Positions 1-64,000 of a stretch of 64,000 bases of DNA are shown piece by piece; the first letter of the stretch is position 1; each line of letters begins with the position of its first letter. The notes beneath the pieces are model-generated. The model was given only the letters and a program-made list of their open reading frames with translations, ran no database searches and was not told where the DNA came from. This DNA comes from Macrostomum lignano (lineage: Eukaryota). The stretch spans positions 62,001 to 126,000 of the forward strand of contig NIVC01002693.1 of assembly GCA_002269645.1 (NCBI GenBank), written 5' to 3'. A program made the position numbers and the translations under genes.

Positions 1-24
1 TGTCCAGAAGGGGTGACTCCGGTG

Positions 25-602
25 AGTCAGTGAGGGGAACAAACAGAGTGCAAACAAGCATAGTCAGTGGGAGCGGCAGACCATATGGCCAGGGCTGCGG
101 AGCGATCCCCAGCCCAGGCCATCACACAAAGTTCGGCCAGCAGCTCTCCAATCTTGCGATTGTAGTCAAGCTAGCCAAGGACGTCAGTCAGGAGACCATC
201 AGTGCGTCCAGTAGTCGCGGGGAGTTTTTCCTTGATCAGCTTTTGCAGGATGACCAATTTAGCCGCGATCCACTGACCAGCAGAGATACTGGACAGCTTC
301 GGCTCCTGCTTTCTGAATACGAGGGAGCCTGCATAGGAACACCCACCCCTTATGCAGAACTTCTCCTCAGAATGTGTGTCGGTAAAGCAAAGTTGGCGGG
401 CAGCGGCGGCGTTCTCAATACCGGCGAAGAATTGTGACGCAGTTTTTCCTGCGCTTCTCTGCCGGCCAGGTTCAGCGCCAGGCGCCTCTTGCGCCCCCGC
501 CAGTGTCCGAACGGCTGCTGTGATTGACCGGACGGCGTTGTCAACTGCAGCCTGTATCCGCTCGTACGAAAGATGCGCAAAGGATTCTTTGGCTGCGGGC
601 CG
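25..602 (-). pseudogene. DIRS-like (tyrosine-recombinase retrotransposon) gag/ORF1 relic
   Basis: Stop-free minus frame 602-171 that is missing from the ORF track because it has no start codon: ...LSYERIQAAVDNAVRSITAAVRTLAG...LVFRKQEPKLSSISAGQWIAAKLVILQKLIKEK...LTDVLG*. It continues LDYNRKIGELL and, after a shift, GLGWGS. This resembles the KPKL..QW.AAN..I / YL.Y..KI.EL / F.WG pattern I recall for DIRS gag. Confidence 0.5.
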
Positions 603-1287
603 TCAGTTTCTCCGAGAAAGCTCGAGAGACAGGTAGAGAGAGGGGGAGAGTGATAGAGGAAGGGAGGGAGAGAGAGAGGTAGAGAGGAGGAGATAGATGT
701 AGATAGGTAGATAGATGTAGAGAGAGATCGCAAAAACGATGGGACTTTAGTTGAACTCAAAGGTTTTGTGCAGGCTATTTTCTGTGTGCCGTTTAAACAG
801 TTTTTTCTGCAAGCCACGCAGCAGTTTCAATACACAGCAGCGAGTGCGGTTACTGTAAGTTTTAGCATAGATAATTGCTACATTGTGCTTGGGTTCGTGA
901 TGACATGTGAAGTCACAGCCAAATGTGACCGCCGCCTCCAACATCCGAGCGCCGGTAGATACTCACAGTTTTGATATTCAAAGTGAGCATGAAAATTTCT
1001 GCACTAAAATCGGCTCCATCGTGCAACCCAGTGAGTAACAATTCATACTTATGCGTACATTCGCATGTACACGAAATACCAGCGGTGTGACTGCACGACT
1101 CACCCGTATCATCCAAATCTTTGGATCGGCATTCGGACACATTACTGTTCGACCCCTGCATGACATTTACAGTTCCGGCAAGCTCAGGTTGTAACAAAGT
1201 CAACCAACTTTTAAAATCGCATTCGAAACTTCCGAAAATGCAGCTACCAGTGTTGTTTCACAGCTTGCTGCTACACCTTTTTGCGTT
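343..1287. repeat. Segment A, copy 1 of 3 (cassette marker)
   Basis: Near-identical to 31231-32171 and 62358-63303; the same ORF translations recur in the track (MQNFSSECVSVKQ..., MLEAAVTFGCDF...). Confidence 0.95.
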
Positions 1288-1291
1288 CTAT

Positions 1292-1676
1292 TTCGGCAAA
1301 CTGGCTTTCATCTTCGGCAAACTGGCTTTCATCTTCGGCAAACTGGCTTTCATCTTCGGCAAACTGGCTTTCATCTTCGGCAAACTGGCTTTCATCTTCG
1401 GCAAACTGGCTTTCATCTTCGGCAAACTGGCTTTCATCTTCGGCAAACTGGCTTTCATCTTCGTCAAACTGGCTTTCATCTTCGGCAAACTGGCTTTCAT
1501 CTTCGGCAAACTGGCTTTCATCTTCGGCAAACTGGCTTTCATCTTCGGCAAACTGGCTTTCATCTTCGGCAAACTGGCTTTCATCTTCGGCAAACTGGCT
1601 TTCATCTTCGGCAAACTGGCTTTCATCTTCGGCAAACTGGCTTTCATCTTCGGCAAACTGGCTTTCATCTTCGGCA
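1292..1676. repeat. 21-bp tandem repeat (TTCGGCAAACTGGCTTTCATC) x18, followed by diverged ~21-bp units to ~1855
   Basis: Direct reading; 378 bp / 21 = 18 units. Confidence 0.97.
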
Positions 1677-1892
1677 TCAGCTTTGGCCGCACATCCAAAC
1701 TGCATTCGAATTCGACAAACCGAGAAACGATTCGGCAAATTGCACTCAATTTCGACAACTCGAGTTTCTATTTAGACAAACTGATATTCAAATTCGACAA
1801 ACCGCATTCAATTTCGACATCGTATATTCAATTTCGGCAAACTGCACTCAATTTGAAGACAGAAGAGTGGGATTTCTTAGGGTCTGCACAAG

Positions 1893-2090
1893 TACTGCAT
1901 CTGGAGTGCAGTTAAGGTGTAATTGAACGCGCAAACAACTCCTTGGTAATTCCCCTCACGTAGCTCTGGTAGTGCACAAGTCCAGCCTATGGAGACATTG
2001 CCAGGCAGATTGCAGCTATTGCTTGCTGATGAGTGCACCGGTTTTTGCGCGTTCAATTACATACACCTTAACTGCACTCCAAATGCTGTA
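1893..2090. mobile_element. Small fold-back / MITE-like element
   Basis: 1893-1935 (TACTGCATCTGGAGTGCAGTTAAGGTGTAATTGAACGCGCAAA) is the reverse complement of 2044-2090 apart from 2 mismatches and a 4-bp indel. No TSD found. Confidence 0.6.
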
Positions 2091-2658
2091 TGTATTAAAC
2101 TTGCAATTACAGGGGTCTCGCCTTTCGGCCCCAGCATTGGACCAGCCTCCGCCACACGCTGCAACTCATTCTAGGTTAGCACCGCTGTTGCTAGCCTAAC
2201 GTCCCCAGCCTCTGTGCAGGAGCTTCCACCCGGCTCTTCGACCTACCATATTATTTAGTCGGAAGCCCGATTTGAGAGATCTGGTTTGATGAACCAGTTC
2301 GGACGGGTTGGCGATTGCAGGTTATACATGTAGTTAATCCTCGGATTAGCTAATCTCTGTCCTTTTAAAGTTTCCCTGCTTGTCTCTCGCTGTCCCTTTT
2401 TATAGATATGGGACCTAGACTGCTCGCCCACTGATCAAGCTACCTAGCTATGGGCAGACCATCTGACAGGAGTGGGAGGCCAGAACTCTGATTGATTCTT
2501 TTCTGAGGCCTGAGGCCCTGAATTGCTTTTATGCTGAAAAGGCCGAAACCCATCATTTCCATGAAACCGCATTATTATTTTAACGTGAAAATTATAGTCA
2601 TTTTCTTGTAAGCGTGTGTGCCAGTCTTGGAGGTACATGTACAATGTATGACTCGTAG

Positions 2659-3035
2659 CCTTGACTTACGTGTACTTAAACTTAATTACTTGTAGTTGCA
2701 GGGGGCTCCATCCGGATGCAGCAGAGAGGCGTCGCCGCCCTCCGGTCCGGAAAGGATCGAGTTCATGCCGGCGAAAGAGGTGGAGGGCGCAGCACTTATG
2801 ATGGCTCGACAAGGGCTGCACTCTGTTTAAGGCTGCAAGAACTCCCTTGACTTGTAGGTCAATATTCCAGATAAAGCCGGCGAAAGGGATGGCCGGTCTT
2901 ACAACATGTAATAGCGGTCTGACTATAGCGGTGGTAGACCCACCAGAGACATTTTGGGGTCAAAGTTTGGGGCCTCAACTGGTGCCAACAACCCGACGCA
3001 ACTTCGCTAGCATCGCGGAAGCTTTTCTAGTTTTG
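2659..3035 (-). mobile_element. Short degenerate LOA/R1-group LINE relic (3' tail joined to post-RT fragment)
   Basis: Minus translation KTRKASAMLAKLRRVVG..VVRPAIPFAGFIWNIDLQVKGVLAALNRVQ..AIISAAPSTSFAGMNSIL parallels the element at 6613-6910. The tail TTGACTTAC..TAGTTGCAGGGGG matches 5337-5362. Confidence 0.75.
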
Positions 3036-5433
3036 GATTATAGACTCTAGGTTTCTAGTTTTAGTTTTGGTCGCTGTCGACAGCCAAAACCTCACCGGAA
3101 GGTTCCGGGTTGCAAGCGCGGCAGTCTCATTCTGCAGTGAGCCGGAGGGGTTGCGAGTTGTTTGCGTGTCGCTCTCGCTGCGCGTGTTCTCTCGAGGTGT
3201 GCCCTCAGAGAATTTTTGGATTCTAGAGCTCGCCTGATCAGACCCGATTTACGGGTGCCGCGAGTGGACCGGCGTTTTCCCGGAGCCGATTCCGCAGCGC
3301 GGACGGCTTTGCCGGGATTTGGGTCGACCGACTGCGTCTGCCGCTTTGCCGATGGTGCCTTGGCTCCAAAACCGGACGCAGTGCGCCTGCCGGTCTTGCC
3401 TCTGTTGTCATCCCGTTCTTGGCATTTCAGGATATTTATCTGATTAGCTAGTTAGCGATTTGTGCGGGAGCCGTTTGGAACACGCGTCGCCCAGGAGCAC
3501 TGTGTGTGGAACCTTCCACTCCTTTGCGGATAGTGCCATGGTGAACCAGCTGCCACTCTTCTCCTCCGGGAACTGCTTAATTGGCACGATGCACTGAAGC
3601 TGGTCGCCAGATCTGATAGCGCTAGCAGAGGGAACTCAGAAGCGGTATAGTGCTGAGATCGCGGGCGCTGGTCTTCAGTAGTAAATGCGATTTTGCCGAG
3701 ATTTAAAACATTTGAAACAGGGCAAGCGATCGTGAAGCACACGCGGCTGCTTTCTTAATTGGTTTTTGCCCCAAACGAAGATACAGCCATCTGCCTTTGC
3801 TGAGTTGACGACGTCAACGAAGTGTTCCTCCATGGACAGCTCGATCAGCTCAGCATCAACGATACGCCTAGCGTCGTTGAGTTTGCAATCCTCGCTGTAG
3901 ATGATGGCTGGAATTTTGGCCGTTGGAACTTGGAGGCGTAGATCCCCTAGCTTGGTCTTGGTGCTGGTGGCCAGCGGATTAACCGAGGCCCTAGTGTGCG
4001 TACTAGGCCTAGAGCCCTTGGTTGGAGCTGTACAGCCGCTCGGCGGGTTTCAGGGTTTCATCGAATACATGATGTTCAAGTAGCTGTATATTTATATTTA
4101 TACGAGAGCGCGTGTAATACAAGTACATGTAGATGTACAGTATATACGCGCAAATGTAATTACGAGTATTAGTGCATAATTAGTCAAGGTTTAAAACAGC
4201 CACCCTCTTCTGAGTCACTGCGCTCCTCATCAGAACAGAGCGCAAGTGTTTCGCGACCTGCATGGCTGCGTAGCACATCGGCAGTGCCCGCTTTTGTGCC
4301 CGTGGGAAGTCGGTCAAAGTCCTTCCCATTCAATGGCTGTGCATGTAGCCATAAATAGGGCCTGACGGGCACGGCCTGCTTCACATCACATTGTTAACTG
4401 TTAGTAAATTGGGTGCAGCTTGTTTGCTTTTAGGACAATTCCACTGCCCTTTTACTTTCCTCAGCGGAACATTTTGCTCGAGGCTCGCAAAAAGAATACA
4501 ATAGGAGAATGGCAAATTAATTTTTGGTGAATAAACTTTAAATTGGACCGAATTCAGCATGCTTAATCACGAGCAAATGAATTTATTTACAATGTTTCCG
4601 GTGTTAAAGTAGTTTTGGGGAAAAATTATTTCGTGTTTACACGGACCGCAAATTTAAGCCTAAAATTGACTAATAATGGTTCTTAAAGAATACTCAAAAC
4701 AGTAGGCCTAAAGCTATCAGTTTTAAGGTCAATATGGTTGTCTGTAAAAATGTTTTTTGAGATTGAAATGTTAGGCCTCAAGGCTTCAACTTATGTACTT
4801 CAGTAGTATGCTATAAATGCCTAGGCCTAAGGCCAAGCAAGGGCCTATAATGAACATAGTGAATGCATTTTCAATTTCATTTTCAATATTAACAATAGGC
4901 CCTAATACCATACTACTAGGTTTAATTTATGGCCAATAGGGCTTACAATATTGTCAATATAGTAGTTTCAATTTATATATTAACTATTCCAGCCTCCACT
5001 GGGCTTTCATTTTCAAAAAACTATAATGCCATAGGGCATAGTGGGCTTTTATAGGCCTCTAACTGTCAACCACTCCAATCTAGCCAGCTGGTAGGCAACT
5101 GGCCAGGCCAGTAAGCCCCACTTCCGTTAGCTACTACATAATCACACTGTACTGTATAGTATAGGCTACAACATGTAAAAGAATGTTAAAACACTAAACT
5201 GCTAAAATGTAATTGGTTGCTTTGAGCACGATTTAATCACATTTTTCTGAGCAGCTAAGCGAATTTATCATTGGAAAGTGGTCGGTCTACATCCACAGGA
5301 CTCGGACTCGGCCGGTGCACTGCGGCATTTCTGCCCTTGACTTACTTGACTTAGCTGCAGGGGGTTCCGTGCGTCCGGAAACAGCAAGGAGGCATTGCCG
5401 CCCATTTCTCTAACCCCTGGCGACCACGGGCAG

Positions 5434-7404
<1,971 letters not shown>

Positions 7405-7405
<1 letters not shown>

Positions 7406-8300
7406 GAACTACGACGCCATTGGCCGGTAGCTCCGGGTTGGTAGCCACTAGCAGGCGACGCAGCTCGTCGGCCTTGGTGATGCAGCTGCGAGCCGGAATC
7501 CAGGCACGGTGCCGGTGTGTCCGGGGTCGCTCGTCCTCCCTGTAGATAAACAGGTTTTGCAGCTCCGTACCCCAGTCGAAGGCTTTCAGCATCTCGAGGA
7601 GCTGCTGCCCAGACTGGCTGTCGGCGGGCTGGATATGGAGGGCTTGGTCCTCGACTTTCGTCTTTTGGACTCGAATAGTAGTGCCGCTCAAGGCCATCTT
7701 GACCAGGTGGGAGTCCAACCTGCGCCAGATTTGGTCGAGCTGTTCAGCCGTAAGAGGCATCTCCTGGCCTTGAATGATCAGGGCCGGCTGCCTCTTGGCC
7801 ATAGCCGCATAGGTGCGCTTCGGCTTGTGGTTTGGCCAGCACCCACCGCTTTGGATCCCTCCACGGCCGTGGGAGCTTCCACACGGGCAGAGGGACCGTC
7901 ACGGGAGGGGCCAGCCGCACCAGGAGCTTCGGCGACACCTGACGCATCTGACCGGCGCGCGGGGTCCACCCCCTTGTCGGATGTCGGCTCCTCCGCGGGA
8001 TTTGCAGAGTTACCGGCACCCTCCTCGGAGGCGGCCGGAGGGGCGGCTTTCGCACTCCTCCGTTCCTCCGCTTTGCGCTGGAGAAAAGCTTTGTAGCGAG
8101 CAATGCTACGGGCCTTCTTCTTAGAGGGCTGAGGTCCGCTGTCCTGTTGTCCAGCCACTCCGGTATTGTCCTGAGCGGCGGCAGGGGCTGACTGGGAGGC
8201 ACCGGGGGTTCCGGTGTTGCGAATATCCGGCTGGACCGCGGTACCAACCTCGGTTGGTGCTCCAGCAGCCTCGGACGTGTGGATGTAAATGAATGAGTCG
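7405..8300 (-). pseudogene. ORF1 of the LOA element (DUF4780-like C-terminal part), frameshifted near 7810 and truncated at ~7405
   Basis: ORFs 7778-8158 and 6933-7802. The basic stretch KKKARSIARYKAFLQRK, TYAAMAK and AWIP..ELRRLLVATNPELP resemble LOA ORF1 proteins. No ATG found. Confidence 0.55.
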
Positions 8301-8859
8301 CTGAAAGGCGAATGGGGACTAAAGGTGAAAAGCCGCTGGGCCGTAGCCCCAAACCCACCAGCCAGGCCAAGAGGTAGCGACCGGGGGGTGGCTTAAGCCC
8401 TTACCGGCCCGACCGCTAGCAACCGAGAAACTCCCCGGCTAAGGGCCCGGCTTGGAAAAACCAGAGGCCGAACCAAAGGTCCATCAGCGCGGTACTACAC
8501 TGGGCCCTTTAGGGGGACAAGAGACCGTCCCCGGAACTTGCGGACTGGCCGCATACCCTGTTAAGGTCAGAGGGTGATACCTGTTCCTCAGAGCCGTGGC
8601 CAGAGGTACCTGATACGCACAGGTTCACTTCCAGGCGGGGCCCGTACCCAAATTGGCCAGCAGGCCACAGATGGGTTGCCGCCGCCGGAGCCCAGTCAGT
8701 CCAGCAGCCCTAGAGCTGCCTTGAACACATGCGGGGCGTGAACCCCTGGGAAACAACTAATAATCTTGATCTCAATCATATGATTCCTATTCATGATCCC
8801 CAATCATTTTTCCCAATCATGATTTCCATTCTTGATTCTCGATCCTAATCATCAGCCAT

Positions 8860-9510
8860 GATTTCCTATCCTGATACCCAATCCTGATCCCCAATCCTGA
8901 TCCCCGATCCTGATCCCCATTAAGTGATTGCCAATCCTGATCCCCAATCCTGATCCTCCGTGCTCATCCCCAATCCTGATCGCCAATCCTGATCCCCAAT
9001 CCTGATCCCCAATCCTGATCCCCAATTCTGATCCCCAATCCTGATCCCCAATCCTGATTCCCGATCCTGATCCCCGATCCTGATCCCCAATCCTGATACC
9101 CAATCCTGATCCCCAATCCTGATCCCCAATCCTGATCCCCGATCCTAATCCTTAATCCTGATCCGCAAACCTGATCCCCAATCCTGATCCCTAATCCTGA
9201 TCCCCAATCCTGATCCTCAGTGCTCATCTCCACCTGATCCCCAATCCTGATCTCCAATCCTGATCCCCAATCCTGATCCCCAATCCTGATCCTCAGTGCT
9301 CATCTCCACCTGATCCCCAATCCTGATCCTCAGTGGTCATCCCCATCTGATCCCCAATCCTGATCCCCAATCCTGATCCCCTATCCTGATCCTCAGTGCT
9401 CATCCCCATCTGATCCCCAATCCTGATCCCCAATCCTGATCCCCAATCCTGATCCCCAATCCTGATCCCCAATCCTGATCCCCAATCCTGATCCGCAGTG
9501 CTCATCCCCA
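8860..9510. repeat. 13-bp satellite (AATCCTGATCCCC)n, degenerate back to ~8760
   Basis: Direct reading; 13-aa periodicity (GIRIGDQDWGSGL) equals 3 x 13 nt. Confidence 0.95.
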
Positions 9511-10322
9511 ATCTTGATCAGCAATCCTGAACCCTAAAAATTCTAATTCCCGATTCTGAGCGCAGGGAATATTCATGAAATTTTTGCTTTAGCGAGTCAA
9601 GTACATGAAATACATGTGGGGAACCTTGACTGATATCGTATCTACACGTAACAGACACCCGCATTCCCGACCTGCAGCCCTTTATCGAATGCACCCACCA
9701 AGACAGCTCTCAGGAGCAAGAATGGCAAGCAGTATGTGCAGCATTATTATTTTCAAATTTGCGCTTTAAAACGGTGCAACTGTGCTTTAAAACTGTGCAC
9801 TGCTGTCATTTTAACTGACCATTCAAGCGATGCCTTTGGGGTCCCCCATAGCATTCCGTGTCCGAGCTCGATTCCACCTCTGTGAGGTTGGGGTCTGAGC
9901 TGCCTAGCAACAGCATAGGGGGCCAGAGCTGTCTCTATGCTCAAGACCGTATGAGTGCAGTGGCAGCCCTTTACCTGTCCCAGCATCTGAAAACAGTTCA
10001 GCTCAATTTAATACAGTAGCTTCATCAGGCTGGGTGCACAGAGGCGGGCATGGATGCTGAGCTCGCTATTGTTCTCCATCTGCTTGCAGCCCTCTCTGTC
10101 TGCCTTCTTTTCTGCCTTTCTTCGTTTCGAGCTTTTCTATAAGAGATGCAGAAGGGGCCTCTTGGAGCGCCTCAGCTCACATCGGCCTCAGGCAGACTCG
10201 AGAATTTTCTTCGACTGCATTGGCTTTTTGGAGCAGAGAAGCTACAGAAGCTACAGGCATAACTTTACTGTTTTGCTTCTGAATCCTCACAGCACAGTTC
10301 ACAAAGAGTAACCGGTGAGTGC

Positions 10323-11117
10323 CTGTCTGAGTGTCTGTCTGTCTGTCTGCCTGTCTGTCTGTCTGTCTGTTTTGGTGTCTAACCGCTTGTATGTCTGTCT
10401 GTCTGTCTGTTTTGGTGTCTGACAGCTAGCATGTCTGTCTGTCTGTCTGTCTGTTTTGGTGTCTGACAGCTAGCATGTCTGTCTGTCTGTCTGTCTGTTT
10501 TGGTGTCTGACCGATAGCATGTCTGTCTGTCTGTCTGTCTGTTTCGGTGTCTGACAGCTAGCATGTCTGTCTGTCTGTCTGTCTGTTTTGGTGTCTGACA
10601 GCTAGCATGTCTGTCTGTCTGTCTGTCTGTTTTGGTGTCTGACCGCTAGCATGTCTGTCTGTCTGTCTGTCTGTTTCGGTGTCTGACCGCTAGCATGTCT
10701 GTCTGTCTGTCTGTCTGTCTGAGTGTCTGTTTCGGTGTCTGACCGCTTGCATGTCTGTCTGTCTGTCTGTCTTCCTGTCTGAGTGTCTGTTTCGGTGTCC
10801 GACCGCTTGCATGTCTGTCTGTCTTAGTGTCTGTTTCGGTGTCCGACCGCTTGCATGTCTGTCTGTCTTAGTGTCTGTCTGTCTGTCTTAGTGTCTGTCT
10901 GTCTGTCTTAGTGTCTGTCTGTCTGTCTTAGTGTCTGTCGGTCTTAGTGTCTGTTTGTCTGTCTGTCTTAGTGTCTGTCTGTCTGTCTGTCTGTCTTAGT
11001 GTCTGTCTGTCTGTCTGTTTTGGTGTCTGACCGCTAGCATGTTTGTCTGTCTGTCTCTCTCTGTCTGTCTGTCTTAGTGTCTGTCTGTCTTAGTGTCTGT
11101 CTGTCTGTCTGTCTTAG

Positions 11118-11181
<64 letters not shown>

Positions 11182-11465
11182 GGTCTGTCTGTCTGTCTCA
11201 GTGTCTGTCTGTCTTAGTGTCTGTCTGTCTGTCTGTCTTAGTGACTGTCTGTCTGTCTTAGTGTCTGTCTGTCTTAGTGTCTGTCTGTCTTAGTGTCTGT
11301 CTGTCTGTCTGTCTTAGTGTCTGTTTGTCTGTCTGTCTGTCTGTTTTGGTGTCTGACCGCTTGCATGTTTGTCTGTCTGTCTGTCTGTCTGTCTTAGTGT
11401 CTGTCTGTCTGTCTTAGTGTCTGTCTGTCTTTCTGTCTTAGTGTCTGTCTGTCTGTCTGTCTTAG

Positions 11466-11558
<93 letters not shown>

Positions 11559-11640
11559 TTCTGTCTGTCTGTCTGTCTGTCTGTCTGTGTGTCTGTCTGT
11601 CTGCTGTCGTAGTGTCTGTATGTCTGTCTGTCTGTCTGTT
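10323..11640. repeat. Interrupted (GTCT)n microsatellite in a probable 5'-UTR intron
   Basis: GTCT runs are interspersed with TTTTGGTGTCTGACCGCTAGCAT and TTAGT. A donor CCG|GTGAGT lies at 10315 and an acceptor TTCTCAG ends at 11679. Confidence 0.9.
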
Positions 11641-11773
11641 GTACACCACCGTCATTTTAAGTCCCTCCTCCATTCTCAGACGCATCTCAAACTCAGCGCA
11701 GCACATCAGCTCTGTCAGCACCTCGGCAGCGACTCAGCCGCCCTTGAGCAGCCGAAGGCACTCGAGCAGCTCC

Positions 11774-14700
11774 ATGGCTGAGGTGAGTACTAAGCAGCTG
11801 GCTGTCTATTGTGTTTGCCGTGCTGTTTTTTTTTTACGTAAACTCAGCATTATTGTCATTATTAAATACACGGTTTCTCGTAGTGATCAGGTAATCTGAA
11901 TCCATTTTTAGATCAAATAACTAAGCAGTTTTTTCTTAGGATTTGTACTTATTTGGGTCCACCCTCTGCAATGTTACGAAATATAATTTTTGCATCTTTG
12001 GCTGAGAGTCATGCCGCAGTCTCTGTTTTTGTGTTATGCGCGATGTACTCAACAGCTGCCGCGAAGTTGACAATGACAAGAACTTCAGTGGCGCTTTGAG
12101 ACGTCTCGGAGTCGCAGCATTTCAGACCTGCATGATCCGCAAGGGCGATCACATGACATCATATGTCAACCATTCGGCTGTTGCCTGAGCGACTTGCAAG
12201 AAGTGTTGAGAAGTTCAGCATGTCACACCAGCGTATGAACGCGCTAAGACTGGATGCGTTTAGTCATTGTTGACTCACCTGTGTTCTTGGTAACTTGGTT
12301 ACGAGCTCGTAATATCATTAAGCTGTTTCTCTGTACATTATGCACCCACTACCCCATTGACTGGTAATAAGTATATTTTATTGCGTTTATCCAAAATAAA
12401 TAAATGATTGTCGATATAAAGTACAATTATTGCGTTGCTTATTTATTCAAGCTTTCCTGAAGTCCTGTTCTTGCAACGCGACTTTCCTTCCTGCACTCGA
12501 GCGACAGATATTTAAAAGGTTATGGGACTCTGATGGCATCCAGCATCAAGGATGTCAGGTCAGCATGAAAGCCAATATTTCATCAAGTCGCACTGCTTGC
12601 TGATTTAACATCTCGAAGTGTCTGAGGCTAAGCTGGGTGGCAGAAAGTCTTTGACTTATTATTATTAAGTAGTTATATTATTAGTTATTAATTATTATTA
12701 ATTATTAATTATTAAGTAGAAGCTGTGGAAGCAAAGTACAAGCGCAATAACCAAAGGAATGAGGCACCATTGGCGAGCATCATTCGTTAGCGCCTCATCA
12801 CTAGTTGAGAACAGTTGTTGTTGTTGTTGTTGAGAATAGCAGGGTGAGACCGTCGACGCAGCCGAAGACACCGTGTCAGTTCTGCGATGCGATAGAGTTC
12901 CATGTTAATGACCTGCTTGTCACCTATCTTGCAGGCAGCAACACTGACTTCATTAGCTATCTGAGCAAGTTTGTCAAATTCGAGGTCTTGGCGATTTCAT
13001 CCTTCAAATATTTCTACTTTCTGTTTTGCAATACAGACTCGTACTTATCAGTTAGCTGGCTCCCTTCGTCTACCACGCTTTTCCCACAGACTAGCATAAC
13101 CGTTAATTTGCCACAGACATTTCAGCTACCCTGTTCTCTGTGTTAGTATAAATTCAAGTTCAACTCGCGGCTTCTGCCCTTCACCTCTGCTTCTCTTCTA
13201 CTGATTCCTTCCCCGCTAACCGCTCGTTCAATATTACTCGTAGTTTATTGTCAACTTCCACAAATTGGTAGCAGAGCGTGGTTCCTCTCTCTTCCTCGAC
13301 GAATCTATTCTACAAATTGGTAGCAGAGCGTCCGGATTACCATGGTTATCACGCGATCAACAACTGACCTATCTGGCGACCAGATCAAGCAGTCCAAGAA
13401 CGACCACAGCACAGCCTCTGCTGAAGCGCCAATCGACGCGGAGCAGCCGCACGTCGAAGCCAGTGACCCGCCGCCTGCTGCTTCAGCAGCCGCGACATCT
13501 GCTCTTCCCGCTGCTCCATCCACAACTGCGATCCCTGCAGCAGCTCCCGCTGCCTCCGTCGATATCAACGCCCTCCTGACCGCTATGACCGCCATGATGC
13601 AGCAGAATCAGCTGCTCATACAACAGCTCGCCGCTAATTCCCATCCTGCCCTGAAATCTGAGTCGTCGTCCGCAACCAGCGATAGCGATCCGGCCGCTCT
13701 AATCCACTCCACTGTTCTCCAGAAGGTTCGTCTCCCGACATTCGACGGCACCGACCCAACCGCATTCCCCGGGTTCTGGAACGCCTTCCTCTACCGCGTC
13801 GACCAATCCAGTTTCAACGACGTCGATAAGTTTGAGGCGCTCCGCGGTCTTCACTCTGGCTCGGCACTCCGGAAGCTTGGCGCCCTCGACGCTTGCCAGC
13901 CCAACGCCTACGCCGAAGCCTGCCGCGTCCTCCAGGCCAACTACGCCGATGCCCAGGAGCAGAAAAACGCCTTCTTCCAGATCCTTTTCGCTTTTCACTG
14001 CAGCTCCGCCTCCGACTTGGATGAGCTCGAGAATTACACCGACGCCCTCCGACTCGCTACCGGCCAGCTACTCCGCCTAGGTGAGCTCGCGTGCACCCTC
14101 GACAGCCGCGTCTACGCACTCTGGAACCGCCTCCCGCTCGAGCTCCAGACCGAAATCCGGAACAACCGCGCCGCCAACCTCGTGCCCACAATGGCCCAGC
14201 TCCAGGGCCTCTTTACTGATTACTTGCATGTTGTATCAAATGTACGATGCGAATTCGCTCGGCTCTTCTAGCTCCAATATCATCGATGCCAACATCCTCC
14301 GGTTCGTCATTGATGTCAGGCTGGATCGGCACAACCAGTGGAACTACTCTGTTGATCGCAATGTTATGCAGCACAAAACAGGCGCTTATTATCAAGCAAA
14401 ACTTGCTCGGATGGAATCGGAGACTTGCGGAATGACGATTCAGGCATTAAAATCGAGACTTTAGAATCCCGAATGAACATTCTATTTTCACCCGAGTTTG
14501 TCGCAGCCTCCGGTTGAAGTCGGTCTCTCTTGCATCTCTTTTGGAGTGTCGAAAACCTTCATGAGAAATGGTCTCAGAGGATATCCACTATCACCGACGA
14601 GGAATACTGCCACTAACACTTCTGATAGAATCTCCTTTAATGCAGAGTTGTTGAATATGAAAGAATCGGGTGTACTTCTCGGCCAGCATACTAGAATGTT

Positions 14701-17700
14701 CGTGAATGACATTGAGACACTGCACACAGCTTGAACATTAATAGAATAAAACGATTTTCTGTTCTCAAAAACATACTCATTGTTAGTTGGACTCTTGATA
14801 GCGACATTTGTGCAGTCGATAACACCAATGACATGTGGCAGTTCGGCAATCAAATGGAACCCGGCCATGGTCTGATTGATTTCAACGTGGCTCCTAGGAA
14901 AACTAACAAAGTTGTTCGTAGCGACTGTCAAATAGTCTATGTCCCGATTTCGGCACAGCCGTTGGCAACAAGGGTGATGCCAAGCACCACCTGTCGCGTA
15001 GAGGTTAAAGGACAGCAGGGCGATATCATCGGCTGTCTCTCGCGAATTCTGCTAGTTTCTGCACACACCCCGCCGAAGCAGAGAGTACTCGTAGACGTCG
15101 TTGATAGGAAGTGTAGATAGCGGCACCACCAAGTTGAGCAACGGACAAACAGAAATGGTGCTTTCTCATATATCGCGCTTTACCTACAAAGATCATGTCG
15201 AAAAAAGTCGGAAAGGCTGCCAGGTGATGACACGGCAGCCCATCAACATGATAGCGGAAAACAACTGCTCTGCCACTTTGAAGTCACATAGCACGACACT
15301 CACGACCGAACCGAGCGAAAATGTTTCTGCTCTGCCCTTCCCAATTTACCTATATGTCCTTAAGTTTCACAGCCAATATCATAGGCCTTTAATTACCCTA
15401 TACTAATTATAACCATCTGCCTAATCCGATTTCAGAGAGCTCTGAGTCCCAGCGAGTCCAGCGAATACGAGGCCTCCCAGCATCTCTACAGGCAGATCAA
15501 GCAGGCGGTAGCAGCCGGAGACGAACGGCTGACTGATGATCTGCTGTTCCAGGTGTCCGAGAGCATCGTCGGACCTGGAGAAGACTTCGCCAAAGGCGTC
15601 ATTTTTGCTGCAGCTCGGGACAGAGACGGACTGCCGGTTCTTCGATTACTGGAGATGGGGCACGGGGTCGACATATTTCGGCTGGTTGATAGCGATGGCG
15701 ACTCGGTGACTCACCTGGCAGCAAAGAGTCAGACTGCGGAGACGATGGAGTTCCTGAAACAGAAGCTGCAGGCAGCAGAAGCGGACTGGAACCCATTCGA
15801 AGCAAGAGATAGCAGGCAGAAAACAGTGATGCATAGGGCAGCTGAGAATCTCACAGATCATGGATCGACATTCCAATGGCTGATGTTCGAACTCGAAGCG
15901 GACTGTCTCACTGACAGAGATGCAAACAATAACACAGTCATCCACATTGCGGCTCAGTTCCAGAAGGCGGAATCAATGCAGTTCATCAAAGAGAAGATGA
16001 ATGGAGTCGAGTGTTTCAAGCTGAGAGGATGGAAGAACAAGACTGCAGTGCACTGTGCTGCATGCAATAAAGTGAGCAGCTCAGCACTCGAGTGGCTGGT
16101 GAACGAGCTCGGACCAGACTGTCTTCTTGACAGAGATGCAAACAATGACACAGTCATCCACATTGCGGCTGAGTTCCAGAAGGCGGAATCAATGCAGTTC
16201 ATCAAACAGAAGATGAATGGAGTCGAGTGTTTCAAGCTGAGAGGATGGAAGAACAAGACTGCAGTGCACTGGGCTGCTTGCAATGCTGTGAGCAGCTCAG
16301 CACTCGAGTGGCTGGTGAACGAGCTCGGACCAGACTGTCTCACTGCCGGAGATGCAAGCAATGACACAGTCATCCACATTGCGGCTCAGTTCCAGAAGGC
16401 GGAATCAATGCAGTTCATCAAACAGAAGATGAATGGAGTCGAGCGTTTCAAGCTGAGAGGAAGGCGAAACATGACTGCAGTGCACTGTGCTGCATGCAAT
16501 AAAGTGAGCAGCTCAGCACTCGAGTGGCTGGTGAACGAGCTCGGACCAGACTGTCTCACTGACAGATATGCAAACAATGACACAGTCATCCACATTGCGG
16601 CTGAGTTCCAGAAGGCGGAATCAATGCAGTTCATCAAACAGAAGATGAATGGAGTCGAGTGTTTCAAGCTGAGAGGAAGGCAAAACATGACTGCAGTGCA
16701 CTGTGCTGCTTGCAATAAAGTGAGCAGCTCAGCACTCGAGTGGCTGGTGAACGAGCTCGGACCAGACTGTCTCACTGACAGAGATGCAAACAATAGCACA
16801 GTCATTCACATTGCGGCTGAGTTCCAGAAGGCGGAATCAATGCAGTTCATCAAACAGAAGATGAATGGAGTCGAGTGTTTCAAGATGAGTGGATTTCAAA
16901 ACAGAACTGCAGTGCACTGTGCAGCTTTCAATACTGTGAGCAGCTCAGCACTCGAGTGGCTGGTGAACGAGCTCGGACCAGACTGTCTTCTTGACAGAGA
17001 TGCAAACAATAACACAGTCATCCACATTGCGGCTGAGTTCCAGAAGGCGGAATCAATGCAGTTCATCAAACAGAAGATGAATGGAGTCGAGTGTTTCAAG
17101 CTGAGAGGAAGGCAAAACATGACTGCAGTGCACTGTGCTGCTTGCAATAAAGTGAGCAGCTCAGCACTCGAGTGGCTGGTGAACGAGCTCGGACGAGGTT
17201 GTCTCATGGACAGAGATGCAGACAATGACACAGTCATCCACATTGCGGCTCAGTTCCAGAAGGCGGAATCAATGCAGTTCATCAAACAGAAGATGAATGG
17301 AGTCGAGTGTTTCAAGCTGAGAGGAAGGCAAAACAAGACTGCAGTGCACTGTGCTGCTTTCAATGCTGTGAGCAGCTCAGCACTCGAGTGGCTGGTGAAC
17401 GAGCTCGGACCAGACTGTCTTCTTGACAGAGATGCAAACAATGACACAGTCATCCACATTGCGGCTGAGTTCCAGAAGGCGGAATCAATGCAGTTCATCA
17501 AACAGAAGATGAATGGAGTCGAGCGTTTCAAGCTGAGAGGAAGGCGAAACATGACTGCAGTGCACTGTGCTGCATGCAATAAAGTGAGCAGCTCAGCACT
17601 CGAGTGGCTGGTGAACGAGCTCGGACCAGACTGTCTTCTTGACAGAGATGCAAACAATGACACAGTCATCCACATTGCGGCTGAGTTCCAGAAGGCGGAA

Positions 17701-19245
17701 TCAATGCAGTTCATCAAACAGAAGATGAATGGAGTCGAGCATTTCAAGCTGAGAGGAAGGCGAAACATGACTGCAGTGCACTGTGCTGCATGCAATAAAG
17801 TGAGCAGCTCAGCACTCGAGTGGCTGGTGAACGAGCTCGGACCAGACTGTCTCACTGACAGATATGCAAACAATGACACAGTCATCCACATTGCGGCTGA
17901 GTTCCAGAAGGCGGAATCAATGCAGTTCATCAAACAGAAGATGAATGGAGTCGAGTGTTTCAAGCTGAGAGGAAGGCAAAACATGACTGCAGTGCACTGT
18001 GCTGCTTGCAATAAAGTGAGCAGCTCAGCACTCGAGTGGCTGGTGAACGAGCTCGGACCAGACTGTCTCACTGACAGAGATGCAAACAATAGCACAGTCA
18101 TTCACATTGCGGCTGAGTTCCAGAAGGCGGAATCAATGCAGTTCATCAAACAGAAGATGAATGGAGTCGAGTGTTTCAAGATGAGTGGATTTCAAAACAG
18201 AACTGCAGTGCACTGTGCAGCTTTCAATACTGTGAGCAGCTCAGCACTCGAGTGGCTGGTGAACGAGCTCGGACCAGACTGTCTTCTTGACAGAGATGCA
18301 AACAATAACACAGTCATCCACATTGCGGCTGAGTTCCAGAAGGCGGAATCAATGCAGTTCATCAAACAGAAGATGAATGGAGTCGAGTGTTTCAAGCTGA
18401 GAGGAAGGCAAAACATGACTGCAGTGCACTGTGCTGCTTGCAATAAAGTGAGCAGCTCAGCACTCGAGTGGCTGGTGAACGAGCTCGGACGAGGTTGTCT
18501 CATGGACAGAGATGCAGACAATGACACAGTCATCCACATTGCGGCTCAGTTCCAGAAGGCGGAATCAATGCAGTTCATCAAAGAGAAGATGAATGGAGTC
18601 GAGTGTTTCAAGCTGAGAGGATGGAAGAACAAGACTGCAGTGCACTGGGCTGCTTTCAATGCTGTGAGCAGCTCAGCACTCGAGTGGCTGGTGAACGAGC
18701 TCGGACCAGACTGTCTCACTGACAGAGATGCAAGCAATGACACAGTCATCCACATTGCGGCTCAGTTCCAGAAGGCGGAATCAATGCAGTTCATCAAACA
18801 GAAGATGAATGGAGTCGAGTGTTTCAAGCTGAGAGGAAGGCAAAACATGACTGCAGTGCACTGTGCTGCTTGCAATAAAGTGAGCAGCTCAGCACTCGAG
18901 TGGCTGGTGAACGAGCTCGGACCAGACTGTCTCACTGACAGAGATGCAAACAATAGCACAGTCATCCACATTGCGGCTGAGTTCCAGAAGGCGGAATCAA
19001 TGCAGTTCATCAAACAGAAGATGAATGGAGTCGAGTGTTTCAAGATGAGTGGATTTCAAAACAGAACTGCAGTGCACTGTGCTGCTTGCAATGAAGTGAG
19101 CAGCTCAGCACTCGAGTGGCTGGTGAACGAGCTCGGACCAGACTGTCTCACTGATACTGATAGTTCACGTCGGTCTGCTTTATCAATCTGCGAACAACAT
19201 CAGAGCAGGCAAATTTTCGATCGACTGTCAAGATTAGTTCGCTAA
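11774..19245 (+). CDS. Ankyrin-repeat solenoid protein, copy A; join(11774..11782,15436..19245), ~1272 aa, 15 x 72-aa units
   Basis: ATGGCTGAG|GTGAGT is a phase-0 donor and CTAATCCGATTTCAG|AGA a phase-0 acceptor, in frame with ORF 15553-19245. TVIHIAA and TAVHCAA ankyrin helices are present. The period is 216 bp (15913 to 19153 = 15 x 216). The splice model is inferred. Confidence 0.85.
13266..13283 (+). promoter_or_regulatory. LTR-retrotransposon primer-binding site (tRNA-iMet-type), partly duplicated at 13318-13331
   Basis: TGGTAGCAGAGCGTGGTT lies 3 nt after a ...TTCCACA putative LTR end and precedes the gag ATG at 13342. It resembles the complement of initiator tRNA-Met 3' ends. Confidence 0.65.
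13342..14271 (+). mobile_element. BEL/Pao gag relic (DUF1759-like), open 309-aa frame, C-terminally truncated, intronic
   Basis: MVITRS start; [47 protein letters not shown]. No zinc knuckles or pol follow. Confidence 0.8.
14225..15210 (-). pseudogene. PIF/Harbinger transposase (HARBI1 / DDE_Tnp_4-like) relic, intronic
   Basis: [53 protein letters not shown] and [12 protein letters not shown], with stops and frameshifts. Confidence 0.85.
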
Positions 19246-20897
19246 AATCTGCTTTTTGCGCACTTACAACTGTTTTTATGTTAATAGTGCATATTTTAGG
19301 CTATTGGCAAGGCAACGCGCGTTTTTTTGTTGGTGGTGTTTTTTAATTCCATGGTTACGCTCACATACCGAAGAATATGCACGGATTGGTCTATTTACTT
19401 TTCCCGTAATTAGCCCACTTTTTCGACGGATGATGATAACTTATAAGCAGTCCCAATAGATTCGTTGACATTCTTGGATTCAACAATGAGGTACAAGTAA
19501 GATAACTTCAACAGGTATTATCCGGTTGAACCGCCAAGCAAATTCAGCTGGTATAATTTATTGCTGAGCATGGCTTCTCATCAATAGAGGTAGCTCGTAG
19601 AAAGCGAACGTCAGCAAGGTCTGTGCGAGTGCTGGCTGACGTTTCTGTGTATTTCTGTGGTTGACACTGCAAAATGCTGCTATATAGGACTTTTAAATGC
19701 GGAAGTTTTCATTGGCACTGGGAGTCCTATTTGGTTTTTCACCAGAATTTACTACTAAGTAATGGTTGCAGAGTAGATATACTAGTAAGTGCGGTAGAAT
19801 TCCATTAGTTTCTCTTATACTGATTCAATATGCACGCATATGAGTATTCCTCACCTTTTGCCTTTGATTTGACTGTTTATTATCTTACAAATTTTTGAAG
19901 ACTTATTTGATAATATCTCAGACCCTCTTGTAGTGTGAAGTAGCACCGAAGCCATGAAGTTTTTATAAAGACTTTGTTTCGTTAGACCTCCCAATATTTT
20001 ATCTGTTTCATAAATGATCGCAGTAATAACTTTTGGTGACACAGATTAATTTAATCCATTTTGTGCGTCGCTAATGCTAAGTTGTTTATTTTTCGTTGAC
20101 TGATTGCTGTCTGTTCGTAAAACTCATGCTCTTATTTACAGTGGCTTCTGACACTGGGTGTCTGACACTGAGTGCGCGCAACTCACTACTAACATGACCC
20201 ACCTAGGCATGTCAATTAAGACGCGTTTAGACTGCCATGAAAAGTGAAAAGTGCCACCAAACCATGCGACTTATGCACGGACAGAGAAACAAGAAAATAT
20301 TTAAAAGACGTGGAATCTGCACTCAAAAGCGATGTTAATCTAGTGGCAGTGTGAACGAATCTTTTGACTAAAATATTAAACCTCCGTTTGTTTTACCCAG
20401 GCTTACGCATGCTTATTCAGATTTTTGTGACTATTTATTAATCACTTTTATGCCCACATTTGTTTTACTCTGTGTAGCGAACTCTTATTTGCACGCCTTG
20501 ATGGTGCCACGATCCCGAATTCTCATCGCACCCCAGCCAATCGCGGCTGCACTCGTGTGATGACGTCACTGGTTGCTTAAGCAGCGGAGTTCAAGGTCTG
20601 TTCAGCAGTCACGTGATGCATGCTCTTGGATAAGCTTCCCCACCCTCCAATCCCAATTTTTGCTTTCCCGCCTTTCGAGGCGTCAATGGGAATCTGCAAT
20701 GCAGCTTCATCGCTACCATGCACTTGCACTTGCCCTCTCCGACCATTCCCATGAGGCTGACCTCCCCGTTTTCTTTTACTGGCCAAAATTGTCGCCAGCT
20801 TCTGCTGGGCCAGCGGCACCGACTGCTCCGTGAACTGCGACCGACCGGACCCGCTGCTGCCAGCGACCTCCCGACCTCCCTTAGTGTCAGCGACTGC

Positions 20898-21237
20898 CTG
20901 TTTTTGCTCTTGTAGACTGGTATGCTCAGATGTGAGCTGGTTTGCTGATCCATTTTTATTTCCTGATCGATTTTACCTACAATGATTTAAAGTACATATC
21001 GTACATAACTGTCTGTTTTTGCTCTTGTAGACTGGTATGCTCAGATGTGAGCTGGTTTGCTGATCCATTTTTATTTCCTGATCGATTTTTACCTACAATG
21101 AATTAAAGTACATATCGTACATAACTGTCTGTTTTTGCTCTTGTAGACTGGTATGCTCAGATGTGAGCTGGTTTGCTGATCCATTTTTATTTCCTGATCG
21201 ATTTTTACCTACAATGAATTAAAGTACATATCGTACA
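20898..21237. repeat. Three tandem copies of a ~115-bp unit (single copy in paralog at ~61497-61603)
   Basis: TGTAGACTGGTATGCTCAGATG starts at 20911, 21026 and 21142. Confidence 0.95.
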
Positions 21238-22585
21238 TTACTCAACGCTATTAACGCTTTGGCGATAACTTTGGAACTGAAAATTATTGCAGCCAATGTT
21301 TTGTTTATTTAAGTTGATTGACACGTCAGAATGGCAGCTGCAAAAGTAGGAGTAGAAGGAGCGGACTGCATGGACTCATACTGGAGTCAGGAGCGACACG
21401 CTCTGTCGTCGGTCAAATCCTCAGACTAAATCGAGTCCAAAGTTCGGTCATGTGTTGCTCTCAGAGGTCGTTACCTTGACTCCCCCTCTCTCTGCTTAGC
21501 CTTTAGTCTTCTGACGTCACGGACCAGTTTCTAAAATGGGGAAATGGGGAAAAATGGGGACTGATGAGTGGGCGGACGAATTCAGGTAGTAGAAAGTGAC
21601 ACAAATTATGAAAGTCTGGTGGATTGAGGTCCGAGAACAAACGAGATAACACTATTGAGAACAATAGAGGGATTGGAGAACAATGAGATGCCCAATTGAG
21701 CGGATATTGGAAAATGAGGAAATGGAGAGGGTGGTGCAGGGGTGATCACACGGGTAGAGTGTGCGAATCTGCTCGTATTAAATGCTCAAATTTGAGTGAA
21801 AAAGAGAGTCAGGGAGGACAACGCGAGTGAGCACTAAGAGTAATAGCATAATAATATGGACATTGACGTGAGTGGGAACAAACAATAGGAGGAAGGACTG
21901 CGTGAGCAGTTGGGGTGTGCAGATAAAAAGGGAGTTTTTGTGATTATTGGAGTGCGAACTGAGTGTCCTAAACTACCTTTTATGCATTTGCATTGTGCAT
22001 TCTACAATTTTATGATAGGCGGAATTGCGCAATTTGGAGCGTTGGAGAAATGAAAAAGGGGCAGCAGGGTGTGTCGCTGTAGGAAATGGCGGCCGCTTCA
22101 TCCCCGGCCGACACTGCGGAACCCCAGCCGAGTGTGTAGGAGCCGTCAGATACAAAATATTGACGGAACTCCCTGTGCCCAGACCAACTGGGTATTTCCG
22201 GAGTCTATGACCCTACTAAAATGTGTAGTATCTTTTCTACCCGATCCCAACCCTTTCCTTCCCTGGATGACTCATCGGATGACTCACTCCCTAGCTACTC
22301 CCAGCCACTCCTTTGTCGCCCAGCCCCACCTCCCGTGCTGCTGTTCAAAATCTTCCAAGCGAAACGCACCTAACGACCCCCACTCCCGTAAGCTGTTTTC
22401 CTCCCCGTCTCGTGACCTCCCATATTGATCCCCTCCTAGGCCGCGCACGCAACCCATTTTACGAACCAATCACAGCACGGTTAGGCAGGTGAAGTCTCTT
22501 GGCTGCTTGGCAACGCAGGTCAAGGTAGTTCAAGGATGTAATTGGCCCATTTTCGCTCGCCTTTATCTTCCCTGTAGGTGTTGAA

Positions 22586-23625
22586 GCTCACACTCACAGT
22601 CACTCTCTCACACTCACTCTCTCACATTTACTCTCTTAAACTCACTCTCTCACACTCACTCTCTCACACTCACTTTCTTACACTCACTCTATCTCACTCT
22701 GTCACACTCACTCTATCTCACTCAATCTCTTACACTCACTCTCTCACACTCACTCTCTCACATTTACTCTCTTAAACTCACTCTCTCACACTCACTCTCT
22801 CACACTCACTCTCTCACACTCACTCTCTCACACTCACTCTCTCACACTCACTCTCTTACACTCACTCTCTTACACCCACTCTCTTACACTCACTCTGTCA
22901 CACTCACTCTGTCACACTCACTCTGTCACACTCTCTCACACTCACTCTCTCACACTCACTCTCTTACACTCACTCTCTTACACCCACTCTCTTACACTCA
23001 CTCTGTCACACTCACTCTCTTACACTCACTCTCTCACACTCACTCTCTCACATTCACTCTCTCACACTCACTCTCTCACACTCACTCTCTCACATTTACT
23101 CTCTTAAACTCCCTCTCTCACACTCACTCTCTCACAGTCACTCTCTCACACTCACTCTGTCACACTCCCTCTCTTACACTCACTCTCTCACACTCACTTT
23201 CTTACACTCACTCTATCTCACTCTGTCACACTCACTCTATCTCACTCAATCTCTTACACTCACTCTCTCACACTCACTCTCTCACATTTACTCTCTTAAA
23301 CTCACTCTCTCACACTCACTCTCTCACACTCACTCTCTCACACTCACTCTCTCACACTCACTCTCTTACACTCACTCTGTCACACTCACTCTATCTCACT
23401 CAATCTCTTACACTCACTCTCTCACACTCACTCTCTCACATTTACTCTCTTAAACTCACTCTCTCACACTCACTCTCTCACACTCACTCTCTCACACTCA
23501 CTCTCTCACACTCACTCTCTCACACTCACTCTCTCACACTCACTCTCTCACACTCACTCTCTCACACTCACTCTCTCACACTCACTCTCTCACATTCACT
23601 CTCTTACACTCACTCTCTCACACTC
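22586..23625. repeat. 14-bp minisatellite (CTCACTCTCTCACA)n with variants
   Basis: Direct reading. Confidence 0.9.
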
Positions 23626-24799
23626 AAAACCCGGTCACTGCTGGTAAAGCCCCCATTCAGCGCTATTCAAAGAGCAATTTAAAGCAAATCACAGCCGTTT
23701 AGAAATCAAAAGTTCAGCCTCATCATGCCAAAAATCTGATATTACCAATAATCATTTTCTTCTTGATGATCTTGCCAATAAACCTCGGGCAGAACGCATG
23801 TGTAGTGACCTTCGCAAAAGTTCTATACCGTACGATGTTTATTTCTAGAAAATTCTGCGATAGAACACGAGTTAAATTCTAGAAACTTCTTTTATTAGCT
23901 ATTTCTAATCTTGTAGTAAATAAATCTACTCAATAGATATTTAATTACTGTAATTTATGATCATGCTAAATATGAATACCATACGTACGATACTAACTAT
24001 AGAGTTTGTTTTACTGCACTAGAACGATTCCAGAAATTTCCGGAAGACCAAATTACAGTATAAATATACAGTATCCGAATCAGCATTTTTCTCCAAGCCT
24101 CTTCGATACTCAAGCAGCTCAAGTGCTAACACAAAGAAGCAAAAACAAAGGCGAACCACCGCCTAGCTCTGCCTTCTTCCTTTCTCAGTTGCTACACATG
24201 CATATACGAGTTGCTTGATCCGTTCGTATTTCTGAAGTACGCAAAGTGGGGATGCTGCGAATTTCGTGAAGAATTTAAACCATCAGTTTAGGAGGGGAAG
24301 GGAAGGCACTGCTACCGATCGTGAGGGGGTGGAAGCTGGGCTGCCATTTTCCCTACTGGGAGAGAGGCGCACATTTTTTGCCCCAATTGCGCAGTCAAGC
24401 TGCACTCATTGGTCTGTGGTAAAAGCGTTCGGAACAGCTGTTGTATTTCGTCAGCAGTTGCTTATTGTCTTGATTTAAAATAATTGGCCTGAGACACTTG
24501 GCCGATCACGCTAGCGGCGATCCGGGCCTTAATTCCTAAAAAGTTCTGCCCCAGAATGTGCGATTGCTGTTGGGTACCAATTTTTATTAATGATATTCAA
24601 TTTTGGGTGAGAGGTCGATTTGATTCCAAGATTTCCTATTCATCTCTAAAAACTATTCATTACTATCGACTGAGGAAAAATGCCAGAAGCATCCGTGCTG
24701 GAGAGATGGAGAGACAAGTAAAGAGAGGTACAGACAGGTAAAGAAGGTAGAGAGAGAGAGAGAGAGAGAGAAGCAGAGGATTCTCTCTAAATCTTCTCA

Positions 24800-26090
24800 A
24801 CCTAAACAGAAAGATTAGTTAGAGAGATGGAAAGCGTTAGAGAGACAACAGCAAAACACGCAGCCCCAGTAAGTCAGTGGATGGCGCGCCGAAACGTCAG
24901 CGAGCGGACAAAGTCCGGCGCGCGCCTTTTGACGGTGTCGGGCGCCCCAGCGTCGCTCAGGATGCAGTCCACGTATCTCCGGGTCCTCGCTTGACCCCGC
25001 CTGATCGGTCCGGGCAAAGTGAGCAGCACGACATTTTGGACAGGCTGGGGGCAACAGCTCTTAGCCCGGATCACGTGGTCTGCCAGTTAGAGTCGCCGCC
25101 GGCGCAGGATGGTGGATGGGTGCTGCAGCTCTCGTACAGGGCCTCAAACCGGCCGCTCTCGTCAGCTTGAAAAGTTGCACCGAGTACGCCGAGTTCAGCT
25201 GAAACTCTGGCGTGGCCTCGGGCGATCGGGCAGCGCCTTGGACTGAAGCATCGACGACCGTCAGGCCGCCCAGGCGAGTCCTCTGCGTCGCCGGATGTCG
25301 TCCACAACGATGGGCACCGGACCGCCGAGGTAGGTGAACCGCTGGCAAGCGCTCTGGTTCAGTCGTCTGCCCGTCTGCACCGCTCGGATATCGGCTGGGA
25401 TGGTCAGCACCTCGATCTTCAGCGTGTTGAGAACTGGGCCGACGCTTGAAGCCACTTGGACCAACCTGTCCGTCTGGCGCTGGGCGCCTTCATCAGTTGA
25501 GGACAGGTCAAGGTCGTCGGTAGGTCGTCGGTGTAGCCCAGCGACGGACCAATGCGTCTGCGCCGCAGGAAGCCGTCGCCTGCTGCGGGGAGTTCAGAAG
25601 CACTCCTGACGGAGTTTCAAACAGGTCGGACTCGCGATACAGCGACGTCCAGCGGCTGCGGTCCGATAGGCTCGCAGGACGAAAGGCAGCGCGGCGGCTC
25701 TCAGCACTCAGTCTAGCGCCTTCCGGAAGTCGACAAATACAATGATCAGCGTTGTCTGGTGGTTGGGAACCTCCTCGATGACACGGCGGAGTTCGGAGAC
25801 CTGCAAACACGGCTCCAGCACTGACTGCAGACGGTCGAGCAGCAGTCAATCAAAAGCTTCACGTGTACAGGAAATCAGTGAGGTGCCTCGCTGGCACGAG
25901 GTGCGCTACGGTCGATTCGGTGAGCAAGTAGCCGCCGGCAAGCCCGCGGTTCATGACGCCAGTGACTTGAGAAGCCTCATAGCGGAGCCGCAACGCCTCG
26001 ACTGGAACTTCGTCTGGGCCGAGCGCCTTGCTGCCTGCCTGGTGTTCTCTGAGCGAGCAGCACAACGTCCTCCGTGGTGATTGTTTTGGT
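24800..26090 (-). mobile_element. Degenerate 5'-truncated RTE-like LINE (reverse transcriptase relic)
   Basis: SKALGPDEVPVEALR (RT entry motif) and FTYLGGPVPIVVDDIRRRRGLAWAA, with many frameshifts and a (CT/CTAA)-rich tail near 24750-24840. Confidence 0.7.
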
Positions 26091-26239
26091 GCATGTAGGG
26101 CTGTTCGTGACGGCAAATTTTTCGGGGTTCGGGGTTTCCGGTTTCCCGGAAGAAGCCGGAAGGAGCCAAAGAAGACAAAGAGGTTGCGAAAAAGTTGGCA
26201 GCGGCCGAAAAAGCGGAACCCAACGGAATCAAGCGAAGT

Positions 26240-27285
26240 GTTTATTATTTTGTTTAGGCGAGTGTTTATATCTTTGTTTTGGCGAGTGTTTATTTATTTG
26301 TTTAGGCGTGTTTATTTATTCGTTTAGGCGAGTGTTTATTTATTTGTTTAGGCGAGTGTTTATTATTTTGTTTAGGCGAGTGTTTATTATTTTGTTTAGG
26401 CGAGTGTTTAATATTTTGTTTAGGCGAGTGTTTATTAATTTTTTTAGGCGAGTGTTTATTTATTTGTTTAGGCGAGTGTTTATTTATTTGTTTAGGCGAG
26501 TGTTTATTTATTTGTTTAGGCGAGTGTTTATTTATGTGTTTAGGCGAGTTTTTATTTATTTGTTCAGTCTAGTGTTTATTTATTCGTTTAGGCGAGTTTA
26601 AATTTTTATGTTTAAGCGAGTGTTTATTTATTTGTTGATGTGAGTGTTTATTTATTTGTTTAGGCGAGCTTTTATTTATTCGTTTAGGCGATTGAATATA
26701 TTTTTAATTTAGGCGAGTGTTTTATTTGTTTGTTTAGGCGAGTGTTTATTTATGTGTTTAGGCGAGTGTTTATTTATTTGTTGATGTGAGTGTCTATTTA
26801 TTTGTTTAGGCGAGTGTTTATTTACTTGTTTAGGCGAATGTTTTTTTCTTTGTTTAGGCGAGTGTTTATTTATTTGTTTAGGCGAGTGTTTATTTATTTG
26901 TTTAGGCGAGTGTTTATTTATTTGTTTAGGCGAGTGTTTATTTATTTGTTTAGGCGAGTATTTATTTTTTTGTTTAGGCGAGTGTTTATTTATTTGTTTA
27001 GGCGACTGTTTATTTATTTGTTTAGACGAGTGTTTATTTATTTGTTTAGGCGAGTGTTTATTTATTTGTTTAGGCGAGTGTTTATTTATTTGTTTAGGCG
27101 AGTGTTTATTTATTTGTTTAGGCGAGTATTTATTTTTTTGTTTAGGCGAGTGTTTATTTATTTGTTTAGGCGACTGTTTATTTATTTGTTTAGACGAGTG
27201 TTTATTTATTTGTTCAGGCGAGTGTTTATTTCTTTGTTTAGGCGACTCCTTATTTATTTGTTTAGGCGAGTATTTATTTATTGGT
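26240..27285. repeat. 24-bp satellite (TTTAGGCGAGTGTTTATTTATTTG)n
   Basis: 8-aa periodicity FIYLFRRV; direct reading. Confidence 0.95.
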
Positions 27286-27949
27286 TCGTAAAAAACAATA
27301 AAATTAAAAAATATTGTGAAATGGAAGCGGAGACAAGCCGGGCCGGTTGCAGGGGCTTAAGCCGGCCGGCGCGGCCAACACCCCCACACCTCAATCCCCG
27401 CCAGAGTACAGAAGCATGTGCAGCGGCACCCCCCGGAGCGTCTAACACACCTTAATCAGAGAGTAACGATTGCAATAAACACACTGTTGGTTAAACTACA
27501 GCGCTTTTTGTGTTTTACTTTATTTGGAAACATTTTTGGCGCCGACTAAGATAAAAAATAAATCAAAATCCTATATACTAAAATGGCTCAACCGATTTTG
27601 TTCGAACTTGCACTGTTTGATCAGAAAATTTTCCGTGACGGTACATGCAACGTGGCTAAGAAATTGCTCGATGCTAAAGGGATCAAATATTCGAAAAACA
27701 TGCTTTCTTTGCAAAGGTCAAGCAGCTCTTTCGACTTGAAATGCATTGTAAGAATGCTAGAGAAAAAACTGACTGGTTGAATTCTGATTCTAAAAAAGAT
27801 TGCATCACAACAGGCTTTTTATTTATCGTCTGTGCACTGGCTGAATTTTAACGCTGAATTGAATTGCGTCACTGCATTGAAAACGCAGTGTGGAAGCATA
27901 GCTCAATACTTGATTTATATTGCGTAACCAATAGAGACTTGCTGGATTA

Positions 27950-28490
27950 CTGCACTTGATAAACTAAAAATTTTTGCACTTGATAAACCAAGGATCATTG
28001 CACTTGATAAACCAAGGATTACTGCGCTTGATAAACCAAGGATTACTGCACTTGATAAACCAAGGATCATTGCACTTGATAAACCAAGGATTACTGCACT
28101 TGATAAACCAAGGATTACTGCACTTGATAAACCAAGGATTACTGCACTTGATAAACCAAGGATTATTGCACTTGATAAACCAAGGATTACTGCACTTGAT
28201 AAACCAAGGATTACTGCGCTTGATAAACCAAGGATTACTGCGCTTGATAAACCAAGGATTACTGCACTTGATAAACCAAGGATTACTGCGCTTGATAAAC
28301 CAAGGATTACTGCGCTTGATAAACCAAGGATTACTGCCCTTGATAAACCAAGGATTACTGCACTTGATAAACCAAGGATTACTGCACTTGATAAACCAAG
28401 GATCATTGCACTTGATAAACCAAGGATTACTGCGCTTGATAAACCAAGGATTACTGCACTTGATAAACCAAGGATTACTGCACTAGATTA
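27950..28490. repeat. 24-bp satellite (GCACTTGATAAACCAAGGATTACT)n, degenerate to ~28700
   Basis: 8-aa periodicity; direct reading. Confidence 0.95.
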
Positions 28491-28789
28491 GAAAGGGCTA
28501 TTGCACTAGCTGAGACATTAATTTTTGGACTTGATGAGTAAAGGATTATTGCACTAGATGAGTAAATGATTATTTCACTAGCTGAGAAGCTGATTATTGC
28601 GCTGTCTAAAAAAGAGATTATTGCGCTCGCTGAGACGTGGATTGTTGCACAACCTGAGAAAGCGATTATTGCATTAGCGGAGGTAAAATTTGCACTAGCT
28701 ACTTGCTGTCTGGTGGATGCTTGCTCTCGAGGGGGTACTTGCTATTTGGGAGAGGGGGGTACTGGCTACATGTATTGGATTCTTACTAT

Positions 28790-30175
28790 CCAGGGATGCT
28801 TGCTATTTAGGGATTCTTGCTATCTGCAGGATGCTTGCTATCTTGGTGGATGCTTCAACAATATCTGGGGGATGCTTGCTATCTGCAGAATGCTTGCTAT
28901 CTTGGTGGATGCTTCAACAATATCTGGGGGATGCTTGCTATCTGCAGGATGCTTGCTATCTTGGTGGATGCTTCAACAATATCTGGGGGATGCTTGCTAT
29001 CTGCAGAATGCTTGCTATCTGGGTGGATGCTTCAAAAATATCTGGGGGATGCTTGCTATCTGCAGAATGCTTGCTATCTGGGTGGATGCTTTAACAATAT
29101 CTGGGGGATGCTTGCTATCTGCAGAATGCTTGCTATCTGGGTGGATGCTTTAACAATATCTGGGGATGCTTGCTATCTGCAAAATGCTTGCTATCTGGGT
29201 GGATGCTTTAACAATATCTGGGGGATGCTTGCTATCTGCAGAATGCTTGCTATCTGGGTGGATGCTTCAAAAATATCTGGGGGATGCTTGCTATCTGCAA
29301 AATGCTTGCTATCTGGGTGGATGCTTTAACAATATCTGGGGGATGCTTGCTATCTGCAGAATGCTTGCTATCTGGGTGGATGCTTCAACAATATCTGGGG
29401 GATGCTTGCTATCTGCAGAATGCTTGCTATCTGGGTGGATGCTTTAACAATATCTGGGGGATGCTTGCTATCTGCAGAATGCTTGCTATCTGGGTGGATG
29501 CTTCAACAATATCTGGGGGATGCTTGCTATCTGCAGAATGCTTGCTATCTGGGTGGATGCTTTAACAATATCTGGGGGATGCTTGCTATCTGCAGAATGC
29601 TTGCTATCTGGGTGGATGCTTCAACAATATCTGGGGGATGCTTGCTATCTGCAAAATGCTTGCTATCTGGGTGGATGCTTTAACAATATCTGGGGGATGC
29701 TTGCTATCTGCAGAATGCTTGCTATCTGGGTGGATGCTTCAAAAATATCTGGGGGATGCTTGCTATCTGCAAAATGCTTGCTATCTGGGTGGATGCTTTA
29801 ACAATATCTGGGGGATGCTTGCTATCTGCAGAATGCTTGCTATCTGGGTGGATGCTTCAACAATATCTGGGGGATGCTTGCTATCTGCAGAATGCTTGCT
29901 ATCTGGGTGGATGCTTTAACAATATCTGGGGGATGCTTGCTATCTGCAGAATGCTTGCTATCTGGGTGGATGCTTTAACAATATCTGGGGGATGCTTGCT
30001 ATCTGCAGAATGCTTGCTATCTGGGTGGATGCTTTAACAATATCTGGGGGATGCTTGCTATCTGCAGAATGCTTGCTATCTGGGTGGATGCTTCAACAAT
30101 ATCTGGGGGATGCTTGCTATCTGCAAAATGCTTGCTATCTGGGTGGATGCTTTCTATCTGGGTGGATGCTTGCTG
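28790..30175. repeat. 59-bp satellite built from ~20-bp GATGCTTGCTATCTG subunits
   Basis: ORF starts recur every 118 bp (2 x 59). Confidence 0.93.
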
Positions 30176-31039
30176 TCTTGGGAATATTTTATATTTAGGG
30201 GAAATGTCTGTTATCTTTGTGAAAGCCATATTTTGATGTCTGTTTGTTAATTTTAGAAAAAAAGATATTCATAGCAAACATCTTTGTCCGTGACAATTTA
30301 CATGAATAAGGTGATTTATAAAACTAAATAAGGAATTGGTTCTTAAGGAAATGTGCTTTTTTAATTGTTTTCCATGAACTATTTTTCACGACCGAAGGGG
30401 GGCCGCACTAGATTGCTAGTACACAGCTAATAATGACGGATAATAATGTGTTGGGTAATTCCTTGCCTCCAAAAACTTGTGTCCAAAGCCAAAAGGCTTG
30501 AAAATAATACAGCCCCAAGTTTTTTATACGTAATGGATTTCTAACAGCTGGTCTTTACAATTTTACAGAAATGTTCTTTGGAAAAAATGAAGATTCGATC
30601 ATTGTATGGAAATTCCATGTAGCTCAGCTCGTAGTCAGCAGTAAGACAGTCAGTGGAAGGCTTACTATGAAACAACTGCTATGTACAAAGCTCGTAATTA
30701 CATATAGCTGTATGCTGATAGGAGCAATTAATTTTTTGCAATTAAATACTGATGGCTGGTGCATAAAGACTGATAAAAACACGTGTTAAAATAATTCCAC
30801 ATGACTTTTTAGGCATCAACATCAAGGAATTTCGTTATTTCCAAAACAATTTGTAGTACAGCTTGCTATTTTTACTTCTTTCCCGATGCCATAGGCAACT
30901 TAAATATATCTGAAGGTCTGGAGGTCAGTTGTCAGCCAGATTTGACTCTTTTTAAAGAATCTAAAGATAGAATTAAAGAATCTTATTTAAAGAATAAGTT
31001 AACATTGCGAGAAATTAACTTAAAAGTGATAATTGCGTG

Positions 31040-31230
31040 AAACCCAAAAACCCCAAAAATACCCGGTGGCCAATCCCGACCCGAACCCCCGAACCCGGTA
31101 CCCGTACCCCAAATCCCGAAACCCGAACCCGGTACCCGTACCCCAAATCCCGAAACCCGAACCCGGTACCCCTATCCAAAATCCCGAACCCCGAACCCAG
31201 GAACCAAAAGCCGACCCGAACCCCGAACAC
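31040..31230. repeat. CCCGAA/CCCGTA short-repeat cluster
   Basis: ACCCGAACCCCGAACCCGGTACCCGTACCCC repeats, a pattern often seen in DNA-transposon subtermini. Confidence 0.6.
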
Positions 31231-32291
31231 CCACCCCTTATGCAGAACTTCTCCTCAGAATGTGTGTCGGTAAAGCAAAGTTGGCGGGCAGCGGCGGCGT
31301 TCTCAATACCGGCGAAGAATTGTGACGCAGTTTTTCCTGCGCTTCTCTGCCGGCCAGGTTCAGCGCCAGGCGCCTCTTGCGCCCCCGCCAGTGTCCGAAC
31401 GGCTGCTGTGATTGACCGGACGGCGTTGTCAACTGCAGCCTGTATCCGCTCGTACGAAAGATGCGCAAAGGATTCTTTGGCTGCGGGCCGTCAGTTTCTC
31501 CGAGAACGCTCGAGAGACAGGTAGAGAGAGGGGGAGAGTGATAGAGAGAGGGAGAGAGAGAGAGGTAGAGAGGAGGAGAGAGAAGTAGATAGGTAGACAG
31601 ATGTAGAGAGAGATCGCAAAAAGGATGGCACTTTAGTTGAACTCAAAGGTTTTGTGCAGGCTATTTTCTGTGTGTCGTTTAAACAGTTTTTTCTGCAAGC
31701 CACGCAGCAGTTTCAATGCACAGCAGCGCGTGCGGATATTGTAAGTTTTAGCATAGATGATTGCTACATTGTGCTTGGGTTCGTGATGACGCGTGAAGTC
31801 ACAGCCAAATGTGACCGCCGCCTCCAACATCCGAGCGCCGGTAGATACTCACAGTTTTGATATTCAAAGTGAGCATGAAAGTTTCTGCACTAAAATCGGC
31901 TCCATCGTGCAACCCAGTGAGCAACAATTCATACTTTATGCGTACATTCGCATGTACACGAAATACCAACGGTGTGACTGCACGACTCACCCGTATCATC
32001 CAAATCGTTGGATCGGCATTCGGACACATTACTGTTCGACCCTGCATGGCATTTACAGTTCCGGCAAGCTCAGGTTGTAACAAAGTCAACCAACTTTTTA
32101 AAATCACATTCGAAACTTCCGAAAATGCAGCCATCAGTGTTGTTTCACAGCTTGCTGCTACACCTTTTGCGCACAATTGGTTGCCTTGAGCACGATTCAA
32201 TCACATTTTTCTGAGCAGCTAAGCGAATTTATCATTGGAAAGTGGTTGGTCCACATCCACAGGACTCGGACTCGGCCGGTGCACTGCGGCA
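31231..32291. repeat. Segment A copy 2, directly joined to a 120-bp block matching 5211-5326
   Basis: Matches 343-1287, then AATTGGTTGC..GCACTGCGGCA. It includes a truncated DIRS-like gag frame (31231-31490, minus). Confidence 0.93.
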
Positions 32292-32731
32292 ATACATTGA
32301 AGCTTCAAAAAGTCCGGAAGATGTAAAGTTGCTTTATAACAAATTTATATAGTTTAAGTTTTTGTGACATAGTTTCATGTAACAAGTTTTTAAGTGCTTT
32401 AAAAATTATATATAACCTTTACTGTGTAGCCAAAATCCTGAATTGAAACAATATTTTGATTTCCACAACGGGTCACAAAGATGGGGCGTGAGGGACAAAA
32501 CACTCGCATGTCCCCCACAGTTTTTCTGGTGGGACATGCATGACCCCCAGCTCCACCCGGTGGCGATGCCCCAGACAAAGGGTTTTAACCCGGCCGATTT
32601 TACCTCAATGACCATGTAAAGAATCTATAGCTTATAAGTGGGACAGATGAGAAAGAAAAGGTAAGAGGGCTTGAGAAGATCGGACAGAGGAGATGATCAT
32701 TAGAGAAGAAAGCAGAGGCGAGAGAGGAAAT

Positions 32732-32903
32732 CAGGGGCGCACTCAGGGTGCCTCCTTTTTGCAGAGGCCTGAGAAATGACGACAGGGGTAATCAAGCGCA
32801 TTACGCCAAAATAGAGAGCCTTCCCTTCCGCCCTCTATTACAGTAATAGGTCTTTTATACCCTCTGCGGAATCCCCCTCAAAAGATTTCTGGTTGCGCCA
32901 CTG
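32732..32903. mobile_element. Possible short MITE
   Basis: CAGGGGCGCACTCAG versus the reverse complement of CTGGTTGCGCCACTG. No TSD seen. Confidence 0.3.
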
Positions 32904-33549
32904 GAGGAGTTTAGAAGAGAAGCGAAGAGAGTCGAGGCGATCGAGTCGAGAGAGGTCGAAGTGAGCCAGAAGCTACATATCTAAGAGGATTAAAAATAGA
33001 GTTAAATGAACTCATGAGCAGACCGGGCATTGCTAAGTTGAATTCTTCAAAAGGACCCCGGGCCGGGCCGGATCTAGATCGAGGCTTTGCGGCCTGGCCA
33101 CATCAGGCCGCAGGCTCCTGGCTTGAACCTACATTAATTGGTTTCGTCCTGAACTGAAGTGAATGGCGTGTAATTTTCGAGTGTAAATTTCAGTATTGAA
33201 TGCCTAGGCTTTGACAAAATTAAACTGTAATTCCATGCATCTACAGCAGGATCTGTACAAAAGATCTAATCGCTAGCTACATGCATCCGGTTAATCAAAT
33301 GGATTCAAATCTGGCTCTTAAATTTAATGTACACATGAGGCAAAAAACTGAGTTCTCCAGTTTGGCAATCATTAGCCTAACTGCTTCGATTCTTGAACCA
33401 CCGCTTCAAACTCGCTCACGTGTAAATGTTGGCATTGATGGCCACAACTGCTAACGACTCGAAATCGTTAACACTGTTGTCCCCAAGGCTGCAATTAAGT
33501 CCCCAAAACTTTTAATTATTTGGTTTTTAGCACCGCTGCGAGGACGGTC

Positions 33550-34492
33550 GATCCTGATGCCCAATCCTGATCTTCAATCCTGATCGCCAATCCTGATCCG
33601 CAAACCTGATCCCCAATCCTGATCCCCAATCCTGATCCCCAATCCTGATCTCCAATCCTGATCCCAAATCCTGATCTCCAATCCTGATCTCCAATCCTGA
33701 TCTTCAATCCTGATCTCCAATCCTGATCTTCAATCCTGATCTCCAATCCTGATCCCCAATCCTGATCCCCAATCCTGATCTCCAATCCTGATCTCCAATC
33801 CTGATCTTCAATCCTGATCTCCAATCCTGATCTTCAATCCTGATCTCCAATCCTGATCCCCAATCCTGATCCCCAATCCTGATCTCCAATCCTGATCTCC
33901 AATCCTGATCTTCAATCCTGATCTCCAATCCTGATCTTCAATCCTGATCTCCAATCCTGATCTTCAATCCTGATCTCCAATCCTGATCTCCAATCCTGAT
34001 CTTCAATCCTAATCCCCAATCCTGATCTTCAATCCTGATCTCCAATCCTGATCTTCAATCCTGATCTCCAATCCTGATCCCCAATCCTGATCCCCAATCC
34101 TGATCTCCAATCCTGATCTCCAATCCTGATCTTCAATCCTGATCTCCAATCCTGATCTTCAATCCTGATCTCCAATCCTGATCTTCAATCCTGATCTCCA
34201 ATCCTGATCGCCAATCCTGATCCTCAATCCTGATCCCTAATCCTGATCCCCAATCCTGATCTCCAATCCTGATCCCCAATCCTGATCCTCAATCCTGATC
34301 CCCAATCCTGATCCCCAATCCTGATCCTCAATCCTGATCCCCAATCCTGATCCCCAATCCTGATCCTCAATCCTGATCCCCAATCCTCATCCTCAATCCT
34401 GATCCCCAATCCTGATCCCCAATCCTGATCTCCAATCCTGATCCCCAATCCTGATCTCCAATCCTGATCTCCAATCCTGATCCTCAATCCTG
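33550..34492. repeat. 13-bp satellite (AATCCTGATC[CT][CT]C)n, left part, interrupted by the fold-back element
   Basis: Same unit and orientation as 8860-9510 and 51039-51465. Confidence 0.95.
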
Positions 34493-37400
34493 ACTACTAA
34501 GGACTGGCAGATGTGTTGATTTTGGGAGGGGGGTGGGTGTCAACCCTCCTCGCCTCTCATTGGCTGGCGCCCCGATCACTAGGTGATCGATACCCGTATC
34601 GATATCGGCGCTCGGCGCGCGCGCCGCAGGCGCGTGGCGCCAAGCGCCGTCCAGCCGCAGGCGCACCCTCCCGATATTAGATCCCAATAAATCAATCAGA
34701 TCCCAAATCAATCAGATCCCAAATCAATCAGATCCCAAATCAATCAGATCCCAAATCAATCAGATCCCAAGCGCACCCTCCTGAGCCGCAGACGCCCATG
34801 CCGCAGGCGCCCCGAGTGTACACTCTCCCGAGCCAAAGGTACACTCTCCCCAGTACACTCTCCCCAGTACACTCTCCCGATATGTACACTCTCCCACTCT
34901 CCCGATATGGGTGTACACTCGCCCAATACAGGTGTACACTCTCCCGATATGTAGTCAACGATACGTACCCCGCAGGCACCCTATACCTCACGCCCTGCCC
35001 CCACCTAGCCTCTTCCCCTCTCTCACCCACATCTCAACTAGCGAAATCGAACCCAGGTCGCGCCCATACTAGGCCACTACACGGTTTGGGGGTATAGGGA
35101 GCGAGAAGTTTTAACCCTGATGCTGACGCAGCCCTGTACAGTGAGCGTGTACGGGCAGAGAGGGGTGGGGCGGACAGAGAACTAGCCACTAGGTTGTTAT
35201 ACTGTTGAAGCATAGGGAGCGAGAAGTTTTAACCCCGATGCTGACGCAGCCCTGTACAGTGAGCGTGTACGGGCAGAGGGTGGGTGGAAAGAGATGTGAA
35301 TAACACAGCCTGCTGCAGGAGCCGGATAGAGAGGCGCATGCTAGGACAGAGAGACAGTGTGAGTCACACACACACCCACAGAGAGAGCCGTACAGAGGAT
35401 AGAGAGCTCCCTCCCCAGTTGCAGGGGACAGAGAGGCAGGCAGGGTATGCAGGGGCATGCGAACAGTCAAGGGGCCACGCGAGGATAGAATGGAGGAGCA
35501 GAGATGTGTATGGACAGAGAGCAGGCCACGCGTGCGTAGTGTGAGGGAACAGAAACATATGGAGCAGGAGGGAGATAGGAAGCAAACGCGCAGGGTAAGG
35601 GAGCCACACAGGGCGGTACAGTGAGACACGGGCAGGGGTGGAGCCGTGCGTGGACAGAGCTGAACGGCATGGTCAGCTGCAGGAATAGGATGATAGAGAG
35701 GCGCGGATAGGAGGGACAGAGAGCAGTGTGCAGGGGTAGGCAGCCACGCTGGCAGGGAACAGAGGCGCGTGTAGCCAGTTGCAGCCCGGGACAGAGAAGT
35801 GTGAAGGGGGCCTGGGACAGAGTTCCGAGCAAGGCACAGAGAGGTAGGGTCCGGTAGCCATGTATAGACAGGGACCCACGCGAGGGCAGGACAGGGGAGT
35901 AGACATGCAAGTTGCATGCAAGGCCAGAGAGGTGTGCGCGGAGGGAGACAGAGAGCAGTGTGTAGGGGTAGGTAACAGCAAACTTTAGTAGAGGTGCGTG
36001 CGGGGACGGAGAAACCAGTCTGAGCGTACAGAGACGTTACAGAGAGGTACACAAACAGAGAACAAAGCGAGCAGAGCACATGTGTAGGCGCAGAGACGTG
36101 AGGGAGAATCGACCAAAACACGCTATGTATTATCAAAAGTTGGTTTTAGTGCAGCATATTTAATAGTGGGTAGTATAATAGTATGTACATAGTAGGTATA
36201 ATGGTAGTAATAATAGTAAGTATATTAGCCCAAAAGGTAGGCTAAAACAGGCTAAACTGTGTGTACGCATCCTCATCACCCCACAAGCCCCCTCTCCCGC
36301 CAGATTCACTCTTCCAAACCCTCCTGTATTGCTGTATGAAGGAAAATATAGTGTAAAAATACAGATGTTAACCGTCAGACCGCTGAAATCAGGGCACACT
36401 AGAGGGGGTTTCGGGGTCTGCATGCTCTATGTAAGCTGCTTGAGGAGGTTCCAAGGGCGTTGTGAGGGTTTCCATTATGTTTTGAAAAAACTAGGGGCTT
36501 AAATACAACGTTTTATTCAAAAAGTAGGTTATTTTAATGAAATAGCTGACACAATCATTGTCGAGAGTAGAAATTTTTATAAGAAACCAGGCATTTTAGC
36601 AAAAATAAACCTTCAAACCACATAAAATTGAATAAAAAGCAGACATTTTCAATTATAAACCGCAAGTATTTTAATAGAAAAGTAAGCAAACAAGGCACAA
36701 AAGCAGCAAATTTTACCTTTTTTATTTTAATGTTACTGTTAAGGTAGAGAGTAGAAACTTGTGAGCTGTACGGAGTTAGAAAGTATTAACCATTATGTAT
36801 CGTATGAATTATTAGTTCAGTACCAGCCATTGGTCAAGCGAGCATTTATGAAGTTATTACGAGTGATGAAGGGATAGAGAGCTATATACAGGAAGACAGT
36901 ATCCTTCTAAACCACCACGAACAGATTGCTAATACAGATAAGCTTTGTCTGTGTGCAGTATGAGTAAGCGAAGGCGGGGCAAATACTTTTCCACATGCCG
37001 GACAGAACAGTATTGTGCTAGGATTTCTCTCGAAATCGCGGTACGTTACTAGTTTTTATCACACCATCCAGATGCGTCAACTAGTCAGCAGTAGTCATTT
37101 ATATGTTATTAGAACTTACAAACCCAGGTCAGGTAAATATTACAAAGAGTATATTACGTACACACGCCAACTCCGAATACCAAGCCATACTAGTCTACTT
37201 GCAGTGCTCCTGGAGGGAAGGGACGGTCAAGAGTTACACACCAAGAATGCATTCACACAAAGAGTACACCACTCGAGCCCCGTCCATGCGCCCCGATATG
37301 TATGACGCAGGCAACCCTCCCGACATGTATGCCGCAGGCGACCCTCCCGACATGTACCCAACATGTATGTCGCAGGCGACCCTACTGACATGTACCCCGA

Positions 37401-38886
37401 CATGTACACCCTACCAAATGGCACTCGAGCCACAGGTGCCAAGCGGCCCCCCGAAATGTACGCCGCGGGCGCCCCCCTCCCGAGCCGAAGGTACACTCTT
37501 CCAATATGAGTGTACACTCTCCCAATACAAGTGTACACTCTCCCGATATGAGTGTACATCGATTTGTAGTCAACAATACCTATTAACACAAAATTAGGCT
37601 AGTGAAAACTACTTATAGTAGGTGAAATTGCGTATATTTACGTAAAAAGTAAGCAAAACACATATTAATCACATCAGTAGGTGTAAATATCAGGGCATAA
37701 TACATATTACGAAACATATAGGTGTACGGACATATAGAATTAAGCATATGGACAGCAAAAACACACAATGTAGGTGCATTTATCGATATTTTGGCAGAAA
37801 AGTAGGTGAAATAGACAAAATAGTAGGTATAATTCACAGAACCTACTCATTAGTGTAGTAGGCGCTTGTAGATGCTAGTATATTGTAAAACATAGGTTGA
37901 AATACACATACGCACAGTAGATACAAGTATAATGCAGGTGCATATGCACACACTGTAGATTCGAATTATGTAGATGCATAGGCTAAAATACACACATCGT
38001 AGAGACAGAAGCAGGCATAATGCAGGAAAATTATGATACATATTAGTGCGTAAAGTATCATATTATGACACGCTGTAGCACATATTGACATAATGCAGGG
38101 GAAAATATTGACAGAAATAGTACACAATTGTAGAGGTAACAACCCGCCAACTAGTAAGGGCATCCAGCACTTGTTCAGGTTTTTATTATTTCGAGACGAG
38201 TGTCATGCCCCCGCAAGAGATCTTATCAGAAATTTGTTGAACTCCACTGCAACTCTCCCCAGAGCCTCCAAATGCGAGTTTTTAACCCAGGGTCGAGTAC
38301 AAAGGACCCGCCCACTCTTAACCCCAAGGGGTGATCCTAGCGGAGACCAAGTACAGTGCGGACGGAGAGGGATAACAGAAAGCGCTGCACTGCACCAGAC
38401 CGTGGGGCTGCATTCCTCCCCCGAGGTAGGCGCGTCAGCTCCCACTCCTCATTTAACCATCAAGTAAACTAAAGAAGTCAAGCAGAAAGCCTTACTATCA
38501 CCTGCAGCCAGCACAAGTAAGAGTACTTTCCACTAGAGAGCTATAGTGCAAGATTCGCGAGCCAAGTTGAAGCACACCAAATTACACTAAAGACATATGT
38601 ATTAAAAAGCATACCGGCACCTCTACAAAAACACAGTATGTACCGATTAAAGTTGCTTTTGGTGCAGTGTATTTAATAAAAAGCAGGTACCTAACACAAA
38701 AGTAGGCATCAATGCAGTGCACGGACTAAACTGTATTTACAAACGCAGGGCAACGAACTACACACAATGTAGCGCATAGACATAATTGTACGCATAAATG
38801 TACGCAATTTCCGGTATATAGGACCACATGTACGCAAATGTACACAATGTACACAAACAAACACACACACACACACACACACACAC
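34493..38886 (+). repeat. Left inverted arm (~4.39 kb)
   Basis: Reverse complement of ~46645-51038; I noticed only a few differences. It ends in (CA)n. Confidence 0.95.
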
Positions 38887-38891
38887 AATCA

Positions 38892-41800
38892 CGCACCGGG
38901 CACTTGTTGGTACGGTATACAATGGTGGGCACTTATTTTGCAATTTTTTTTGACACACGAAAACACACACATACACACAGTGCAATGACCTATTAAGTAT
39001 TTTTAGCATTTAAATGATGAAAAAAAGCATACATTGAAATAAAAAAGCACGTCCCATACTAATAGTATGATCTATTGAAAGTGAAGGAATAGCATATCAT
39101 CGTGTAACTATATTGTCCTCAGTCCAGCGAATTCAGCATTACTTGAAATACAAAAGGCTTCGTTAAAGCCAATCCACATGAAGGAAAAACTAGTTACAAG
39201 CAGTCTATTTACCTTTACCTTTACTAATACGCTATAATGCTGTACGCAATATGCCTGACTAATATGAATAAAAAATTCAATTACACTTGCGCTTAGAAAA
39301 AAACCTAAAATTGACAGTGAAACTGAAAAACTGAAACGCAGAGATTAGTTAAGCAGATTAAACAACAAATTCCGGTCGAGTGAGAAAACAGGAGTCTCGT
39401 TATTTAGAGCACTCTGGCATCCAGCATTACGCTCGTAGACTATTAGCTGCTCTCCTGAGTTCGAAGCTGACAGGTCAGTTGCAGTCGGCATCGATTGAGT
39501 CGACTGCCAATTTAGTCAATGGGTTTCGTTTCTTCTTTTCACTGGAACCTGTGGTGGGATTAGCAAAAGATCGATTTCGCATATCGATTTAGTGATTTCA
39601 AGGACGACAAAATCATTCTTCTCTGCATGTCAGCTCCAGAAGATGCTAGTTTGCTTGCAGCTTTCTGTAGGAGCATTCTACTTTAGTAAAGTATACCCAT
39701 TCTAAAATAAGCTGTTTTTAATATGTCCCAACAAGTCTCTGTGCAGTGTGTCATCCGTTTGCCCATCAATTTGTTCTGGAGCCCTTTATTAATTGAGTTC
39801 TTTAGGTGACTTAACAAATGCGGAAAAAACTAGACACACACACAGTGGCCCAACACTTCGTGTCCCAATAATTGCTAGGAAAAATGCACTGCAGTGTTTA
39901 AGCATCTCTTCTGAGGGGCCCTTGCATGCATAGCTATAGAATCTGCTAAGACCCGATCTGAGAGTTAAAAGTACAAAAAGTTATAACGCTTCTAGACACG
40001 AAAACGAATGCAGCCACAGCATGAACTAACCTTTCATTGAAGCTTCTGCTTAAGACTTTGATGCTGTGAAGCATTCTGGCATCTAGCATTACTCTCGTAG
40101 ACTATTAGCTGCTCTCCTGAGTTCGAAGCTGACAGGTCAGTTGCAGTCGGCATCGATTGAGTCGACTGCCAATTTAGTCAATGGGTTTCGTTTCTTCTTT
40201 TCATGGAACCTGTGGTGGGATTAGCAAAAGATCGATTTCGCATATCGATTTAGTGATTTCAAGGACGACAAAATCATTCTTCTCTGCATGTCAGCTCCAG
40301 AAGATGCTAGTTTGCTTGCAGCTTTCTGTAGGAGCATTCTACTTTAGTAAAGTGTACCCATTCTAAAATAAGCTGTTTTTAATATGTCCCAACAAGTCTC
40401 TGTGCAGTGTGTCATCCGTTTGCCCATCAATTTGTTCTGGAGCCCTTTATTAATTGAGTTCTTTAGGTGACTTAACAAATGCGGAAAAAACTAGACACAC
40501 ACACAGTGGCCCAACACTTCGTGTCCCAATAATTGCTAGGAAAAATGCACTGCAGTGTTTAAGCATCTCTCTGAGGGGCCCTTGCATGCATAGCTATAGA
40601 ATCTGCTAAGACCCGATCTGAGAGTTAAAAGTACAAAAAGTTATAACGCTTCTAGACACGAAAACGAATGCAGCCACAGCATGAACTAACCTTTCATTGA
40701 AGCTTCTGCTTAAGACTTTGATGCTGTGAAGCATTCTGGCATCTAGCATTACTCTCGTAGTCTATTAGCTGCTCTCCTGAGTTCGAAGCTGACAGGTCAG
40801 TTGCAGTCGGCATCGATTGAGTCGACTGCCAATTTAGTCAATGGGTTTCGTTTCTTCTTTTCACTGGAACCTGTGGTGGGATTAGCAAAAGATCGATTTC
40901 GCATATCGATTTAGTGATTTCAAGGACGACAAAATCATTCTTCTCTGCATGTCAGCTCCAGAAGATGCTAGTTTGCTTGCAGCTTTCTGTAGGAGCATTC
41001 TACTTTAGTAAAGTGTACCCATTCTAAAATAAGCTGTTTTTAATATGTCCCAACAAGTCTCTGTGCAGTGTGTCATCCGTTTGCCCATCAATTTGTTCTG
41101 GAGCCCTTTATTAATTGAGTTCTTTAGGTGACTTAACAAATGCGGAAAAAACTAGACACACACACAGTGGCCCAACACTTCGTGTCCCAATAATTGCTAG
41201 GAAAAATGCACTGCAGTGTTTAAGCATCTCTCTGAGGGGCCCTTGCATGCATAGCTATAGAATCTGCTAAGACCCGATCTGAGAGTTAAAAGTACAAAAA
41301 GTTATAACGCTTCTAGACACGAAAACGAATGCAGCCACAGCATGAACTAACCTTTCATTGAAGCTTCTGCTTAAGACTTTGATGCTGTGAAGCATTCTGG
41401 CATCTAGCATTACTCTCGTAGTCTATTAGCTGCTCTCCTGAGTTCGAAGCTGACAGGTCAGTTGCAGTCGGCATCGATTGAGTCGACTGCCAATTTAGTC
41501 AATGGGTTTCGTTTCTTCTTTTCACTGGAACCTGTGGTGGGATTAGCAAAAGATCGATTTCGCATATCTGTTTAGTGATTTCAAGGACGACAAAATCATT
41601 CTTCTCTGCATGTCAGCTCCAGAAGATGCTAGTTTGCTTGCAGCTTTCTGTAGGAGCATTCTACTTTAGTAAAGTGTACCCATTCTAAAATAAGCTGTTT
41701 TTAATATGTCCCAACAAGTCTCTGTGCAGTGTGTCATCCGTTTGCCCATCAATTTGTTCTGGAGCCCTTTATTAATTGAGTTCTTTAGGTGACTTAACAA

Positions 41801-44800
41801 ATGCGGAAAAAACTAGACACACACACAGTGGCCCAACACTTCGTGTCCCAATAATTGCTAGGAAAAATGCACTGCAGTGTTTAAGCATCTCCTCTGAGGG
41901 GCCCTTGCATGCATAGCTATAGAATCTGCTAAGACCCGATCTGAGAGTTAAAAGTACAAAAAGTTATAACGCTTCTAGACACGAAAACGAATGCAGCCAC
42001 AGCATGAACTAACCTTTCATTGAAGCTTCTGCTTAAGACTTTGATGCTGTGAAGCATTCTGGCATCTAGCATTACTCTCGTAGACTATTAGCTGCTCTCC
42101 TGAGTTCGAAGCTGACAGGTCAGTTGCAGTCGGCATCGATTGAGTCGACTGCCAATTTAGTCAATGGGTTTCGTTTCTTCTTTTCACTGGAACCTGTGGT
42201 GGGATTAGCAAAAGATCGATTTCGCATATCTGTTTAGTGATTTCAAGGACGACAAAATCATTCTTCTCTGCATGTCAGCTCCAGAAGATGCTAGTTTGCT
42301 TGCAGCTTTCTGTAGGAGCATTCTACTTTAGTAAAGTGTACCCATTCTAAAATAAGCTGTTTTTAATATGTCCCAACAAGTCTCTGTGCAGTGTGTCATC
42401 CGTTTGCCCATCAATTTGTTCTGGAGCCCTTTATTAATTGAGTTCTTTAGGTGACTTAACAAATGCGGAAAAAACTAGACACACACACAGTGGCCCAACA
42501 CTTCGTGTCCCAATAATTGCTAGGAAAAATGCACTGCAGTGTTTAAGCATCTCTCTGAGGGGCCCTTGCATGCATAGCTATAGAATCTGCTAAGACCCGA
42601 TCTGAGAGTTAAAAGTACAAAAAGTTATAACGCTTCTAGACACGAAAACGAATGCAGCCACAGCATGAACTAACCTTTCATTGAAGCTTCTGCTTAAGAC
42701 TTTGATGCTGTGAAGCATTCTGGCATCTAGCATTACTCTCGTAGTCTATTAGCTGCTCTCCTGAGTTCGAAGCTGACAGGTCAGTTGCAGTCGGCATCGA
42801 TTGAGTCGACTGCCAATTTAGTCAATGGGTTTCGTTTCTTCTTTTCACTGGAACCTGTGGTGGGATTAGCAAAAGATCGATTTCGCATATCTGTTTAGTG
42901 ATTTCAAGGACGACAAAATCATTCTTCTCTGCATGTCAGCTCCAGAAGATGCTAGTTTGCTTGCAGCTTTCTGTAGGAGCATTCTACTTTAGTAAAGTGT
43001 ACCCATTCTAAAATAAGCTGTTTTTAATATGTCCCAACAAGTCTCTGTGCAGTGTGTCATCCGTTTGCCCATCAATTTGTTCTGGAGCCCTTTATTAATT
43101 GAGTTCTTTAGGTGACTTAACAAATGCGGAAAAAACTAGACACACACACAGTGGCCCAACACTTCGTGTCCCAATAATTGCTAGGAAAAATGCACTGCAG
43201 TGTTTAAGCATCTCTCTGAGGGGCCCTTGCATGCATAGCTATAGAATCTGCTAAGACCCGATCTGAGAGTTAAAAGTACAAAAAGTTATAACGCTTCTAG
43301 ACACGAAAACGAATGCAGCCACAGCATGAACTAACCTTTCATTGAAGCTTCTGCTTAAGACTTTGATGCTGTGAAGCATTCTGGCATCTAGCATTACTCT
43401 CGTAGTCTATTAGCTGCTCTCCTGAGTTCGAAGCTGACAGGTCAGTTGCAGTCGGCATCGATTGAGTCGACTGCCAATTTAGTCAATGGGTTTCGTTTCT
43501 TCTTTTCACTGGAACCTGTGGTGGGATTAGCAAAAGATCGATTTCGCATATCTGTTTAGTGATTTCAAGGACGACAAAATCATTCTTCTCTGCATGTCAG
43601 CTCCAGAAGATGCTAGTTTGCTTGCAGCTTTCTGTAGGAGCATTCTACTTTAGTAAAGTGTACCCATTCTAAAATAAGCTGTTTTTAATATGTCCCAACA
43701 AGTCTCTGTGCAGTGTGTCATCCGTTTGCCCATCAATTTGTTCTGGAGCCCTTTATTAATTGAGTTCTTTAGGTGACTTAACAAATGCGGAAAAAACTAG
43801 ACACACACACAGTGGCCCAACACTTCGTGTCCCAATAATTGCTAGGAAAAATGCACTGCAGTGTTTAAGCATCTCTCTGAGGGGCCCTTGCATGCATAGC
43901 TATAGAATCTGCTAAGACCCGATCTGAGAGTTAAAAGTACAAAAAGTTATAACGCTTCTAGACACGAAAACGAATGCAGCCACAGCATGAACTAACCTTT
44001 CATTGAAGCTTCTGCTTAAGACTTTGATGCTGTGAAGCATTCTGGCATCTAGCATTACTCTCGTAGTCTATTAGCTGCTCTCCTGAGTTCGAAGCTGACA
44101 GGTCAGTTGCAGTCGGCATCGATTGAGTCGACTGCCAATTTAGTCAATGGGTTTCGTTTCTTCTTTTCACTGGAACCTGTGGTGGGATTAGCAAAAGATC
44201 GATTTCGCATATCTGTTTAGTGATTTCAAGGACGACAAAATCATTCTTCTCTGCATGTCAGCTCCAGAAGATGCTAGTTTGCTTGCAGCTTTCTGTAGGA
44301 GCATTCTACTTTAGTAAAGTATACCCATTCTAAAATAAGCTGTTTTTAATATGTCCCAACAAGTCTCTGTGCAGTGTGTCATCCGTTTGCCCATCAATTT
44401 GTTCTGGAGCCCTTTATTAATTGAGTTCTTTAGGTGACTTAACAAATGCGGAAAAAACTAGACACACACACAGTGGCCCAACACTTCGTGTCCCAATAAT
44501 TGCTAGGAAAAATGCACTGCAGTGTTTAAGCATCTCTCTGAGGGGCCCTTGCATGCATAGCTATAGAATCTGCTAAGACCCGATCTGAGAGTTAAAAGTA
44601 CAAAAAGTTATAACGCTTCTAGACACGAAAACGAATGCAGCCACAGCATGAACTAACCTTTCATTGAAGCTTCTGCTTAAGACTTTGATGCTGTGAAGCA
44701 TTCTGGCATCTAGCATTACTCTCGTAGTCTATTAGCTGCTCTCCTGAGTTCGAAGCTGACAGGTCAGTTGCAGTCGGCATCGATTGAGTCGACTGCCAAT

Positions 44801-46463
44801 TTAGTCAATGGGTTTCGTTTCTTCTTTTCACTGGAACCTGTGGTGGGATTAGCAAAAGATCGATTTCGCATATCGATTTAGTGATTTCAAGGACGACAAA
44901 ATCATTCTTCTCTGCATGTCAGCTCCAGAAGATGCTAGTTTGCTTGCAGCTTTCTGTAGGAGCATTCTACTTTAGTAAAGTGTACCCATTCTAAAATAAG
45001 CTGTTTTTAATATGTCCCAACAAGTCTCTGTGCAGTGTGTCATCCGTTTGCCCATCAATTTGTTCTGGAGCCCTTTATTAATTGAGTTCTTTAGGTGACT
45101 TAACAAATGCGGAAAAAACTAGACACACACACAGTGGCCCAACACTTCGTGTCCCAATAATTGCTAGGAAAAATGCACTGCAGTGTTTAAGCATCTCTTC
45201 TGAGGGGCCCTTGCATGCATAGCTATAGAATCTGCTAAGACCCGATCTGAGAGTTAAAAGTACAAAACTTATAATTTTTGTGGTTGGACACGTAGGCTAT
45301 TGAATGTCAATGGATTCAGACGAAATGTCAAGTTTTACTCAAAGCTTTTACAGCTTACCGGTTAAAGTCGACGGATCCTTTGGCAATTGCGCCACATGGC
45401 AGTTGATCAAAGGTGATATACCTGAAGGAAAGGTAGGTACTGCTTAGCAGGAGCAGTATTTTTTATAGCATTTAAATATAAATGCTTCTTGTTTCCGACA
45501 AAGTTTTTTAATACCACTTACATGTTTATCGCTGTGCCATTCCATGCTGTTCTTTCCATACCATGGTGACTCGGGTGCCATGGCAGAGGCAGAGTTGACC
45601 ATTGATTTCAGCATGGCGAGTACATGCCAATTTTGTTTACCGTACGTTTGCGGGGTGGCGTCAATAATAGACCAAAATAAATGTACACCTAACTAGCAAG
45701 GGGACTCTGGTAAATTGGAGCCATGTACACAGGGGGGTAGGGCTTAGTCCTAACATGTATGGGGTAAGTCCTAATATGAGTGGGCTTTTGTAAACGACAC
45801 TCTAGCACACAGTCCCAACAATTTATAGAATATCGAATGCGCGCAGCAGTCAATAGCATGAGTCCTAACAAGAGTGGGCTGTTGTATTCAACACTGCAAC
45901 ACTGTCCTAACAATTTAGTTCGTGTAGAGTACTGATGCCCATCACAGTCAGAAGTAAATTTAAGCCCTTGTCATTTCTTTAGGTTTATCTCCATCCAGAA
46001 CCATCCTTTGACAATAAAATACCCTTAAAAGTGTTTTGCTATGCTTTGCTTTGTATGTATTTTAATGTATGCTATGTATTTACGTCTTAAAACAAAGACT
46101 GCAGCAAATGAATGCGCTTGAAATCTACTATTAGTAAAAATATGAGAAAAAACCAATAAAAATATGCGGGAGCAGATTAGCCATTTCAGTGTCCCAATAG
46201 TGATTTGGTCGAATTTTGTATCATTTTTCCTTATTGGGACGCCAGTTTTTGCTTATTTATTGACACAGCAAGTAAAATTATTAAAAATGAGTTGCACCAT
46301 CAAAAAGAGGCTGTCGAGCTGAATCCATAGAGTATTTTTTTGAGCTGCTATTGTAACTTTTTTGGAAGTGTTGGACGGACTTGATGGGACAGTCCCAACA
46401 TTTTTTTTGGCCCAACAGTGCGGGTCCCGTTGTACGCGTATGGCCCAACAAATGCCCCGTGCG
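38892..46463. mobile_element. Nested ~7.6-kb non-autonomous TIR element inserted in a (CA)n tract
   Basis: CGCACCGGGCACTTGTTGG (38892-38910) matches the reverse complement of CCAACAAATGCCCCGTGCG (46445-46463) at 17/19. (CA)n flanks both sides in direct orientation. Confidence 0.6.
39409..45270. repeat. ~661-bp tandem array, 8 full units plus ~0.9 unit
   Basis: Unit starts at 39409, 40071, 40731, 41392, 42054, 42715, 43376, 44037 and 44698. Units are almost identical and have no long ORF. Confidence 0.97.
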
Positions 46464-46464
46464 C

Positions 46465-46471
46465 AAACACA

Positions 46472-46516
<45 letters not shown>

Positions 46517-46603
46517 AGGCGTATCCTGCAGAGCGCATCCTGCAGCGCCGATCGCCGCAGGCGATGGCGCCATCGGCAGGAAGCTCTTGCTGTGAATACG
46601 CCT

Positions 46604-46650
<47 letters not shown>
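46465..46650. other. (CA)n - GC-rich hairpin - (TG)n fold-back core
   Basis: TCAGGCGTAT (46515) / ATACGCCTGA (46605) is a perfect 10-bp inverted repeat. Inner stems are TCCTGC/GCAGGA and GCGCCGATCGCC-GCA-GGCGATGGCGC. Confidence 0.85.
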
Positions 46651-46672
<22 letters not shown>

Positions 46673-49600
46673 TTTGTGTACATTGTGTACATTTGCGTAC
46701 ATGTGGTCCTATATACCGGAAATTGCGTACATTTATGCGTACAATTATGTCTATGCGCTACATTGTGTGTAGTTCGTTGCCCTGCGTTTGTAAATACAGT
46801 TTAGTCCGTGCACTGCATTGATGCCTACTTTTGTGTTAGGTACCTGCTTTTTATTAAATACACTGCACCAAAAGCAACTTTAATCGGTACATACTGTGTT
46901 TTTGTAGAGGTGCCGGTATGCTTTTTAATACATATGTCTTTAGTGTAATTTGGTGTGCTTCAACTTGGCTCGCGAATCTTGCACTATAGCTCTCTAGTGG
47001 AAAGTACTCTTACTTGTGCTGGCTGCAGGTGATAGTAAGGCTTTCTGCTTGACTTCTTTAGTTTACTTGATGGTTAAATGAGGAGTGGGAGCTGACGCGC
47101 CTACCTCGGGGGAGGAATGCAGCCCCACGGTCTGGTGCAGTGCAGCGCTTTCTGTTATCCCTCTCCGTCCGCACTGTACTTGGTCTCCGCTAGGATCACC
47201 CCTTGGGGTTAAGAGTGGGCGGGTCCTTTGTACTCGACCCTGGGTTAAAAACTCGCATTTGGAGGCTCTGGGGAGAGTTGCAGTGGAGTTCAACAAATTT
47301 CTGATAAGATCTCTTGCGGGGGCATGACACTCGTCTCGAAATAATAAAAACCTGAACAAGTGCTGGATGCCCTTACTAGTTGGCGGGTTGTTACCTCTAC
47401 AATTGTGTACTATTTCTGTCAATATTTTCCCCTGCATTATGTCAATATGTGCTACAGCGTGTCATAATATGATACTTTACGCACTAATATGTATCATAAT
47501 TTTCCTGCATTATGCCTGCTTCTGTCTCTACGATGTGTGTATTTTAGCCTATGCATCTACATAATTCGAATCTACAGTGTGTGCATATGCACCTGCATTA
47601 TACTTGTATCTACTGTGCGTATGTGTATTTCAACCTATGTTTTACAATATACTAGCATCTACAAGCGCCTACTACACTAATGAGTAGGTTCTGTGAATTA
47701 TACCTACTATTTTGTCTATTTCACCTACTTTTCTGCCAAAATATCGATAAATGCACCTACATTGTGTGTTTTTGCTGTCCATATGCTTAATTCTATATGT
47801 CCGTACACCTATATGTTTCGTAATATGTATTATGCCCTGATATTTACACCTACTGATGTGATTAATATGTGTTTTGCTTACTTTTTACGTAAATATACGC
47901 AATTTCACCTACTATAAGTAGTTTTCACTAGCCTAATTTTGTGTTAATAGGTATTGTTGACTACAAATCGATGTACACTCATATCGGGAGAGTGTACACT
48001 TGTATTGGGAGAGTGTACACTCATATTGGAAGAGTGTACCTTCGGCTCGGGAGGGGGGGCGCCCGCGGCGTACATTTCGGGGGGCCGCTTGGCACCTGTG
48101 GCTCGAGTGCCATTTGGTAGGGTGTACATGTCGGGGTACATGTCAGTAGGGTCGCCTGCGACATACATGTTGGGTACATGTCGGGAGGGTCGCCTGCGGC
48201 ATACATGTCGGGAGGGTTGCCTGCGTCATACATATCGGGGCGCATGGACGGGGCTCGAGTGGTGTACTCTTTGTGTGAATGCATTCTTGGTGTGTAACTC
48301 TTGACCGTCCCTTCCCTCCAGGAGCACTGCAAGTAGACTAGTATGGCTTGGTATTCGGAGTTGGCGTGTGTACGTAATATACTCTTTGTAATATTTACCT
48401 GACCTGGGTTTGTAAGTTCTAATAACATATAAATGACTACTGCTGACTAGTTGACGCATCTGGATGGTGTGATAAAAACTAGTAACGTACCGCGATTTCG
48501 AGAGAAATCCTAGCACAATACTGTTCTGTCCGGCATGTGGAAAAGTATTTGCCCCGCCTTCGCTTACTCATACTGCACACAGACAAAGCTTATCTGTATT
48601 AGCAATCTGTTCGTGGTGGTTTAGAAGGATACTGTCTTCCTGTATATAGCTCTCTATCCCTTCATCACTCGTAATAACTTCATAAATGCTCGCTTGACCA
48701 ATGGCTGGTACTGAACTAATAATTCATACGATACATAATGGTTAATACTTTCTAACTCCGTACAGCTCACAAGTTTCTACTCTCTACCTTAACAGTAACA
48801 TTAAAATAAAAAAGGTAAAATTTGCTGCTTTTGTGCCTTGTTTGCTTACTTTTCTATTAAAATACTTGCGGTTTATAATTGAAAATGTCTGCTTTTTATT
48901 CAATTTTATGTGGTTTGAAGGTTTATTTTTGCTAAAATGCCTGGTTTCTTATAAAAATTTCTACTCTCGACAATGATTGTGTCAGCTATTTCATTAAAAT
49001 AACCTACTTTTTGAATAAAACGTTGTATTTAAGCCCCTAGTTTTTTCAAAACATAATGGAAACCCTCACAACGCCCTTGGAACCTCCTCAAGCAGCTTAC
49101 ATAGAGCATGCAGACCCCGAAACCCCCTCTAGTGTGCCCTGATTTCAGCGGTCTGACGGTTAACATCTGTATTTTTACACTATATTTTCCTTCATACAGC
49201 AATACAGGAGGGTTTGGAAGAGTGAATCTGGCGGGAGAGGGGGCTTGTGGGGTGATGAGGATGCGTACACACAGTTTAGCCTGTTTTAGCCTACCTTTTG
49301 GGCTAATATACTTACTATTATTACTACCATTATACCTACTATGTACATACTATTATACTACCCACTATTAAATATGCTGCACTAAAACCAACTTTTGATA
49401 ATACATAGCGTGTTTTGGTCGATTCTCCCTCACGTCTCTGCGCCTACACATGTGCTCTGCTCGCTTTGTTCTCTGTTTGTGTACCTCTCTGTAACGTCTC
49501 TGTACGCTCAGACTGGTTTCTCCGTCCCCGCACGCACCTCTACTAAAGTTTGCTGTTACCTACCCCTACACACTGCTCTCTGTCTCCCTCCGCGCACACC

Positions 49601-51038
49601 TCTCTGGCCTTGCATGCAACTTGCATGTCTACTCCCCTGTCCTGCCCTCGCGTGGGTCCCTGTCTATACATGGCTACCGGACCCTACCTCTCTGTGCCTT
49701 GCTCGGAACTCTGTCCCAGGCCCCCTTCACACTTCTCTGTCCCGGGCTGCAACTGGCTACACGCGCCTCTGTTCCCTGCCAGCGTGGCTGCCTACCCCTG
49801 CACACTGATCTCTGTCCCTCCTATCCGCGCCTCTCTATCATCCTATTCCTGCAGCTGACCATGCCGTTCAGCTCTGTCCACGCACGGCTCCACCCCTGCC
49901 CGTGTCTCACTGTACCGCCCTGTGTGGCTCCCTTACCCTGCGCGTTTGCTTCCTATCTCCCTCCTGCTCCATATGTTTCTGTTCCCTCACACTACGCACG
50001 CGTGGCCTGCTCTCTGTCCATACACATCTCTGCTCCTCCATTCTATCCTCGCGTGGCCCCTTGACTGTTCGCATGCCCCTGCATACCCTGCCTGCCTCTC
50101 TGTCCCCTGCAACTGGGGAGGGAGCTCTCTATCCTCTGTACGGCTCTCTCTGTGGGTGTGTGTGTGACTCACACTGTCTCTCTGTCCTAGCATGCGCCTC
50201 TCTATCCGGCTCCTGCAGCAGGCTGTGTTATTCACATCTCTTTCCACCCACCCTCTGCCCGTACACGCTCACTGTACAGGGCTGCGTCAGCATCGGGGTT
50301 AAAACTTCTCGCTCCCTATGCTTCAACAGTATAACAACCTAGTGGCTGGTTCTCTGTCCGCCCCACCCCTCTCTGCCCGTACACGCTCACTGTACAGGGC
50401 TGCGTCAGCATCAGGGTTAAAACTTCTCGCTCCCTATACCCCCAAACCGTGTAGTGGCCTAGTATGGGCGCGACCTGGGTTCGATTTCGCTAGTTGAGAT
50501 GTGGGTGAGAGAGGGGAAGAGGCTAGGTGGGGGCAGGGCGTGAGGTATAGGGTGCCTGCGGGGTACGTATCGTTGACTACATATCGGGAGAGTGTACACC
50601 TGTATTGGGCGAGTGTACACCCATATCGGGAGAGTGGGAGAGTGTACATATCGGGAGAGTGTACTGGGGAGAGTGTACTGGGGAGAGTGTACCTTTGGCT
50701 CGGGAGAGTGTACACTCGGGGCGCCTGCGGCATGGGCGTCTGCGGCTCAGGAGGGTGCGCTTGGGATCTGATTGATTTGGGATCTGATTGATTTGGGATC
50801 TGATTGATTTGGGATCTGATTGATTTGGGATCTGATTGATTTATTGGGATCTAATATCGGGAGGGTGCGCCTGCGGCTGGACGGCGCTTGGCGCCACGCG
50901 CCTGCGGCGCGCGCGCCGAGCGCCGATATCGATACGGGTATCGATCACCTAGTGATCGGGGCGCCAGCCAATGAGAGGCGAGGAGGGTTGACACCCACCC
51001 CCCTCCCAAAATCAACACATCTGCCAGTCCATAGTAGT
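46645..51038 (-). repeat. Right inverted arm (~4.39 kb)
   Basis: Reverse complement of 34493-38886. Confidence 0.95.
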
Positions 51039-52493
51039 ATCCTGATCTTCAATCCTGATCCCCAATCCTGATCCCCAATCCTGATCCCCAATCCTGATCC
51101 CCAATCCTGATCCCCAATCCTGATCCCAATCCTGATCCCCAATCCTCATCCTCAATCCTGATCCCCAATCCTGATCTCCAATCCTGATCTCCAATCCTGA
51201 TCCTCAATCCTGATCTTCAATCCTGATCCCCAATCCTGATCCCCAATCCTGATCCCCAATCCTGATCCCCAATCCTGATCCCCAATCCTGATCCCCAATC
51301 CTGATCCCCAATCCTGATCCCCAATCCTGATCCCCAATCCTGATCCCCAATCCTGATCCCCAATCCTGATCCCCAATCCTGATCCCCAATCCTGATCTTC
51401 AATCCTGATCCCCAATCCTGATCCCCAATCCTGATCCCCAATCCTGATCCTCAATCCTGATCCCTAATTCCGATTCCTGATTCTGACCGTAGGGACTATT
51501 CATTACTTTTTTACTTTAGAGAGTCAAGTACATGAAAAATGTACTGTAAGGGCCTTAGTTGTGATCTAACAGACAACCTGCATTCCCGACCTGCAGCCCC
51601 TTGCCCCTTATCTAACGCACCCACCATTAGACAGCCAGCACACTTCTCTACAGCAAGAATAGCAAGCAGCGTTTTCGACATTTTTTCAAATATGAAAACA
51701 CGAGTCTTACCGAATCGCTTGTACAAAATTAAAACTGTGCAACTGTGCTTTAAAACTGTGCATTGCTGTCATTTCAATTGACCATTCAGTTCAATGCCTT
51801 TGGGGTCCCCGCCTTCCCCAGCACTCCGTCTCCGAGCTCGATTCCACCTCTGTGAGGTTGGGGTCTGAGCTGCCTAGCAACAGCATAGGGGGCCAGAGCT
51901 GTCTCTATGCTCAAGACCGTATGAGTGCAGTGGCAGCCCTTTACCTGTCCCAGCATCTGAAAACAGTTCGGCTCAATTCAATACAGTAGCTTCATCAGGC
52001 TGGGTGCACAGAGGCAGGCATGGATGCTGAGCTCGCTATTGTTCTCCATCTGCTTGCAGCCCTCTCTGTCTGCCTTCTTTTCTGCCTTTCTTCGTTTCGA
52101 GCTTCTCTTTAAGAGATGCAGAAGGGGCCTCTTGGAGCGCCTCAGCTCACATCGGCCTCAGGCAGACTCGAGAATTTTCTTAGACTGCATTGGCTTTTTG
52201 GAGCAGAGAAGCTACAGAAGCTACAGGCATAACTTTACTGTTTTGCTTCTGAATCCTCACAGCACAGTTCACAAAGAGTAACCGGTGAGTGCCTGTCTGA
52301 GTGTCTGTCTGTCTGTCTGCCTGTCTGTCTGTCTGTCTGTTTTGGTGTCTAACCGCTTGTATGTCTGTCTGTCTGTCTGTTTTGGTGTCTGACAGCTAGC
52401 ATGTCTGTCTGTCTGTCTGTCTGTCTGTTTTGGTGTCTGACCGCTAGCATGTCTGTCTGTCTGTCTGTCTGTTTTGGTGTCTGACCGCTAGCA

Positions 52494-52530
<37 letters not shown>

Positions 52531-52709
52531 GAGTGTCTGTTTCGGTGTCTGACCGCTTGCATGTCTGTCTGTCTGTCTGTCTTCCTGTCTGAGTGTCTGT
52601 TTCGGTGTCCGACCGCTTGCATGTCTGTCTGTCTTAGTGTCTGTTTCGGTGTCCGACCGCTTGCATGTCTGTCTGTCTGAGTGTCTGTTTCGGTGTCTGA
52701 CCGCTAGCA

Positions 52710-52888
<179 letters not shown>

Positions 52889-52979
52889 GTGTCTGTCTGT
52901 CTGTCTGTCTGTCTGTCGGTCTGTCTTCCTGCCTTAGTGTCTGTTTCGGTGTCTGACCGCTAGCATGTCTGTCTGTCTT

Positions 52980-53064
<85 letters not shown>

Positions 53065-53249
53065 GTGTCTATATGTCTGCTGTCGTAGTGTCTGTGTGTC
53101 TGTCTGTCTGTCTGTTGTACACCACCGTCATTTTAAGTCCCTCCTCCATTCTCAGACGCATCTCAAACTCAGCGCAGCACATCAGCTCTGTCAGCACCTC
53201 GGCAGCGACTCAGCCGCCCTTGAGCAGCCGAAGGCACTCGAGCAGCTCC

Positions 53250-56200
53250 ATGGCTGAGGTGAGTACTAAGCAGCTGGCTGTCTATTGTGTTTGCCGTGCT
53301 GTTTTTTTTTACGTAAACTCAGCATTATTGTCATTATTAAATACACGGTTTCTCGTAGTGATCAGGTAATCTGAATCCATTTTTAGATCAAATAACTAAG
53401 CAGTTTTTTCTTAGGATTTGTACTTATACTTGGGTCCACCATCTGCAATATTACGAAATATAATTTTTGCATCTTTGGCTGAGAATCACCGCAGTTTCTG
53501 CTTTTTGTGTTATGCGCGATGTACTCAACAGCTGCCGCGAAGTTGACAATGACAAGAATTTTAGTATCGCTTTGAGACGTCTCGGAGTCGCAGCATTTCA
53601 GACCTGCATGATCCGCAAGGGCGATCACATGACATCATATGTCAACCATTCGGCTGTTGCCTGAGCGACTTGCAAGAAGTGTTGAAAAGTTCAGCATGTC
53701 ACACCAGCGTATGAACGCGCTAAGACTGGATGCGTTTAGTCATTTTTGACTCACCTGTGTTCTTGGTAACTTGGTTACGAGCTCGTAATATCATTAAGCT
53801 GTTTCTCTGTACATTATGCACCCACTACCCCATTGACTGGTAATAAGTATATTTTATTGCGTTTATCCAAAATAAATAAATGATTGTCGATATAAAGTAC
53901 AATTATTGCGTTGCTTATTTATTCAAGCTTTCCTGAAGTCCTGTTCTTGCAACGCGACTTTCCTTCCTGCACTCGAGCGAGATATTTAAAAGGTTATGGG
54001 ACTCTGATGGCATCCAGCATCAAGGATGTCAGGTCAGCATGAAAGCCAATATTTCATCAAGTCGCACTGCTTGCTGATTTAACATCTCGAAGTGTCTGAG
54101 GCTGAGCTGGGTGGCAGAAGGTCTTTGACTTTTTTATTAAGTAGAAGCTGTGGAAGCAAAGTACAAGCGCAATAACCAAAGGAATGAGGCACCATTGGCG
54201 AGCATCATTCGTTAGCGCCTCATCACTAGTTGAGAACAGTTGTTGTTGTTGTTGTTGAGAATAGCAGGGTGAGACCGTCGACGCAGCCGAAGACACCGTG
54301 TCAGTTCTGCGATGCGATAGAGTTCCATGTTAATGACCTGCTTGTCTAGAAAGTAGAAATTCTTCACCTATCTTGCAGGCAGCAACACTGACTTCATTAG
54401 CTATCCGAGCAAGTTTGTCAAATTCGAGGTCTTGGCGATTTCATCCTTCAAATATTTCTACTTTCTGTTTTGCAATACAGACTCGTACTTATCAGTTAGC
54501 TGGCTCCCTTCGTCTACCACGCTTTTCCCACAGACTAGCATAACCGTTAATTTGCCACAGACATTTCAGCTACCCTGTTCGCTATGTTAGTATAAATACA
54601 AGTTCAACTCGCGGCCTCGGCCCTTCACCTCTGCTTCTCTTCTACTGATTCCTTCCCCGCTAACCGCTCGTTCAATGTAGTTTATTGTCAACTTCCACAA
54701 GTTGGTAGCAGAGCGTGGTTCCTTTCTCTTCCTCGAGTAATCGATTCGACAAATTGGTAGCAGAGCGTCCGGATTACCATGGTTATCACGATATCAACAA
54801 CTGACCTATCTGGCGACCAGATCAAGCAGTCCAAGAACGACCACAGCACAGCCTCTGCTGAAGCGCCAATCGACGCGGAGCAGCCGCACGTCGAAGCCAG
54901 TGACCCGCCGCCTGCTGCTTCAGCAGCCAGCAGCCGCGACATCTGCTCTTCCCGCTTCTCCTTCCACGACTGCAATCCCTGAAGCAGCTCCAGCTGCCTC
55001 CGTTGATATCAACGCCCTCCTGACCGCTATGACCGCGATGATGCAGCAGAATCAGCTGCTCATACAACAGCTCGCCGCTAATGCCCATCCTGCCCTGACA
55101 TCTGCGTCATCGTCCGCAACCAGCGATAGCGATCCGGCCGCTCTCATCCACTCCACTGTTCTCCAGAAGGTTCGTCTCCCGACATTCGACGGCACCGACC
55201 CCACCGCATTCCCAGGGTTCTGGAACGCCTTCCTCTACCGCGTCGACCAATCCAATCTCAACGACGTCGATAAGTTTGAGGCGCTCCGCGGTCTTCACTC
55301 TGGCCCGGCACTCCGGAAGCTTGGCGCCCTCGACGCTTGCCAGCCCAACGCCTACGCCGAAGCCTGCCGCGTCCTCCAGGCCAACTACGCCGATGCCCAG
55401 GAGCAGAAAAACGCCTTCTTCCAGCTCCTTTTCGCTCTTCACTGCAGCTCCGCCTCCGACTTGGACGAGCTCGAGAATTACACCGACGCCCTCCAACTCG
55501 CTACCGGCCAGCTACTCCGCCTAGGTGAGCTCGCGTGCACCCTCGACAGCCGCGTCTACGCACTCTGGAACCGCCTCCCGCTCGAGCTCCAGACCGAAAT
55601 CCGGAACAACCGCGCCGCCAACGGGCTGCCCCTCGTGCCCACCATGGCCCAGCTCCAGGGCCTCTTTACTGATTACTTGCATGTTGTATCACATTTACAA
55701 TGCGTATTCTCTCGGCTCTTCCAGCTCCAATATCATCGACGCCAACATCCTCCGGTTCGTCTTCGATGTCAAGCTGGATCGGCACAACCAGTGGAACTCC
55801 TCTGTTGATCGCAATGTTGTGCAGCACAAAACAGGCGCTTATTATCAAGCAAAACTTGCTCGGATGGAATCGGAGACTTGCGGAATGACGATTCAGGCAT
55901 TAAAATCGAGACTTTAGAATCCCGAATGAACATTCTATTTTCACCTGAGTTTGTCGCAGCCTCCGGTTGAAGTCGGTCTCTCTTGCATCTCTTGGAGTGT
56001 CGAAAACCTTCATGAGAAATGGTCTCAGAGGATATCCACTATCTCCGACGAGGAATCTTGCCACTAACCCTTCTGATAGAATCTCCTTTAATGCAGAGTT
56101 GTTGAACATGAAAGAATCGTGTGTACTTCTCGGCCAGAGTACTAGAATGTTCGTGAATGACATTGCGACACTGCACACAGCTTGAACAATAATAGAAGAA

Positions 56201-59200
56201 AACGATTTTCTGTTCTCAAAAACATACTCATTGTTAGTTGGACTCTTTATAGCGACATTTGTGCAGTCGATAACACCTATGACATGTGGCAGTTCGGCGA
56301 TCAAATGGAACCCGGCCATGGTCTGATTGATTTCAACGTGGCTCCTAGGAAAACTAACAAAATTGTTCGTAGCGACTGTCAAATAGTCTATGTTCCGATT
56401 TCGGCACAGCCGTTGGCAACAAGGGTGAGGCCAAGCACCACTCGTCACGTAGAGGTTAAAGGACAGCAGGGCGATATCATCGGCCTAGACAAACACACCG
56501 TCTGTCTCTCGCGCATTCTGCTAGTTTCTGCACACACCCCGCCGAAGCAGAGTAGATGTCGTTGATAGGAAGTGTAGATAGCGGCACCACCAAGTTGAGC
56601 AACGGACAAACAGAAATGGTGCTTTCTCATATATCGCGCTTTACCTACAAAGATCATAGATCAAAAAGTCGGAGAGGCTGCAAGGTGATGACACGGCAGC
56701 CCATCAACATGATAGCGGAAAACAACTACTCTGCCACTTTGCAGTCACATAGCACGACACTCACGATCAAACCGAGCGGAAATGTTTCCGCTCTGCCCTT
56801 CGCAATTTACCTATATGTCCTTAAGTTTCACTGCCAATATCATAGGCCTTTAATTAACGTAGACTAATTATAACTATCTGCCTAATCCGATTTCAGAGAC
56901 CTCAGAGTCCCAGCGAGTCCAGCGAATACGAGGCCTCCCAGAGTCTCTACAGTCAGATCAAGCAGGCGGTAGCAGCCGGAGACGAACGGCTCACTGATGA
57001 TCTGCTGTTCCAGGTGTCCGAGAACATCGTCGGACCTGGAGAAGACTTCGCCAAAGGCGTCATATTTGCTGCAGCTCGGGACAGAGACGGACTGCCGGTT
57101 CTTCGATTACTGGAGATGGGGCACGGGGTCGACATATTTCGGCTGGTTGATAGCGATGGCGACTCGGTGACTCACCTGGCAGCAAAGAGTCAGACTGCGG
57201 AGACGATGGAGTTCCTGAAACAGCTGCTGCAGTCAATAGAAGTGGACTGGAACCCATTCGAAGCAAGAGATAGCAGGCAGAAAACAGTGATGCATAGGGC
57301 AGCTGAGAATCTCACAGATCATGGATCGACATTCCAATGGCTGATCTTCGAACTCGAAGCGGACTGTCTCACTGACAGAGATGCAGACAATGACACAGTC
57401 ATCCACACTGCGGCTCAGTTCCAGATGGCGGAATCAATGCAGTTCATCAAAGAGAAGATGAATGGAGTCGAGTGTTTCAAGCTGAGAGGATGGAACAACA
57501 GGACTGCAGTGCACTGTGCTGCTTTCAATGCTGTGAGCAGCTCAGCACTCGAGTGGCTGGTGAACGAGCTCGGACCAGACTGTCTCACTGACAGAGATGC
57601 AAAAAATAGCACAGTCATCCACATTGCGGCTGAGTTCCAGAAGGCGGAATCAATGCAGTTCATCAAACAGAAGATGAATGGAGTCGAGTGTTTCAAGCTG
57701 AGAGGAAGGCGAAACAAGACTGCAGTGCACTGTGCTGCTTTCAATGCTGTGAGCAGCTCAGCACTCGAGTGGCTGGTGAACGAGCTCGGACCAGACTGTC
57801 TCACGGACAGAGATGCAGACAATAGCACAGTCATCCACATTGCGGCTGAGTTTCAGAAGGCGGAATCAATGCAGTTCATCAAACAGAAGATGAATGGAGT
57901 CGAGTGTTTCAAGCTGAGAGGATGGAACAACAGGACTGCAGTGCACTGTGCTGCTTGCAATGATGTGAGCAGCTCAGCACTCGAGTGGCTGGTGAACGAG
58001 CTCGGACCAGACTGTCTCACTGACAGAAATGCAAACAATAGCACAGTCATCCACATTGCGGCTAAGTTCCAGAAGGCGGAATCAATGCAGTTCATCAAAG
58101 AGAAGATGAATGGAGTCGAGTGTTTCAAGCTGAGAGGAGTGAACAACATAACTGCAGTGCACTGTGCTGCTTTCAATGCTGTGAGCAGCTCAGCACTCGA
58201 GTGGCTGGTGAACGAGCTCGGACCAGACTGTCTCACGGACAGAGATGCAAACAATAACACAGTCATCCACATTGCGGCTGAGTTTCAGAAGGCGGAATCA
58301 ATGCAGTTCATCAAAGAGAAGATGAGTGGAGTCGAGTGTTTCAAGCTGAGAGAAAGGCAAAACATGACTGCAATACACTGTGCTGCTTTCAATGCTGTGA
58401 GCAGCTCAGCACTCGAGTGGCTGGTGAACGAGCTCGGACCAGACTGTCTCACTGACAGAGATGCAAACAATAGCACAGTCATCCACATTGCGGCTATGTT
58501 CCAGAAGGCGGAATCAATGCAGTTCATCAAAGAGAAGATGAATGGAGTCGAGTGTTTCAAGCTGAGAGGAGTGAACAACATAACTGCAGTGCACTGTGCT
58601 GCTTTCAATGCTGTGAGCAGCTCAGCACTCGAGTGGCTGGTGAACGAGCTCGGACCAGACTGTCTCACGGACAGAGATGCAGACAATAGCACAGTCATCC
58701 ACATTGCGGCTGAGTTTCAGAAGGCGGAATCAATGCAGTTCATCAAACAGAAGATGAATGGAGTCGAGTGTTTCAAGCTGAGAGGATGGAACAACAGGAC
58801 TGCAGTGCACTGTGCTGCTTGCAATGATGTGAGCAGCTCAGCACTCGAGTGGCTGGTGAACGAGCTCGGACCAGACTGTCTCACTGACAGAAATGCAAAC
58901 AATAGCACAGTCATCCACATTGCGGCTAAGTTCCAGAAGGCGGAATCAATGCAGTTCATCAAAGAGAAGATGAATGGAGTCGAGTGTTTCAAGCTGAGAG
59001 GAGTGAACAACATAACTGCAGTGCACTGTGCTGCTTTCAATGCTGTGAGCAGCTCAGCACTCGAGTGGCTGGTGAACGAGCTCGGACCAGACTGTCTCAC
59101 GGACAGAGATGCAAACAATAACACAGTCATCCACATTGCGGCTGAGTTCAGAAGGCGGAATCAATGCAGTTCATCAAAGAGAAGATGAGTGGAGTCGAGT

Positions 59201-59841
59201 GTTTCAAGCTGAGAGAAAGGCAAAACATGACTGCAATACACTGTGCTGCTTTCAATGCTGTGAGCAGCTCAGCACTCGAGTGGCTGGTGAACGAGCTCGG
59301 ACCAGACTGTCTCACTGACAGAGATGCAAACAATAGCACAGTCATCCACATTGCGGCTAAGTTCCAGAAGGCGGAATCAATGCAGTTCATCAAAGAGAAG
59401 ATGAATGGAGTCGAGTGTTTCAAGCTGAGAGGAGTGAACAACATAACTGCAGTGCACTGTGCTGCTTTCAATGCTGTGAGCAGCTCAGCACTCGAGTGGC
59501 TGGTGAACGAGCTCGGACCAGACTGTCTCACTGACAGAGATGCAAACAATAACACAGTCATCCACATTGCGGCTGAGTTCCAGAAGGCGGAATCAATGCA
59601 GTTCATCAAAGAGAAGATGAATGGAGTCGAGTGTTTCAAGCTGAGAGGAATTCTAAACATGACAGCAGTGCACTGTGCTGCTTGCAATAAAGTGAGCAGC
59701 TCAGCACTCGAGTGGCTGGTGAACGAGCTCGGACCAGACTGTCTCACTGATACTGATTGTTCACGTCGGTCTGCTTTATCAATCTGCAAACTACGTCAGA
59801 GCAGGCAAATTTTCGATCGACTGTCAAGATTAGTTCGCTAA
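53250..59841 (+). CDS. Ankyrin-repeat solenoid protein, copy B; join(53250..53258,56897..59841), 11 x 72-aa units, 1-bp deletion at ~59147 (~984 aa if repaired)
   Basis: Same donor and acceptor as copy A. ORFs 57014-59188 and 59164-59841 differ in frame. 57374 to 59749 = 11 x 216 - 1. Confidence 0.75.
54703..54720 (+). promoter_or_regulatory. Primer-binding site (tRNA-iMet-type), partial second copy at 54755-54768
   Basis: TGGTAGCAGAGCGTGGTT, as at 13266. Confidence 0.65.
54779..55680 (+). pseudogene. BEL/Pao gag relic, copy B, frameshifted by a 7-bp duplication near 54925
   Basis: GCTTCAGCAGCCAGCAGCCGCGAC versus GCTTCAGCAGCCGCGAC in copy A; ORFs 54779-54982 and 54900-55808. Confidence 0.8.
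55680..56660 (-). pseudogene. PIF/Harbinger transposase relic, copy B
   Basis: ORF 55900-56448: [33 protein letters not shown]. Confidence 0.85.
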
Positions 59842-62039
59842 AACTGCTTTTTGCGCACTTACAACTGTTTTTATGTTAATAGTGCATATTTTAGGCTATT
59901 GGGAAGGCAACACGCGTTTTTTTGTTGGTGATCTTTTTTAATTCCATTGTTACGCTCACATACCGAGGAATATGCACGGATTGGTCCGTTTATTTTCCCG
60001 TAATCAGCCCACTTATTTGACGGATGATGATAACTTATGAGTAGTCCAAATAGATTCGTTGACATTCATGGATTCAACGGTAAGGTACAAGTAAGAGAAC
60101 TTCAACAGGTATTATCCGGTTGAACCGCCAAGCGAATTCAGCTGGTATAATTTATTGCTGAGCATGGCTTCTCATCAATAGAGGTAGCTCGTAGAAAGCG
60201 AACGTCAGCAAGTTCTGTGCGAGTGCTGGCTGACGTTTCTGTGTATTTCTGTGGTTGACACTGCAAAATGCTGCTAAATAGGACTTTCAAATGCGGATTT
60301 TTCGTTGGCACTGGGAGTCCTATTTGGTTTTTCACCAGAATCTACTACTAAATAATGGTTGCGGAGTAGATATACGAGAACTAGTACGTGCGGTCGAATT
60401 CTATTAGTTTCTCTTATACTGATTCAATATGCACGCATATGAGTATTTCTCACCTTTTACCTTTGCTTTGACTGTTTATTATCTTACAAACTTTTGAAGA
60501 CTTATTTGATAATATCTCAGACGCTGTTGTAGTGTGAAGTAGTACCGAAGCCATGAATTTTTTTAAAGACTTTGTTTCGTTAGACCTCCCAATATTTTAT
60601 CTGTTTCATAAATGATCGCAGTAATAAATTTTGGTAACACAGATTTATTTAATCAGTTTTGTGCGTCGCTAAATGCTAAGTTGTTTATTTTTCGTTGACT
60701 GATTGCTGTCTGTTCGTAAAACTCATGCTCTTATTTACAGTGGCTTCAGACACTGGGTGTCTGACACTGAGTGCGCGCAACTCACTACTAACATGACCCA
60801 CCTAGGCATGTCAATTAAGACGCGTTTAGACTGCCATGAAAAGTGAAAAGTGCCACCAAACCATGAGACTTATGCACGGACAGAGAAACAAGAAAATATT
60901 TAAAAGACGTGGAATCTGCACTCAAAAGCGATGTTAATCTAGTGGCAGTGTGAACGAATCTTTTGACTAAAATATTAAACCTCCGTTTGTTTTACCCAGG
61001 CTTACGCATGCTTATTCAGATTTTTGTGACTATTTATTAATCAATTTTATGCCCCAATTTGTTTTACTTTGTGTAGCGATCTCTTATTTGCACGCCTTGA
61101 TGGTGCCACGATCCCGAACTCTCATCGCACCCCAGCCAATCGCGGCTGCACTCGTGTGATGACGTCACTGGTTGCTTAAGCAGCGGAATTCAAGGTCTGT
61201 TCAGCGGTCACGTGATGCATGCTCTTGGATAAGCTTCCCCACCCTCCAATCCCAGTCTTGCTTGCCCGCCTTTCGAGGCGTCAATGGGAATCTGCAATGC
61301 AGCTTCATCGCTACCATGCACTTGCACTTGCCCTTTCCGACCATTTCCAGTAGGCTGACCTCCCCGATTCCTTTTACTGGCCAAAATTGTCGCCAGCTTC
61401 GGCTGGGCCAGCGGCACCGACTGCTCCGTGAACTGCGACCGACCGGACCCGCTGCTGCCAGCGACCTCACGGCCTCCCTTAGTGTCAGCGACTGCCTGTT
61501 TTTGCTCTTGTAGACTGGTATGCTCAGATGTGAGCTGGTTTGCTGATCCATTTTTATTTCCTGATCGATTTTTACCTACAATGAATTAAAGTACATATCG
61601 TACAAAACTCAACGCTATCAACGATTTGGCGATGACTTTGGAACTGAAAATTATTTCAGCCTATTTTTGTTTTATTTAAGTTGATTGACACGTCAGAATG
61701 GCAGCTGCAAAAGTAGGAGCAGAAGGAGCGGACTGCATGGACTCATACTGGAGTCAGGAGCGACACGCTCTGTCGTCGGTCAAATCCTCAGACTAAATCG
61801 AGTCCAAAGTGTAATGATTCGAGAACGAAGTCTTGATTCGCTATGCACTGGGAATTGGCTCCCGAGTGGCAGACAGGAATAAGAGATGTAAACCAGACCG
61901 TATCGTCTAGCTTTGCCATATATTTGTGGGCTCCTGGGCCCCAACATAGCCAGGTGCGCTGTGGCACGATGCATGGAACACGCGTACGAATGGTGTATAC
62001 GTAGCATGGGGGAAGTGTCCAGAAGGGGTGACTCCGGTG

Positions 62040-62617
62040 AGTCAGTGAGGGGAACAAACAGAGTGCAAACAAGCATAGTCAGTGGGAGCGGCAGACCATA
62101 TGGCCAGGGCTGCGGAGCGATCCCCAGCCCAGGCCATCACACAAAGTTCGGCCAGCAGCTCTCCAATCTTGCGATTGTAGTCAAGCTAGCCAAGGACGTC
62201 AGTCAGGAGACCATCAGTGCGTCCAGTAGTCGCGGGGAGTTTTTCCTTGATCAGCTTTTGCAGGATGACCAATTTAGCCGCGATCCACTGACCAGCAGAG
62301 ATACTGGACAGCTTCGGCTCCTGCTTTCTGAATACGAGGGAGCCTGCATAGGAACACCCACCCCTTATGCAGAACTTCTCCTCAGAATGTGTGTCGGTAA
62401 AGCAAAGTTGGCGGGCAGCGGCGGCGTTCTCAATACCGGCGAAGAATTGTGACGCAGTTTTTCCTGCGCTTCTCTGCCGGCCAGGTTCAGCGCCAGGCGC
62501 CTCTTGCGCCCCCGCCAGTGTCCGAACGGCTGCTGTGATTGACCGGACGGCGTTGTCAACTGCAGCCTGTATCCGCTCGTACGAAAGATGCGCAAAGGAT
62601 TCTTTGGCTGCGGGCCG
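62040..62617 (-). pseudogene. DIRS-like gag relic, second full copy
   Basis: Matches 25-602 (offset 62015), including the TAG before LDYNRKIGELL. Confidence 0.5.
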
Positions 62618-63303
62618 TCAGTTTCTCCGAGAACGCTCGAGAGACAGGTAGAGAGAGGGGGAGAGTGATAGAGGAAGGGAGGGAGAGAGAGAGTTAGAGA
62701 GGAGGAGAGAGAAGTAGATAGGTAGACAGATGTAGAGCGAGATCGCAAAAAGGATGGGACTTTAGTTGAACTCAAAGGTTTTGTGCAGGCTATTTTCTGT
62801 GTGCCGTTTAAACAGTTTTTTCTGCAAGCCACGCAGCAGTTTCAATGCACAGCAGCGCGTGCGGATATTGTAAGTTTTAGCATAGATGATTGCTACATTG
62901 TGCTTGGGTTCGTGATGACGCGTGAAGTCACAGCCAAATGTGACCGCCGCCTCCAACATCCGAGCGCCGGTAGATACTCACAGTTTTGATATTCAAAGTG
63001 AGCATGAAAATTTCTGCACTAAAATCGGCTCCATCGTGCAACCCAGTGAGCAACAATTCATACTTTATGCGTACATTCGCATGTACACGAAATACCAACG
63101 GTGTGACTGCACGACTCACCCGTATCATCCAAATCGTTGGATCGGCATTCGGACACATTACTGTTCGACCCCTGCATGACATTTACAGTTCCGGCAAACT
63201 CAGGTTATAACAAAGTCAACCAACTTTTAAAATCGCATTCGAAACTTCCGAAAATGCAGCTACCAGTGTTGTTTCACAGCTTGCTGCTACACCTTTTTGC
63301 GTT
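62358..63303. repeat. Segment A copy 3
   Basis: Matches 343-1287. Confidence 0.95.
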
Positions 63304-63307
63304 CTAT

Positions 63308-64000
63308 TTTGGCAAACTGGCTTTCATCTTCTGCAAACTGGCTTTCATCTTCGGCAAACTGGCTTTCATCTTCGACAAACTGGCTTTCATCTTCGGCAAA
63401 CTGGCTTTCATCTTCGGCAAACTGGCTTTCATCTTCGGCAAACTGGCTTTCATCTTCGGCAAACTGGCTTTCATCTTCGACAAACTGGCTTTCATCTTCG
63501 GCAAACTGGCTTTCATCTTCGGCAAACTGGCTTTCATCTTCGGCAAACTGGCTTTCATCTTCTGCAAACTGGCTTTCATCTTCGGCAAACTGGCTTTCAT
63601 CTTCGGCAAACTGGCTTTCATCTTCGGCAAACTGGCTTTCATCTTCTGCAAACTGGCTTTCATCTTCGGCAAACTGGCTTTCATCTTCGACAAACTGGCT
63701 TTCATCTTCGGCAAACTGGCTTTCATCTTCGGCAAACTGGCTTTCATCTTCGGCAAACTGGCTTTCATCTTCTGCAAACTGGCTTTCATCTTCGGCAAAC
63801 TGGCTTTCATCTTCGGCAAACTGGCTTTCATCTTCGGCAAACTGGCTTTCATCTTCGGCAAACTGGCTTTCATCTTCGGCAAACTGGCTTTCATCTTCGG
63901 CAAACTGGCTTTCATCTTCGGCAAACTGGCTTTCATCTTCGGCAAACTGGCTTTCATCTTCGGCAAACTGGCTTTCATCTTCGGCAAACTGGCTTTCATC
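63308..64000. repeat. 21-bp tandem repeat, at least 32 units, runs off the window end
   Basis: Same unit as 1292-1676, with TCTGC and TCGAC variants. Confidence 0.97.

Follow-up and report, generated by a model that had tools for sequence, protein, structure and literature searches.

Near-identical repeat arrays with diversifying binding residues are a recognised route to fast-evolving recognition specificities, and such arrays have hitherto been documented mainly in fungal NLRs. The fungal NOD-like receptors carry ANK, TPR or WD repeats that are highly conserved internally, as in nwd/het-e/het-d of Podospora and its ANK locus Pa_3_8560 (Dyrka et al. 2014, PMC4986451; Paoletti et al. 2007, PMC1805685). 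Among ANK, TPR and WD repeat regions in metazoans, just 0.8% are this conserved, and they were left uncharacterised there (Dyrka et al., PMC4986451). Designed ankyrin proteins (ANK-N5C and the DARPin libraries) combine a constant framework with diversity at positions 2, 3, 5 and 13 plus 10, 14 or 33 (PMC4308713). Flatworms have lost the DED/FADD extrinsic death pathway, and platyhelminth "ANK caspases" have been described, with hypervariable repeats going unmentioned (PMC11463336).

Here we describe an array from Macrostomum lignano (array A, in the gene that we call copy A) that shows this signature in an animal. We analysed a 64-kb window, which is the whole stretch of DNA to which our coordinates refer; features are on the + strand unless stated. 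As in the repeats of fungal NLRs, the tandem units of array A are over 85% identical (across at least 100 aa), and unit number and order shift through exchange between repeats. Unlike the fungal NLRs, copy A comes from an animal host and has neither NACHT nor NB-ARC and no N-terminal effector; its unit combines two different ANKs of 36 residues each; and its relatives carry a C-terminal kinase or caspase, which is not a NOD architecture. We think that copy A is probably a germline-encoded cytosolic ankyrin binding protein that undergoes concerted evolution while diversity is kept or driven at its groove residues.

Copy A is a spliced gene for a long ankyrin protein

The initial annotation placed an array at 15913-19153. 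The array is real: TRF reported a 216-bp repeat at 15901-19154 (15.1 copies, 93% matches), and the reading-frame register gave 15 in-frame units of exactly 216 bp at 15898..19137, within one ORF. This ORF is not a stand-alone gene: the start codon belongs to a separate exon, 3.65 kb upstream. By tblastn placement and direct reading, the 5' exon with the start codon is at 11678..11782 (the start is approximate). The sequence reads ATG GCT GAG at 11774-11782, with a GTGAGT donor from 11783, and the intron (GTGAGT...TTTCAG, with both donor and acceptor read in the sequence) spans 11783..15435. The last exon (15436-19245) opens with the N-terminal region together with a capping ANK and a single diverged double-ANK unit of 70 aa (15436..15897, from the translation and an alignment to the M. 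lignano protein P0001), and this stretch is near-identical to the M. lignano models P0174-P0183. After the array, 19138..19245 encodes a partial repeat or cap at the C-terminus and includes the stop codon, and the ORF closes 36 aa past the final unit. The spliced product, which begins at 11774, has 1272 aa.

The predicted opening of the protein, MAE joined to RALSPSE, agrees with the opening of the gene models P0180 and P0176. The ATG exon, the GTGAGT donor and the TTTCAG acceptor are common to copy A and its paralogue copy B, and are used by public M. lignano models, which are the support for this splicing and which may be predictions instead of transcripts. As no in-frame ATG precedes the first ANK in the long exon, and the spliced leader of M. 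lignano ends in ATG, we had also considered an AUG donated by the spliced leader at the acceptor (between 15435 and 15436). We dropped this candidate given the ATG-GCT-GAG exon and its donor at 11774-11783, the equivalent exon end and donor of copy B at 53250-53259, and the MAE/RALSPSE models. No canonical AATAAA was obvious within about 450 bp past the copy A stop.

The protein contains about 33-34 ANK repeats. Pfam identified Ank_2 (E = 4e-84, 17 stretches), along with Ank, Ank_3, Ank_4 and Ank_5 above the cut-off, and gave no credible match to a non-ANK domain above the curated cut-off. An AlphaFold2 model had two helix pairs per 72-aa unit, with a pTM of 0.91 and a pLDDT of 97 from a 17-row alignment (a single sequence gave a pLDDT of 43). 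Foldseek's top matches to the model, with a probability of 1.0, were Espin-AR, AnkB, NOMPC and DARPins. At the level of structure prediction, the array is confirmed to be an ankyrin solenoid. The best structural matches are long ANK solenoids (ankyrin-R/B/G with 24 repeats, NOMPC with 29, and Espin), which share the fold and the solenoid architecture, but their canonical repeats are old, individually diverged, and free of concerted evolution, and are 14-20% identical to copy A.

As annotated initially, copy A lacks both a signal peptide and a TM segment (over 19 residues, Kyte-Doolittle scores peaked at 1.1). The accompanying claim that there is no effector domain holds for copy A itself but not for its relatives, as proteins with the same 72-aa module have a C-terminal kinase or caspase. 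Pfam matched no NACHT or NB-ARC in the copy A protein or in neighbouring ORFs and gave no sign of a caspase exon in the window; tblastn with the kinase domain of the relative P0003 matched nothing in the 64 kb. Pfam found nothing in the window's other long ORFs, and Rfam and tRNA scans of the window found nothing either.

The units are homogenised and shuffled

Each 216-bp unit encodes 72 aa, or two 36-residue ANK repeats. The initial annotation referred to 26 units, which is correct as a total: 15 are in array A, and the other 11 form array B at 57359..59733, well outside 15913-19153. The mean pairwise identity of the units at the protein level is 88% (20 distinct units, over 1080 aa), versus 44% for the units of P0001. 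Internal units are homogenised and terminal units are diverged. The scaffold had been described as identical even at third positions, and indeed, every nucleotide of codons 24-31 (AESMQFIK) and of the 14 codons 59-72 is invariant in 26/26 units.

The 15 units of array A comprise 12 distinct sequences. From the distance matrix and shift identities, units A04-A06 (16546..17193) are a zero-difference duplicate of A10-A12 (17842-18489). This is a higher-order repeat with a 1296-bp shift, and the units that follow, A07 and A13, differ at 5 sites. Similarly, B03-B05 are the same as B07-B09, with an 864-bp shift. All four gametes were present at 130 of 378 site pairs, with at least 11 recombination events (Rm). 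The units do recombine, as was proposed. Unit types are mostly specific to one array, and unit number varies among the paralogues (15 in A, 11 in B, and at least 8 in a third copy, C). We suggest that the module of the copy A subfamily was recently amplified, that unequal crossing-over and gene conversion would keep the 216-bp units near-identical (concerted evolution), and that unit number and order may diverge rapidly from one paralogue to the next.

Non-synonymous changes cluster at positions randomised in designed libraries

The differences between units had been summarised by two degenerate motifs, D-A-[NSDK]-N-[NDS]-TVIHIAA-[EQKM] and G-[WRFVI]-[KRQNL]-N-[KMRI]-TAVH-[CW]-AA-[CF]-N-[KATDE]. 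Both match our column table exactly, and the codons quoted as examples (TGG AAG, AGG CGA, TTT CAA, GTG AAC and ATT CTA) all occur in the units. The variable sites had also been equated with the beta-turn and helix-1 positions of the DARPin and ANK-N5C libraries. Alignment to the ANK consensus and the secondary structure of the model, which we used for this mapping in place of model coordinates, support this.

We tested the 12 codons that correspond to the designed-library positions 2, 3, 5, 13, 14 and 33 of both repeats. These codons contain 17.6% of the non-synonymous sites and received 24 of 47.5 minimal non-synonymous changes (binomial p = 3e-7), which bears out the reported clustering. The enrichment was also significant within each array (A, p = 1.4e-4; B, p = 1.9e-8). 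With counts from per-column minimal spanning trees and Nei-Gojobori pairs (recombination is not modelled) and a synonymous baseline of only 11.5 changes, omega at these a-priori positions was 3.0 by minimal changes (p = 0.0016), versus 0.63 elsewhere, and 3.7 by pairwise comparison (pN 0.216, pS 0.059; pN elsewhere 0.034). In array B alone, omega was 6.5 at these sites. The description of the array as diversifying is supported by the counts at these sites, which show the expected non-synonymous excess; for the unit as a whole, omega is about 1 (1.05). Changes were spread evenly over the three codon positions (17, 19 and 18). Together, the site clustering and the unit shuffling provide statistical support for "recombining and diversifying."

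Variability is greatest at positions 3, 5 and 13 in repeat 1 and at 2, 3, 5 and 13 in repeat 2. Neither repeat varies at position 14 (F21 and N57), repeat 1 is also constant at position 2, and there is little variation at position 33. Two further variable columns are 5 and 58; the latter is position 15 and follows helix 1 of repeat 2. Codon 47 (AAC) is constant amid the hypervariable codons 45, 46 and 48. More broadly, columns 9, 24, 37, 38, 41, 47, 59 and 69 are unconstrained in diverged relatives (about 3 bits each) and are invariant here, so the variation does not simply occur at every free site. When arrays A, B and C are pooled, 28 distinct units carry 26 distinct combinations of 8 residues.

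Like DARPins and ANK-N5C, the array has a self-compatible constant framework, diversity at the beta-turn and helix 1, and diverged caps at both ends. Unlike DARPins, it is natural and germline-encoded, it alternates two 36-residue types, and it has about 33 repeats instead of 4-7; also, its variable sites have restricted residue sets, position 14 is invariant, and column 58 is an additional variable site. Amino acid diversity may have been retained or driven at the groove, that is, at beta-turn positions 2, 3 and 5, position 13 at the end of helix 1, and an adjacent loop residue. Given the constant scaffold and the diverse groove residues, each array would be a different string of "paratope" modules. 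If the arrays are sensors, then they would be a natural counterpart of the DARPin libraries.

The VLRs of lampreys are secreted or membrane-bound LRR proteins, and somatic assembly from cassettes produces them. Array A resembles them in being a solenoid repeat scaffold whose modules bear variable residues, and there are many donor-like copies in the genome, so by analogy the locus might be a substrate for somatic diversification, whether by VLR-like assembly or by another programmed rearrangement. Unlike the VLRs, copy A is an ANK protein without a signal peptide. We consider somatic diversification extremely improbable: the germline ORF of copy A is already complete, in frame, and capped at both ends, with no incomplete acceptor locus and no flanking cassettes within the window.

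Paralogues and the question of decay

Copy B lies 41 kb downstream of copy A, has 11 units, and repeats the intron arrangement of copy A. Its start-codon exon ends with ATG GCT GAG at 53250..53258 (donor at 53259), and its N-terminal non-repeat coding part (56897..57358) is followed by array B. The reading frame is lost in unit B09, where 1 nt has been deleted at about 59147-59149; the C-terminal tail and stop codon (59734..59841) lie in the post-deletion frame. Protein P0183 (A0A1I8GUW5) matches copy B exactly over 223 aa. Copy C (P0164) is interrupted by a LINE reverse transcriptase, which means that 2 of the 3 assessable copies are disrupted.

Could the order of the units, the duplicated blocks and the frameshift be unreal, produced when reads from several paralogous or homeologous arrays were merged in assembling a repeat-rich polyploid genome? 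M. lignano has been called a hidden polyploid (PMC10468722), assemblies typically run into trouble at perfectly matching 648-bp blocks and at homopolymer-type 1-nt deletions, and a nearby 4.4-kb inverted repeat (99.9% identical) could be an artefact of long reads. Nevertheless, protein models from another assembly of M. lignano share the N-terminus and the same or similar unit types (B01 exactly), and although misassembly reshuffles units, it would not create site-specific clustering of non-synonymous changes. We view an assembly artefact as very improbable.

Outside of the repeats, copies A and B differ at 15 nucleotides across 56897..57358 (13/15 non-synonymous), and at 17 non-synonymous versus 2 synonymous sites across the N- and C-terminal coding parts together. 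In these parts, pN (about 0.036-0.049) is similar to the divergence of the flanks (3.4-3.9%), so no purifying selection is visible between the paralogues there. Polarising the differences with P0001 as the outgroup was uninformative, as 8 of 10 sites match neither copy.

Array A could instead be a coding minisatellite of recent origin, in a birth-and-death family most of which is in decay. Replication slippage or unequal exchange would then have expanded it without any selected function, and the clustering would reflect ancestral selection or a scaffold that must fold, with surface sites drifting. The excess of non-synonymous differences in the terminal parts, the overall omega of about 1, the frameshift in copy B and the LINE in copy C all fit with this, as does the setting among satellites and TE debris, and searches returned no sign of expression. 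However, drift cannot raise omega above 1, and the a-priori sites are at 3.0-3.7 (6.5 in array B). In the array, many sites do not vary even though diverged relatives are unconstrained there. The coding sequence also has fewer indels than the flanks (1 per 73 substitution events, versus 15 per 160), and there are no stop codons among the 54 minimal changes (the probability under random change is 0.09). Finally, the same site pattern is seen in three other arrays with different C-terminal domains. Overall, we think that a decaying minisatellite is possible but rather unlikely; if the arrays are not sensors, they offer a clean case study of concerted evolution within a coding minisatellite.

The same pattern in a family of double-ankyrin proteins

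The best relatives of the module are M. lignano proteins throughout (39-53% identity). A hidden Markov model of the unit found 9 full-length units in each of P0001 and P0002 and 7-9 in P0003-P0005. Judging from these sequences, the 72-aa double-ANK module builds a family that is specific to this lineage, with the signature C3, L4, H16, A18, A19, Q22, M27, C39, F40, T49, H52, A54, A55, N57, W66, L67 and G72, which copy A carries. Many members, but not all, have a C-terminal Pkinase or Peptidase_C14 domain: P0019 combines ANK repeats with Peptidase_C14, and P0023 combines them with Pkinase. Copy A lacks a C-terminal enzymatic domain; like P0001, its closest diverged relative, which is ANK-only, it ends after the array. 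The homologous modules of P0019 and P0023 vary at the same columns as those of copy A.

The site-specific excess of non-synonymous change recurs in three further family members. In copy C, there are 1.83 extra states per a-priori column, versus 0.34 elsewhere. In the ANK-caspase P0019 and the ANK-kinase P0023, whose units are 83-84% identical, there are 1.33 extra states, versus 0.22-0.27.

On our preferred reading of copy A as a germline-encoded binding protein, the selected property would be recognition of a variable or fast-evolving ligand, and copy A, which has no effector, may serve as a stand-alone binder, adaptor or decoy beside its ANK-kinase and ANK-caspase relatives. By analogy with the systems above, the array might act in immunity or allorecognition. 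More speculatively, Macrostomum might have a NOD-less repertoire of germline-diversifying intracellular receptors, with double-ANK sensors acting in cis with kinases or caspases, or in trans as binders or decoys, and evolving like the repeats of fungal NLRs, under both concerted evolution and diversifying selection. We regard this broader proposal as unlikely; if it is true, it would be animal recognition of non-self (pathogen, selfish element or conspecific) with a previously undescribed architecture. As a laboratory model, M. lignano can be studied by RNAi and transgenesis. If the arrays do sense ligands, then, given the loss of DED/FADD, they would offer a concrete way to test what triggers cell-death or kinase signalling in flatworms.

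Transposon remnants in and around the locus

The locus is surrounded by satellites and TE debris, and the inverted repeat (4.4 kb, 99.9% identical) is nearby. Within the intron of copy A, Pfam identified a Harbinger DDE_Tnp_4 fragment at 14488-14931 on the - strand and a DUF1759 gag-like fragment at 13342-14271 on the + strand. For the gag-like fragment, the first homologue searches gave 63% identity to M. lignano.

Two paralogous arrays of double ankyrin repeats

The window is eukaryotic and has a very high satellite content according to TRF, which reported a 216-bp tandem array at 15901-19154 (15.1 copies, 93% matches) and a second tandem array at 57362-59750 (11.1 copies). In the coding register, array A (15898-19137) has 15 units, each exactly 216 bp, within a single long ORF, and array B (57359-59733) has 11 units; these are the 26 units counted in the initial annotation. 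Each unit encodes 72 amino acids, or two 36-residue ankyrin (ANK) repeats. The two genes, copies A and B, belong to a duplication of about 12 kb (8762-21010 vs. 51039-61609), and its non-coding flanks have diverged by 3.4-3.9%. The reading frame of copy B is split in unit B09, where one nucleotide is missing at about 59148 (GAGTTTCAG becomes GAGTT-CAG). The reverse strand of array A (15954-19043) contains long ORFs of up to 283 amino acids, which are a by-product of the stop-free repeated frame and do not count as evidence for an antisense gene.

Twelve public models of M. lignano proteins, which fall into three 90% clusters, have the N-terminus of this protein in common. Several of these start with MAE-RALSPSE... 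or MAE-RPQSPSE..., and the matching exon is present in the window. In copy A, the start exon ends with ATG GCT GAG (11774-11782), followed by GTGAGT, and the acceptor TTTCAG is at 15430-15435; copy B has the same signals (start at 53250-53258 and acceptor at 56891-56896). Upstream of the start exon, each copy has a non-coding 5' exon (copy A, about 10146-10308; copy B, about 52116-52280), which is separated from the start exon by a (CTGT)n microsatellite (0.8-1.3 kb; 10323-11639 and 52293-53115). UniRef A0A1I8GUW5 (P0183) corresponds to copy B and is identical across 223 residues, which identifies the window as M. lignano DNA. The predicted product of copy A has 1272 amino acids, with a hydrophilic N-terminus and no transmembrane-like stretch.

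The 3.65-kb intron of copy A carries two fragments recognized by Pfam, one gag-like (DUF1759, 13342-14271, forward strand) and one from Harbinger (DDE_Tnp_4, 14488-14931, reverse strand). Both types of fragment recur in copy B (54900-55808 and 55900-56448). In the public model of a third paralogue, copy C (UPI0007A303B3 or P0164), the ANK coding sequence is joined to the gag fragment and to a downstream LINE reverse transcriptase, apparently through mis-annotation.

Variation at the binding positions

The credible Pfam matches of the protein are to ANK families only. An AF2 model of four units, built with a 17-row alignment, had a pLDDT of 97 and a pTM of 0.91, with two helix pairs per unit (columns 14-21 and 24-34; columns 50-55 and 62-71; columns and codons are numbered 1-72 within the unit). 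Foldseek matched Espin-AR, ankyrin-B, NOMPC, and DARPins. We set the repeat register by alignment to ankyrin-1/2: positions 1 and 6 correspond to D8 and T13 in repeat 1, and to G44 and T49 in repeat 2.

Of the 216 nucleotide sites, 48 vary among the units, and codons 24-31 and 59-72 show no variation at any of the three codon positions. Counting the minimal changes per column, which does not depend on a tree, gave 11.5 synonymous and 47.5 non-synonymous changes overall (omega of about 1.05). We defined an a-priori set of 12 codons from the designed-library positions 2, 3, 5, 13, 14, and 33 of both repeats. These are reportedly the DARPin library positions of Binz et al. 2003. With 17.6% of the sites, the a-priori codons account for 24 of the non-synonymous changes (p = 3e-7), and omega relative to the synonymous rate was 3.0 at these codons (p = 0.0016) and 0.63 elsewhere. 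Pairwise Nei-Gojobori estimates agree with the minimal-change counts (pS = 0.059; pN = 0.216 at the a-priori codons and 0.034 elsewhere), and the enrichment is also present in array A alone and in array B alone. For ANK-N5C, the positions are 2, 3, 5, 10, 13, and 33 (PMC4308713).

Columns 9, 24, 37, 38, 41, 47, 59, and 69 vary freely (about 3 bits each) in the old, diverged units of related proteins and are invariant in arrays A and B. Furthermore, codon 47 is constant (AAC) and is flanked by hypervariable codons (45, 46, and 48). Together, these observations argue against mere relaxation of constraint.

Units A04-A06 have zero differences from A10-A12, as do B03-B05 from B07-B09, and A13 is a mosaic whose first half resembles A07 and whose second half resembles A01/A02. 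All four gametes are present for 130 of 378 informative site pairs, which implies at least 11 recombination events (Rm) inside 216 bp. Unit types are largely confined to one array, and the arrays are of unequal length. Divergence is seen in the first (N-terminal) unit and in the C-terminal cap, whereas the internal units are homogenized, as expected from unequal exchange. The column table exactly reproduces the degenerate motifs and codons quoted in the initial annotation and, with the counting statistics, confirms a hypervariable array as such; the proposal that it is recombining and diversifying has support from the counting statistics and from replication in the paralogous arrays.

Intact or decaying genes

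The main rival explanation, which we consider rather unlikely, is that the array is a coding minisatellite, decaying for the most part, in which scaffold constraint alone accounts for the pattern. The coding sequence has 1 indel per ~73 substitution events (vs. 15 per 160 in the flanks) and no stop codons among 54 minimal changes, which we count as evidence that the gene is alive. Counted against this are the frameshift in copy B, the LINE reverse transcriptase that interrupts the third copy (UniParc UPI0007A303B3), and the non-repeat parts of A vs. B, whose non-synonymous divergence equals that of the flanks (N-terminal part, 13 non-synonymous and 2 synonymous changes; C-terminal part, 4 and 0). 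Copy A is the sole demonstrably intact member among the copies seen, and the evolution of these copies looks like fast birth-and-death.

Related proteins and potential function

The 72-residue module also occurs in M. lignano proteins with a C-terminal protein kinase (P0003, P0004, P0005, P0023, and P0033), in one with a C-terminal caspase domain that has intact AHG and QACRG motifs (P0019, UniRef A0A1I8F2E4), and in others without a further domain at the end, such as P0001, from a single-exon gene. The mean identity of the units is 84% in the kinase P0023 (A0A1I8IVB5) and 83% in the caspase P0019, so strong internal conservation is not peculiar to the window locus. In P0023, P0019, and copy C, the a-priori columns have a 5-6 times higher density of extra amino-acid states, with part of the "variants" in P0019 and P0023 being gene-model artefacts. 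Copies A, B, and C together have 28 distinct units, which carry 26 different combinations of 8 residues.

More distant double-ANK proteins are found in other invertebrates, namely Potamilus streckersoni (P0029), Neocloeon triangulifer (P0042), Ephemera danica (P0115), Penaeus indicus (P0138), and Lasioglossum baleicum (P0156). The mean pairwise identity of their units is 63-99% (75-100% for the best pairs), so near-identical ANK arrays are scattered across animals.

Platyhelminth ANK-caspases were described previously, in an account that does not mention hypervariability (PMC11463336). In our searches of the literature on Macrostomum and ankyrin, and on concerted evolution and diversifying selection of ANK repeats, we found no description of the M. 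lignano double-ANK arrays. In fungal NLRs, the ANK, TPR, and WD repeats exceed 85% identity and are polymorphic in number, and the positively selected sites of the ANK repeats lie on the concave surface (PMC4986451). The evolutionary regime of the M. lignano arrays appears similar. Nevertheless, the NOD domain is the defining feature of NLRs and this gene has none, so it lies outside the fungal NLR family, although the arrays may work alike.

We favor the view that the arrays probably evolve by recombination and diversification of their binding positions, and that the protein may serve as a cytosolic, rapidly diversifying binder, related to the pro-domains of ANK-kinases and ANK-caspases, which are sensor-like. 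A role in immunity or allorecognition specifically is much less certain.

Other repeats in the window

At 6062-7182 (reverse strand), a stretch with 60% GC contains frameshifted, overlapping ORFs with LINE reverse transcriptase/RNase H-like motifs by eye; Pfam gave no match at E < 0.01. Positions 1-1673 match 62016-63689 (98.4%), and 337-1285 recurs at 31225-32171 and 62352-63301. The window thus belongs to a larger tandemly duplicated block, and additional ANK gene copies may lie just beyond its edges. A 4.4-kb inverted repeat (34493-38887 and 46643-51038, 99.9% identical) could be a true palindrome or foldback element, or else an artefact of long-read assembly. A tandem array of 661-bp copies that are about 99% identical (39408-45274) lies in its 7.7-kb spacer.
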